A stretch of 64,000 bases of DNA from Lobosporangium transversale. Its lineage: Eukaryota. The stretch lies in contig NW_019028982.1 in the NCBI RefSeq assembly GCF_002105155.1, positions 930,001-994,000 on the forward strand, written 5' to 3'. The position numbers were made by a program, and so were the translations under genes. Below are positions 1-64,000 of the stretch, piece by piece. Numbering within the stretch: position 1 is the first letter of the stretch; the number at the start of each line of letters is the position of its first letter. The notes under the pieces are model-generated. The model made no database searches and was not told where the DNA came from. It saw only the letters and a list, made by a program, of their open reading frames with translations.

Positions 1-386
1 TGAGAGGACTGAACACAGGCAAATCTGCGCACGGCGCACATTCTATCTATTAAATCGAGTGGCTTATGTGCAATGCGAGGGAAACAGTAGAATCTCAATA
101 CCCTTCCTTTACAAGCAACCCTCTCCTGTGTAATTTATCTTTTATTAAAGCTCGAGATTCCTAAACTGAATAAATAATGAAAGTGGCATAGGATAGCCAT
201 CATCTTTCTTTTTCGATATGATAGAGATGTCTGTCTGACAGGTTCTTACTCATTAGAGAATGCACTTGTAGAGGAACCACTTCACTGCAGTTGTTTTGTT
301 TTTTATTTTTTTAATCCTTTTTTATTAAGAGATTGCTTGCTATCTAGCTATCTAGCTTACCTGGTTACTATCCTAAGCTACAAGAA

Positions 387-497
387 GCCAGACTCTTAGC
401 CACCTTGGAAAGCGCTTTTCTTTGTCACCATCGAAAAGACTCTCCAAGATGTTGTCCGGAGCACACCACGTGGAGGTGGTCTGGCATATCGTGCTCC
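387..497 (-). ncRNA. HDV-like self-cleaving ribozyme (copy 1)
   Basis: Minus strand folds as P1 GGAGCAC/GTGCTCC, J1/2 GATAT, P2 GCCAGAC/GTCTGGC, P3 ACC/GGT, L3 TCCACGT, P1.1 CC/GG, P4 CATCTTGGAGAG/CTTTCCAAGGTG and J4/2 GCTAA with the catalytic C. Confidence 0.85.
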
Positions 498-734
498 GTT
501 GGTCAGGCCCCATGGCCTTGCAAACGCCCGCACACACACACATTTATTAACCCATTCCCATCCCCATCCCCATTCCCTTTCCCATTCTGGACCGAAGGGC
601 TCCGCCATCGCAAGGCTCGTTAAAGAACCAGCTCAGGCTCATGCCCGTTCGGACCTACCTTAGATATGCATTGGTTGTTGCACCTTGGATGTGCATTGTT
701 GCTATGTTAAAGAGTGCTTTGTGTTGTGTTAGTA

Positions 735-769
<35 letters not shown>

Positions 770-791
770 GCTTTCTTATGTTTTTTATTGG

Positions 792-825
<34 letters not shown>

Positions 826-2936
826 CTTTTTTCTTCTTTCTGATATGAGATCTTTTTTTTTACTTTTCTTTTTTTGGGCTTTTATTGAGTCTTTTTTTTT
901 GGTTTTTTTTTCTTTGGTTAATTTTTTTTTAATTGTGTTTTTTCTTTGGGTTATTTTTTTTTTCTTTGGTTTTTTTGGTTTATTTTTTTGGTTTATTTTT
1001 TTGGTTTTTTTCTTTGGTTTTTTTTTTTCTTTTTCTTTTCTTTGGATTTTTTTTTTTTTTTTTTTTTTGGTTTCTTTTTTTTCTTTGGATTTTTCTTTTT
1101 TTTTTTGATTTAGTTTTTTTTTTTTTTTTTTTTGAGGCATTTGTTTCTGGAGGCGTTTGTTTTTTGCCTGGATGGACTGTTCGACCTTTCTTTGGTTTAG
1201 TCCTTTTGCTGGTGGCGCCGAGCTTTCGTTACCAGTGCCTTCCAGACCACACAATGAGAAGTGGCCTGGTCGCTATGATTTGGTGTTGTTCGTGAAGCCT
1301 TGGCCATCATACCCGAGATGGGATGGGCTGGCTATTTGGCCGCGGAGAAGGCCGTCGTTCGACTGCGGTAGACTATGAGGCCGTTTAGAGCGTGGCTATT
1401 TAGAGCGTGGCCATCTGGAGCGTAGCCAGTTGAATACGGCTTTTCGTTGGAGTGCAGCCGTTCGAGTATGGGCGCCTGAGTGTGGCAACCCGGCTGTGCG
1501 TTATGAAGCCCTAGTTGCTTTAGCCAGCTTCATGTCGTTGCAGTCTAATCGTGGAATGAAAAGAGAGACACAAGCAGAAAAAGAATAATCAGAACAAGGA
1601 CAGTGAAGCACAGAGTGACAGTGTTGAGAACTTCAGTAAGAGTGATTGTTTAGGGAGTGTTGCTTACCTTTTTGTCTTGGTTGAGGAGGCCGATGGTCGA
1701 GGAGACCGAGGAGAAAGAGAAGAGAAAAGAAGAAAAAAGAAGAGAGTCAAAATTAGTCCTTTTTATATTGGTTTCTTATTATTATTATTTACGTTCGCGC
1801 AAGAAGAGGAGAAGGGCCGAGGAGTGATTGGTGTTCAAAAGCGCGCTGTACTAAGTACCTTGCTTGCTGTACGCTCAAGAGCGACCAATAAAAGATAAGC
1901 AACAATTTAAAAAGATAAACAACAATATAAAAAGATAAAAAATAAATAAATATACGTGTCTTTGATGTCATCTGTCATATTTCATATGATAAAGAAGAGA
2001 CTCTCACGATTGAAAGTGGGAATAATGCTCTGTCCTCAAGACTCATAAGGAAAACCTGTCTATAAACAACCAGAGCATGAACTGTATTGCTCTCGAGCTT
2101 GTTTACTCTTATTGATAAAGGAGATTATCTTCTTTATCCTCTTCTTCTATTTCCTTTCTTCACTCCTAACAAGAGATGGGATAGACTGTCGTTGGACCTG
2201 TACTTTGGCAGCTTGCCGTTTTTCCAGAGTGTGGTGGAAAATAACACATGACATTCGTAAGAATACCTCTGCGCCTTTTTTTTTTTTTTATTTTTTTTTT
2301 TTATTTTCATGCAATACAATGTAGAATACATTAAGATTTGAAGGTGAAACAAAGTATCAACGTTTATATATCGACCAGTAAAAAGCACACGATCGTATCG
2401 AGGAAATGACGTGTCGTATCTCTTTGGCTCTTTGAAAAGGAAAATAAGGAAAAGAAAAAAAGGAAAAAAGTCTGTTTGAACAAAAACTGCCGCAGCACAG
2501 TTCCCACGACAATGCATCCTATTCTTTGTTAAGGATGAAGAGAAAGAATGGGAGAAGAGAGTCAAATAGCAAACTCTACTGATAGTACCTGATGAACCCC
2601 ATTGCTAAAGAAAAAAAGGTACTCGAGCTTAATGCTGGCGAAAAATGGGAGTATGCGAGTGTTGATAAGCTTGTGCTCTGAATCCTGTCCTTTTACTTTA
2701 GTCGCGTCACATCGCTCACTGTTTTCCTTTCTCTCTTTGTTGCACACCATACAAAGAGAGCATTGTGGCTCGTGCTCTTGTTGTTGTATGTATATATGAC
2801 CCTGCATATCTTTGAGGATGGTTATCCCTCCACCTGTAAGAGTTTTCTCTTTCTCCACCTTGCGAGCATATGAAAATTGACGGATGATATCACAAGCGCG
2901 CAGATTACCCATTTCAATTCCCGCTACGCCGCTTTC

Positions 2937-3303
2937 TTTTTTATTTTATTTTATTTTATTTTAATATATTTTATTTATTTTAATATATTTTATTTATTTT
3001 AATATATTTTATTTATTTTAATATATAGCCCGTTTCATTTGGTCGCGATACCTTATATTTTTTGAATACTTTCGAGTGTATTGGCAGCCAATTAGCTCGC
3101 TTGTTACGAGTATTGTTGCAAGTCCGTCACGTAGTGAGATGCCACCAGAACAATTCAATCATCGTTTTTAGATTAAAAATATAAGGTATCGTGACCAAAT
3201 AAAATTGGCGATATTTTATTTATTTTAATATATTTTATTTATTTTAATATATTTTATTTTATTTTAATATATTTTATTTTATTTTATTTTATTTTATTTT
3301 TTT
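2937..3303. repeat. AT-only tandem array: (TTTTA)n plus 19-bp unit AATATATTTTATTTATTTT, interrupted by a MITE
   Basis: Directly visible. The same array terminates the other two copies (6537-6708, 50680-50790). Confidence 0.9.
3026..3211. mobile_element. Tc1/mariner-type MITE (~186 bp) with TA target duplication
   Basis: Imperfect ~37-bp TIRs TAGCCCGTTTCATTTGGTCGCGATACCTTATATTTTT / AAAAATATAAGGTATCGTGACCAAATAAAATTGGCGA. TA at 3024-3025 and 3212-3213 restores the 19-bp array unit. Absent from copies 2 and 3. Confidence 0.85.
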
Positions 3304-3928
3304 GCTTAACTCAGTGACCGCTCTCTGTACACAGCTCAGCCGAGAGATGACCCACACAGGACGCATCCGAGTCCAAGGCTGCGATTTCAAAGACAGTGAG
3401 GAGGAAAATGTCTTTATCCTCTTCCTACCACTGTACTTACGCTCACCCATATCACTCACAGCAAACAACAGGTACTTGGTTATGATGGGAAACTATCAAG
3501 TGCAAACATTTTATTTTCCTCAATCTTTGTGGATTGAACATAGCTCTAAGGAGTTGGCAGAAAAGAGCTATCCCTTCTCAAACAAGCTTGAAGACTCATT
3601 TGCGCGCGGAGCTTTGGATCCAATGATGACTTATTTCTCCCCAGGGGATGACTAGGCTTTTGCGCTTGATTGGGCTAACCGATCCTCGCTGGAGTACGGC
3701 GTATGGCAAGGGGATCCGCTGAAGCCAGATGTGACGATTCGAAAGTACATTTTTGAGACGGCTTATGCTGAGACCAAGTCGTCTAAGGACAAGCGAAGCC
3801 TACATTTATTTCTCGAAGACCAATGGAGCCTAATGAGGTTTGCCAAGGACACGATTGACGAGAACCTACGTGATGAACGGGTTGTGATGGAGATCCCTTG
3901 TCTGCAAGTGTTTGGTAAGTCTATGTGA
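3304..3928 (+). pseudogene. Fragment of a PD-(D/E)XK restriction-endonuclease-like (Crinkler REase-like) gene
   Basis: ORFs 3302-3655 and 3731-3928 share one frame split by TAG at 3653. Read-through gives KPDVTI...AYAETK...D..SLMRFAKDTID...LQVFG, resembling Mucoromycota REase-fold proteins. Confidence 0.5.
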
Positions 3929-4896
3929 CTTATGTGGCAATAACGCGCCACACACCTTGACGAGATAAATTTTCGATATGAGGTTCTAGAACAAATCAAT
4001 GCCATCTTATAGATAGATATGTAGTTACCCGCTACAGGTTCCTCTACCAGGGAATGAATAAATACCTCCATGGGTGTGGGCCCACATCTAATTCTTACTT
4101 ACTTTTTCTACTGCTCACGATCTATCTACAAAATATATTTCAGTCTCGTTATCGCCGTCAGAGGTCATGATTTGAGTGGTCGTGGACATGTTCAGCCCGT
4201 TGGCATTGCCAAAGACCCCAGGAAGGCATAACAGCTCTGATTCTTTCTCGAAATAAGCCATCATATTCAGCCTTACTTTGAAGCTTTTGACCGTTATGGC
4301 AATTTCTTTGACTACTTTGTATATGTGGGGCGTTAGGCAAGTTAGTAAACAGATGACTAAAGGGATAAGAGGCACTGCGTGAACAAAGTGCTTTGCGAAC
4401 GAGCATTGTCTACGGTACCATATCCGTATAAATATTAAATAAAACCCTGCTAATCCGACTTGCACCTACCTTTCGAGCTAATAGGGTGGTGCGGGTGGGA
4501 CATACGTCCATGGCACCTATGACAATGTGAATAGGCCATCCTTCGTAGACCATTCAATAGAAAAAAGAGGTGAGTGGAAAGACAGAAAGTGCTGTATGTG
4601 GAAACTTATGCTTGAATGAGTAAAAGGAAGGAAAAGTCTATCTGGTGGAATGGAGACTTTGACTGAAACTGATCAAAGTGATTGAAGCTGATTAAAAAAA
4701 AAAAAAAAAAAACTCCATATACATATATTTATCATCATTCCCGTAGTAAACTCAGGTTACAGTATGGGAGATTTAGAATACGAACCGAAGCTCTATCAGC
4801 CTGCCTCGTTCAGCATCGGCTAAAGCAGAAATTGTCTAGTTGAAGGGGCGGAGATGGCTGGTTATTAATTGAATAAACGAAAGTTGTGTAACAGAA

Positions 4897-6404
4897 TCAT
4901 CGAAGAGAAAGGTTGGCACATTTTACTGCTCTGGCAACTAGCACTCCTACTATTGATTCCCCTGCTGTTGTTGTTTGTAATAGCTTAGAGAGACAAAGAT
5001 TATTAAAACAAACCTTTTCAGGCTTAAGACTATATATATTAAAACAAGCCTTTTCAGGCTTAAGACTAAATATTGTCACATTGTTACTCTTTGAACTCTC
5101 TTGTTGTTTTGAATCCGGACATAAAAAGTGAAGATGTCGATGGTGTTTGCAGGATTGCCACTGCCGCTATTGCTGTTGCTGTTTTTGTTTCTGTTTTAAG
5201 TTTAGAGCTAGAATCCTTAGTTGCATAATGCTTCATACACGTACTTTCTCTTTTGGATGTTCCCTGCTCACGAAGTCTGGGCTTTGCGCTGACCAAAGCT
5301 GTGGAGTGCTTTACTGCATCAGTCTAGATAACGCGGTCAGGTTGTGAAGCAATGGATTTAACCGATGTCGATGGTAATAAGGCTGTTTGATGTTGTATCG
5401 TGAGAAGAATGTATATGGGCAGCAGTTGTGCCATTTCAATCCGATTTTGCAGTTGCCTCGTTATCTTTTGCCTGGGGCATAGAGTATGGTTCAGATTCCC
5501 ATATTGATTCCCATATTGATTCCAATCTAGCTACTGGACCACGTATAAACTTTCTGTGAATTCGGTTAGGATTGCGGCTGTTATAATTGACTGACTGCAT
5601 CCACGACGAGGACGATGACCAATCATTAGCTGTATGGGCATTTGACAACAGTGTTGGGGCTGCAGTTGTTATACTTGAATGACCGCGTCCACGACGAGGA
5701 CGACGACGCGCCATTAGCTGTGTTGGCATTTAACGACGGTGGGACCATTCGGGTATAGCTTTCCATAATATTTCTAGCACGGAAGGCACTTGATCCAGAA
5801 GTAAAGGTTGTCAAGGCTTTAGTGGCAGCATCTTTGACGTCACTGTTATTGCCACCAATACTGTTGCTGATTAGGTTCGGTTGGGTCTTTTTGACAGTAA
5901 CATGACGAGGAACAGGTCCTGAGGTGGCAACGGAGTGTGATACCATAATAATTGACGATGAGGTAGTCGCCATTGCTGCTATAGTTAAATCTATGATCGT
6001 ACTTGCCGTGCTATACTGCTTGTCTTCTATTTTTCTTTGTCTTTGTTTCTTTTTATATCGTCGTTTCTTTGACAGCTGAGTGTTATGCTGAGTAAGAGGG
6101 TCAGAGGGCTCTTTGCGTTTCCTGATGGAATGTGGCGCCATAGTAGCTGGTGATGAGATAGCTGTTATTGTTGTTGTAATTAATGCTGTACTTGAGCTTG
6201 CCATGCTGCACTGGTTACTTTCTATTTCTTCTTGCCCTTGTTTCTTTTCATATCATCGTTTCTTTGGCAGCTGAGTGTCATGCTGGATAGGAGGGTTAGA
6301 GAGTTCTTTTCGTTTTGTGATGAAATGCATTTTTCTTTCTGGATAAGCAATGGGGAACTCAGTTGGAAAATAAAAAAGTGAAGGTATACTATTGCGATTA
6401 GCAA
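4897..6404 (-). pseudogene. Degenerate low-complexity ORF(s) with internal duplications and a basic NLS-like patch
   Basis: Fragmented ORFs (5626-6204 and others). Duplicated blocks at ~6055-6120 vs ~6250-6315, at ~5600-5635 vs ~5688-5722, and a ~34-bp duplication around 5000-5075. Confidence 0.3.
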
Positions 6405-7873
6405 TCATTTACATGGGTTATTACAATGGCTAATTTTTTACCTCTGGACCAACCGATTTGCGATTTCAAAGTATTGACTAAATAACGAATACATATTCAG
6501 CATCTTACTCTTTTGCGCCTTCTAGGGAGTTTATTCAAAAATAAAATAAAATAAAATAAAATAAAATAAAATAAAATAAAATATATTAAAATAAATAAAA
6601 TATATTAAAATAAATAAAATATATTAAAATAAATAAAATATATTAAAATAAATAAAATATATTAAAATAAATAAAATATATTAAAATAAAATAAAATAAA
6701 ATAAAAAAGAAAGCGGCGTAGCGGGAATTGAAATGGGTAATCTGCGCGCTTGTGATATCATCCGTCAATTTTCATATGCTCGCAAGGTGGAGAAAGAGAA
6801 AACTCTTACAGGTGGAGGGATAACCATCCTCAAAGATATGCAGGGTCATATATACATACAACAACAAGAGCACGAGCCACAATGCTCTCTTTGTATGGTG
6901 TGCAACAAAGAGAGAAAGGAAAACAGTGAGCGATGTGACGCGACTAAAGTAAAAGGACAGGATTCAGAGCACAAGCTTATCAACACTCGCATACTCCCAT
7001 TTTTCGCCAGCATTAAGCTCGAGTACCTTTTTTTCTTTAGCAATGGGGTTCATCAGGTACTATCAGTAGAGTTTGCTATTTGACTCTCTTCTCCCATTCT
7101 TTCTCTTCATCCTTAACAAAGAATAGGATGCATTGTCGTGGGAACTGTGCTGCGGCAGTTTTTGTTCAAACAGACTTTTTTCCTTTTTTTCTTTTCCTTA
7201 TTTTCCTTTTCAAAGAGCCAAAGAGATACGACACGTCATTTCCTCGATACGATCGTGTGCTTTTTACTGGTCGATATATAAACGTTGATACTTTGTTTCA
7301 CCTTCAAATCTTAATGTATTCTACATTGTATTGCATGAAAATAAAAAAAAAAAATAAAAAAAAAAAAAAGGCGCAGAGGTATTCTTACGAATGTCATGTG
7401 TTATTTTCCACCACACTCTGGAAAAACGGCAAGCTGCCAAAGTACAGGTCCAACGACAGTCTATCCCATCTCTTGTTAGGAGTGAAGAAAGGAAATAGAA
7501 GAAGAGGATAAAGAAGATAATCTCCTTTATCAATAAGAGTAAACAAGCTCGAGAGCAATACAGTTCATGCTCTGGTTGTTTATAGACAGGTTTTCCTTAT
7601 GAGTCTTGAGGACAGAGCATTATTCCCACTTTCAATCGTGAGAGTCTCTTCTTTATCATATGAAATATGACAGATGACATCAAAGACACGTATATTTATT
7701 TATTTTTTATCTTTTTATATTGTTGTTTATCTTTTTAAATTGTTGCTTATCTTTTATTGGTCGCTCTTGAGCGTACAGCAAGCAAGGTACTTAGTACAGC
7801 GCGCTTTTGAACACCAATCACTCCTCGGCCCTTCTCCTCTTCTTGCGCGAACGTAAATAATAATAATAAGAAA

Positions 7874-8100
7874 CCAATATAAAAAGGACTAATTTTGACT
7901 CTCTTCTTTTTTCTTCTTTTCTCTTCTCTTTCTCCTCGGTCTCCTCGACCATCGGCCTCCTCAACCAAGACAAAAAGGTAAGCAACACTCCCTAAACAAT
8001 CACTCTTACTGAAGTTCTCAACACTGTCACTCTGTGCTTCACTGTCCTTGTTCTGATTATTCTTTTTCTGCTTGTGTCTCTCTTTTCATTCCACGATTAG
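7874..8100 (+). promoter_or_regulatory. Putative Pol II core promoter and 5' intron inside the repeat
   Basis: CCAA-TATAAAAA at 7874-7885, CT-rich tract ~7899-7945, donor GTAAGC at 7978, CTGAT branch-like site ~8053, pyrimidine tract and TAG at 8098-8100. Followed by ATG 8112 of a 10-codon ORF. Confidence 0.55.
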
Positions 8101-8878
8101 ACTGCAACGACATGAAGCTGGCTAAAGCAACTAGGGCTTCATAACGCACAGCCGGGTTGCCACACTCAGGCGCCCATACTCGAACGGCTGCACTCCAACG
8201 AAAAGCCGTATTCAACTGGCTACGCTCCAGATGGCCACGCTCTAAATAGCCACGCTCTAAACGGCCTCATAGTCTACCGCAGTCGAACGACGGCCTTCTC
8301 CGCGGCCAAATAGCCAGCCCATCCCATCTCGGGTATGATGGCCAAGGCTTCACGAACAACACCAAATCATAGCGACCAGGCCACTTCTCATTGTGTGGTC
8401 TGGAAGGCACTGGTAACGAAAGCTCGGCGCCACCAGCAAAAGGACTAAACCAAAGAAAGGTCGAACAGTCCATCCAGGCAAAAAACAAACGCCTCCAGAA
8501 ACAAATGCCTCAAAAAAAAAAAAAAAAAAAAACTAAATCAAAAAAAAAAAAGAAAAATCCAAAGAAAAAAAAGAAACCAAAAAAAAAAAAAAAAAAAAAA
8601 ATCCAAAGAAAAGAAAAAGAAAAAAAAAAACCAAAGAAAAAAACCAAAAAAATAAACCAAAAAAATAAACCAAAAAAACCAAAGAAAAAAAAAATAACCC
8701 AAAGAAAAAACACAATTAAAAAAAAATTAACCAAAGAAAAAAAAACCAAAAAAAAAGACTCAATAAAAGCCCAAAAAAAGAAAAGTAAAAAAAAAGATCT
8801 CATATCAGAAAGAAGAAAAAAGAAAAAAAGAAAAAAGAAAAAAGAAAAAAAAAAGCCAATAAAAAACATAAGAAAGCC

Positions 8879-8911
<33 letters not shown>

Positions 8912-8990
8912 TACTAACACAACACAAAGCACTCTTTAACATAGCAACAATGCACATCCAAGGTGCAACAACCAATGCATATCTAAGGTA

Positions 8991-9095
8991 GGTCCGAACG
9001 GGCATGAGCCTGAGCTGGTTCTTTAACGAGCCTTGCGATGGCGGAGCCCTTCGGTCCAGAATGGGAAAGGGAATGGGGATGGGGATGGGAATGGG
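8991..9095 (+). other. Long hairpin (8991-9057) followed by a G-quadruplex motif (9063-9095)
   Basis: Pairings CCGAA-GGGC/GCCC-TTCGG, GCC/GGC, GGTTC/GAGCC with GA-rich internal loops. Six G-runs: GGGAAAGGGAATGGGGATGGGGATGGGAATGGG. Identical in all three copies. Confidence 0.6.
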
Positions 9096-9148
9096 TTAAT
9101 AAATGTGTGTGTGTGCGGGCGTTTGCAAGGCCATGGGGCCTGACCAAC

Positions 9149-9259
9149 GGAGTACGATATGCCAGACCACCTCCACGTGGTGTGCTCCGGACAACATCTT
9201 GGAGAGTCTTTTCGATGGTGACAAAGAAAAGCGCTTTCCAAGGTGGCTAAGAGTCTGGC
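9149..9259 (+). ncRNA. HDV-like self-cleaving ribozyme (copy 2)
   Basis: P1 9149-9155/9182-9188 (GGAGTAC, with a U-G wobble), P2 9161-9167/9253-9259, P3 9169-9171/9179-9181, L3 9172-9178, P1.1 GG 9189-9190, P4 9195-9245, catalytic C9247. Predicted cleavage at 9148/9149. Confidence 0.85.
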
Positions 9260-9667
9260 TTCTTGTAGCTTAGGATAGTAACCAGGTAAGCTAGATAGCT
9301 AGATAGCAAGCAATCTCTTAATAAAAAAGGATTAAAAAAATAAAAAACAAAACAACTGCAGTGAAGTGGTTCCTCTACAAGTGCATTCTCTAATGAGTAA
9401 GAACCTGTCAGACAGACATCCGCTATGCTCTACCAGTATTGTAGCCAACATCATTGAGTAGCATGCTTTTGAGCGATGATGCTCAAAGACAACAGTGTAA
9501 GCTTATTAAGGTACAAACATTTTTCTGGTTGTCCTCCAAAAGGTATCCGGCTCAGAAAAAAGTCTAGGAGACTTGATTCATGACTGAGCCCAGGATTTTT
9601 CACATGAGATCGCATTGTTATTATGGGATGACTTTGGGATATGAATGTCCAAAATTACAGTTTTTAT

Positions 9668-13002
<3,335 letters not shown>

Positions 13003-13570
13003 GGTGTCGGGTTTTGTTTTTGTTTTTTTTTTTTTTTTTTTTTTTTTGCGGGAATGAATAAAGAGGGAGACAAATAATGAATGACAAAAAAAAAAAAAGT
13101 TGGTAGTCACAAAAAAGTAAACAAGCTACTCGTGATCCATAAAATAATCGCACAGACCAACAACATGGTCAACAGGTGTGCTGTGCTCCTGCTCCCATCG
13201 ATAGTCAAATCTGCTATGCATATTTATGTAACCATGTGTGTGTTAAAAAAAACCAAGGCATAAATGTTTAGCATCTCCATACATGCAAAGTGATGGAATA
13301 TCATAGCAATTTGTCTTGCTTATTTCGGGCCATTTTAATAAATAACGTAAATTGTGAAACAAACACATAACAATGTTGTAATTAAATAGCGTCCTTTAAT
13401 GATGCAACCTTATTCTTTATCCCTTTCCCTCGCTTCTTCCTCCAATTTTCTTTTTCTTTGTTTCTTGTTTTATTGATATCTCGCACCATTCATCCTCTTT
13501 CACATTTCGTTTTTTATTATATATTTCAGCAAACACAGTTCACTCTCTCTACAAAAAAAAACCGCCTATC

Positions 13571-14367
13571 ATGGCATCCATCCTTAAAGACCAGGCTAAA
13601 AAGGCCGTCGATGTTCTCTATGATCTCCTCTTCGATGCTCCTAAGTATGATCCTTTCCCTCCCGCATGTACCGACTCTTACTCTTTCGACGGAACTAAGA
13701 AATACTGTATTCGCCACAACAATGATGAATTGGACAACAATATCTACGACACTATTATGACCACCACTAGTATTGTTGATAATGCTGCCCCAACCTCAAT
13801 CGGTAGTAAGCATCATGGCCATGGACAGTCAACATTTTTCTCCTTTCACCACCTCTTATTAGAGAAGTTACAGGCCATGACAAACCTAGAATATTGGCGT
13901 GAGTTCCATCCTTCGAATGCATGGAACAACTTTGTCTCACATATACGAATGGACATGCCAGATATTCAAGAAATGTGGGCTCGTTTTGCATTGGATCATT
14001 GGGCAGAACATCTAGGTCTCAAACCCCACATACTGTTCTTACTTTGCTTGCTGCCATTGGTGGTGATTTTCTTGACATTCTGTATCTACATGGGTCAAAC
14101 TACGGACTATAATGGACTAAGGTCTGGACTCAAGACTAATTTGGATTCATCAAATAGTACTGAGGGCAAGGAGGATCAACAAGCACCTGCTTCTGCCTCC
14201 ATCTCTTCTCCTTCGCCCTCAGAACAGGTCAGCGAAGGAAACAAAAGTCCTCCAAGATCAGAAAAGGATGAAGTCAAAGTCAAAGGCAAAGGTGAGAAAG
14301 ACATGTTTACATGAACAGAATGCATTTTTTGTTTTCTTTAAACTATTGATTGATCAATAGTTTCCTG

Positions 14368-14401
<34 letters not shown>

Positions 14402-14634
14402 CTTCCCTATTTTGGGTCCCTGCTTTCTGGCCTCTGAATTATCAGTAAAGAGCACCGACCACACCATGGAAAAATCAGGTTCTGATGATGCCGACACCAG
14501 TCAACGCGACTCACAGGGCTCCATGCTCGCTGCAACAGGCCCTCGTGGTGAAGACAAAATCAGCCATCAGACTCATCACCATCAAGATAGTCCTCATACG
14601 CAAGGTATGTAAGATCCTACATCAATATAGCTGG

Positions 14635-14670
<36 letters not shown>

Positions 14671-17600
14671 CTTAACCGCTTTATTGTTTATAATTTGCCC
14701 ATGGTGTATGGTGCATGACAATTAAAGAAGGTATTATATAAACGATGAGAACCCATACCAAATTATGGGAAAGTAGATCAGAAAGCAAATAGAAGTCTAA
14801 CTGAAACCCTTTTTTATTAATCATTTTTGGTCCCTTGACTGCAGAGCATGGAGAAAACGAGAGGGATACCCATGCTGGTGATGTTTCTACTGTCACTTGC
14901 AAGAATAACAAGAACAATAATAAAAAGGCGACAGGAAAGAATAAGAACAAGAATAAGAAAAAGTCCAAGATCAAAATTACGGAAAAATCGGTCTCGGATT
15001 CGTCAGCGCCTTCAAAGGAGCGCACCCCGTATGATGATTCCAAGGAGATGGAGCACAATCGTCATCAGTCCCATACATCACATCGCGAGCAATTAGAACA
15101 GCCTCAAGCCCTTAGTGCTAGCGCTAAACTCGATGATGCCATGGATGTTGATAGCCCTAACCAAGACCAAGGCATGCCTAGTCTTTCAAGCAAGATCATG
15201 GACTTTGCTCAGAGTAATAAAGTCGTAAAGAACTTGGATGGCCTCTCGGGAGGGGCTTTAGGTGCGACTTTTGCTGCCATGGCAGCATTGACCGACACAG
15301 CTGAGACAGCAAGTAATACCTTCAAGGAAAAAATCCCTGCTTCAATCCGTGGTAAGCGTGTGGGCATTTAATGCTATGATGGCCATCAGACCCATCATCC
15401 GTATTTCTTAATCGCCAGGCACTAACGAATAATGCTTTATAAAAAATGGAACCTCATCAATAGGTTTATCATCTAGAAGGCATTCTAAAGTTCCAACCAT
15501 GACAGCTGAACAAGAGGCTACGTTTGGACAAACTTTTACGTTTGTCGTGGGAGAGCAATTAGAAAATGAAACCGATAACAATGCAGCATCCGACAACACA
15601 AAAAAAACCACCAACTGTCAAGCGAGTAGCACTAGAAGAAAAAACAGTCGAGATGTTATTGATGAACAAACCCATGAATCCAAGGAAGAATCGTCACCAT
15701 CACCATCACAGCCCTTTGAACATACTACAGTCGCTAACCCTCCACGGCTTCGTCAACGCAGCCTCGATCATGATCAACAAGTCGCCACCGCTACCGCTGT
15801 TGCTACTGCTACAGCCAAGGCTCACTCAATGAAGGCTTCCAGTTCTGTTCATCATGAAGCAGGCAATTCATCTAGACCGTCTGGTGCGATCAAAAAGTAT
15901 TCTGTTGAAGATATCTCCTGTGCTCGACCTCACTCCGCCTCCTCCCACTTAACTTACAACACAAAGATAAATGTAGGCGAAGGCGTTCATCACGGCTCTA
16001 TCCTTCAATCTCGCAATCCCTTATTTTCGGCTTCGGATACCACCAGATCCGTCCCCAAATCTTCAGACCCTATAAAAAAGGTGAACAGATTTGCTGAATG
16101 GAAGCCCAAGAAGTACGACATTGAAGATATATCTGTTGGACCCAAAACTTACTTTGGCGCTCCGGCGGATCCGATCAGACGCGAGGATAGGGAGAAAAAA
16201 CCAAGTCAGGATCATGATTCCCTCTTACAACACCATACTGACAACGTTAAAAATAGTAAGAAAGCCGGTGGAGAGGAAGGTGGAAGTAAAACGTCGGGTC
16301 AGTCTAAGGTGGATAAAAATGCAGAACCATCTATGGATCTCGGTAGTGCTAAGCTCTCTTCAGGTGGAAATAGTAAAATAAGCAAGCGGCATCAAAAGCT
16401 TGCTGCGAAAGCAGAAAAGACTGTTGATGCAGGTGGCTATAATGCATTCATGAACCTGCCCATTGGTGAGACTAGTTCCAGTCACACCAGCCGCACAAGC
16501 AACAACAGTAGGAACCACCACAATAAGCTCTCCATGGTTATGACTCCTCTTGACTCGGATTGGGTAGGCACAGAGGATAACACATCAGATACCAGCAGCG
16601 ATATGCCAAACAGGGGTAGTGGTGGGACTGATTGGGGCTCAACTGTCAAAAAAGCTACACCATATGGTTCGCCTGAAAGCTCTTCGAAGATATGGCCATC
16701 ACCATCCAACATGGGTCCTCGAGTGGAGGAGGCTGTGCATAAGATTGAATCTTTGGGTCAAGAGACGGGCCAAGGTATGAAGAACGCTGCCCAAAGAGCC
16801 GCAAGCGATTCTTTGAATATGGCCCAGGCCCTAAAACAACATCTTGAAACAACCACAGATACCGAGGGAAGCATCAAACATTCAAGCTCTTATGAGAAAG
16901 AGAAGAGCATGGCTGAGGTAAATGAATGATAATGATTACTCCTAGCGACACGAATAAAAACTGCGCTGTTTGAGCTCTAGATGTTTATCTTCTCACCGCC
17001 TAAATCTATTTAAAAATAGGACACTCCAAAGAAGTCCTTTGCAGATGCTGTACGAGCAGATATGGGAGCTGATTCTGCTTCACAGGACCCGACGAATTCC
17101 AATGAAAGCAACTCAAGAGCAAAGGAGGCATCAGTAAACACATTGAATACGACGATTGAGCAGAATAACAACAAACCTGCCGACCCCGAACCATCTAGTT
17201 CAAAAGCACCCGGCTCCGCCACGTCCAGTGTTGAAAATGTAGTTCAGGATACTAAAGGATCTACTGACCTTGCTCCCGTGCATGACCACGGAACCAAGGG
17301 CAATTGCGACGCAAAAAAACACAAGACAATGGTCGACAGAATCGTAGGATTCATCCCTACATTCGCGCAGAGACCTAAGGGCACTGCTTCGAGTGAGATC
17401 CAAGTCGCTTCAAAAAACGCAAAAGATGTCGCCAACAAAACCGCCGACGGTGCTAAAGGAGAGGCAAACCCCCCCAAAAAGCTTAAGGACACTGCCACTG
17501 CAATAACCCAGTCTACCACCAAGGAAAACAAAGGCGCCACCCAAAATACTGCAGTTGACACTAGTAAAACAGTTGATTCGGATACAGATGCAGCCTCGAA

Positions 17601-20600
17601 TCCTGAAGATGCGGAAGTTGGGGGGGCCTACATTACTGTTAAGAGTATTAAGGATTCTACTCTCAAGCTTGCTGAAGAGACGAACGAGATCATCCAGACA
17701 GCTGTCAAGGATGCACAACAATCTACCCTTGATGCAGCTGTTGATACCAAGGAAGTCATGGATGCAATGGCTAGTTCTGTAGTTAAGGCTAAGGATGCTG
17801 TCATTGAAGGAACAGTAGCCAGTACTGCTGATGTCAGTGAGGCTGCTCATAAAGCGACAGTTGGCACAAAGAAGATGATTGACGAAAAAATTGATTCAGC
17901 TATTGAGACCAAGGATTTCATTGTTGGTAAGGCCCAAGACGCTGTCAAGGGCTCCGGAGATGCTATCCACAGGGCTTCGGGCATCACGAAAAAGATCGCC
18001 AATGATACAATCCTCTCTGTATCCGATGCAAAGGATGCTCTTGCTGATAAAGCCCACACCGCGGCCAAAAACGCAAATGATGCTATCCATGAAACTGTTA
18101 TTGATGCCAGTCAAACTGTCGGTACCAAAATCGACTCGGTATTAAAGGCAGAAAATGTAGCCACAACAAGCGTTAAGGGCGCTATCAATCAAGCGGAAAC
18201 TGCTGTTCAAAAGAAAGGCAGAAAGGCTAAAAAGACAAAGAGTACTGCCAACGGGTCTAAAGGCAATGCAAATGGGAAACCAAAGGCTGCGGTCGAGGAT
18301 ACTGCAGCAAACTGCAAAAATAAGGGCAAATCCACTGCGGACGCTGACAAGGCAACGTTGGCTCTTGCTGGAGAGGACGGTATCCCTACCAAGGACCAAA
18401 CTGCTAGAGGACTTGGTCAAGGAGACAAAGCTAAAGAAAAAGAGACAGTCAGTATGGCTGCCGATAAAGGATCGAAGCAGGCAACCAAAAGCTCGTCTTC
18501 AACCGATACCTCTACTAATGCAACCGAAAGGCACCCTACTTCAGAGGCATCCCGAGACATACTCTCCTCTGCCAAGCACTTAGCTGGGGGGTTGGGAGAT
18601 ACCGCGGTCGAGATGTTGACCAACGGTGCTGAGATTGCAACTGAGTCTATGATCAACGCCAAGGACACCACGACCGCATATATGAATGCTGTCAAGAACG
18701 AACTCACGGGCGAGACTGCTACGGATAATAATAGTGTACTGAAAGATATTGAGAATGATGTTACGATCAAGCGGGAGTTCCATGGTATCAGTGCCTCTGA
18801 TTCGTCCGCTGCCAAAAAAGCTAGCCAAGTCGCTAGGGAATACTATGAATCACTCGATAACCCTACGGCTTCTTCTGCCTCCACGACTGCAGCTTCGACC
18901 TCTTCCCCCAGTTCTTCCCATACACACACCGCAGAGAAAGGACACGACACTGCAGGAAGAAATCAATCGGCCTCAAAATGTGAGAGCGGGCATCGTACTA
19001 AGCGAGGCAGTAGAATAATCCTTGATCATGACAATTATGTATTCAGGAACGAGGATGGTGATGAGCTCTCTGCAGGAGAGGTGGATACCGATAACAGTGA
19101 TGACGACGAGACTGGTGAAGATAATGCTTCTTCAGCCGACAGAGAAGGTGGCACCCATTACGATAACACTAACCGGGATCGTCAACGACGGGAAAGTCAA
19201 GATTTATCGTCAAAAGCGCCTGGTATCCTTGAATCTGCTAAAATGGCTGCGTCTGCAATGGCAGCCCGGGTGGCTGATGTCTCGTTCGAAAATCTGGATA
19301 TTGCAAAGAACTCGCTCACAGATGCCGTCAGCACTGCGAAGAGCACTTTGACTGGAGCATGGAGCCCTGGAAGCGAAAGTAGAGCTGATGCAAAGTCAAA
19401 TGAGCATGAAGATCAACAAGTATCGACATCATATCCTAAAATGGAGACACGCCTACCAGATTCGTCGGTTAAGGAAAATGATGGCCTTCTCAAGGGCAGA
19501 GGCAAGGAAATTGATGAAGAAAAAGTCAAAGGTAAAGAAGCGATCAAAGGAAAGGACGCTACTCCTACTGAAAGAGACACAGCTCCTGCTGAGAGGGACA
19601 CAACTTCTGCTGAAAGGGACACTGTTCCTGCTGAAAGAGACACAACTTTTGCTGAAAAAGACACAGCATCTGCTGAAAAGGGCAAAACTTCTGCTGAAAA
19701 GGGCACAATTTTTGCTGAGAGGGACACAGGTTCTACTGAAAAGGGCACAACTTCTGCTGAAAGGGACACTGCTCCTGCTGAGAGGGACACAACTTCTGCT
19801 GAAAGGGACACTGTTCCTGCTGAAAGAGGCACAACTTTTGCTGAAAAAGACAGAGCATCTGCTGAAAAGGGCACAACTTCTGCTGAGAAGGGCACAACTT
19901 CTGCTGAAAAGGGCACAACTTCTGCTGAAAGAGACACAGCTTCTGCTGAAAGGGACACTACTGCGGAAAGGGACGCGAACTCGAGCTCGAACATGACCAA
20001 CTTGAAGGAGAGTCGATCTGCTGCTACTTCTGCACCTCTTTATTCTGAAGTTGCAGCAACAAACATTTCGGAGACGGCCAACAATAATAAAGCCGGTTCC
20101 TCGAAGAAGAAACAAGATGTTCATCTTCCAAAGGCGGTCCAACGTTCTATTACCACAGCCCAGCCCGCAGCCCCCCTCACCAATTCAGCCCAGGTTTTTG
20201 CTCAGTCGCAGCAGTACTCACCAACACAGCCAATCGAGCCCCAAAGCTATTCTCGTCAACACTCGATCAATGAATCATCTAGTGAGTTAGGTGCCTCTTC
20301 ACCTACATCTCGGAGCCCAATAGCTGCTCCTATAGGCCGAGGAGCTCTGAGTTACAGTGGCGCATTAAGGAAGAATTCAGTCAATGATGGCCATGCTGTC
20401 CGCATGGGTTTGGCAGACCCTCTTTCCTCGGATGATGACTCCTCTATTTATCGCTTTCAGTCTAGGTCTCCTTCGTTATATTCTTTACTTGAGAGTCAAA
20501 ACTCCGTTCAAGAATATGGAAAGTCACCTCCAACAACCACAGTGTCATTCAAGCATGGTCAAGGACAATCAACTCGAGGATCAAGACCAGGATCACTGGC

Positions 20601-20778
20601 AGGATCTTTTACTGAGGAAATCAACTGGCCCTTTCGTCGCGGCAGTAGCGGCGTTGCACCAAATTATCCAAGCGACAAGAATGACAGGGACCAAGAGAGT
20701 ATAAACGAAGAAAATGGGGATGGGGTTCAAATTATACCGGACAATCAACGCGACTATGGAATCAACATGTTATCATAA
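13571..20778 (+). CDS. Large multi-exon low-complexity protein with an N-terminal TM segment, LEA-like Ala/Lys/Asp-rich region and 7-aa repeats
   Basis: Consecutive same-strand ORFs (13571, 14835, 15499, 17062) separated by GT..AG-like intervals. TM segment ILFLLCLLPLVVIFLTFCIYM. Joining into one gene is inferred. Confidence 0.6.
19561..19975 (+). repeat. Coding 21-bp minisatellite (AERDTTS/AEKGTTS)
   Basis: About 19-20 units of GCTGAAAGGGACACAACTTCT-like sequence, with a higher-order duplication of 189-bp period (19582 vs 19771). Confidence 0.9.
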
Positions 20779-21467
20779 AAAATGTAAATAGCCACCCATC
20801 TCCCACGATATTCATCTCATTTTTGCCAGACAACGCCGGATTAAAATAAAATAAAACTCCACTAGCCATGATAAATATAAAATTTTGTTTATTCTTGATT
20901 TACAGATTTACATTGCAGGTGTACACAGTCTCTTGATCTTCAAAATATTATTCCGCCTTTTTTTTGTTGTTGGAAACTATATAGAGAATCTAGACGAGGC
21001 CGGTGTCGAAATGTTAGGGAGAAAACATACGGAATGGGGATGTTGACGCTCTCGGACTCTATATCTTCGTTATCAACTGGTATTCAAATTAACACCATAC
21101 GAGCCTCCCTTATTGGGGAATTAAATAGAGATAAAATCAGAAAATACATTGTTAAAAATTTCCAATTCCTACTAGAGATAAATGATTTTCAAACGTACTT
21201 GACTAAGGACTAAAGCTTTTGTCCTTGCTGGGAAACCTTTTCGTAATACCCTTATGGGAGTGTTGAGCGGGAACTCTTTTGAGCGATATCTGAAGGCAAT
21301 AGTCTTGTTGATGTTGAGATAGGTCTATGGGCACAGTATACAATAACAACAACAAAAACTTTGCTCATGCTGCAAATGAACAAGATCGACCAAAAAAAAG
21401 CAAAGAAAAGAAAAAAAAGGATGTTTTGGGAAATTCTATTTTGTTTTCTTTCTATTGATCTATTCAT

Positions 21468-22223
21468 TTATTTTGAACCAGCAAAACCGAGATAATCAAG
21501 ATTGCCCCGGCTAAAAGTCTGATACTCTTCAGTTTCTCTCCAAGCCTTTAAAGAAGGAATCGAATCAACAGTCTCCTGGACCTTCAAGAGGGCGGGGGTC
21601 TTCTCAGGCGAGATCAAACCTTCCTTCGCGGAAATATATTGCAAAAGAGGAATCCAGTATGCAACTTTAATATCAGCTAAAGTCAACTTGTTGCCGACCA
21701 AATGACCATTGGCTCCATTGTCTTGCAAATGACGTTCATGATACTTGATCCAGTTGGAGATAGGGCCCTCGACCAATTGCTTCCTAACCTTCTCCTGAGC
21801 CTCCTTATCGTCGTCTGCGGAGTAATAGCGCGCAATAACCTGACCGGTTACGGCATTGGCTTGAGAGAGATATGTGTTGATGATAACCTCTTCTAATGCA
21901 TTAGAGCCATAGAGATCAAATTTGCGAGCCAAATAACGTTCAATTGAATCTGACTCTGCAATTTGGATTACAGTCTTGCCATCAGCTGAAATCTCCTTCA
22001 GTATAGGTACGGTCCCGAATGGGGCCTTGGCCTTATCCTCCTTTTCCCAGTTCTCACCAGGAAGGACATTAGTAAATTTGGCACCAGAAGCAGCGAGGAT
22101 GACACGGGTGGTTCCACCCATGCTATGGATGTCAAAATAGTGCACTTCAAATGTGCTATCCTTCTTGAGACTGAGGGCCTGAAATTCAGCAGCCTTAGAA
22201 AGATCGAAGAACTCGTGAATCAT
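21468..22223 (-). CDS. Glutathione S-transferase (sigma-like)
   Basis: HYFD..G..TR, APFGTVPIL, AESDSIERYLARKF and GNKLTLADI motifs. Confidence 0.9.
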   Translation of the reverse strand: MIHEFFDLSKAAEFQALSLKKDSTFEVHYFDIHSMGGTTRVILAASGAKFTNVLPGENWEKEDKAKAPFGTVPILKEISADGKTVIQIAESDSIERYLARKFDLYGSNALEEVIINTYLSQANAVTGQVIARYYSADDDKEAQEKVRKQLVEGPISNWIKYHERHLQDNGANGHLVGNKLTLADIKVAYWIPLLQYISAKEGLISPEKTPALLKVQETVDSIPSLKAWRETEEYQTFSRGNLDYLGFAGSK

Positions 22224-22259
22224 TTTGAGAAAAAGCTTTCTTGTTGTTTGTTATTGGGA

Positions 22260-22298
<39 letters not shown>

Positions 22299-24716
22299 TT
22301 GTTAATTTTGTTAGAGGAATATGGAATGTTACATTGATGAGGAAATAAAAGAAATGGAAAGTCCGTCTTTTATATGTGAGAATTTTGATTCTACAAGGGA
22401 GGAACTAAATAAAAATCTATCCAGGCGAGGATTCCATTTTGTGGGGCTGTAAACAGCCTAAAACAAAGGAGGACATATACATTTTTAGCTTTTTTACTTA
22501 AGCATCATTTTAATCTGAAGTTGTTGGCTTCTACATTATGCCATGCCATTAGTAGTAAGTAGGATTAGTCAATGATCCCTTCTATAAAACAAAACAAATT
22601 GAAATGGAAAGAGGGATTAAAGGCATCAAATATGATGCCCTTAAAATACAGAAATTATGGAAAATCGATCTTTTCATCTTACTCAACATACATGATAGTT
22701 TAGTAATGGCATTTTGGCCCTTTTATTACTCAGTTTAATAAAAGGGTATCGGAGGTTTGCACAATCTTTTTTTTCAGCAGCTTTAAGAGAGCAATACAAA
22801 GATGCAGTGAAATGTAAAGGTCTGGAATGGAAGCGTATATTTTACTCTTTTGGGAGTGTGTACAAGAGATCTTCGTACCTAAAGGGTCTACCTGTAACGC
22901 TCATGATATTAACCTACTCCGCATGTGAAAGTAGATGTTTCTGTTGGTTAAAGACAACTGTGAGGCGTCTTTTCTTCAATAATGTTTGCCCTATTTTTGT
23001 CTCTTATTTCTTTTTATCTTGCACGCGGCAGGGCAATTTAAGATAAGAAATGAATCCTCAATCACCGCCCTTTTATTGGACCCCGAAAGCTCCTCCAGGA
23101 ATTTATCCTGGTAACACTTCGTTACCGTTTCCCATTCTGAGCGAGTTGGAAAGCAATATTGTGAACCAATTTAGTCATCGACTCTTCGCTACAACTTCCA
23201 CCATAGCAAAATATTCGAAAATAGTGATAAAGTTATATAACACTATAAGAGAATTGATATTTCACAAAATCTATCCAGGTTTTTAGCCAAAGCTCCATAG
23301 ACTTTTTTTTGCTTTATTCGACATTGAACCCTTGAGGGAGAGATTGGTATAACTGCGGCGTATCAAGATACTGAGTGGTGCAGTGATGAGCTTTTTCCCT
23401 AGTGAAATCACTTACTGACATCAATATTAAGCGATAAAAACTGCGCAACTACCCGAGAGTGCTGCGTAGACGTCATAGCCAACAGAGGAATTTTATCACT
23501 CACCATGTACAGATAATTATTGGAGGCTTTACTAATTTATCTGCTTCAGCCCATCATTATTCCGCAAATCTTAACCTTCATGCCTTCAAATTACACAAAC
23601 ATGGTAGTGTGGTCCCGGTCATTTGGTCATGCACATATTCTAAAATGTATAATTATTGAATTGATTTGGCCGGCGCAAGATTTTAAATAATCAAGTGAAT
23701 TGGTGGCCAAATTCAGGCACTGATTGAATACCTAGATCACATTCAATGTGGCACGTTTTTCTTGGAGCCAATTCAATCATTGTATTTTTACAATATATGG
23801 ATGGCCAAATGACGAGAACTGTATGACATCTGATAATATTTGTGTAATCCAAAGCTGCTTAACAAGACTCTTCACCGTGGGGGTGCTGTGAACCCCCTTC
23901 TTCTTGCCATGTTTGGAGAATAAGGCTGTTGCGGCTAAACTCAATAGGTACTGACTTGCCACCTGTCATTTGTTGTCTCATTTCCACACTGGTCCCCATT
24001 TGATTACGACCATATTCTAAAAATTATAATTCTATATGGGTTGGTGGCAAATCGGCTACCAATTCAATAAAATATTTAATCAAACTTTAATCCGAACGTT
24101 TGCTTCGCCAACCCCTTGATAAATACTTTTTTCGCCGCCAATTTTTTCCTTTCTTTCCCAGTAACAGCCTGCCTCTCTCTTTTTACCTCTTATACCATCG
24201 GTTTCCCCTCATTGCTTTTTTACCCACAACTCATTCGCTTTCTATTCGTTTCCTATTCACATGGTCAACGGTATTTCCATATGTGCCACAGTTGGGAGTG
24301 CCGCAGTAACGATGAAAGAATAATATGAGAGGCACATGGAGAGCGTGTAGCGTGTAGCGTGTAGCGTGAGCATGATTTATTCAATTTTATTGATTTCATT
24401 GGATAGAATTTGAGTGTTGGCATTACGCGTCAGTAACACAAAAACCACTGGGGAGGTTTCGGATGTGCACATTTTTGGCTTGGAGCACATCGGTTTAATT
24501 TACTGCATTCATTCGCCGCAAATGCCTCATGTATATACATGTATAATTTCTGCTTCGTCAAATCTTATAGATATTCCTTTTCATTCCTCTCTTTGTTTTT
24601 CCTTCTCTCTTTTCAATTTTCTTGCCACCAATTCGTCTTTATTAATTTTTACCAGGCACAAATCATCTATAACCTATCCACATTCATCTTTAATACATTT
24701 CTTCCCCCAATTCAAA

Positions 24717-25482
24717 ATGGACTTTTATGCAACCACTGTGATCGGAGGTGCCGCAACCATGTTACCCAGATTAATTAATGGTGACACGAAGAAAGAAAGA
24801 AATGTCGAAGATGCACGAATGGAACTTCAGATGCAAGGAGAACGGATTCTAGCCTTAGCTCCATGGGTGGATGACGATTCATTTAAGCTGTTGTTAACTC
24901 TCATTCAGAGACGAAACCGTATTGTAAAGGATATCGACAAAAAAGAGTCCGTGGTTTAAGCAATGGAAGAAACAAGAGGCCTCTTTCACTAAAATCCGGG
25001 ATGATATTGCGGGAATTAACGTGGCTTTAGCAATCATATCACATTATGGTCTTCGTCAAGCATCCGAGTAAGTTGCCATTCGTCAGTTCGGTTATATTAT
25101 GATTACTTGTCACTAACATCGTCTATTTTTCCGTAGAATGGTCAATCCGCCCGGCCTGACAAGGATGTCCTGGCCTTTGGTATCAAGGTTATCCTTACCG
25201 ATCCCAGCAGCACTCTCCGCAAACTCTCTTAGACCATTGACATCAAGATTATCCTTAATGATCCCAAGAGGGCTCTCCGCGAACTCTAGGGTGTCTTTAG
25301 CAATTATGAGTCCTAGAACACCTTCGACGATGGAGAACGTCGTGCTCCAGCCCAGACGACCAACAACCACACAGTTCGCCAGGCACCGAAGGCTTGGCGC
25401 GACTCTAAAGGAGAGGCGACGTAAGATTGTTGTTTTGGACCGCCACTTCAAGGAGCCGGAAGGATCGCAAGATGGGCTATAG
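24717..25482 (+). pseudogene. Hypothetical helical protein, paralog A (probably disrupted)
   Basis: MDFYATT... stops at 24959, but homology to paralog B resumes in another frame (FTKIRDDIAGINVAL). Intron GTAAGTTGC ~25068, with exon 2 = ORF 25138-25482. Confidence 0.45.
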
Positions 25483-25825
25483 AGATAACTACCGAAAAAA
25501 AAAAAATCAATAAAAGTTGACTGTGAAGAGGAATACTATATTAGGCAAGCTCAAGCTTGGATCTGTCTGTGTAAATAGTAGGTAATACTTGGTTGATAAT
25601 CGATAGCGCTCAGTGAAGCCAGCAAAGGCGTTTTACTGCGGAGCCCCCATGCTACTTTCCACAGGTTAGCTGATTTGGATTCATAAACAAAAGGTTGGAG
25701 AATATATGGTTCAAAGCCATGATTGCTCCATGCCAAATGTCGTCATTTACTTTTCCGTCAAAAGCGATGATTTAATTTACTTGGAGCTGAAGTTGACTGA
25801 ACATGTTCATTTGTGCAAAATACAT

Positions 25826-26051
25826 AGAGTCCTCGCCAGAAAGTCATGAACTGGATATATTTTAAAATACTCAATTTGAAATATTATTTGCAAAAACACA
25901 ATTTTACGTAAAAGCACATATTTTTTTTTGAATTAGATACAATAGAAAAAAAAAAATTCTCAAAATTCTTGACGTCCAAAAATGGAAGTATTCTATTCAA
26001 TTTAAATGCCTGAAAAATATATCCAGTTCATGACTTTCTGGCGAGGACTCT
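25826..26051. mobile_element. MITE (~226 bp) with perfect 38-bp TIRs
   Basis: AGAGTCCTCGCCAGAAAGTCATGAACTGGATATATTTT at 25826 and its exact reverse complement ending at 26051. AT-rich non-coding interior; TSD not clean. Confidence 0.85.
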
Positions 26052-26567
26052 TTACCTCCCTCGCTGTTGTGAGAATGATGAGAAAGGAAAAAATTTTTGT
26101 GGACTAAAAAATAAATAAAATAAAAAATGGTGGTCCCCGAATAGGGAATGATCTTTTTAAAAAAACGATTTCAATAGTCCTAATCAAGAACAAAGAAAGC
26201 ACATGTACATATCCATGAGTCCTGCATGTCTCCCCCTTGGAAGGACTTAGGGTCCTGGTGAGTTTTTTTTTTTTTTTTTTTTTTTTCTTTTTGCATGGGA
26301 ACCGTTTTGACATTATACTATTTGCTTGTACTCTAAACCAAAATATGCGATCGGGCTCAAATCTGTAAAAATCGTCTTCGCCAAACTCATTCTCGAGAGA
26401 TATTTGGTAACGCCACTGTTCCTTCTCATTCTTCTCAATCCCAACTTTCTTTTCTCTCTTTGATTTCTCTTACTACCAGCTCGTCCCTATTAACTGTTCT
26501 CACTTTCGGCTCGTACCTAATCTATCTATTTTCATCTGGTTTGCCTCCCCCCCTCTCCCAAGTCAAA

Positions 26568-26984
26568 ATGGATAGCAATTCAAGCACCGTTGAGAAGATA
26601 ATCGAAGACATGCGAGCAGATTTAAACTGGCAGAAAGAGGAGGCTCGAGCCTTGGATGTCTCCCTGGCGAAGAGCGGTCACTCTCGCACTTCCTCCAACG
26701 CTTTCCATGACATGTTAAGTCTGATCTTGAGCGAAACAGGCCGTATTACAAAGGACGTCGATAATGCGGCGTTGGTTATAGAGAAAGACAAAAGCCCATT
26801 TCGGAGTCTATTGGGGATGAAAGCGGACGTTCCTTTTAATAGAATCCGGGATGAGATTACAGCTAATAACATGGCTCTAATGGTCTTTTTAAGATATCAT
26901 CATGGGGGTCTACTATCCCGGTAAGTTGCTATTCGCTGGTTTGGCTATGCTGTGGGGATTGGCTACTAATTATGCACTTCTTGC

Positions 26985-27019
<35 letters not shown>

Positions 27020-27295
27020 AGAAATAAGAAGCCCATCTTGACAGAGCCGGTTGGACCTAAGTCAGAAAGGTTGTCCAGACTGATCTCAGAAGAAGCTTCC
27101 GAGTCCCAATCGGCAGAACCAAGGAACCCACAGAGCAATGGAGGCGATAGAAACCTACATCGCAATGGAGGTGGAAGAAACCCAGAGGGAATTGGAAGCG
27201 GAACGATTAGTCCACCACAACGAATGCCGCCCGAAGTGATTACTGAATTAACAGCTTATTTGGAATCGAGGAAATTAAGCCAACTGGAAGAATGA
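26568..27295 (+). CDS. Hypothetical helical protein, paralog B (two exons)
   Basis: MDSNSSTVEKIIED...FNRIRDEITANNMAL. Intron GTAAGTTGC ~26920 to TTTGCAG ~27019, then a Gly/Asn-rich exon 2. Confidence 0.5.
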
Positions 27296-28083
27296 GCTAT
27301 TGAGCATATTCAGCGACTTTAAATAATTACTAGGGAAAATATATATATGAGTATATTATTCTATAAAAAAAAGATAAAAGGGGTTGATAGTGAAGAGGGA
27401 TCTTATGTGAAGGCAGGATTGTTCGCGTTCATACTCTGTCTCGTCTCAATTGTGGAGGAATTTTCCATAGTCGCAGGGATTGTAGCTTTACAGATGTGTC
27501 TTGCTTATTCTTTCTCGAGTCCCCCAGTCAATTTTTGCAGACAGAATTCACCACGATCAAGGAATCCCCAAGTAAAAGATAGTGAATAGATCTTGGTACA
27601 GAAGAATCGTGTACCACTACGCCCAAAGTGCTCGGAAGCATTTTCTTGTACGGAAACAATCCCTCCTCTTCGTGCACTGTTGTATATGACTGCAATATTC
27701 AGCTAGTGATCAGTAATGAAATTGTCTTCAAGCAAACCCCTTTTTCTGATGTCTCTCGTCCCAGTATCAATCACAAGGCCGATGACTGCTGGGAATAATA
27801 CCTTGGACATCGGAAAACAAGATAAATTGTTGAAGGTGTACCTGAAAGAGCTCTGATCTATACAGTTGACCAGACTAAAAAAAGGTTGGAGGATAGAGAA
27901 AAGGTATGAGAGTGGGAAAATAGATTGACATGAATCAACTGGCCGTTTTTTTTTTTTCTTTTCGCGAATGGATTAGTCCAAGGTTCCTAAAGTTTTTGAT
28001 TGGTGATACCTTCATTTTATTAATACTTTTCAATATTTTATTTCGACTTCTACATTGTCAGTGTGTGTTCAGCTGGAATATTT

Positions 28084-31000
28084 CTAATCCTTCAACTTCA
28101 AGAAGGTATTGATACCGCTTGTAAGTGTGGTAATCTCGGCTTCATAGTCCTTCAACTTGGCAGCGTTCATCTCTCGAATCTCTGCCTTGACCTTGGTCAA
28201 GTATGTGGGGTCCTGAGTCTTCTTAAATAGGTCATCATGTGCCTTCTGGACCTTGGCTAGTTTCTTCTCGATCTTTTGGACCTCCGCATCCACGTCAACC
28301 ATACCCTTGACCAATAAGTAGACAGAGCATCCCTCCTGAACAGTCTGGGAAGCACATCCTTCAGGGATAGCAGCAGCATCTGTCACGACCTTGCAGGATT
28401 TACTACCCTTCGCCAACGTCACAATGCCATCTTCTTCTGACAACAACAGCTTAGCAATCTCAGCTGATCCATGAATAAAGATTTGACCACCCTTGGTCAG
28501 GTTGTAATCAGCCATCAGTGAACGAGCGCTACGGACAACGGCAAAGACCAATTCAAAGTCGGCATCGGCCTTTTCGTCCACATACGAGGGGTTGTGAACG
28601 GGGAAAGGAGACTTGACGATCGTAGGGATCTTGTCACCATCGCGACGAGGAAGACGCTGATACAACTCTTCGGTCAAGAAAGGCATGAAAGGGTGCAGCA
28701 TTCTCAAGGCCGCCTCCAAGCAGGTATAGAGAGTATCCTGAGCAGAGCGCTTAGCAACTTGGTCCGAACCCTCAGTGATGGGTTTAATGATCTCAATATA
28801 GACATCACAGAGTTCGTACAACCAGAACTTGTAGACCGCATCCGTAGCCTTCATGAAATTACGTTGACTGAGCTGCTCATTCAACTCCACGGCAGCAACA
28901 TTGAGCTTGTTGAGAATCCAGCGCTCTGCTAAGCTCTCGCGACCAGATTTGGCTGCAGTGGCATTGGGCAAGAAGCCTTCCTCAAACTTTAAGAGTGCGA
29001 ACCGAGTAGCGTTCCAGAGCTTGTTACAGAATTTGCGGTAACCATCAACACGCAAGATGTCTAAATTGATATCTCTACCAAAGGCAGAGTAGGCACTCAG
29101 GCAGAAACGGAGAGCGTCTGTTCCGCACTCGGGAATACCGTTGGGGAAGTCCATCTTTTGACCCTGCTCAGCCTTGGCAATCTCGCGAGGATCCAAGTTT
29201 CCGATACGCAACTTATCATGGAGGGCTTGGAGAGAAATACCCTCGATAACGTCAATGGGATCGATGACATTACCTAAAGACTTTGACATCTTGCGACCCT
29301 GGGCATCACGAACAAGAGCGTGGCAGTACACTTCTGAGAAAGGGACCTCGCCAGTCATCTTGATACCAAGCATGATCATACGAGCGACCCAGAAGAACAA
29401 AATATCCCAGCCGGTCTCAAGCATAGAGGTAGGATAGAATTTCTTGAAATCCTCCGTCATCTCAGGCCAGCCCATGATGGAGAAGGGCCAGAGACCTGAT
29501 GAGAACCAAGTGTCGAGAACATCGGGGTCCTGCTCCAATGTAAACTTCTTGCCAGGGAACTTCTTCTCAGCATTCTCACGTGCAGCCTGTTCAGAGCGTC
29601 CAGAGACCCAGAACTGGCCATCAGCAAAGTCCTGCTCCACACCTTCGAAGCGCACAAAGTAGGCAGGGATACGATGACCCCACCAGATCTGACGGGAGAT
29701 GCACCAGTCATTGATATTCTCCATCCAGCGATAGAACTCTTTTTCTGAGGTCTGAGGTCTGATCACCACCTTGCCATCTTTGACGGCCTGAAGAGCGTCA
29801 GCAGCCATGTCCTTGCAGTTAACCCACCATTGGGGCTTCATTAAAGGCTCAATGATATCACGAGTCTTGGAGCAGAGAGGAACAGTCATGGCATTGTCAA
29901 CAGTGTCAACATAGAGACCCTTCTCCTTAAGCGCCTTCAGAACAGCAACACGAGCATGGAAACGCTTCATTCCAGAGAATTCACCGCAGTTGTTGTTGAG
30001 AGTGCCGTCATCGTTCAGAATGTTGATAAACTCAAGATTGTGACGTTTTCCAACCTCATAGTCGTTGAAATCGTGAGCAGGAGTAATCTTAACAGCTCCA
30101 GTACCGAAGGCCATGTCAACAACGATGTCATCCAAGACAATAGGGATCCTACGCCCAGAGAAGGGGTGAATAACATATTTGCCATGGAGGTGCTTGTAGC
30201 GCTCGTCCTGTGGATGAATGGCAACAGCAGTATCACCAATCATGGTCTCAATACGAGTGGTGGCGACGACAATCTTCTCATCCGAGTTCTCAACAGGATA
30301 AGCGAACGAAATCAAAACACCAAACTCAAACTTCTCGTTGGGCTCATATCCAGGAACATTCAAAAAGGTGCGTCCAGTCAGTTCCTTATTGTCGACCTCC
30401 AAGTTGGAAAGGGCAGTGTTGAGCTCTGAGCACCAGTTGACAAGACGGGTGGCGCGGTAGATAGTACCCTCCTCATGTAGTCTACAGAAAGCCTCAGTGA
30501 CAGCATGCGAGAGCTTATCACTCAGGGTGAAAGCCTCACGAGACCAGTCATTAGAGGCTCCAAGGCGTCTGATTTGATTATGAATACGTGCCTGGAAAGT
30601 ATCCTTCCATTCCCAAACTTTCTTCACAAAAGCTTCGCGTCCAATATCGTGGCGTGTCTTCTTGCTCTCCTTCCAGAGTTGCTTTTCGACAACCGATTGG
30701 GTTGAAATGCCTGCATGGTCGGTACCAGGATTGAACAAGACAGTCTTACCCAACATCCGATTCCTATTTGGTGGAAGTCAATACATATAACCATGAATAA
30801 CAAATCCAGTATGTCCTTGACACCTTGGTAATAAATTTATCCTTTTTTATCTTTTTATCACATTGTTACTTACCAGCGGCAAAGACCATCTTGGATAGTG
30901 ATAGCTAAAGCGTGTCCAGTGTGCAAGCTTCCAGTGATATTGGGTGGAGGGGCAGGGATGACAAAGACACCCTCTTCCTTGATTTTTCCATCAGCAGTCA

Positions 31001-31465
31001 ATTCAGGCTCAAAGAAACGTTCCTTCTCCCACCAGTCATTCCATGCAGCCTCAACGGCCCTGGGGTTGTAAGTGGCAGCCATCGGCTGAGACATGTCCTT
31101 CTTTTGACCCTTGGGAGTTGTGTTCACAAACTCAGGCACAGGAGCAGCAGCAGGAGTAGAAGCAGTGACTTTCTCAATCTTGGTCTTTCCCTTGACAGGA
31201 GTGGCAGCAGTCTTTTCTGCAGCAGCCTATTAAAGTATTTTCGGAAATTTAATACTGTGCGCTTTTAAAATAAGTCATCAATTGCATACTTTTTTAATCT
31301 GCCCTATTGTCTACAATTTACCTTCTGCTTCGCCAGGAATTTTTCCATCTTTGCAAGACGCTTGGCCTCATTCTTGTCAGCGTTCTTTGACTTCTCAACA
31401 GGAGCCTCTGCGTTAGCAGCAGCAGCAGCAGCAGGGGGCACAGCAGTAGCGTTGTTGTCGGCCAT
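28084..31465 (-). CDS. VAS1: Valyl-tRNA synthetase, multi-exon
   Basis: PPPNITGSLHTGHA (HIGH-like), GTDHAGI, WCISRQIWWGHRIP, DVLDTWFSS, KMSKS, GTDALRF. Start MADNNATA at 31465. Confidence 0.97.
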
Positions 31466-32016
31466 TGTTTAAAACCTCGATTATCTTTTGGCTGTAGTAG
31501 TAGTTATGGTAATAGCAGTGATGATAGTTGATATTTCGGTATTGTTGGTGTCGTTGTAATAAGTAAAAGTATGCAGCAAAAAAAAAAATAAATAAATAAG
31601 AAAAGAATGAGTTCAGTCAAGAGTTTTTTTTGTGAAAAGCAATCGTGGGAAAATAGAGAGGAAGCAGTGCCATGTATGAGCCTTTTTTATATGAAGCAAA
31701 CTTTTAAGAGACAATTCCATTCGACCATGCACTAATGCTGATGCCATGACTCACCGAAACAAAGGACGAGCAAGGGAGGAAGAACGAACAGAGACTTCAA
31801 GTGTCTCGACTCAGTCATATTACAAGGTAAACAATATCACGTGGTTCGCTACGCCACTTCCCCCCTTCCCCCACACTTATATTGGTGGCGAAGCTAATAA
31901 CAAAATAAATTCTGTGGCAATGTCTCAAGAGATGAGTAAATTGACAGTGTCAAAATCCAGTTGACTCATTTTACACATTGTTATTGCTTTATTAAGAAAA
32001 GAATGGAATCGAGCTA

Positions 32017-33817
32017 TTAAATAGCATTGGCTACCTTAACTGATGGCCCATATCCTGTATTAATAGATGCTCGTGCTTTAACCCCAGTGGGAATAGAATG
32101 ACCATTCGGGCTAAATCCACCTCCGTTATTTGCTCCAGCTTCCCCCTCGCCTGCTTGATTGGCAGTACTATTACTAGCCGGCGCCGCATTTCCATAGCGC
32201 CCTTTCATGATCCACATCATGTATGCATCATAACGGGCTTTAGTACCTGAACTGGCCCCCCAGTAAGGATTGAGGCTAGTCTGCCCCACAGTGTAGAGAG
32301 TCAGCTTAGGCAACTCAACATGGGCATGGTATAAGATCATTTCGGATTCGCTGGGCGGTTTGATGGTCACCTGCGGAGTTGCCAGCAAGATGGGTGGGTC
32401 CGGCAGGTAATCCGAGATATTATAACGATCTTCCTCCTCAGTGCCCTGTTCAGCATGCTGACATTCTGACTGCTGTTGTTGAGGTTGAGAGCTTGAGCCA
32501 TCGACATCCGTAGGAAATGAAATGACTGTTGTTTGTCCAGATGACTCTGCTGAAAGAGGGGACAGCGCGGTAGGCGACGGATTTGAGGCTCCATTGTCAT
32601 TGAAAACATTACTAGTCTGCTTTTCATTAATTTTTGAAGTCGTTGAAATGTCCGTTTGAAGAGGTTTCTCGACTCTTTTGGTGCTAGCGCGTAATATCGC
32701 ATAGTAATACTCATCCTCTTCATTAAGTTCAGTCGTTCCGATGGTTGTTGTTGAAGTCGATGATCCTCCGCGTTGAAGCCTGCTCAGGGTTGGCCTTGTT
32801 GTTGGCATTGAGTTGAAGGACGATAAGGACGTATTTGGATACTTGCTATCAACATAATCCCCAGATGAATCTTGTTGCATCGGGCTGGTTCTGCTTGAGA
32901 ATGATTCATGCTTAGGTATTGTAGCTGTAGTAGTGTTGTATGGGGTACCAAGAAGCCAGCTATTCTTATGGCGCCCTTGACCGGATGCATTTCCTTTGGT
33001 TGAGACAGAGTCGAACCTGATCGATTTGAATTGCTTGGCATAGCTGTTAATAATAAAAATGATTAACAGTAGCGATGATAGAAGGGGGTGTTAGTGGTTT
33101 TGCACTATAATGAAGTTCCATCAAGTTAATATAGCTATGTGTTTAGTATCAGTACCGTTTGTACTCATTAAGCTCATGGGGTGATACATGGGACTTCAGT
33201 GATCGTCTTACAATCTCCTCCATAGGTGACCGCCCCTTGGCTCCAACCTCAGTAGAGGCTACAGTTGAGGCTCCGTCTTTGTGAATATCTTCAGCCCCAG
33301 AAGCTCCCTTTTCATCCACCAGATCTGACGGCTTGTCCGATTTAGGTACAAAGGACGTGTCATGAATTGCATATTTGGGCAGATTCGTTGAGACATTCTT
33401 CGTAAGCTCAAATACTTTTTCTTTGGACAATGGGACATGTGCCGGTAAGCGGACTTTTTTAACTTGACCCTGCTGTTGATCGCGCGCCCGGAGAGCCGCT
33501 GCCGTCGCTGATTTTTCGTCAAACTCATGGGTTATTGATGATGGAAAGGAAGTGATGGACAGACGGCTCCCACGAGCATGTCGTGCAACGCCATCCTTGT
33601 GCTCATGGCTGTGACCTTTTTCTTGGAATGTAGGGTCATCGTCCAAGCTTGAGATAATTCCCTTTCTACGCCCACTGCTCACAGGCAACGTTTTAGAGCC
33701 AGCTTTAGCATTTTTGTTTTTGTCGCTGCTTCCAGTAAGCCAGCCGAGCATCGACCTCCTTTCAGATTTCGCAGCAGCCTTTGCACTATGGTAATATTAT
33801 TCGAATATTAAACTCCG

Positions 33818-33851
<34 letters not shown>

Positions 33852-36800
33852 GTTGCAATGCTTCTACATGAGGCACATACTTAATCTCCGTTTGCGACGG
33901 GGGGTTATGGATCTGGCGCACTTCGAATGGACTTTGTTCTGATGTATTCTTGATGCTAATATATTATTGCGATAGGTCCATCTTAATTATGAGGCTTTCA
34001 GATGAATGGTGCATCGGCTGTAAAAGAGAACTAAAAACGATCCTATATCTTACTTTGATGGCATAAGTCGACTTGTCGAGGTCATGTTGTATGCAAACAG
34101 CAACTGAAAAGACGTTAGCGCCTTTGGCCGATAATATTCGTCCCAATACTCTTCCCATTCTATCGATACAGGATCGCCATTGAAATTATCACAGGACTCG
34201 ACTCCATCATATACAAGCTTTTCTCCTTTTGATAATAATGCTGAAGAACTTGATCTGTCTCCATAGCCTATAAATGACGAGGAAAGCGATGATCTTGATG
34301 CAGACGCCCTCAAGCGTGGATGCTGGTATCGTTGCATGGACAACACTGAAGACGATGGCGACTTTGGTTTACTTTCCTCTGAGATCTGTGGATTAACGTG
34401 CATAACAAGGGGTGGAACGACTCGCTCGCTGAAATCTAGTAAGCCTTCATCTTGCAGTGAAGTCTGCTCCGAGCTTAGTGACTCTCTTTTGCCTTGCGAG
34501 CCCAGGAGAGAAAGGGTTGGATCCAGCTTTGTAATTTGCGTAATGGGTTCAGATTCATCCTCCTGTTGCAGCGATCCAGAAAATCCGACAGTAGAATTTA
34601 CAGTATCAATACGACTATCCTTCTCAGATGTTTGTTTGGTATTTCCAGAGAGGTTTCCTTCTAGTTCAGATTGGGGTGCTTTGATTTTCTGATAATCAGG
34701 GAGACCCCCTGATTCAGTGGAATCATAGCCAACGGTGTTGTTTTGATCTGATTCCATGAAAGGCTCATATTGATCATCAACATATCCGTCGTTATATTCA
34801 TCTGCATATTCTGGGAAATAATCATACCCAGAATCATATTCATAAGTATGATCATGAGTTATTTGAAAGCTCTTTCGTGCCAAGACATCCTGAGGAAGTA
34901 ATGCATCAGGACTCCACCATCTGATATAGCACTTCCGAATGCTTTTAAGCTCAGGAACGGTAGTATTGTGAAGATGGTAGTCTCCCGGGAGCTCCCATAA
35001 CGCAGGGCCAACGCCTTTCTGAACACGATAGTTCCCCAAGAATAAGTTCATAGCATCCTGTTTTTCCGCATCTAAAAAATAGAATTGAAAAATATCTATG
35101 AAAATCTTGACCGCAGGGCAGAGACGCGTTCCATTTCTGATTTAAAGCCAGGCTAAAAGTTCATACCCACAAAGCTATTGCTATAGAATCTCTTGATGCT
35201 CTCGATCATATCACGACTATTGCTTGTCCATTGATTAATCTTCCGATAGGTCTCCATAGTGTTGACTAAATGTGATCCACCATACTGTAGAGCAATTGTA
35301 TCACCATGGTCGTGATACATCTCAGTCAACATGTTGACTGCATCGCAATCAAAAGGCACTACAGGCTCAGAAATCAGACCTAGTGAAAAGAGCTGGAATC
35401 CACATACGAAGTCAGAGGGAGAGAGTGAGAAAAGGTATTTTGTCCGCTAAATTCAACTGCTTCTTATTCAAGAAAGATATTTGTTTGATTACTTGGTGTC
35501 CAAGTGCGCACTTGGCAATGATGAATTGCGCTGCATTTGTTCGATCCAGACAATCAATACAGTTGGTACGAACAACACCGTTTTGCCATCCTGATCCAAA
35601 AGGAATATTTTGTTTGTGCTTGCCTTCCGGGTCTTGACTGTAACCACTGTGGAAAAAGCCTGTTCGGGCGAACGTCTTTTCAGCAATGATTTCTAAAACC
35701 GAAATGACATTTTCGTCCGGACTAGATTATTTTAAGAATTCATATCCATATTATATACGTGTTTGCTGCTGTTAGTGGTTTCTTAAATATCCATGTTGTC
35801 CATGTTCGCCATTAATGATAAAGCAAGCATACCTTTTGGAAGCTCTCGACATGTCCCATTTTATATGCCAGATTTTTTTGTCTTCGGGCAAGAACTGGTT
35901 CAAATACTCAATACAGTCGGTAAATTCACTCAGTAATATCGACTCTCGGGGAGTCTTCTCCTTAGCTTTGATAAGATTCAGGACAATGCAGGGGGCACCA
36001 TATCGTTTGAACATATCGTCAAAGTGAAATGCAGCAGCCGTAAAGTATGGATCGATGACATTGAGCGCTATGGCAGGTTTGGGAGTCATGTTGGTTGAAT
36101 CCTGGGTCCAGTACAGAGGAATAGATCCACGGTGTTGAACAAAAGAGGTGTGATTGGGATTTGCACTTAAAGCCCCAGCAGCGTAGAATGATGTTACTGA
36201 CATTTCCGAAACTATTTGCTCGGTTTCAACATCGTTAGCTACATATCCCTATTATCCCAAAATTATATATAAGGTAGATGTCATATTGATTAAAGAGCAA
36301 TTACTCTTGAGTAATAACATAGACCTAAACACGGAGCCACACACATATAAAGATAATGCACATACTCTATCGTTGACCCCACGCTTCAAGAAGCGAGCTC
36401 CAGCAAAGTACCTAGATCTCCGGGCAATCAACGTAATGAAGACATTGCGTCCGAGGATTGAAAGTTCTATTTGAAAAAGTTCAGTCAGATCTTTATAAGT
36501 TTCTAGACGTGCAACAAGATGAAGATGATGAACAAGCAAAAAAGGACCTACTTGACTGATCCACAAAGCCATACATGATAGGTAATGCCCATTGGCTCTC
36601 AATTCCGGACTCTCCGAATCCGTTCTCTAGCAAGTACTGATTCCACACAAACATCCGGTTGCGGCCCTCGGCCTGTGGATTTCTGCTCATGTTCCATTGT
36701 AGGGTTCTTGTGATATCGTACGAGTATGAGAAATAAAAGTTTTTTGACAAATCCACCATTTGAAACATTTGAAGGTACCGTGCTTCGTCCGAGTTTTTGT

Positions 36801-37417
36801 CTAATTTCGAAGTTGGTGTTGTGGATGAGTGAATAGAGATGGTCATGGTGGCCTCGATATGAAAGACGTAATGGCCCCCAATTAACGCGACAGGGCTTCG
36901 TTTGGTGACCAAGATGATATAGTAGCCTTCTGTAAATCGGACAAAACCGACAATGCCATAAAATTTGGTAATATCACGCCTTCCACCTGTAGACTTGTTG
37001 GCATGTTTAATCATCTCGAGGAGGTCATCGACTTCGGGTTTTGTGTATTCTCCCTCATCCTCTGTGATGTTGAGTTCATCTCGTGGTGTAGTTCTGTCAA
37101 TTTTAAGCACACGAAACTTTGTCGCAGCGGGCGCATTCGTTCCTACAATGTAAAATCTCTTTTCTCAAAATGTTTCCCCAAACGAATCTAGTCAGCCATT
37201 GACACTGACTATTGCGTTTTAATAAAAAAAAGAAAAAAGAAAAAGAAAAACTGTAGCATCATCATTGTCATGGCTGGCGTACATGTTTTGTCTCATATAA
37301 GAAGAAGCTGTTGAGAATTGTTTGACCTGACTTTGCGGGCGGAGGTGGAAATACAAGTGGGGGAAATTCAGTCATACTGGCATGACTGGGTGTCGATGGC
37401 TTTTCTGGAACAACCAT
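32017..37417 (-). CDS. FIG4: SAC-domain polyphosphoinositide 5-phosphatase, multi-exon
   Basis: [28 protein letters not shown], catalytic [15 protein letters not shown] (minus strand ~35530-35570), [12 protein letters not shown] and [16 protein letters not shown]. Confidence 0.9.
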
Positions 37418-39086
37418 GTTGGTTACAAACTAACATGGGCTCTTTTGTGGTTCCTTTTTTCTTTATTCTCTGATGACACAAGCACAGTACAATTGAGCGA
37501 TGGTTTGATGCAATGTTTAAAAAAAAAGAAAAAAGAAAAAAAAAAAAAAAAAAAATAGGGAGTAAAGGTTTTTAATCGCTTATTCGAGATTTTTTATGGA
37601 CAACATGATTGATGCACCTGGACGTAATGCCTAGACGCGTGTCTATAGAAGAGGTGCGTATGAGGAATAGGAGGAGAGTCGAGTCAATGCTAAAAAGGAG
37701 GACATTGGCATTGCTCCCCTTCTTTCAATATGCACTCCGCAATTTGTGTATCATATTTTCTTCTCGCTTGAAGATGTTGAAGATCCGAACCGGGTTTTGC
37801 AAAGCAAGACAAGATGTTCATGGGTATTTACACAAGAAATAAATATATATATATATTTTTAGTCTAGCCTTTTCTGATCGTCTCCATGTCCAAGAGGGTC
37901 CTGATGATTCCTCAGAATAAGACACAGGTTGGATGTAATATAAATTGGCATCCCTTGCAGTAAAAAGAAGTTTTTTTTTTATTACGGTTGATGTACATCT
38001 TTGCAGAGTCCCCAGGAGAATGCTCTCCTCTCTCTTGTAAAATCAAATCCAGAACCAATAACATGGGGTGCTCTTTCTTTCTTTCTTTTCATTAATTACT
38101 CACAGCCCTTCTTTTCACCTTCACTCTTCAGTCTCTCCACTCTCACTCTCACTCTCTCGTACTTTCTCATATTCTCTCATAATCTTTCATCTCCCTCACC
38201 CTCCCCTTTCGTATATACTCTACTCCATCCACACTTTACAACACTGACATCTGTCCTATCGCAAAAGGAAAAAGAATTAAAAGCACAAAGCACAAGGAGC
38301 CACTCTTTATCCCATCCCCAGGGTGAGTTTCTTGTTATGAACCAATCCACTTTGCATACCCTTCTTAAACAAGCCTTTTTCACCTTTTTTTTTTTTTATT
38401 TTTCCTTTTTATTTGTATACACAGTACGCAAGTGTGACAACTGCATGACTTCCCCATTGATTTTCTCACTCTTCTTCTTCCATTGCAAGACCATTCACAG
38501 TGAATTGGACCTCGAGTTGAATTCTAATCTCTTTTCTTTTTCTTTTTTTTTTTTTTTTTTTTTCTTTTTGTTTTCTGTTCCCAGCAAATTTTGATCTTTA
38601 CTCATTATTAAACATTAATTGACAAAAGAAAACCATTCCAACTTCAACTCTTGAACCTGGGGCGGTGTCTCTGTGGACCTCCGCGGCAGTGAACATGGTA
38701 AAATCACACTGGGCTATTAACAGAATAGACGAGTCTTTTTTTATTTATTTCAGGGACCAAGGCAGTTTGTTGCCACAAATTGTTCATTAGTTGGTACCTT
38801 GTTGGCCCTGACTCTCTTCGTCTTCTTCTTGTTCATTAGACAGCTGGCTGTGGATCCTCAACTGATATCGAGTCCTGTTCTCCCTTCAATATCCAATCGC
38901 CACATCTTGATGTATGTTGTTTTATTCTTTTCTTTCTTTTCTTTTCTTTATTTTTTTGCTCATATTTTTCTTCTCAACTGTCGGTCACATTTCCTGTTAA
39001 CCTATACCATATCATGACGGCCTCCTCCACTCTGGGTCCGGACAATCTGACTCAACTCTCTGACCCCAGTTCTATTATTTCTGTCT

Positions 39087-39121
<35 letters not shown>

Positions 39122-39408
39122 CTAGTTCTCGTTTTTGTCATCGTATGATACAGCCAAGGATCATTACGTAGGTCCTCTTTTTTCTTTTTTTTTTTTTTTT
39201 TTTTTTCTTTTCTCTTTTATTTTATTTTATTTTATTTTTTTTATTTTTTTATTTTTTTTTACCTACTGAACATCTTTCCGGTTTTCTCCAGATGATTGCG
39301 GGCAAACTCTCAACTTTACATCCGTTTTGTACCCACTTTATTCAACAAACACACCCATTTTAAACATTATAGGTACCGGCACTCTTCAATGCCACATCCT
39401 CGAACGAT

Positions 39409-41865
39409 ATGACATCTCTCAGCCATGCTGGGGACAACACCTCGGATACTTCCCCAACCACGGACCAAGTTGCACCCAGAAAAAGAATGCGTGGTGAACG
39501 AATCGTCTGGACTCCAGAAGAGGACGAACACCTGCGCAGAGCTGTTCAAATATATGGTGACAAGACGGAAAAATGGGCAAAAATCGCTGCATGTGTTCCA
39601 GGAAGGACTAATAAGAACTGCCGCAAGCGCTGGTTCCATTCATTGGACCCTAGCCTAAAAAAAGGAGGCTGGACTCCAGAAGAGGACCAGCTGCTCAGAA
39701 CAGGTGTTCAAAAATTCCGTGGTCAATGGAGCAAAATTGCAGAACGTATCCAGGGCAGGACAGACGATCAATGCGCTAAGCGCTGGCGAGAGAGTTTGGA
39801 CCCGGACATCGACCGTGCAGCGTGGACACCTGAAGATGACCTTTTGTTACTACAAAAGTTTGAGGAGTACGGGACTCAATGGCAAAAGATAGCCGCAGTA
39901 TCTTTCCCAGGCAGACCAGGACTCCACTGTCGAAATCGATGGCGTAAGATTCAGCGAAGCTTAAACCAAATGCAACGAGCTAACAAGCGGCGGCGAAATC
40001 CGACAAAAGATAGTACATCGGGGACAGGGCAAAATGCAGATAGTCAGCATGACCATGATAGTACATCAGGAAAAAACTCTTCCGAGTCGGTTCTCCGACA
40101 GACGCCTTCTGATGATTATAATATGAGAAATGGATGTATAGACGGCGATGATCTTACAGAAAATAGAAGCGATTCCAATCCAGATGAAGAAAAGCCATAC
40201 GGATGTGCTATCCCGGACTGTGGTTATGAGAGTTCGTCACCCTCGCTACTTTACTATCATTTCAAGGCTTCACACCATGGGACAACAGTTTTGAAGCCAT
40301 TTCGGTGCACTATGCCTGGATGTGAAGATCGTAAACGATACAAAAACATCAACGGGCTTCAATACCACGTCAACCATGCAAAGAACTCACTTGGCCATTG
40401 TGGGCATGGTGGTGAAATTTCAGAGAAGGATTCTCAGCCTACGATGCCTGAAACTCCCTCGGCGTCAGCGTCGCCGTCCTTCACTTCTTCAGTAACTACT
40501 CCAACAGGAGAAGTTTTATCAGCTATTCCAAAAGACACTTTTACAATACATCCTTCAGCCATTACCGGATCCATTAGCACCTCCCATACCCTGCTTCCCA
40601 CTCCTGTTCAACGTCAATCGCTGATTTCAAACCCTTTCTCGCCACCTGTGATGACACACCAGGCCTTTAATATCCCGCATACCCCCGAGTCCATGGAGGA
40701 AAGTTCTGTATCGCCACTCATCCCATGCGATATTTCCATATCCCAATCCCATTCAGCTTCTTTCCAGTGCCCTGAGCTCGGATGTGGACAGATGCTTCAT
40801 TCATTACCAGGTCTGACATCACATATGGCCAACAATCATGGGCATCAATCTATAACCATGGAGAGTAGCAATGAGACTTTGGCCCCTACGCTCACCAATA
40901 CATTTGGATCTGAATCAATCGCAATTCCTGAAAGCGACTTTGATGATGTTGACATGAACATGGATATGGATATGGATATGGATATGGATATGGCGTATCT
41001 TGCATCCACAGGCTCATCGCCTATCTTAAACCCATCCAATATCCTCCTCATGAACGACCCTCAATATCAAATAAAGGATTTACAGGATCAGATGGAGAAG
41101 CTCACACAGGACCATGAGGCATTGGACCTTGGGGATGATAATATTCAATTACTACCATCTATGCAGGATATGGACATCCTTTCATTGAATGAATTTTTAT
41201 TTGCCAATTACATCACAAACTCTCTTAACGCCCTAGATAGCGCTAGTATCAGCACCGCCTTTAGCAACAGAATTCATTTTGGAACACATATCAACATTAG
41301 TGCAAATGACGTGTTGACTTTACCATCAACACCAATGACGTCTGCAAATGTCAGTCCAAGGCTGTCCGCAGCTGCTGTCAGTATACCATCCGCAGCCTTC
41401 GTTGGTGCGTCCTTAGTAGGCAAACAAGGCGCTGCATCCGTAGCTATTGCCAAATCTGATGCTAATCTGGCAACCAAGAAATTTCCGTGCTTGGCAGCGG
41501 GCTGCCCCAAGACGTACGGAAGCACTAGCGCAATGAGAGCACATATGAAGAACGAGCACCCAGATCTCTACACTAAATCTACAAGAGCAAAGAGTGTTAA
41601 CGCCACTGTTTCAACTCCTGGGGTAGCTTCATCTATGTCCCCTAATTTCTGTGCAGGCATAGTGATACCATTGACCAATGACAACGACATTCATGGAGAC
41701 AATCAGATCAAGCAGAAGCTAGCCAGAAAGCAGGATGACAGTTTGGAGAAACTATTCAAATGTCTGGTACCCGGATGTGGCAAGGCATACAAGAACATCA
41801 ACGGTCTCAAGAATCATCTTCTGCAAGCGCATGGATCCACTCCATCTAAAAAAGCCGCTAATTGA
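39409..41865 (+). CDS. Transcription factor with three Myb repeats and multiple C2H2 zinc fingers
   Basis: WTPEEDEHL/WTPEEDQLL/WTPEDDLLL Myb repeats. C-x4-C...H-x4-H fingers including KRYKNINGLQYH and KAYKNINGLKNH. Confidence 0.9.
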   Translation: MTSLSHAGDNTSDTSPTTDQVAPRKRMRGERIVWTPEEDEHLRRAVQIYGDKTEKWAKIAACVPGRTNKNCRKRWFHSLDPSLKKGGWTPEEDQLLRTGVQKFRGQWSKIAERIQGRTDDQCAKRWRESLDPDIDRAAWTPEDDLLLLQKFEEYGTQWQKIAAVSFPGRPGLHCRNRWRKIQRSLNQMQRANKRRRNPTKDSTSGTGQNADSQHDHDSTSGKNSSESVLRQTPSDDYNMRNGCIDGDDLTENRSDSNPDEEKPYGCAIPDCGYESSSPSLLYYHFKASHHGTTVLKPFRCTMPGCEDRKRYKNINGLQYHVNHAKNSLGHCGHGGEISEKDSQPTMPETPSASASPSFTSSVTTPTGEVLSAIPKDTFTIHPSAITGSISTSHTLLPTPVQRQSLISNPFSPPVMTHQAFNIPHTPESMEESSVSPLIPCDISISQSHSASFQCPELGCGQMLHSLPGLTSHMANNHGHQSITMESSNETLAPTLTNTFGSESIAIPESDFDDVDMNMDMDMDMDMDMAYLASTGSSPILNPSNILLMNDPQYQIKDLQDQMEKLTQDHEALDLGDDNIQLLPSMQDMDILSLNEFLFANYITNSLNALDSASISTAFSNRIHFGTHINISANDVLTLPSTPMTSANVSPRLSAAAVSIPSAAFVGASLVGKQGAASVAIAKSDANLATKKFPCLAAGCPKTYGSTSAMRAHMKNEHPDLYTKSTRAKSVNATVSTPGVASSMSPNFCAGIVIPLTNDNDIHGDNQIKQKLARKQDDSLEKLFKCLVPGCGKAYKNINGLKNHLLQAHGSTPSKKAAN

Positions 41866-42777
41866 TCCTTTATTCTTTCTCTCTCTAAAATCCATCCATT
41901 ATTCTGAGCATTGCAATCCCTAATGTACATAAAAAATCGAGTTTAATAATTGCTTTTGCTTGGAAAAGAAAAAAAAAAAAAAAAAAATGAAAGTTAGAGA
42001 GTAATAAATTTTTTTATTTTTTTTTTTTTCATCTAAAAATTGATTCACCGCATTGTCTTCTGTTTTGGGTATCCTCAAACTCCGAAGGTATCACTGGGCC
42101 CGTGCATTGAGTCATATGAGCTTGCCCTTAAAATTGTAGAAAAATGATGGTAGCGATTACAAAGTGCTAATCGACATTCACTCTTTTGTGTATTCCTTCT
42201 TTTAAAATAAGCTTCAAGACAGGGAAAGATAATGCTCCAGGTCGTTATGTTAGCTAGCTTAGTCAGTAGCTATTGTCGGGATATGTTTAGCAACGCTACT
42301 AAAAAAGAAAAAGAGGGGATGTGGTGCCTTTTACCATCGTCAATCTGAGCTCACAATAAACCAACCACTGTGGACCATGGCATTAACCATCAACCATATT
42401 TTAGGCACTGGAATTTTGACTAAAATGAAGGTCAGTGTAAGTTATTATTGATATTAGTTTCCATTCCCTCGCTTCTCATAGTTATGCAGAGACGACCTTG
42501 AGGTGTACACTTTGGCCAAAACGTGGTAGGTGAAGAAGGTGCCAGGAACAGGCATTGATTGCCTCATTCGGATGATGTCGGTTTTTTTTTTTTTTTTTTT
42601 TTTAATAAACGACAATGGAACTTCTTCCTGTGAATCGCGCCATCGCTTGAATATTTTTAACTCTTTAAAAAGAAGTACTTTAAACCTCTTTGGTAATATC
42701 AGTAGTAGTATATAAAAAATAAAAAAAATAAAAAAAAAAGAAGTTGCCCATTTCCTTACATCAACTTCATTTACACA

Positions 42778-44355
42778 ATGCGATTTGGCCTCAGTCGCAA
42801 GGCATTCAGAAATGAGCAACGAGACCGAAATCGTTCTGGAGGATATTTGTATCATGAAAATAGGTTATCAAAAATATCCAGCGAGAAGCTCCTTTACGAC
42901 AATTTAATGACTACCACTTCGACTCCAATAAGCTCTCAAACTCAGAAAGCGGTAGAGGGCAGCTGGAGCCCCACTCCGAACAGGCGTGTGCTGCCGAAAG
43001 CATTGATCAATCTAGGCGAAAGACTGTGCCGGACTTACCAACCACCAATCAATCGTCATGTGAAGGAAAAGAGTCAAGGCTATGATCAACATTATGTCTT
43101 CACCACTATGCTTAAAAGGATGCGGCGGAAGGATTGTGATGCTTTAGAAGAACCACGGGGGCAAAGGAGTCATCAGGACCTTGGACAACGCAACCCATTT
43201 CCACAAGTAATGACTAATGTACCACCCATATACGACGAGCGCCTTTATCCCCCATACGTTACAAGCAATATTGTAGCGCTTAAGCGTCAAGGGAAAGTAA
43301 ACTGGTCAGTAGAGTTGCCACAAGGGACAGTAAAGCCAAAATCTTTAGCATCATCGCTTTCATCAGTGACCCAATATGAAATGGAGCTAGAGAGCAACCT
43401 CAGTACTATCATTGACGACCATTCTACAGGGATTCCACCAGCCTTTGGCGGAGGCTCGGGCTCTGATGAATACATGCTTCGAAGGCATGAATATGGGGTG
43501 GAAGGCTACGACGAGGCTTTTGTTATATCTCTAGATGGGGCCTTTGAAAGAATTGGACAAGCGAATCCGGATGATTACATTGATGAAGATGCAAAACAGA
43601 GTGCCTTACCCGCGAGCCTTGCGTTTAAGAGTCCTGTGCTTGACTCCGTACCACTGGATAGTGGTTGTAAGGATGGCCAACAAAGCTCGATTAAAAAATA
43701 CTCAGGTGCCCTTACTATGACTAGAATCAATGGAAGTCAGCCTGACTACGACGACGTTGGTCATGGAGACAAAGATGATACATCACTCGACGATATCATA
43801 AAGCCTCTTGAAGGAAATGCCACGCCTATGCCAATCCTTGATCGATTTTCGAAAATTCAGCCATATATCTCTTTATTATACTCTCTCTCTGAGGTACCAG
43901 CTAGGTCTCATAAATTTTATTGGACGCCCTCAGGCTCAGATATAGCCATTGATGGCATGGATCTTGGCAGCTTTGATGATGCAAAGTCCCCGTTGAGTAG
44001 GGGAAGCGGTTCTTTAACAGCCGAAGCTGAGGGACTATATAATTTTGTATCAAGACGCTGGCAACACCAGAATTGTTCGTCCATGTCGTCATCTTCAATC
44101 TCATTCTTACCAAGGCCATCATCATTGTCTCCGTCGGACTCACCGCTACTACCTTTATTAAGAACAGTAAAGCCGTTCAAGACGTTGGCTGATAGAGATG
44201 ATGATTTCAAGATCTATCAAAGAGCAGTGCCGCAAGAGCATACTAAGATACCGACACTGGCTTCCTTTGCAGTTGACCTAATAACGTTTGCAGCAGTCTA
44301 TCGGATCGTGAAAGATCCAAGGATACGGATAGTGGATCGCTGGTCTACCAACTAA
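42778..44355 (+). CDS. Hypothetical protein (525 aa, largely disordered)
   Basis: Long uninterrupted ORF with no recognised motif. Confidence 0.55.
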   Translation: MRFGLSRKAFRNEQRDRNRSGGYLYHENRLSKISSEKLLYDNLMTTTSTPISSQTQKAVEGSWSPTPNRRVLPKALINLGERLCRTYQPPINRHVKEKSQGYDQHYVFTTMLKRMRRKDCDALEEPRGQRSHQDLGQRNPFPQVMTNVPPIYDERLYPPYVTSNIVALKRQGKVNWSVELPQGTVKPKSLASSLSSVTQYEMELESNLSTIIDDHSTGIPPAFGGGSGSDEYMLRRHEYGVEGYDEAFVISLDGAFERIGQANPDDYIDEDAKQSALPASLAFKSPVLDSVPLDSGCKDGQQSSIKKYSGALTMTRINGSQPDYDDVGHGDKDDTSLDDIIKPLEGNATPMPILDRFSKIQPYISLLYSLSEVPARSHKFYWTPSGSDIAIDGMDLGSFDDAKSPLSRGSGSLTAEAEGLYNFVSRRWQHQNCSSMSSSSISFLPRPSSLSPSDSPLLPLLRTVKPFKTLADRDDDFKIYQRAVPQEHTKIPTLASFAVDLITFAAVYRIVKDPRIRIVDRWSTN

Positions 44356-44736
44356 TTTTATCAAGAGTACCAACACTTTAAGGCACTCATCTGAGATAGA
44401 ATTGCTGCAAATAATTATCCATAAAAAAATAAAAATTATCGTGTTTGAGTCCATGAAGTAACTAAAGTTGCTTAGCAATCAATTGAGAATAGTATACAAA
44501 CAAGCAGTAAGTTTGCCAACTGATTAATTGAAGGGCCTTGATGGGAATTAACAATTGAAAACACTAATCATTTCATTGGGGGTTGCCTAATCATGTTGAA
44601 GCCCGATCACTAATCTCCTCCTGTTAGGAGAAGGTATGTATCGCTCATGTTTATTACTTCAAAGTCCAATACCATAGACTACAGCTGTATGCCTTTGCAT
44701 ATCAACAAAGAAAGTTACCTGCTAATAATAATAATA

Positions 44737-44768
<32 letters not shown>

Positions 44769-45366
44769 GGCTTCCCGTAAGATGGCCTTTGCCAGTTTAA
44801 TGGTGCCCTAAGAGCTTCACTTAATGCGATCTTGACTTGGCGAGAAGGCTTTTTAATGTATCCAGTGCTATTTCCTAAAAACAAAGAGTAATTCTATCGT
44901 TGGTAGTGAATTAATGCTTTTGTTATATATGTTCACTGCATTTTAACTTAGTAACTTCCATTGTTACTGTAACCCAAAATAGTGGAAATACTGCTTCATA
45001 ATATAGATGCCTCTGATTTTAGACACATATGATAGAAATGCAGATGGGATTCTAAAAAAAAGAGAAGGTAGTAGTGAAAATGAAAAATATAACAATGCTC
45101 CATCTGAAATATTAAGTACCTTACGTGTTCTTTAGCTTTCTGATGACTTGGAGCAATGATTCCACTGACGACTAAATTAAACAGGGTAGCATCAAGCCCG
45201 CATACCATATAGCATAATGCGAATCAATGGTAGCTGGTTTTGCAACTTCTCTATATGGGCGTAGACCTTTCATAAAGTTAATCTTAAGAAAAGTATTAAG
45301 TCGTACACAAACACTAGTGTAGAAAAGCACACAAGCGTATGGAGAAGGAACACATGCCCACATTCG

Positions 45367-45403
<37 letters not shown>

Positions 45404-45594
45404 TATTCAATTATATAATAACAAGATCAAAATAGAAGGCTCTCTCTCTCTTCTCTAAAATTGCGAGTTGGCCCACTTTTCCCATTCAGGGTTTTGTCCG
45501 AGGCCTAATAGAAAGAACTTGGCTTCTACAGCTGGAATTCAAATGGATCATTTTATCTTGAGAGCAGCAAGAGTTTATTTATTATTACAGGTTC

Positions 45595-45629
<35 letters not shown>

Positions 45630-45645
45630 AACCCATCAGTAGGTT

Positions 45646-45966
45646 CTATTGTCTGATGTAGGTCGTTGTAGCAGTACCATAGTCATAGCACCCCAAAAGC
45701 TGCTTGCCATACACTGCTTTGAACAGTTGTGCCTCTTGTGACGTTGTCTTTTGGCGGTGAATAGGGGTGTCAGTCGGGTAGTCAAAGGCAACATCAAGTC
45801 CAAATGATGAGGCATTCTCTGAAGTAAAGTTGGCACAGTCTGGAAAGTCAAATACGCAAATATCGTTGACAGTGGGCTGGTACAGCTGGATGTGAAGCGT
45901 GCAAATGGCTTGGATGGCACCGACACCGAGGGCGGAGATCAACAAGAGGGTCTTGATGGCTGACAT
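45646..45966 (-). CDS. Small secreted cysteine-containing protein
   Basis: Signal peptide MSAIKTLLLISALGVGAIQA, 4 Cys, upstream TATA-like TATAAAAAG. Confidence 0.6.
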   Translation of the reverse strand: MSAIKTLLLISALGVGAIQAICTLHIQLYQPTVNDICVFDFPDCANFTSENASSFGLDVAFDYPTDTPIHRQKTTSQEAQLFKAVYGKQLLGCYDYGTATTTYIRQ

Positions 45967-46893
45967 GACTGTGTGAGTGTGTATTGAGTCTTGGGTGTTG
46001 GGTGTATGTGTATGTGTATGTGTGTGGAGGACTGGCTAGCTTGCTTGACTTGTAGGAATGGCTGTTGTGATTTGGACAAGAACTAGTTGTATGGGACCTT
46101 TTTATAGAAAAGTTTGCAGAGGTGGGGTGGGATGTTCTGTTTGCAGGCGCAGTGTCTAATTGCAGGCGCAAGAAATCATAAATCAGGGCTCTTGGCGGGA
46201 CCTCGTTTTTTTTAACCTTTTTTGCTCTGTGTCTACTTTCAAACGTTCTTTTTAGGCCCTTATGCTTTATTTTGTCATGAGCATATTAGCATGTTCATAA
46301 ATGGATCCCAATTGTCTGTCAACTGTGCCTCCAGATTGTAACGCCCTGGAGACCTTTGGAGTTTAAAGGGGAAACCTTTTGGAGTTTAAAGGGAGCCCAT
46401 TTGTCTTGTGAAAAAAAATGTTCTCATTTCTCCCATCGCTGGTTGAAATAGTATGTAGCCATTGTTCCTATTGGCAGAAAACAAGGTTTGACAAAGTGAC
46501 AAAGTCGAAACCATTTTAAAGAATGAGCCAAATTATAAATGTCTATATGAGGACCCAATCGGACCACATTTGTGCGCAAGCTTTTTCCGACTTGAGCGTT
46601 GGATGCATGCAATTAAGAAACTTTGATTATATATATATATTCGTACATGTAAATACACTTCTGTGAAAAGCAATGTGAATGGGCTCCTCTGTTCTGGAAA
46701 CAGGTTTCTGTTTCATTTAAGGACATTTAGAACACTCAAATATATATGTATACATATAAAAGCAGGCGCTCTTCGCCCCTATAACAACCTTGCTTTTCAT
46801 CCTCTCTCTTTCTCATCCTCGCTAAGACTCTCACAAACACTCATACAGCTACACGTTCTTCAGAAAAGCAATACAAGAATACAAGAATACAAG

Positions 46894-47352
46894 ATGCATT
46901 CAAAGTCCTATATCACACTTTTAGCCTTGGTCCTGGTCCTGCTCGTTGGCTCTTCCATGGTCCATGCTGCCTCTAACATGTGCCAAGGGTGCGTGGATGA
47001 TATGGCACACGCAGTTCCAGGCTGTAATGGGATCGATACCTCGAAGCAAGCATCCTTCAATGAACTTTCCAATAAAGAGCAGCAGTGCTTTTGCAACCTT
47101 GGCAAGGATGTCTCCTTCCTCGCGAAATGTGATGCTCTGTGTCCACCCGGCAATATTGAGGCCGTCCAGACAAGTCTTCAAGCGGCATATTCGGTCTACT
47201 GCAACAACACCAAGTTTGAAAATGGTGGGACAAGCGCAGAGGGAAGCTCTAATGGCTCTGGCCTCTCAGCCTTGTCTTCACCATCATCGGCTTCCGTCAT
47301 GTATGCGATCACCGCAGTTGTGCTCGCTGCTGTTGCATTAGTGCCTGTTTAG
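46894..47352 (+). CDS. Secreted, probably GPI-anchored, Cys-rich cell-surface protein
   Basis: Signal peptide MHSKSYITLLALVLVLLVG, Cys-rich domain, Ser/Gly linker and hydrophobic C-terminus. TATAAAA upstream. Confidence 0.7.
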   Translation: MHSKSYITLLALVLVLLVGSSMVHAASNMCQGCVDDMAHAVPGCNGIDTSKQASFNELSNKEQQCFCNLGKDVSFLAKCDALCPPGNIEAVQTSLQAAYSVYCNNTKFENGGTSAEGSSNGSGLSALSSPSSASVMYAITAVVLAAVALVPV

Positions 47353-47939
47353 ACAAAGAACAGAGAGAGTCTTTATACACAATAAACACATACACACATA
47401 CATGTATTAGGCGTCAAAGAGTAAAAGGATGTCTCATATAAAGAATGACCTACCCAAGAAATCATGCATGGATATTCAGCAAATAAACAAGAATGCAAGA
47501 ATAGCAAAATGGTGTCTGTTGGACAATGTAAACACTTTAAGGTTTGGTGGTAAATGAGGTGCAAACATTTTGATGATGACTGACATGAGGATTGGAGCTG
47601 TGTGTCACCAAGGAGTACCCACCATCCCGCCTAGTGCAGGTTGCTGGTTCACACAGCAAGATAGTGCTTACTTTGAGTATTGCTCCATGGGTGCTCCTCA
47701 TTTATACTTGTGCAGGAGACAATAGAAGTGCTTCCATGGTGAAGAGTCCAAGGAAGTGCTTCTCAATATATATATATATATATATTGAAGCCTCTCTTCC
47801 AAAGCCAGTTGTTCATAACATAACAATAGGCACCAGAACCCCTCATTTTCGGGGCAGTACATTAATAAGTTCACCCTCCTATCATCTAAGCAATGCCGCC
47901 TCTACTAAATTTTCAATTTTCGAGACTGCATTTTAAAGC

Positions 47940-48384
47940 TTTTTTTTTTTTTTTTTTTGTGTGAATACTTTTTATTAAGAGATTGCTTGCTATCTAGCTA
48001 TCTAGCTTACCTGGTTATTATCCTAAGCTACAAGAAGCCAGACTCTTAGCCACCTTGGAAAGCGCTTTTCTTTGTCACCATCGAAAAGACTCTCCAAGAT
48101 GTTGTCCGGAGCACACCACGTGGAGGTGGTCTGGCATATCGTGCTCCGTTGGTCAGGCCCCATGGCCTTGCAAACGCCCGCACACACACACATTTATTAA
48201 CCCATTCCCATCCCCATCCCCATTCCCTTTCCCATTCTGGACCGAAGGGCTCCGCCATCGCAAGGCTCGTTAAAGAACCAGCTCAGGCTCATGCCCGTTC
48301 GGACCTACCTTAGATATGCATTGGTTATTGCACCTTGGATGTGCATTGTTGCTATGTTAAAGAGTGCTTTGTGTTGTGTTAGTA

Positions 48385-48416
<32 letters not shown>

Positions 48417-50790
48417 GGCTTTCTTATGTTTTTAATTGGTTTTTTTTTTTCTTTTTTTCTTTTTTCTTTTTTCTTTTTTCTTCTTTCTGATATGAGATCT
48501 TTTTTTTTACTTTTCTTTTTTGGGGCTTTTATTGAGTCTTTTTTTTTGGTTTTTTTTTTCTTTGGTTAATTTTTTTTTAATTGTGTTTTTTCTTTGGGTT
48601 ATTTTTTTTTTTCTTTGGTTTTTTTGGTTTATTTTTTTGGTTTTTTTCTTTGGTTTTTTTCTTTGGTTTTTTTCTTTGGTTTTTTTCTTTGGTTTTTTTC
48701 TTTCTTTTTCTTTTCTTTGGATTTTTTTTTTTTTTTTTTTTGGTTTCTTTTTTTTCTTTGGATTTTTTTCTTTTTTTTTTTTTTGATTTAGTTTTTTTTT
48801 TTTTTTTCTTTTTTTTTTTTTTTTTCTTTTTTTTTTGAGGCATTTGTTTCCGGAGGCGTTTGTTTTTTGCCTGGATGGACTGTTCGGCCTCTCTTTGGTT
48901 TCACCCTTCGCCTAGTGGCGTCGAGCTTCGGTACCAGTGCCTTCCAGACCACGCTGTGGGAAGTGGTCTGGTTGCTATGATTTAGGATTATTCGTGAAGC
49001 CTTGACCATCATCCCAAGATGGGGTGGGCTGGCTATACGGCCGTGGAGAAGGTCTGTTCGTTTGACTGCGGCAGACTGGCCTTTGTACGAGGCCGTTTAG
49101 AGCGTGGCTGTTTAGAGCGTGGCCATCTGGAGCGTGGCCGTCTGGAGCGTGGCCATCTGGAGCGTGGCCAGTTGAATACGGCTTTTCGTTGGAGTGCAGC
49201 CGTTCGAGTATGGGCGCCTGAGTGTGGCAGCCTGGCTGTGCGTTATGAAGCCCCAGTTGCTTTAGCCAGCTTCATGTCGTTGCAGTCTAATCGTGGAATG
49301 AAAAGAGAGACACAAGCAGAAAATAAATAATCAGAACAAGGACAGTGAAGCACAGAGTGACAGTGTTGAGAACTTCAGTAAGAGTGATTGTTTAGGGAGT
49401 GTTGCTTACCTTTTTGTCTTGGTTGAGGAGGCCGATGGTCGAGGAGACCGAGGAGAAAGAGAAGAGAAAAGAAGAAAAAAGAAGAGAGTCAAAATTAGTC
49501 CTTTTTATATTGGTTTCTTATTATTATTATTTACGTTCGCGCAAGAAGAGGAGAAGGGCCGAGGAGTGATTGGTGTTCAAAAGCGCGCTGTACTAAGTAC
49601 CTTGCTTGCTGTACGCTCAAGAGCGACCAATAAAAGATAAGCAACAATTTAAAAAGATAAACAACAATATAAAAAGATAAAAAATAAATAAATATACGTG
49701 TCTTTGATGTCATCTGTCATATTTCATATGATAAAGAAGAGACTCTCACGATTGAAAGTGGGAATAATGCTCTGTCCTCAAGACTCATAAGGAAAACCTG
49801 TCTATAAACAACCAGAGCATGGACTGTATTGCTCTCGAGCTTGTTTACTCTTATTGATAAAGGAGATTATCTTCTTTATCCTCTTCTTCTATTTCCTTTC
49901 TTCACTCCTAACAAGAGATGGGATAGACTGTCGTTGGACCTGTACTTTGGCAGCTTGCCGTTTTTCCAGAGTGTGGTGGAAAATAACACATGACATTCGT
50001 AAGAATACCTCTGCGCCTTTTTTTTTTTTTATTTTTATTTTTTATTTTCATGCAATACAATGTAGAATACATTAAGATTTGAAGGTGAAACAAAGTATCA
50101 ACGTTTATATATCGACCAGTAAAAAGCACACGATCGTATCGAGGAAATGACGTGTCGTATCTCTTTGGCTCTTTGAAAAGGAAAATAAGGAAAAGAAAAA
50201 AAGGAAAAAAGTCTGTTTGAACAAAAACTGCCGCAGCACAGTTCCCACGACAATGCATCCTATTCTTTGTTAAGGATGAAGAGAAAGAATGGGAGAAGAG
50301 AGTCAAATAGCAAACTCTACTGACAGTACCTGATGAACCCCATTGCTAAAGAAAAAAAGGTACTCGAGCTTAATGCTGGCGAAAAATGGGAGTATGCGAG
50401 TGTTGATAAGCTTGTGCTCTGAATCCTGTCCTTTTACTTTAGTCGCGTCACATCGCTCACTGTTTTCCTTTCTCTCTTTGTTGCACACCATACAAAGAGA
50501 GCATTGTGGCTCGTGCTCTTGTTGTTGTATGTATATATGACCCTGCATATCTTTGAGGATGGTTATCCCTCCACCTGTAAGAGTTTTCTCTTTCTCCACC
50601 TTGCGAGCATATGAAAATTGACGGATGATATCACAGATGCGCAGATTATCCATTTTCAATTCCCGCTACGCCGCTTTCTTTTTTATTTTATTTTATTTTA
50701 TTTTATTTATTTTAATATATTTTATTTATTTTAATATATTTTATTTATTTTAATATATTTTATTTATTTTAATATATTTTATTTTATTTT
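47940..50790 (-). repeat. Copy 3 of ribozyme-bearing repeat
   Basis: Same orientation as copy 1. Homology starts ~47968, preceded by a T19 run (47940-47958), and ends in the AT array abutting the DIRS element. Confidence 0.95.
48037..48147 (-). ncRNA. HDV-like self-cleaving ribozyme (copy 3)
   Basis: Sequence identical to 387-497, so the same double-pseudoknot pairing applies. Confidence 0.85.
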
Positions 50791-50950
50791 ATTATCCTCG
50801 TAGCCATGGTCCATATGTGTGACCTCTTTTTATTCCTTCTGACCGAGAAAAAACTAAAAATAAAATAAATAAAATCTAGCGTTCGCTCTGATCTACTCTC
50901 TATCTTCTTTTTTCTCGCTCAGGAACACATCCAGCGTATTGAAGTTCCAA

Positions 50951-51875
50951 ATGAGCGAGTATGACACTTCTGATCCAATTATACACTCTCTCCAGAGCCA
51001 GCTGGCTACACTCACCAGCCGGCTTGAAGCTCTCTCGACTAGCTCTGAATCCAGTCGATCGAACCCCTACTTGGTTCCAAAAGAACCAGCTTACGAAATT
51101 ACACCTGACGACTCCATTCTCGTCCACTACCCAGCAATGGACGGGAAAGATTTTTTCAAACATAAATCTGGAAACCGTGCAGACGATCTTGCATATGCAA
51201 CAGAAATGGCTAAAGAGATGCAGTCTTTTGCCAAAAACACAACCCAAACCTATTCTGCACCCAAATCGGCACTCATTGACTGGCCCGACTCTTCCTCTCA
51301 CCACAGTTCCACGGACAAAACAATCTCACGCTATCAATCACGATTGGCAAACCTTACAAGACCACTTGATCAATTTGCCACGGAAATGTTTTCCTACGAA
51401 GTTGACCCTGCGGTCGCACAAGCGTGTTTACAGCTCGCACAGACAATGCGTGAACATATTGCACACCTTGCACAGCAAATGTCAAGCGACAGGGAGGACC
51501 TTGTTTACCAAAGCGCACAAAATTTCAGTCACCAAGGACACAGTTGATCCACCAATTGTCTCTACTTCAGACTTCATTGAAGCCAGCAAATTGGCAAAGA
51601 GTGTTCGTCAGGCTACTAACCCGACAAGACAACGGGCGTACAACAGGAGGACTCAAAACCGGAGTTTCTTTAGCGCAAATACTTACAGACCCACTTCTAA
51701 TTCTAGCCAATCTCATCCATCGGGTCAAACTCAGACCGCCCACTATCAAAATGACAATGGTTCTTTTTTTGGGCGAGGCCAAAATCCAAGGAGAGGGGGA
51801 CGAGGCCGAGGCCGAGGCTACCAAACCCCTCAATCCAACCAGACAAGTCAGGCACAGACTGCAGGCCAGCAGTAG
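50951..51875 (+). CDS. DIRS gag-like protein (frameshift near 51508)
   Basis: MSEYDTSD...DLVY continues as KAHKISVTK... in the other frame (extra C in TTACCAAAG). RGG-rich C-terminus. Confidence 0.75.
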
Positions 51876-53743
51876 GTGGCCGTTTACAGATTTACAGAGA
51901 AGCATGGGCTCTCATAACCGACAACGAATGGGTCAAGTCGGTCGTCTCCGAGGGATTCAAAATCCCTTTCCACAAACGGCCACCGATATCCAGTTCAACA
52001 GCGTACCAAGCTCGAGTAGCAGCGGAGGAAGAGAAGGCGATCGATCAAGAGGTAATCGCACTCTTAGCCAAAAGAGCAATAGAGGTCGCTTCGGGCCCTG
52101 GTTTCAAGAGCCGAATATTCACTATCCCCAAGAAAACCGGGGACATTCGTCCAGTCTTAAATCTAAGACCGTTGAATGCCTACGTCTCAGAGCGGCACTT
52201 CAAAATGGAGACGATGACGACAGTATGCGCAATGTTACAGAAGAACGACTTTATGACAAGCATCGACCTATCAGACGCATTTCTTCACGTACTAATCCAT
52301 CCAGATTATCGTCATTATCTACAGTTCCAATGGAAGAACCGGAAATTTCAATTCCGTACACTTCCCTTCGGGCTCTCACTCTCTCCGCTAGTGTTCACCA
52401 AAGTTCTCAAGCCTTTCCTCAAATGGGCACGACGACGAGGAATTCGCATATCAGCGTACCTAGACGATTTGATAATCCTAGCCAAGAACAAAGAACAATC
52501 AATCCAGTTCACTCAACTAGTGCAAGACAAGTTGGCAGCGCTAGGATTCCTCATCAAGGAAGCCAAGTCTACGTTGATCCCGTCACAGAAAATAGACCAT
52601 TTAGGCTTCACCATCAACTCCCGGGATATGACTGTCACAGTTCCGAAATCCAAAGTCAGGGACATACGGCGCGAGGCAGGAAAGCTACTACGAAAAGGCG
52701 CCACTTCTTTAAGGGAACTTTCTTCGTTCGTCGGGAAAGCAATGGCAACATCTATGGCAGTGTTCCCAGCGCGATTCATGACACGGAATCTGCTTCACCT
52801 CAAGAACACAGCACTAAAAGCCAAGGGAGCTTCTTGGTCGGACACGGTCACCCTCACGGAACCAGCCAAGGAGAACCTTCAATGGTGGAAGGAGCAATTG
52901 ACGTCATGGAATGGTCTGTCATGGATTCAACAACAGACACAAATGGACATATACACGGATGCATCGGACACCGGATGGGGGATCGTGATCAACAATCAAA
53001 CATGGAGTGGCAAATGGACTCCACAAGAGAAAGACCACCACATCAACTGGAAGGAACTACAGACAGTTCTTCGAGCTGTTCAACTACCAATAACACAGGG
53101 CAAAATGATCAACATCATATGCGACAACACGACAACGATTGCACACATCAACAGGTTCGGAGGGACGAGGTCTCCGGAACTAATGAGACTAGCGGACACG
53201 TTATGGCGTCACTGCCTAGCAACGGGGACTCGACTTCGGACGACATACATCCCATCTGCATTCAACCCAGCGGATGCACCGTCACGGCGAATGATATCGC
53301 AATTGGAATGGAGGATCAGTCGCCCATTCTTTCAACAACTGGAACACCAATGGGGGCCACATCAGGTGGACCTATTTGCGTCGGCACAGAACAAACAGCT
53401 ACCGACATTTGTCTCATGGAAATTCCATCCAGATGCTCTGAAGATAGACGCCCTTCAACACAACTGGACAGAGATGGGCAACCTTTACATTTGCCCCCCA
53501 TGGAATCTTCTATCAATCATCTTGGAGAGGATACAGACCCAGAAACTGACAGCAACAGTAATAACCCCATGGTGGCCGAGTGCAATATGGTTCCCAACCA
53601 TCAAGGAGATGGCAGTAGCACCACCAATCCCGATCCCTCGGGAAGCAGTCCTACCAGCCGTCGGAAGCGCAAGCGATCTCCTCAGCAAGAATCCACTCTG
53701 GTCATTGACAGCATGGAGAATAAGAGGCGACGTAAAGATCTAG
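51872..53743 (+). CDS. DIRS reverse transcriptase - RNase H - adenine-methyltransferase-like polyprotein
   Basis: VGGRL start motif at 51872, IDLSDAF, LPFGL, YLDD, YTDAS..GWG, HINWKEL, DN, NPADAPSR, VDLFAS, YICPPW. No in-frame ATG at the start. Confidence 0.92.
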   Translation, partial: VGGRLQIYREAWALITDNEWVKSVVSEGFKIPFHKRPPISSSTAYQARVAAEEEKAIDQEVIALLAKRAIEVASGPGFKSRIFTIPKKTGDIRPVLNLRPLNAYVSERHFKMETMTTVCAMLQKNDFMTSIDLSDAFLHVLIHPDYRHYLQFQWKNRKFQFRTLPFGLSLSPLVFTKVLKPFLKWARRRGIRISAYLDDLIILAKNKEQSIQFTQLVQDKLAALGFLIKEAKSTLIPSQKIDHLGFTINSRDMTVTVPKSKVRDIRREAGKLLRKGATSLRELSSFVGKAMATSMAVFPARFMTRNLLHLKNTALKAKGASWSDTVTLTEPAKENLQWWKEQLTSWNGLSWIQQQTQMDIYTDASDTGWGIVINNQTWSGKWTPQEKDHHINWKELQTVLRAVQLPITQGKMINIICDNTTTIAHINRFGGTRSPELMRLADTLWRHCLATGTRLRTTYIPSAFNPADAPSRRMISQLEWRISRPFFQQLEHQWGPHQVDLFASAQNKQLPTFVSWKFHPDALKIDALQHNWTEMGNLYICPPWNLLSIILERIQTQKLTATVITPWWPSAIWFPTIKEMAVAPPIPIPREAVLPAVGSASDLLSKNPLWSLTAWRIRGDVKI

Positions 53744-54716
53744 ATGCAGGACTCTCACCATCCGCTATCACTCTACTAGATTCAGCAGGTGCCAACAGCA
53801 AAACACGTCGACAATATCTGCCAACTCAAGAGGCTTTCGCAGTATGGGCTCAACAAGAAGGCTTCGACCCTAGTACGCCAAATGCAATTGCTGTAGTTAA
53901 CTATTTATGCCATGCGCGGATTATCTATTCTTGGAGTAGGAATACCACTCTTAACAAAAAATCAGCCATCTTAAAGCTTTACGACGACACATCCGTGATC
54001 ACAGGCAATATCTACTTTCAGCGGTTCATGGCAGCAATGAAAAGTACTGGCGTATTTCAAATGGAGCACGTATCCGCACTCGACATTTCACCCATCCTTT
54101 CATACTTCCGCATGGAGGACAATGTGGATCTTGATATGCCTAAGCTCTCTCGCAAGCTCTGCTGGCTCTTAGGCGTTTGTGCGTTTCTCCGGCCAGATGA
54201 TATCGGTTGCATTGATGTGTCAAAGTCAGATATCAATGAAAGGGTCTTCTCCTTACCATAGTCTTCCCTAAGGAACGGCGCGATGGGCAGCGCATCATAA
54301 AGTCGATCTTCGTAGGTAGACACCCTAACGACAAGAAAATTTGCCCAGTCGAGGCCTATACAGAATACACCAGACGGATAGCGGACACACCTCTCGAAAT
54401 CGAGCACCACAAAGATCAGGATTATAAATTCAATCCTCTTATGCGTTTTGTGAAAGACAAGTCCAAAGTCCTTAGGGTCAGTACCATAGGCACTTTTATG
54501 AATGAAATCACACGTCGGATTCCAAATCTTCCGTCGAAACGGCCTCCTCCAAAGCCACGCGCTATAGGATCAACCTTGGCAGCCATCGCTGGCGTATCAA
54601 CCCAAGATATCATGGTTCAAGGGAATTGGTCGTCTGACAAGGTTTTCAACAAACACTACCGTGTTTCCCGCAAAACCCATTCAAATTTGACGACATCGGT
54701 TTTTGGTTCGCTCTGA
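53715..54716 (+). CDS. DIRS tyrosine recombinase (frameshift near 54252)
   Basis: FLRPDD (R), FPKE (K), ICPVEA, KPRAIGST (xxxR), GNW and HYR (Y). The N-terminal half lies at the end of the 905-aa ORF that overlaps the RT frame. Confidence 0.85.
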
Positions 54717-54719
54717 AGT

Positions 54720-54810
54720 CACATATGGACCATGGCTACGAGGATAATGATCTGGAAGTGCTACGAAGGACGCACTATCCTCATTATCAGAGTAGCCATG
54801 GGACATATGT
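54720..54810 (+). other. DIRS internal complementary region (ICR)
   Basis: CACATATGGACCATGGCTACGAGGATAAT is the reverse complement of the left terminus. GATCTGGAAGTGCTACG...GGGACATATGT is the reverse complement of the right terminus. Confidence 0.93.
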
Positions 54811-54847
54811 CCCTCCCACACCTCCCTTTTCTTTTCACTCGTTACTA

Positions 54848-56448
54848 CAGTGGTCATCAAAGTCATTCAATGATTTGAATTTTTAACATTCTCATTCCTT
54901 TTCTTCATTCTCATCTAGCATGTGGCTAGTATATTTGGGGTAGTGCATTTGTTCCCACACCTCATGATTACTTTCATGTCTCATTCCTAATTATGACTTC
55001 ATTGTGAAATAAAACCAATTTCAATTTGACCTGCCTATTGAATGACTTCTGCTGAATTTCAATGTTGATTGCAAAAAAAACTTTTTCACTTCTCTTTTTT
55101 CTACCAAGATTACCTTCAGCTATATCTTCATACACCTCTACTTACAATTAACATTCCACATCGTTTAGTATTTATTATGAGGACGCTTTCTATGGAAAAG
55201 GTACAAAATGCTCAGGCCTTACTTCGACAAGGGAAGTCTACAAGCGAAGTGGCAAGGCAACTTGGTATCTCTATTTCATCGGCAATAAGGATCAGGAGGG
55301 ACGTCAAGGACAATATTCCTAAACCCAGAATGGGCAGACCCTCATTGGTTTCCCCTGCTACCAAGAGGGTTATTGCACGCGAGGTTGATACGGGGAAACT
55401 TAGATCCATTCTGGCAGTTCAAGAATACATCAGATCGAGCCATGGAGTGCATGTCAGTGTAGAGACTGCCCGACGCTATGTAAAATCAGAGGGTTTGAAA
55501 AACTATGTCCGCCCATTCAAGCCTAGGCTGACAAAAATGCAGATTGCGAAAAGGAAGAATTTTGCCCTCAACCACCTTGACTGGACTGTTGATGACTGGA
55601 AGCGAGTGATGTTCTCGGACGAAAAGCTTTTTGAAAGGCTAGGGTCCTTAGGAGGAAGAACACAATATAGGCGACCCGGCCACAGGACTTTAGAAGATCG
55701 AGATGTTAGAGAGAGATCAAGGGGAGCACATAACAAACTTATGTGGTGGGGCTGTATCACTTATCATGGTGTAGGCGATGGTTGCAGGATCCCTGCCACA
55801 GTTGATTCCTCTTTATATGTTGATGTTCTACAAGATTATGTCCTCGGCTCATGGAAGTGGTATGGCCAGGACCCTGAAAAGTTAATTTTTCAGCAGGACA
55901 ATGCAAGTGTTCATACGAGTAGGATGGTTAAAGAGTTCTTAATTAAGTCACACATTACCACTTTGGAGTGGCCTCCAAATTCTCCTGACCTCAACCCTAT
56001 CGAGAATGTATGGGCCTACATGGATCATCGGCTCAAGGGATATGAGAAGGTACCAAAGGATCTGGATGAACTATGGGAAAGACTACAGGATATCTGGACA
56101 TCTATTCCACCTGACTTCCTTGATGAGCTATATGAAAGTATGCCACGAAGGGTAGAGGAGCTACATCGCATGAAAGGAGGTCGTACACATTACTGAAGAA
56201 CAGAAAAAAAAAACAAATAAAGCAAAGCTGCTGATTTTCTTCAAATGTCATTCAATGAGATGCCAATAATTGGCATTCATCTAAATTTTCAATTAGCAAC
56301 AGGAGCTCATTGACATTGTAGTAGGAGTGACGTTGTCGATGGTCAAACTCGCTACGTAAGTTTCATTAGCGACAAGCAAGATCAAATTGGAGAAAGGAAT
56401 GAGAATGTCGAAATTCCTAATTCATTGAATGACTTTTGATGACCACTG
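54848..56448 (+). mobile_element. Tc1/mariner DNA transposon (1.6 kb) nested in the DIRS element
   Basis: TIRs CAGTGGTCATCAAAGTCATTCAATGA / TCATTGAATGACTTTTGATGACCACTG. TA duplications at 54846-54847 and 56449-56450. Confidence 0.95.
55177..56196 (+). CDS. Tc1-family DD34E transposase (339 aa, intact)
   Basis: N-terminal HTH, GRP, VMFSDEK, FQQDNA and WPPNSPDLNPIEN, with 34 residues between the second D and E. Confidence 0.95.
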   Translation: MRTLSMEKVQNAQALLRQGKSTSEVARQLGISISSAIRIRRDVKDNIPKPRMGRPSLVSPATKRVIAREVDTGKLRSILAVQEYIRSSHGVHVSVETARRYVKSEGLKNYVRPFKPRLTKMQIAKRKNFALNHLDWTVDDWKRVMFSDEKLFERLGSLGGRTQYRRPGHRTLEDRDVRERSRGAHNKLMWWGCITYHGVGDGCRIPATVDSSLYVDVLQDYVLGSWKWYGQDPEKLIFQQDNASVHTSRMVKEFLIKSHITTLEWPPNSPDLNPIENVWAYMDHRLKGYEKVPKDLDELWERLQDIWTSIPPDFLDELYESMPRRVEELHRMKGGRTHY

Positions 56449-56587
56449 TAGATAGAGAGTAGAACGCTAGATTTTATTTATTTTATTTTTAGTTTTCTCG
56501 GTCAGAAGGAATAAAAAGAGGTCACACATATGTCCCATGGCTACTCTGATAATGAGGATAGTGCGTCCTTCGTAGCACTTCCAGATC

Positions 56588-59500
56588 ACAATTAGGTGAA
56601 TATACTATCTGGCAAATCTCGTCATCCCAGTCTTGTGGTATCAGAGACTTCTCTCTTGTTGTTGTGTCCCATAACCATGCCGCCTCACCTCTAATACCAA
56701 TTGCAATCCGCCTTCCATCAGGTGAATAAACCAAGCTTAGCACAGCCTCAACAGCATCAAATACACTTTGAAGCACACCAGAATGGGCGTCACACAGGTA
56801 TACTGATCCATCATGGCTGGCTGAGGCAAGATGATGTCCATTTGGTGAGTAAAAAACAGGAACGATGGTACTTGTATGGCCCACCAAAGTGTGAACCACA
56901 ACGTCTCTCCTTATATCCCACACAAGAACAGTACATGTGAAAAGCACGATAGCGATGTGTTGGCTGCCTGGCGAATACGTAAATCTGGCGGTGCATCCAT
57001 CCCCATTGTAAGTCGAATGTACCTCCCATGTTGATGTGTTATAGACAACGATCGAGGCGCCACTGCGATAACTGCTGATGAAAGCAGCAGCCAATGTCTT
57101 GCCATTAGGCGAGTATGTTCCACTCCATGCCCGACCACTTCCTCTAAGAGACGGCCGCTATCCAAACTGTGCACCTGTCATCTTTGCACCACTCAGGTCA
57201 GTTTCACGAAGCCAACAGCTGCGAAGTTTGACCTTTCTCAAATCTGCTCCTTGTAGTTGGGCATATTCGAATACCCCATAGCTGAGATCAGCGCCTGGAA
57301 TTTGAACGCCTCGCAAGTCTGCTTTGATGAACGATTCCCCTGCTAGGATTAAAATCGTTATTGCATTAGTTGCTGCTGTCCGCCACTTTCTATCACTCTT
57401 CGAGAGCTCAATATAGGTATGCAGCTGCTCTTTAAATACAGGCTCAAGGCGGGCACGCTCCTCCAGGAACTGTAGGATAGATGGCTCGTTTATAAAGCTT
57501 TTCCATGCTAGGGGAGAGTCCTCACTTGGCCTGGCTGCATCAACAACTTGCTGGTGCGTCGTTAGCTCCATGGTACCAAAAGTACACATTGGGCCGATGC
57601 TCCACCGATGGGAAGTTGATGCCGCTGCTGCTTCCTCATCGTTTGTGAAAGCATTTACCACTCCCAGTGGCTCATAGATCGCTCGGGTCAAACTGTACTC
57701 CAGAATAGAATGATGTACAAAGTGATACTGGCTGCCTGTACAAACGAGCGGAGAGACTTCTCGCAAAAGGCTTTTCCCATTCTCTCTACTAAAGAATCGC
57801 TCTTTCCATGTACTCTTATCTTTGATTGGAGTGTAGTCTACTACAGGGTTGCCGTTTTGATGTTTATAGATTGCTATAGCCAATTCTGTCAAGTATCTGA
57901 TCTCATTCTGTGCAAAGCCCTCCTCCGATAGTTTCTGGAATATCCGCCTATCCTCCAGTCCTATTGTCTCACTTAGTTGTTTCTCACGCCTCTTTATCCA
58001 CAATTTCATATGCTGGTCATACAGCGAGACGCGCTTGATTTCTGTTTTGGAGATATTTTTATACGAGGCAACCATCTCTGGCAGTATTTCCAGCGAGAGT
58101 GACAGCAAGAATGGATTCTTCACAATGTCCAGTAAACTGGAGGCCGCTTTGATTGCATGCTGGTAGTCCTCCGGTTGCCAAACCGGATCCATGTTAGCGA
58201 TATATCGGTTGATATATTCGTTGACCTGGCCCTTCGAAAATGGAGCGATCACAGCCTCCTGAAATAATGTAGCGTTCGCTTGGTAATTATGGTCCATAGG
58301 ACAGAAGAAGTCAAGATAACCTGGTCTAAGATACTCACTGCGGCAACTAATCACCAACTGAGCTACCCACCCCCCAGTCTGGTTTAGCTGGTTGCTAACA
58401 TACAGGTTGCTAGTTAGTTTACTCTCGTCATATCCATCACAGATCAAGACAAATGAGCGGGTCAGCTTCAGTTCCATGATCTGTGCCTCTGTGAAACCAT
58501 ACTTTTGCAGCTGCTTTGCAACAAAATCCTCCTCTGGGATTTCAATAGCTGGTAGGTCGATGAATAACGGGATTCGACCATGTCTCTTTTGGTATGCTTT
58601 CCACAGAGTACTCTCCAGAGTGCGGTTGAAGGTTGACTTGCCTGCTCCTGCAATGCCTTGGACAAGCAGCACTTTCTGATCCCCGTCCAGGAACTCCTTT
58701 GACTTGCCCATCAACAGGAACAAATCGTCATGGCGCGCTTGAGCATTTGCTTTGGCATATTGTGGGATATAGAAGCTTTGGCCATCTAAGTTATTTATCC
58801 GCTGCTGTTTAAGATGGCCTACGCGTTTCTCGGTATCAAGCTTCTCCTGCACACGGCCAAGCAACGAAGAAGGTACAGATGGAGGTAGCGAAGCAGTGAA
58901 GGGATACTGAATATTAGGTTCTTGGAGACAACTTTTATATAACTCTTGCTTTTTGGCGCCTCCCTCCCTCTTTAGAGTATTCAACAAAGCGTTTGCAGCT
59001 GCGAAGAAAAAAATGAAAAGGATTTTAAAGTAATGAGGTTAATCATTTTACGCAAAATGTACGGACATGCAAGTGGATTCGTGTAGAAAAAAAAACATAC
59101 CCCGTGGACTACCCACCGGCGATGAGGCTAGTTTCCTGAGGACGTGAAGGATCCATTGCTTGATTTGGAAGTAATCCCTATCATTTTTGTATATCTCTCC
59201 AAGAAAAGCAACAGCATCTCGGCGGGTGTCCATGGCCCATTGAGGATCAGATGCAATATGCCCTAGCCGCTGGCATAGTCCCCATTGAAATGCTAGATCC
59301 AGTCGACAAGATACTTTGCACGCAAGAATCTTAAACTTGGCGAGCTCTCCTCTCTGGAGAAGTATGTCAGCTCCTCGAAGCACTGGGTACCATGCTGTCT
59401 TGCGACTAAAGCTGAGAACCTTTTCCACACACTGCTTGAATGTAGCTCCAGTCTCATGTAGCGAGGCTGTGCCTCCATATCCTCGCAGGCTCATATCAAT

Positions 59501-60796
59501 GGTATATATAATATAGAAGCTCTTTCTGAATATTGTTCAGCTCATCGATGAAGACGTCCATATTCAAGCTGCTGACTGCGCTTGTTGTTCCATGTACTCC
59601 TCGAGCCACAGGGAGTGTACGTCTTAGCATTGCCTGCGTCGGTGTTTCGTCATCATATATATACAGCAGTACACAAGATATGGATCTGAGCTGTCTTGCA
59701 GCCTTTTCAGGTAGGCTGTTAGCGGCATATAGGTCTTCTCTCGCTTCAGACCCTTGACTTGGTTATTGACCATAGTATCAAGGACATGTGAGACTGCGAC
59801 AGCAAGGCGGTAGAGGTGATCGTCAGAGTATTCGTGGGCGTCATGTAGGTGTGGGCTAAGTGCGAGGATTCTGGTTAGATCATCCGAGTCAAGGTATCCA
59901 GGCGGGGCATGCTGAATTAACTGAGCCAATCCTTCCAACAAGTGAGTATCCAGTATGGTGTCTTGTCCGATCCCACTAATAAGAATCAAAAGAAGTGTCC
60001 TGAACTGACCAAGATTGAGAGTCGGAGCCAAAGTTAAGGCCTCAGTGATGGTAGCCTCTGTCTTGGCTCCATCGCTAATGAACACCGCGATCATATCTGA
60101 TACCAGGTCACGAAGGCGCTCATGTTCATCCAGATTGCTCGACGTGGCTAACGACCATTCCTGCTCTTGGACTGTGAGGCCTGTTATTGGGATAGGCACA
60201 GAGGAAAGCAAGCCAAGACAATATACGAGGTGACGGTTACTGTCCAGATAAGCGCCTGGATAAGGTAAGTTGTATTTAACGGCCACCCGGGCTACACCGC
60301 GTTCAAATATTCCTAAAGGGAGAGTTACGCTGCTACGGCTTGTAGAGGCCCTTGAAGTTTTAATAGTCTTGTAGAATACGTTGCCTTCTTGTTTGGTGCT
60401 ATCGTAAGCAAAGCTTTTACTAGCGTGATCATCATTTTTGTTTCGGAGATACTGCGTGCATGGGAAATGCTTGAGGCTGAATTGCTCCATTTAATTGCGC
60501 GTTCACAACTCCTTTGAGCATGGTCAGGGTGGCCGAGGCTGTCGAATAACTCGCCAACGTCATTCAGAGCGGCAGCAATTTTCTTGCATAATGCTTCGTC
60601 TGCGTCTGTTGAAGCAGGGCCCGACGCCCTTTGGTCGGGTTGTTGTACCCGTGAGAGAACAACCTCTGCATCGAAACACATCTCCAAAGCAAGCACAGGG
60701 TCCTTTGCCTTTCATGCTTGCTTCAAGTAAATACTGGCGAGGTCAAGGGCCTTTTGTGGCGGGAGTACCCTTTGTCTTGGTTGGCTTTCTAGCCAT

Positions 60797-60800
<4 letters not shown>
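56588..60800 (-). pseudogene. NLR-like STAND gene: helical N-terminus, NACHT, pentapeptide repeats, WD40; nonsense-mutated and truncated
   Basis: Walker A GIAGAGKST, Walker B LICDGYDE, ADLRGVQIPGADLSYG pentapeptides and YSP(N/D)G WD40 blades. In-frame TAG at 57158 (AQFG*RP). WD40 region is cut by the DIRS right end. 5' boundary approximate. Confidence 0.85.
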
Positions 60801-60839
<39 letters not shown>

Positions 60840-61604
60840 AAGCCTGTTTTCCCCAAATTGATATGGTTTATTCGAATCACTCGTTAGGCTTGTGTCATCT
60901 GTTATGGAAGAAAAAACCATTTAGCAAAGTGAGTAAAGCTAAACATACTATGAGTACTTGAACCGAGAGAGATATACGAAAATATGGTGAAAGGATGGAA
61001 AGAAGAGGAAGGGAATAAAAAAAAAGGGCGAAGAGAATTGCAAATGGTCAGTGACAAGAAAAGCGAGCAGGAAGCGAAGCCATCATCAGCCGCTTAGTTC
61101 GCAAAATAAGAATAAAAAAGGGAAACAGATGAAACTTCATGCAAAAATGAAAATGTCAAAGCATACTTGAACTTGATAGTCTTCGTTTAATCTCTATCTT
61201 TATGGCGGTAATCGGCACCCAATGGCGCCTCTTTCCGTCAAAGCCTCTGTCTGTGAGAATATTTACACCACTAAGTCCTGACTATAGTGAATGTCCATTT
61301 GACTGAAGGATGCTATGAATTTGGATATCATTGAGCTACGCAAACATGTCATGGTGTGGCCAGTTCAAGAAATTTATTTCAAGAATGGCATTTATCGTTC
61401 AACCAGACATGGAAAAGTGCGATCGCGGGTTATTTCTTAATGATTTTCTCTGAGCAACATCACTTTATGATGGGAGAGAAGATTGATGACTACAAATCAA
61501 GGACAACAAGTTCTCTTTATATCAATGCAAAGGCCACATTGTAGTGTCTTATTTATAATTTTGACATGTCGATGGCTTTATTTGCAATGCAAGCTTTATG
61601 CGGA

Positions 61605-61643
<39 letters not shown>

Positions 61644-61788
61644 ACATGGTATAGAGGGTATCGTTTTCTTTCTCTCTTCTTTTGTATTGTTTCAAGAAAA
61701 GCTATAAGTATACAGGTTGGGAATAAAACATACGAACGAAGACAAACTGGTATACAAAAATAGGAAATGGGATGATGAATGTTTCGTT

Positions 61789-61824
<36 letters not shown>

Positions 61825-62478
61825 GCGGCAATGTGTTTGTTGCTTGGTTGTTGTTACATAGCAGTGATTGAATCCTTCCTCTGACCCAAAGGTCCAAATT
61901 CATCTTCAAAATTATATGTTGGAACGGTAAATGACAGAGCTGACAGGATGCTACCTGTATTCAAGTTCATGTTCATGCTCATCCATGATGATGCAGATGT
62001 CGTTCCCAATTTCTTCATCTGTTCTTTATGTTGTCGTTGTCGTTGCCGCTGACGGTACTCTTGTTGTTGCTTTTGCAGGTGTTGTTGGAATTTCGAAGAC
62101 GAGAAATCGTCATCGTTGTTGCTGTTGCTGCTGTTGTTACCACTGTGGTTACTGAGTGAACTTGAACAATATCTCAGAGATGCCGATGACGATGACGACA
62201 TGCTTGCCATCAATGCAGAATGAAGCGCAGCAGATGATCGAGCCGCTGTAAACGACGACCCGAACATGGGCTCATACGGTGAAGGTGATCGTCCTCCAAT
62301 CGATGATGATAACGAGGAACCATAGTTATTGTTATTATTACCATTGTTGCTACTCGTGCGACCTCCGTCGTAAAGCGCAGAATAGATGGACGCCAATGAC
62401 GATGTTGATGACGAACTATCTGTTGAGTCGACACTCGAGGTTGAGTCGTTATTCTGCATCATAAGTGGATTGTTGCTA

Positions 62479-64000
62479 TTACTTCCACGGTGTTTCTCCG
62501 TTTCCACCCTTCTTGTGGCCGTTAGCACTGATGCTATGTCCCATAATTGTGCCTTCCTCTGACAAGGAAGATAGTGAGTGTCTGCGGCTGCCATTGTTAT
62601 TAGTGCCATTGTTATGTTTTGAATCCCATGCACCGCTCGAGAGCTGCAGACTACTCCTATTTTTGTTGGAATTTGAGCCAATACCCTGGCCTTGAATAGT
62701 TCCTGCTGCAGCAGATACTGCTCTCTTCTGTCTGCTTGCTGGTGTATTACGGCCACGTGGGTTGATGGGCTTGATATTTGTGACCGAGGTTGAGCGTCGA
62801 AGCGTCTTGGCCCAGTCGATCGTATCTCCTGATGCTGTCAAGTAAGGGTTATTCTTATAATCACCTGTCACAGACAGTGAACGTGATGGAGGAGGTGGAG
62901 GAGGCTTATTGAAAGCTGTGTACCGACGGTTACCGCCTGGAGAGAATGGAGGTCGATTAAACTTGGGAGGAGGTGGGGGCTTTGGAGTAGGGGCACGAAC
63001 AGGTGGTGGAGCTGGTGTTGCTATAAGTGCGCCGAAATTCTCTTCACTCTTGGAGGTAGTAACAATATAGTAACCCCAGGAAGACGTCTGCAATGGGAAT
63101 CCAGGCATGCCAGGTGACTGTGGATTGGCAGAGGGGCACCATGGTCGGGGCTTGTCCCAGACAGGCTTATCAGACTTGACTAGCATGTACTTTCGGACCG
63201 CGGAAGAATCCATCGACATGGATGTCACTAATTTGCCACGCAAGAACCGATGGTGGCTTGGTTTCCAATTGGGTGAAATAGGTCTGGTGGGAAGAGTTTG
63301 TTGAGTACTCACTGTGTTGGATCGTCGCAGCCGAGGGGCAGAGCCCCAGTCGCTATTGCCACTACCAACAAGGGTCTTGTCCTCTGCAGCTTCTTCCTTC
63401 TTGATCAGAGCCACGTTGGCTTTTTCTTTCAATCGAATATGATGGGCATGGAGCTTAGTGCCGATGGTGTCAAGCGATGTCTTGAGATTGGACCATCGGT
63501 TCTTTAAATTTCTCTGACGCTCCAGCATAGCCAGACTAGGGTATAATGGGGAATGGTCCATAGTTGGAGGTGTGGGTGACGAGGCGGTTGAGTTTGAAGC
63601 AGGAGAGAGCTGTGGAGCATCCACAGGAGTTTCAGAAGTTGGCGTTGGTGTAGTAGATGGTACGGTTGCAGCTTTTGATCGGTGCTGGATCTCGCCTTCT
63701 TGAACCCAAAACATATTTTCAATAGCTGGTGCTGTCATGTTCTGCTTTTCGTCCAGTTCTTGGAGAACGGATGAAAGCATTTCCATGTCCACTGGTTCTT
63801 CGGGATCCATGAAAGATTTGTTATGGGTTGGTGCAGATGATGCAGATGATGCAGATGATGCAGACAGCTCAACATGCGCTTCTGCGATATCGAGCATATC
63901 AACGGTCAAAGACTTCCGTAACATGGTATCATCCATTTCGTCTTCTGCTGTTGCTTGAGCATCCAAGGTAGTAAGGATGTTGACACACATCTTGTGGAAA
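62479..64000 (-). CDS. 3' part of a coiled-coil/Pro-Ser-Arg-rich protein, possibly Kar9-like (runs off the window)
   Basis: 503-aa ORF open at the window edge. Helical segment LKNRWSNLKTSLDTIG followed by a basic disordered tail. Family assignment is only a resemblance. Confidence 0.45.
   Translation of the reverse strand, partial: FHKMCVNILTTLDAQATAEDEMDDTMLRKSLTVDMLDIAEAHVELSASSASSASSAPTHNKSFMDPEEPVDMEMLSSVLQELDEKQNMTAPAIENMFWVQEGEIQHRSKAATVPSTTPTPTSETPVDAPQLSPASNSTASSPTPPTMDHSPLYPSLAMLERQRNLKNRWSNLKTSLDTIGTKLHAHHIRLKEKANVALIKKEEAAEDKTLVGSGNSDWGSAPRLRRSNTVSTQQTLPTRPISPNWKPSHHRFLRGKLVTSMSMDSSAVRKYMLVKSDKPVWDKPRPWCPSANPQSPGMPGFPLQTSSWGYYIVTTSKSEENFGALIATPAPPPVRAPTPKPPPPPKFNRPPFSPGGNRRYTAFNKPPPPPPSRSLSVTGDYKNNPYLTASGDTIDWAKTLRRSTSVTNIKPINPRGRNTPASRQKRAVSAAAGTIQGQGIGSNSNKNRSSLQLSSGAWDSKHNNGTNNNGSRRHSLSSLSEEGTIMGHSISANGHKKGGNGETPWK

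Follow-up and report, generated by a model that had tools for sequence, protein, structure and literature searches.

The best-known role of HDV-like ribozymes is that of a 5' head on retroelements such as R2, RTE, Baggins and L1Tc/NARTc (PMC6765202). In fungi, Li and Breaker reported in 2017 a set of 230 HDV variants from 26 species, two of which were shown to cleave, and described as their marks a G-C pair at the cleavage site, an extra nucleotide (usually C) between P2 and P3, and a P4 that is partly loop E (PMC5640933). Fungal HDV-like ribozymes are therefore known to cut, and the available text of that paper gives no biological role for them. Cleavage by this class leaves a cyclic phosphate on the upstream product and a 5'-OH on the downstream product (PMC5640933, PMC10879173). 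Two further systems bear on how such a ribozyme might serve its host sequence: theta ribozymes, which are HDV-like and adjoin phage tRNAs, process those transcripts (PMC10879173), and in a Penelope-like element (PLE) the uncut, ribozyme-bearing RNA is the main insertion substrate (PMC11167929).

Here we analyse a stretch of 64,000 nucleotides from Lobosporangium transversale (contig NW_019028982.1, positions 930,001 to 994,000), hereafter the window, in whose own numbering all positions are given. We take the host to belong to the Mortierellaceae: a glutathione S-transferase encoded in the window has 52 relatives other than itself, and those that carry names come from genera of that family, the nearest from Lobosporangium transversale. 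The window contains a real and probably active ribozyme. Its class is known but its host group is new, and it stands at the 3' end of a young multi-copy repeat, an unusual place for such a fold.

The ribozyme fold

A first-pass annotation had placed an HDV nested double pseudoknot at 9149-9259, with all elements in order, and had counted three copies of it. The sites are:

9149..9259, plus strand: HDV-like ribozyme fold of copy 2, predicted cut 9148/9149, predicted catalytic C9247
387..497, minus strand: HDV-like ribozyme fold of copy 1, C at P1 position 5
48037..48147, minus strand: HDV-like ribozyme fold of copy 3, C at P1 position 5

Both the coordinates and the parts given in that annotation are correct. 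All parts of the fold lie in the right order within the 111 nt of 9149-9259 with zero broken pairs, and the ribozyme copies start at 9149 (plus), 497 (minus) and 48147 (minus). P1 (9149-9155/9182-9188) has 7/7 pairs, the first of which, G9149-C9188, sets a purine-pyrimidine pair at the predicted cut site. After a J1/2 of 5 nt, P2 (9161-9167/9253-9259) has seven Watson-Crick pairs, to which C9168-G9251 adds another across a bulged A9252; an equivalent view is of an extra C between P2 and P3. P3 (9169-9171/9179-9181) has 3/3 pairs, L3 (9172-9178) is the 7-nt loop UCCACGU, and both C-G pairs of P1.1 (C9173,C9174/G9189,G9190) are present. P4 is a continuous 13-bp helix (9195-9207/9233-9245) with 5 bp more, and J4/2, reading G-C9247-U-A-A, fits C-N-R-A with the predicted catalytic C. 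Every structural feature examined is satisfied, which supports membership of the HDV-like class, and the fold at 9149-9259 is a real HDV-like ribozyme fold, for which cleavage is predicted at 9148/9149. The sole difference among the three copies in 111 nt is a T at 9153 in the copy starting at 9149, where the other two have C. The pairing is kept, as the annotation had noted, by a U-G pair in P1; as it occurs in a single copy, this one change is weak evidence when taken alone.

The fold stands far beyond chance. A descriptor search of the 64-kb window returned exactly three sites, namely the three copies, and the same descriptor applied to 600 dinucleotide shuffles (76.8 Mb, both strands) gave one loose match and none equal to the real fold. 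The nested fold has a z of -3.72, and 0/200 shuffles fold equally well. Of the two kinds of search that the annotation had named as checks, the descriptor thus finds all three sites, but the Rfam HDV models score below gathering. Across the whole window no Rfam family matched at its gathering score; within 9000-9450, the top two by score among nine matches are the HDV families RF02682 (HDV-F-prausnitzii; 32.6 bits against a cut-off of 44, E 2.3e-4) and RF00094 (HDV; 29.5 bits against a cut-off of 50, E 0.02), both below gathering. Summed over all the readings considered below, we hold it very probable that the ribozyme is active.

The host repeat

The ribozyme is carried by a non-coding repeat of ~2.8 kb with three copies in the window. 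Its features are:

6535..9420, plus strand: whole repeat, copy 2 (repeat match 6583-9420)
226..3303, minus strand: whole repeat, copy 1 (repeat match 226-3026), 99.7% identical to copy 2 over 2804 nt
47940..50795, minus strand: whole repeat, copy 3 (repeat match 47942-50795), 93.6% identical to copy 2 overall
6535-6705, plus strand: AT-rich microsatellite of copy 2, the upstream end of the repeat on the ribozyme strand
7878-7884, plus strand: TATA-like segment, by sequence
7978-8100, plus strand: intron-like segment, GT..AG with a branch-like site, splicing putative
8512-8907, plus strand: A-rich tract of 396 nt, 79% A
9104..9148, plus strand: conserved leader, with a UG repeat, a predicted 5-bp hairpin at 9128-9141, then 7 nt
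9260..9350, plus strand: tail, with a splice-donor-like site at 9283-9291, AATAAA at 9320-9325 and a short A-rich stretch
47940..47976, minus strand: 3' end of copy 3, with AATAAA at 47976-47971, 12 nt, and an A19 run at 47958-47940

On the ribozyme strand the microsatellite is followed by a non-coding body of ~1.2 kb, and the ~240 nt between the A-rich tract and the ribozyme end in the UG repeat and the predicted hairpin, which comes from folding and is unstable in some leader contexts. The annotation's description of this context as atypical is borne out: the ribozyme lies near the 3' end of the repeat, there is conserved sequence upstream of the predicted cut, and the window copies have their upstream sequence in common for 2.5 kb before the ribozyme. 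Its observation that no retrotransposon ORF follows likewise holds for all three window copies, after none of which was an RT or endonuclease ORF or a LINE-derived 3' end found. Pfam gave no match in six frames of 6705-8506 (stops read as X) and none in 12 frames of the element and spacer. Lysine-rich frames across the A-rich tract, which are not the same from copy to copy, were rejected as compositional. The sequence upstream of the ribozyme has no match to an Rfam family or a tRNA, and the window has no tRNA.

The common 3' end of the family is the AATAAA located 60 nt downstream of the ribozyme. In contrast to the A19 run of copy 3, the 3' ends of copies 1 and 2 are merely A-rich, with no clean poly(A) run. 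Long runs are common in this genome, with 20 A/T runs of at least 19 in the 55 kb outside the repeat; the chance that such a run starts within a given 30-nt window is here ~0.5% per strand, and AATAAA precedes 1/20 of the runs of this length outside the repeat. Target-site duplications were sought at the copies and none was identified; both ends are A-rich and the flanks look rearranged.

For the window the annotation's count of three copies is right, but the three did not arise independently, and the family as a whole has many more members. Copies 1 and 2 have four differing positions besides homopolymer lengths, and have in common 95 nt past the AATAAA; they form an inverted, head-to-head pair with both 3' ends outward and a 3.6-kb spacer. 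Copy 1 is likely a recent local inverted duplication, and the three copies of the window probably represent two insertions plus this local inverted duplication. Between copies 3 and 2, substitutions cluster in the part matching 8220-8500. This patch (8220-8500 against ~49130-48850) is ~12% diverged, whereas the rest of the two copies is ~99% identical, and it reads as a mosaic that may have come about by recombination or template switching between subfamilies. The microsatellite end of copy 3 is lost at the adjoining DIRS1-like element.

Searches of the element for a terminal inverted repeat, a Helitron-like end or split direct repeats found none. A foldback or long-TIR transposon was rejected as a description of the repeat, since most copies end at 9325 and not at the 9420 end of the inverted pair. 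A derivative of DIRS or Ngaro was also rejected: there are no inverted terminal repeats with an internal complementary region (ICR), no split direct repeats, and no real homology to the adjacent DIRS element, with which the repeat has no match beyond an A-rich scrap. Ngaro has been reported as absent from early-branching fungi in the available text of PMC3783388.

Neighbouring elements and genes

The DIRS1-like retrotransposon adjoining copy 3 (50791-56590) has gag-like frames, an RT/RNase H/Dam ORF at 51755-53743, inverted terminal repeats, and an internal complementary region at 54720-54810 with matches to the two ends. Where the tyrosine recombinase would be expected there is a frameshifted ORF with no Pfam match, which we presume to be that enzyme. 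On the left the element ends within the copy 3 microsatellite and on the right it breaks a WD40-like gene, so that its flanks seem to derive from different sites. Nested within it is a Tc1/mariner transposon (54845-56451), which has 85-bp inverted repeats and a DDE transposase frame (55069-56196) that looks intact. The copy 1 microsatellite contains a MITE-like element (3027-3210) with imperfect terminal inverted repeats, and no second copy of it was found in 3300-64000.

ORFs of the spacer between copies 1 and 2 were considered as genes of the element and rejected, being decayed fragments of host-type genes. One such fragment, at 3308-3916 on the plus strand, is ~50% identical to Mortierellaceae hypothetical proteins and is cut exactly at the copy 1 microsatellite; its relatives form a large Mucoromycota family with a nuclease-like fold, and we take it to be Crinkler-like. 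Another, at 5081-6250 on the minus strand, is a decayed duplicate of the N-terminal part of a gene, presumably Bin3/MePCE-like, of which one relative (P0056) ends in a methyltransferase domain. Elsewhere in the window, a 21-nt coding tandem repeat (7 residues) occupies 19488-20033 within an open frame of 1,252 codons.

The family across the genome

Contigs of four sequencing runs were compared with 8915-9700; three of these are DNA runs and the fourth, X7, is possibly RNA. Summed contig depth, which is a rough guide and not a copy number, places the ribozyme at ~17-27x single-copy in 3/3 DNA runs, with a gradient from 9-18x at 9023-9068 to 17-35x at 9145-9274. Depth falls and loose ends diverge at 9325-9328; the contig reaching 9420 has a depth of 1.7-3.4x, and beyond it depth is 1x. 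The rise toward the 3' end fits 5' truncation, and divergence could give the same gradient. T9153 occurs at ~1x single-copy depth in all three DNA runs, from which it follows that copy 2 is real and its wobble private. Most family copies have at least 230 nt upstream of the ribozyme in common, plus the A-rich tract. In several low-depth contigs (1.4-7.9 kb) the match, at ~85%, is confined to leader, ribozyme or tail, indicating that older relatives exist. One diverged locus matches the leader (9104-9145) with two differences, and the diverged loci listed with upstream letters keep the 3' arm of the leader. None of the loose ends listed (24 of 88) falls at 9148/9149, although a few copies may yet begin at G1, and the other 3' ends listed are loosely A-rich only.

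In the possibly-RNA run X7, a 410-nt contig of a diverged subfamily spans the predicted cut site; in another contig, of 6,521 nt, the leader occupies positions 161-202 and ~6 kb follow it downstream. The same run is without cover across 9374-9643, and a 2,888-nt contig begins at 9647 near the end of the neighbouring gene, a hint of RNA to which we give no weight as evidence.

Variation within the family shows signs of selection on the fold, in that the sequence variants fall in the direction that selection would be expected to give. The statistics cover the best-supported 40 of 83 substitutions, a selected list for which the p values are modest. Among these 40 substitutions, 24 lie in 8921-9103, ten in P4, four in the tail, one in the 45-nt leader and one in the 60 core positions, giving 1 substitution per 60 positions in the core compared with 39 per 345 elsewhere (Fisher p = 0.018). 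Substitutions in homologues that break P1, P2 or P3, which the annotation had named as grounds for doubt, were looked for in the same 40: all five stem variants keep the pair (a probability of ~0.047 were transitions random), and the other six ribozyme variants are all in the P4 tip or bulge. No indel falls in the ribozyme among the 12 of 32 listed. Taken with the structural features and the shuffles, the retention of the stems by family variants upholds the annotation's assignment to the HDV-like class.

Origin of the repeat

The repeat hosting the ribozyme is likely a parasitic jumping element. Our preferred account, held tentatively and at a little under an even chance, is that it is a non-autonomous retroelement whose uncut, polyadenylated RNA is copied by a LINE-type enzyme from elsewhere, and that the ribozyme would trim the transcript near its 3' end. 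A polymerase II transcript would read across the A-rich tract, then the leader and the ribozyme, as far as the AATAAA, and the ribozyme would cut this transcript 5' of G9149, at 9148/9149. The upstream RNA would then close with the hairpin and the 7 nt after it and bear a 2',3'-cyclic phosphate; the downstream piece, of ~190 nt, would bear a 5'-OH. In this way the ribozyme may form a hairpin-capped 3' end or limit the amount of full-length RNA, and it would not set a 5' end. Since the cut site lies inside the genomic copies, any that derive from RNA must stem from uncut transcripts, which a LINE-type enzyme supplied from elsewhere would copy in their polyadenylated form. Conservation on both sides of the cut, and an element end ~175 nt after it, mean that the cut cannot define the 5' end of the element, and since at least 230 nt upstream are common to the copies, the ribozyme does not serve as a 5' head in the manner of R2, RTE and L1Tc. 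Retroposition is supported by copy 3, with its AATAAA, 12 nt and A19. Counting against it are the presence of a clean poly(A) run in only 1/2 independent window insertions, the failure to identify a target-site duplication and the retention of the intron-like segment, as an ordinary LINE-copied mRNA would lose its intron. No autonomous partner or RT linked to the repeat was found in the window or by Pfam in the repeat body.

Several features of the repeat would also suit a Penelope-like element, in which the leader-ribozyme-tail block would be a pLTR with an HDV-like ribozyme replacing the hammerhead and the window copies would be truncated or non-autonomous. A cut in a tandem or full-length copy would then define the RNA ends, the conserved hairpin leader would become the RNA 3' end, and splicing from the donor-like site at 9286 could bypass the AATAAA and reach an ORF downstream, such that the donor would hide the poly(A) signal of the 5' copy. 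The ribozyme indeed stands within a conserved terminal block close to the 3' end, the repeat keeps an intron-like segment, the inverted pair stands head-to-head with outward 3' ends and an AT-rich microsatellite at the other end, and a minority of copies have the 95-nt extension; a pLTR ribozyme, retained introns, inverted truncated copies, tails and a microsatellite bias are all described for PLEs in the available texts (PMC4209133, PMC8557442, PMC11167929). The 6,521-nt X7 contig, with the leader near its start and ~6 kb downstream, would be the autonomous partner, although it could be an unrelated neighbouring gene. However, the PLE ribozymes described are hammerheads, fungal ones included (PMC4209133), the window has no PLE RT, and inverted copies of PLEs directly adjoin each other, while the pair seen here is separated by 3.6 kb containing old pseudogene fragments. 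The tail, moreover, is present at both ends and longer than the 30-40 bp described, and an end of AATAAA plus A19 fits LINE-type copying better, all of which leaves a Penelope-like origin unlikely in our view, if far from negligible. We give similarly limited credence to a spread by DNA duplication or capture rather than through RNA, of a non-coding RNA gene composed of a promoter, an intron, an A-rich exon, a ribozyme that forms the 3' end and a back-up poly(A) signal. The copies have in common not only the promoter-like and intron-like segments but also the preceding stretch of more than 1 kb, copies 1 and 2 look like a DNA-level duplicate including flank, copy 3 is a mosaic, ~99% identical except for one diverged patch, and the diverged low-copy loci keep leader, ribozyme and tail only; the published fungal HDV variants, in addition, have widely variable gene associations (PMC5640933, available text). 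DNA-level spread sits poorly, though, with a family that stops sharply at the AATAAA while its flanks differ, with the A19 tail on one copy, with a depth that rises toward the 3' end, and with the failure to find a terminal inverted repeat or Helitron-like end.

That the ribozyme is after all the 5' head of a LINE or of an internally deleted derivative (ribozyme, 65 nt and poly(A)), with the common upstream sequence as a preferred target, is very unlikely. This is the best-known role of the class, the ~190-nt downstream piece ending in AATAAA plus A19 has the right shape, the depth of the ribozyme exceeds that upstream, and the 6.5-kb contig is of LINE-like length; but most copies have at least 230 nt upstream plus the A-rich tract in common, no loose end occurs at the cut site among the 24 of 88 listed, the leader is kept in diverged loci, and the upstream sequence offers no Rfam family or tRNA match usable as a target gene. 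We think it hardly more plausible that the fold is a relic, inactive or prone to misfold, which the young repeat carries as a passenger. The Rfam scores are under threshold and a contig of the possibly-RNA run spans the cut site. In folding predictions, P1 probability is sensitive to leader length and falls to 0.11-0.6 in some contexts, and a register-shifted 5-bp P3 beats the native P3 by 4.2 kcal/mol before P2 formation. This gain is outweighed, however, by the P2 duplex at -12.4 kcal/mol, and a relic would accord badly with zero broken pairs and a core that is near-invariant while its flanks vary; fungal ribozymes that carry this extra C are reported to cleave (PMC5640933, available text).

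Comparison with known systems

The published fungal HDV variants resemble this ribozyme in the G-C first pair, the extra C (here C9168), the fungal host and the non-coding location, but their P4 contains loop E whereas here it is the continuous 13-bp helix (PMC5640933). With two of the three marks present and no loop E, we do not file the sequence under the fungal HDV variant. The species visible in the available text of that report are ascomycetes, in contrast to the present Mortierellaceae host and its many-copy repeat with the ribozyme before a poly(A) signal, and its available main text has no mention of Mortierella or Mucor. RF02682 and RF00094 have the nested double pseudoknot and a near-identical P3/L3 and J4/2, and the RF02682 consensus, read by eye, has the same start of P2 with a C-G pair and a bulged A. 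The present fold differs from both families in its much longer P4, in an A rather than G at the first J1.1/4 position, and in its eukaryotic repeat context.

The 5' ribozymes of R2, RTE, Baggins and L1Tc/NARTc are of the same class and likewise belong to dispersed multi-copy repeats with an A-rich 3' end, but in those the ribozyme is preceded by variable sequence and followed by the element, while here what precedes it is conserved and no more than ~65 nt come after it (PMC6765202). The pLTRs of PLEs are alike in having a ribozyme in a terminal block, copies spanning the cut, an intron-like segment and inverted copies (PMC4209133, PMC8557442, PMC11167929); they differ in that the present ribozyme is HDV-like and not a hammerhead (no hammerhead match was found in 6500-9450), no RT was found, the end is of poly(A) type, and a spacer separates the inverted copies. 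Theta ribozymes of gut phages are comparable as HDV-like folds placed to process neighbouring RNA, yet they are minimal folds in phage hosts with a tRNA upstream, which the window lacks (PMC10879173). The literature searched, which lay mostly outside subscription journals, yielded no report of an HDV-like ribozyme with Mortierella, none on Penelope-like hammerheads in Mucoromycota and, in the texts available, none of an HDV-like ribozyme in a pLTR or with a tyrosine recombinase in this arrangement.

A scan with the core pattern of the fold found six loci in viral contigs, three in metagenomes and none in prokaryote genomes, none of them a fungal relative. By the criteria applied, P1 occurs together with P2/P4 in seven of the nine loci (L001-L009), and of the other two one shows P1 alone and one P2/P4 alone, so that the core pattern picks out HDV-like folds and is silent on the present element. 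L001-L006 and L008 are further HDV-like folds in viral or metagenome contigs, of which the phage loci L002-L004 and L006 have the P3/L3 core of the present fold and follow what is by eye a tRNA-like 3' end, as theta ribozymes do. On two animal-like metagenome contigs, L007 (64-1130) and L009 (398-2650), an SGNH/GDSL-hydrolase ORF precedes an HDV-like core on the same strand; the L009 core is complete with a bulged base in P2, and in L007 P4 and J4/2 were not found. We presume the SGNH ORF to be linked to Ngaro-type retrotransposons, in which case these loci could be the 3' end of such an element and a possible second HDV-like fold near an element 3' end. Eleven matches to the leader in viral contigs were taken as chance, with no ribozyme visible in the next 60 nt.

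This ribozyme has a defined place in a young multi-copy element, between a conserved leader and a poly(A) signal, and natural variants of it exist, which makes its role directly testable. Should it prove to form a 3' end or to belong to a terminal repeat, it would break the pattern by which HDV-like ribozymes stand at the 5' ends of LINEs and hammerheads in Penelope repeats. Whatever its role, it brings the HDV-like class into the Mortierellaceae.
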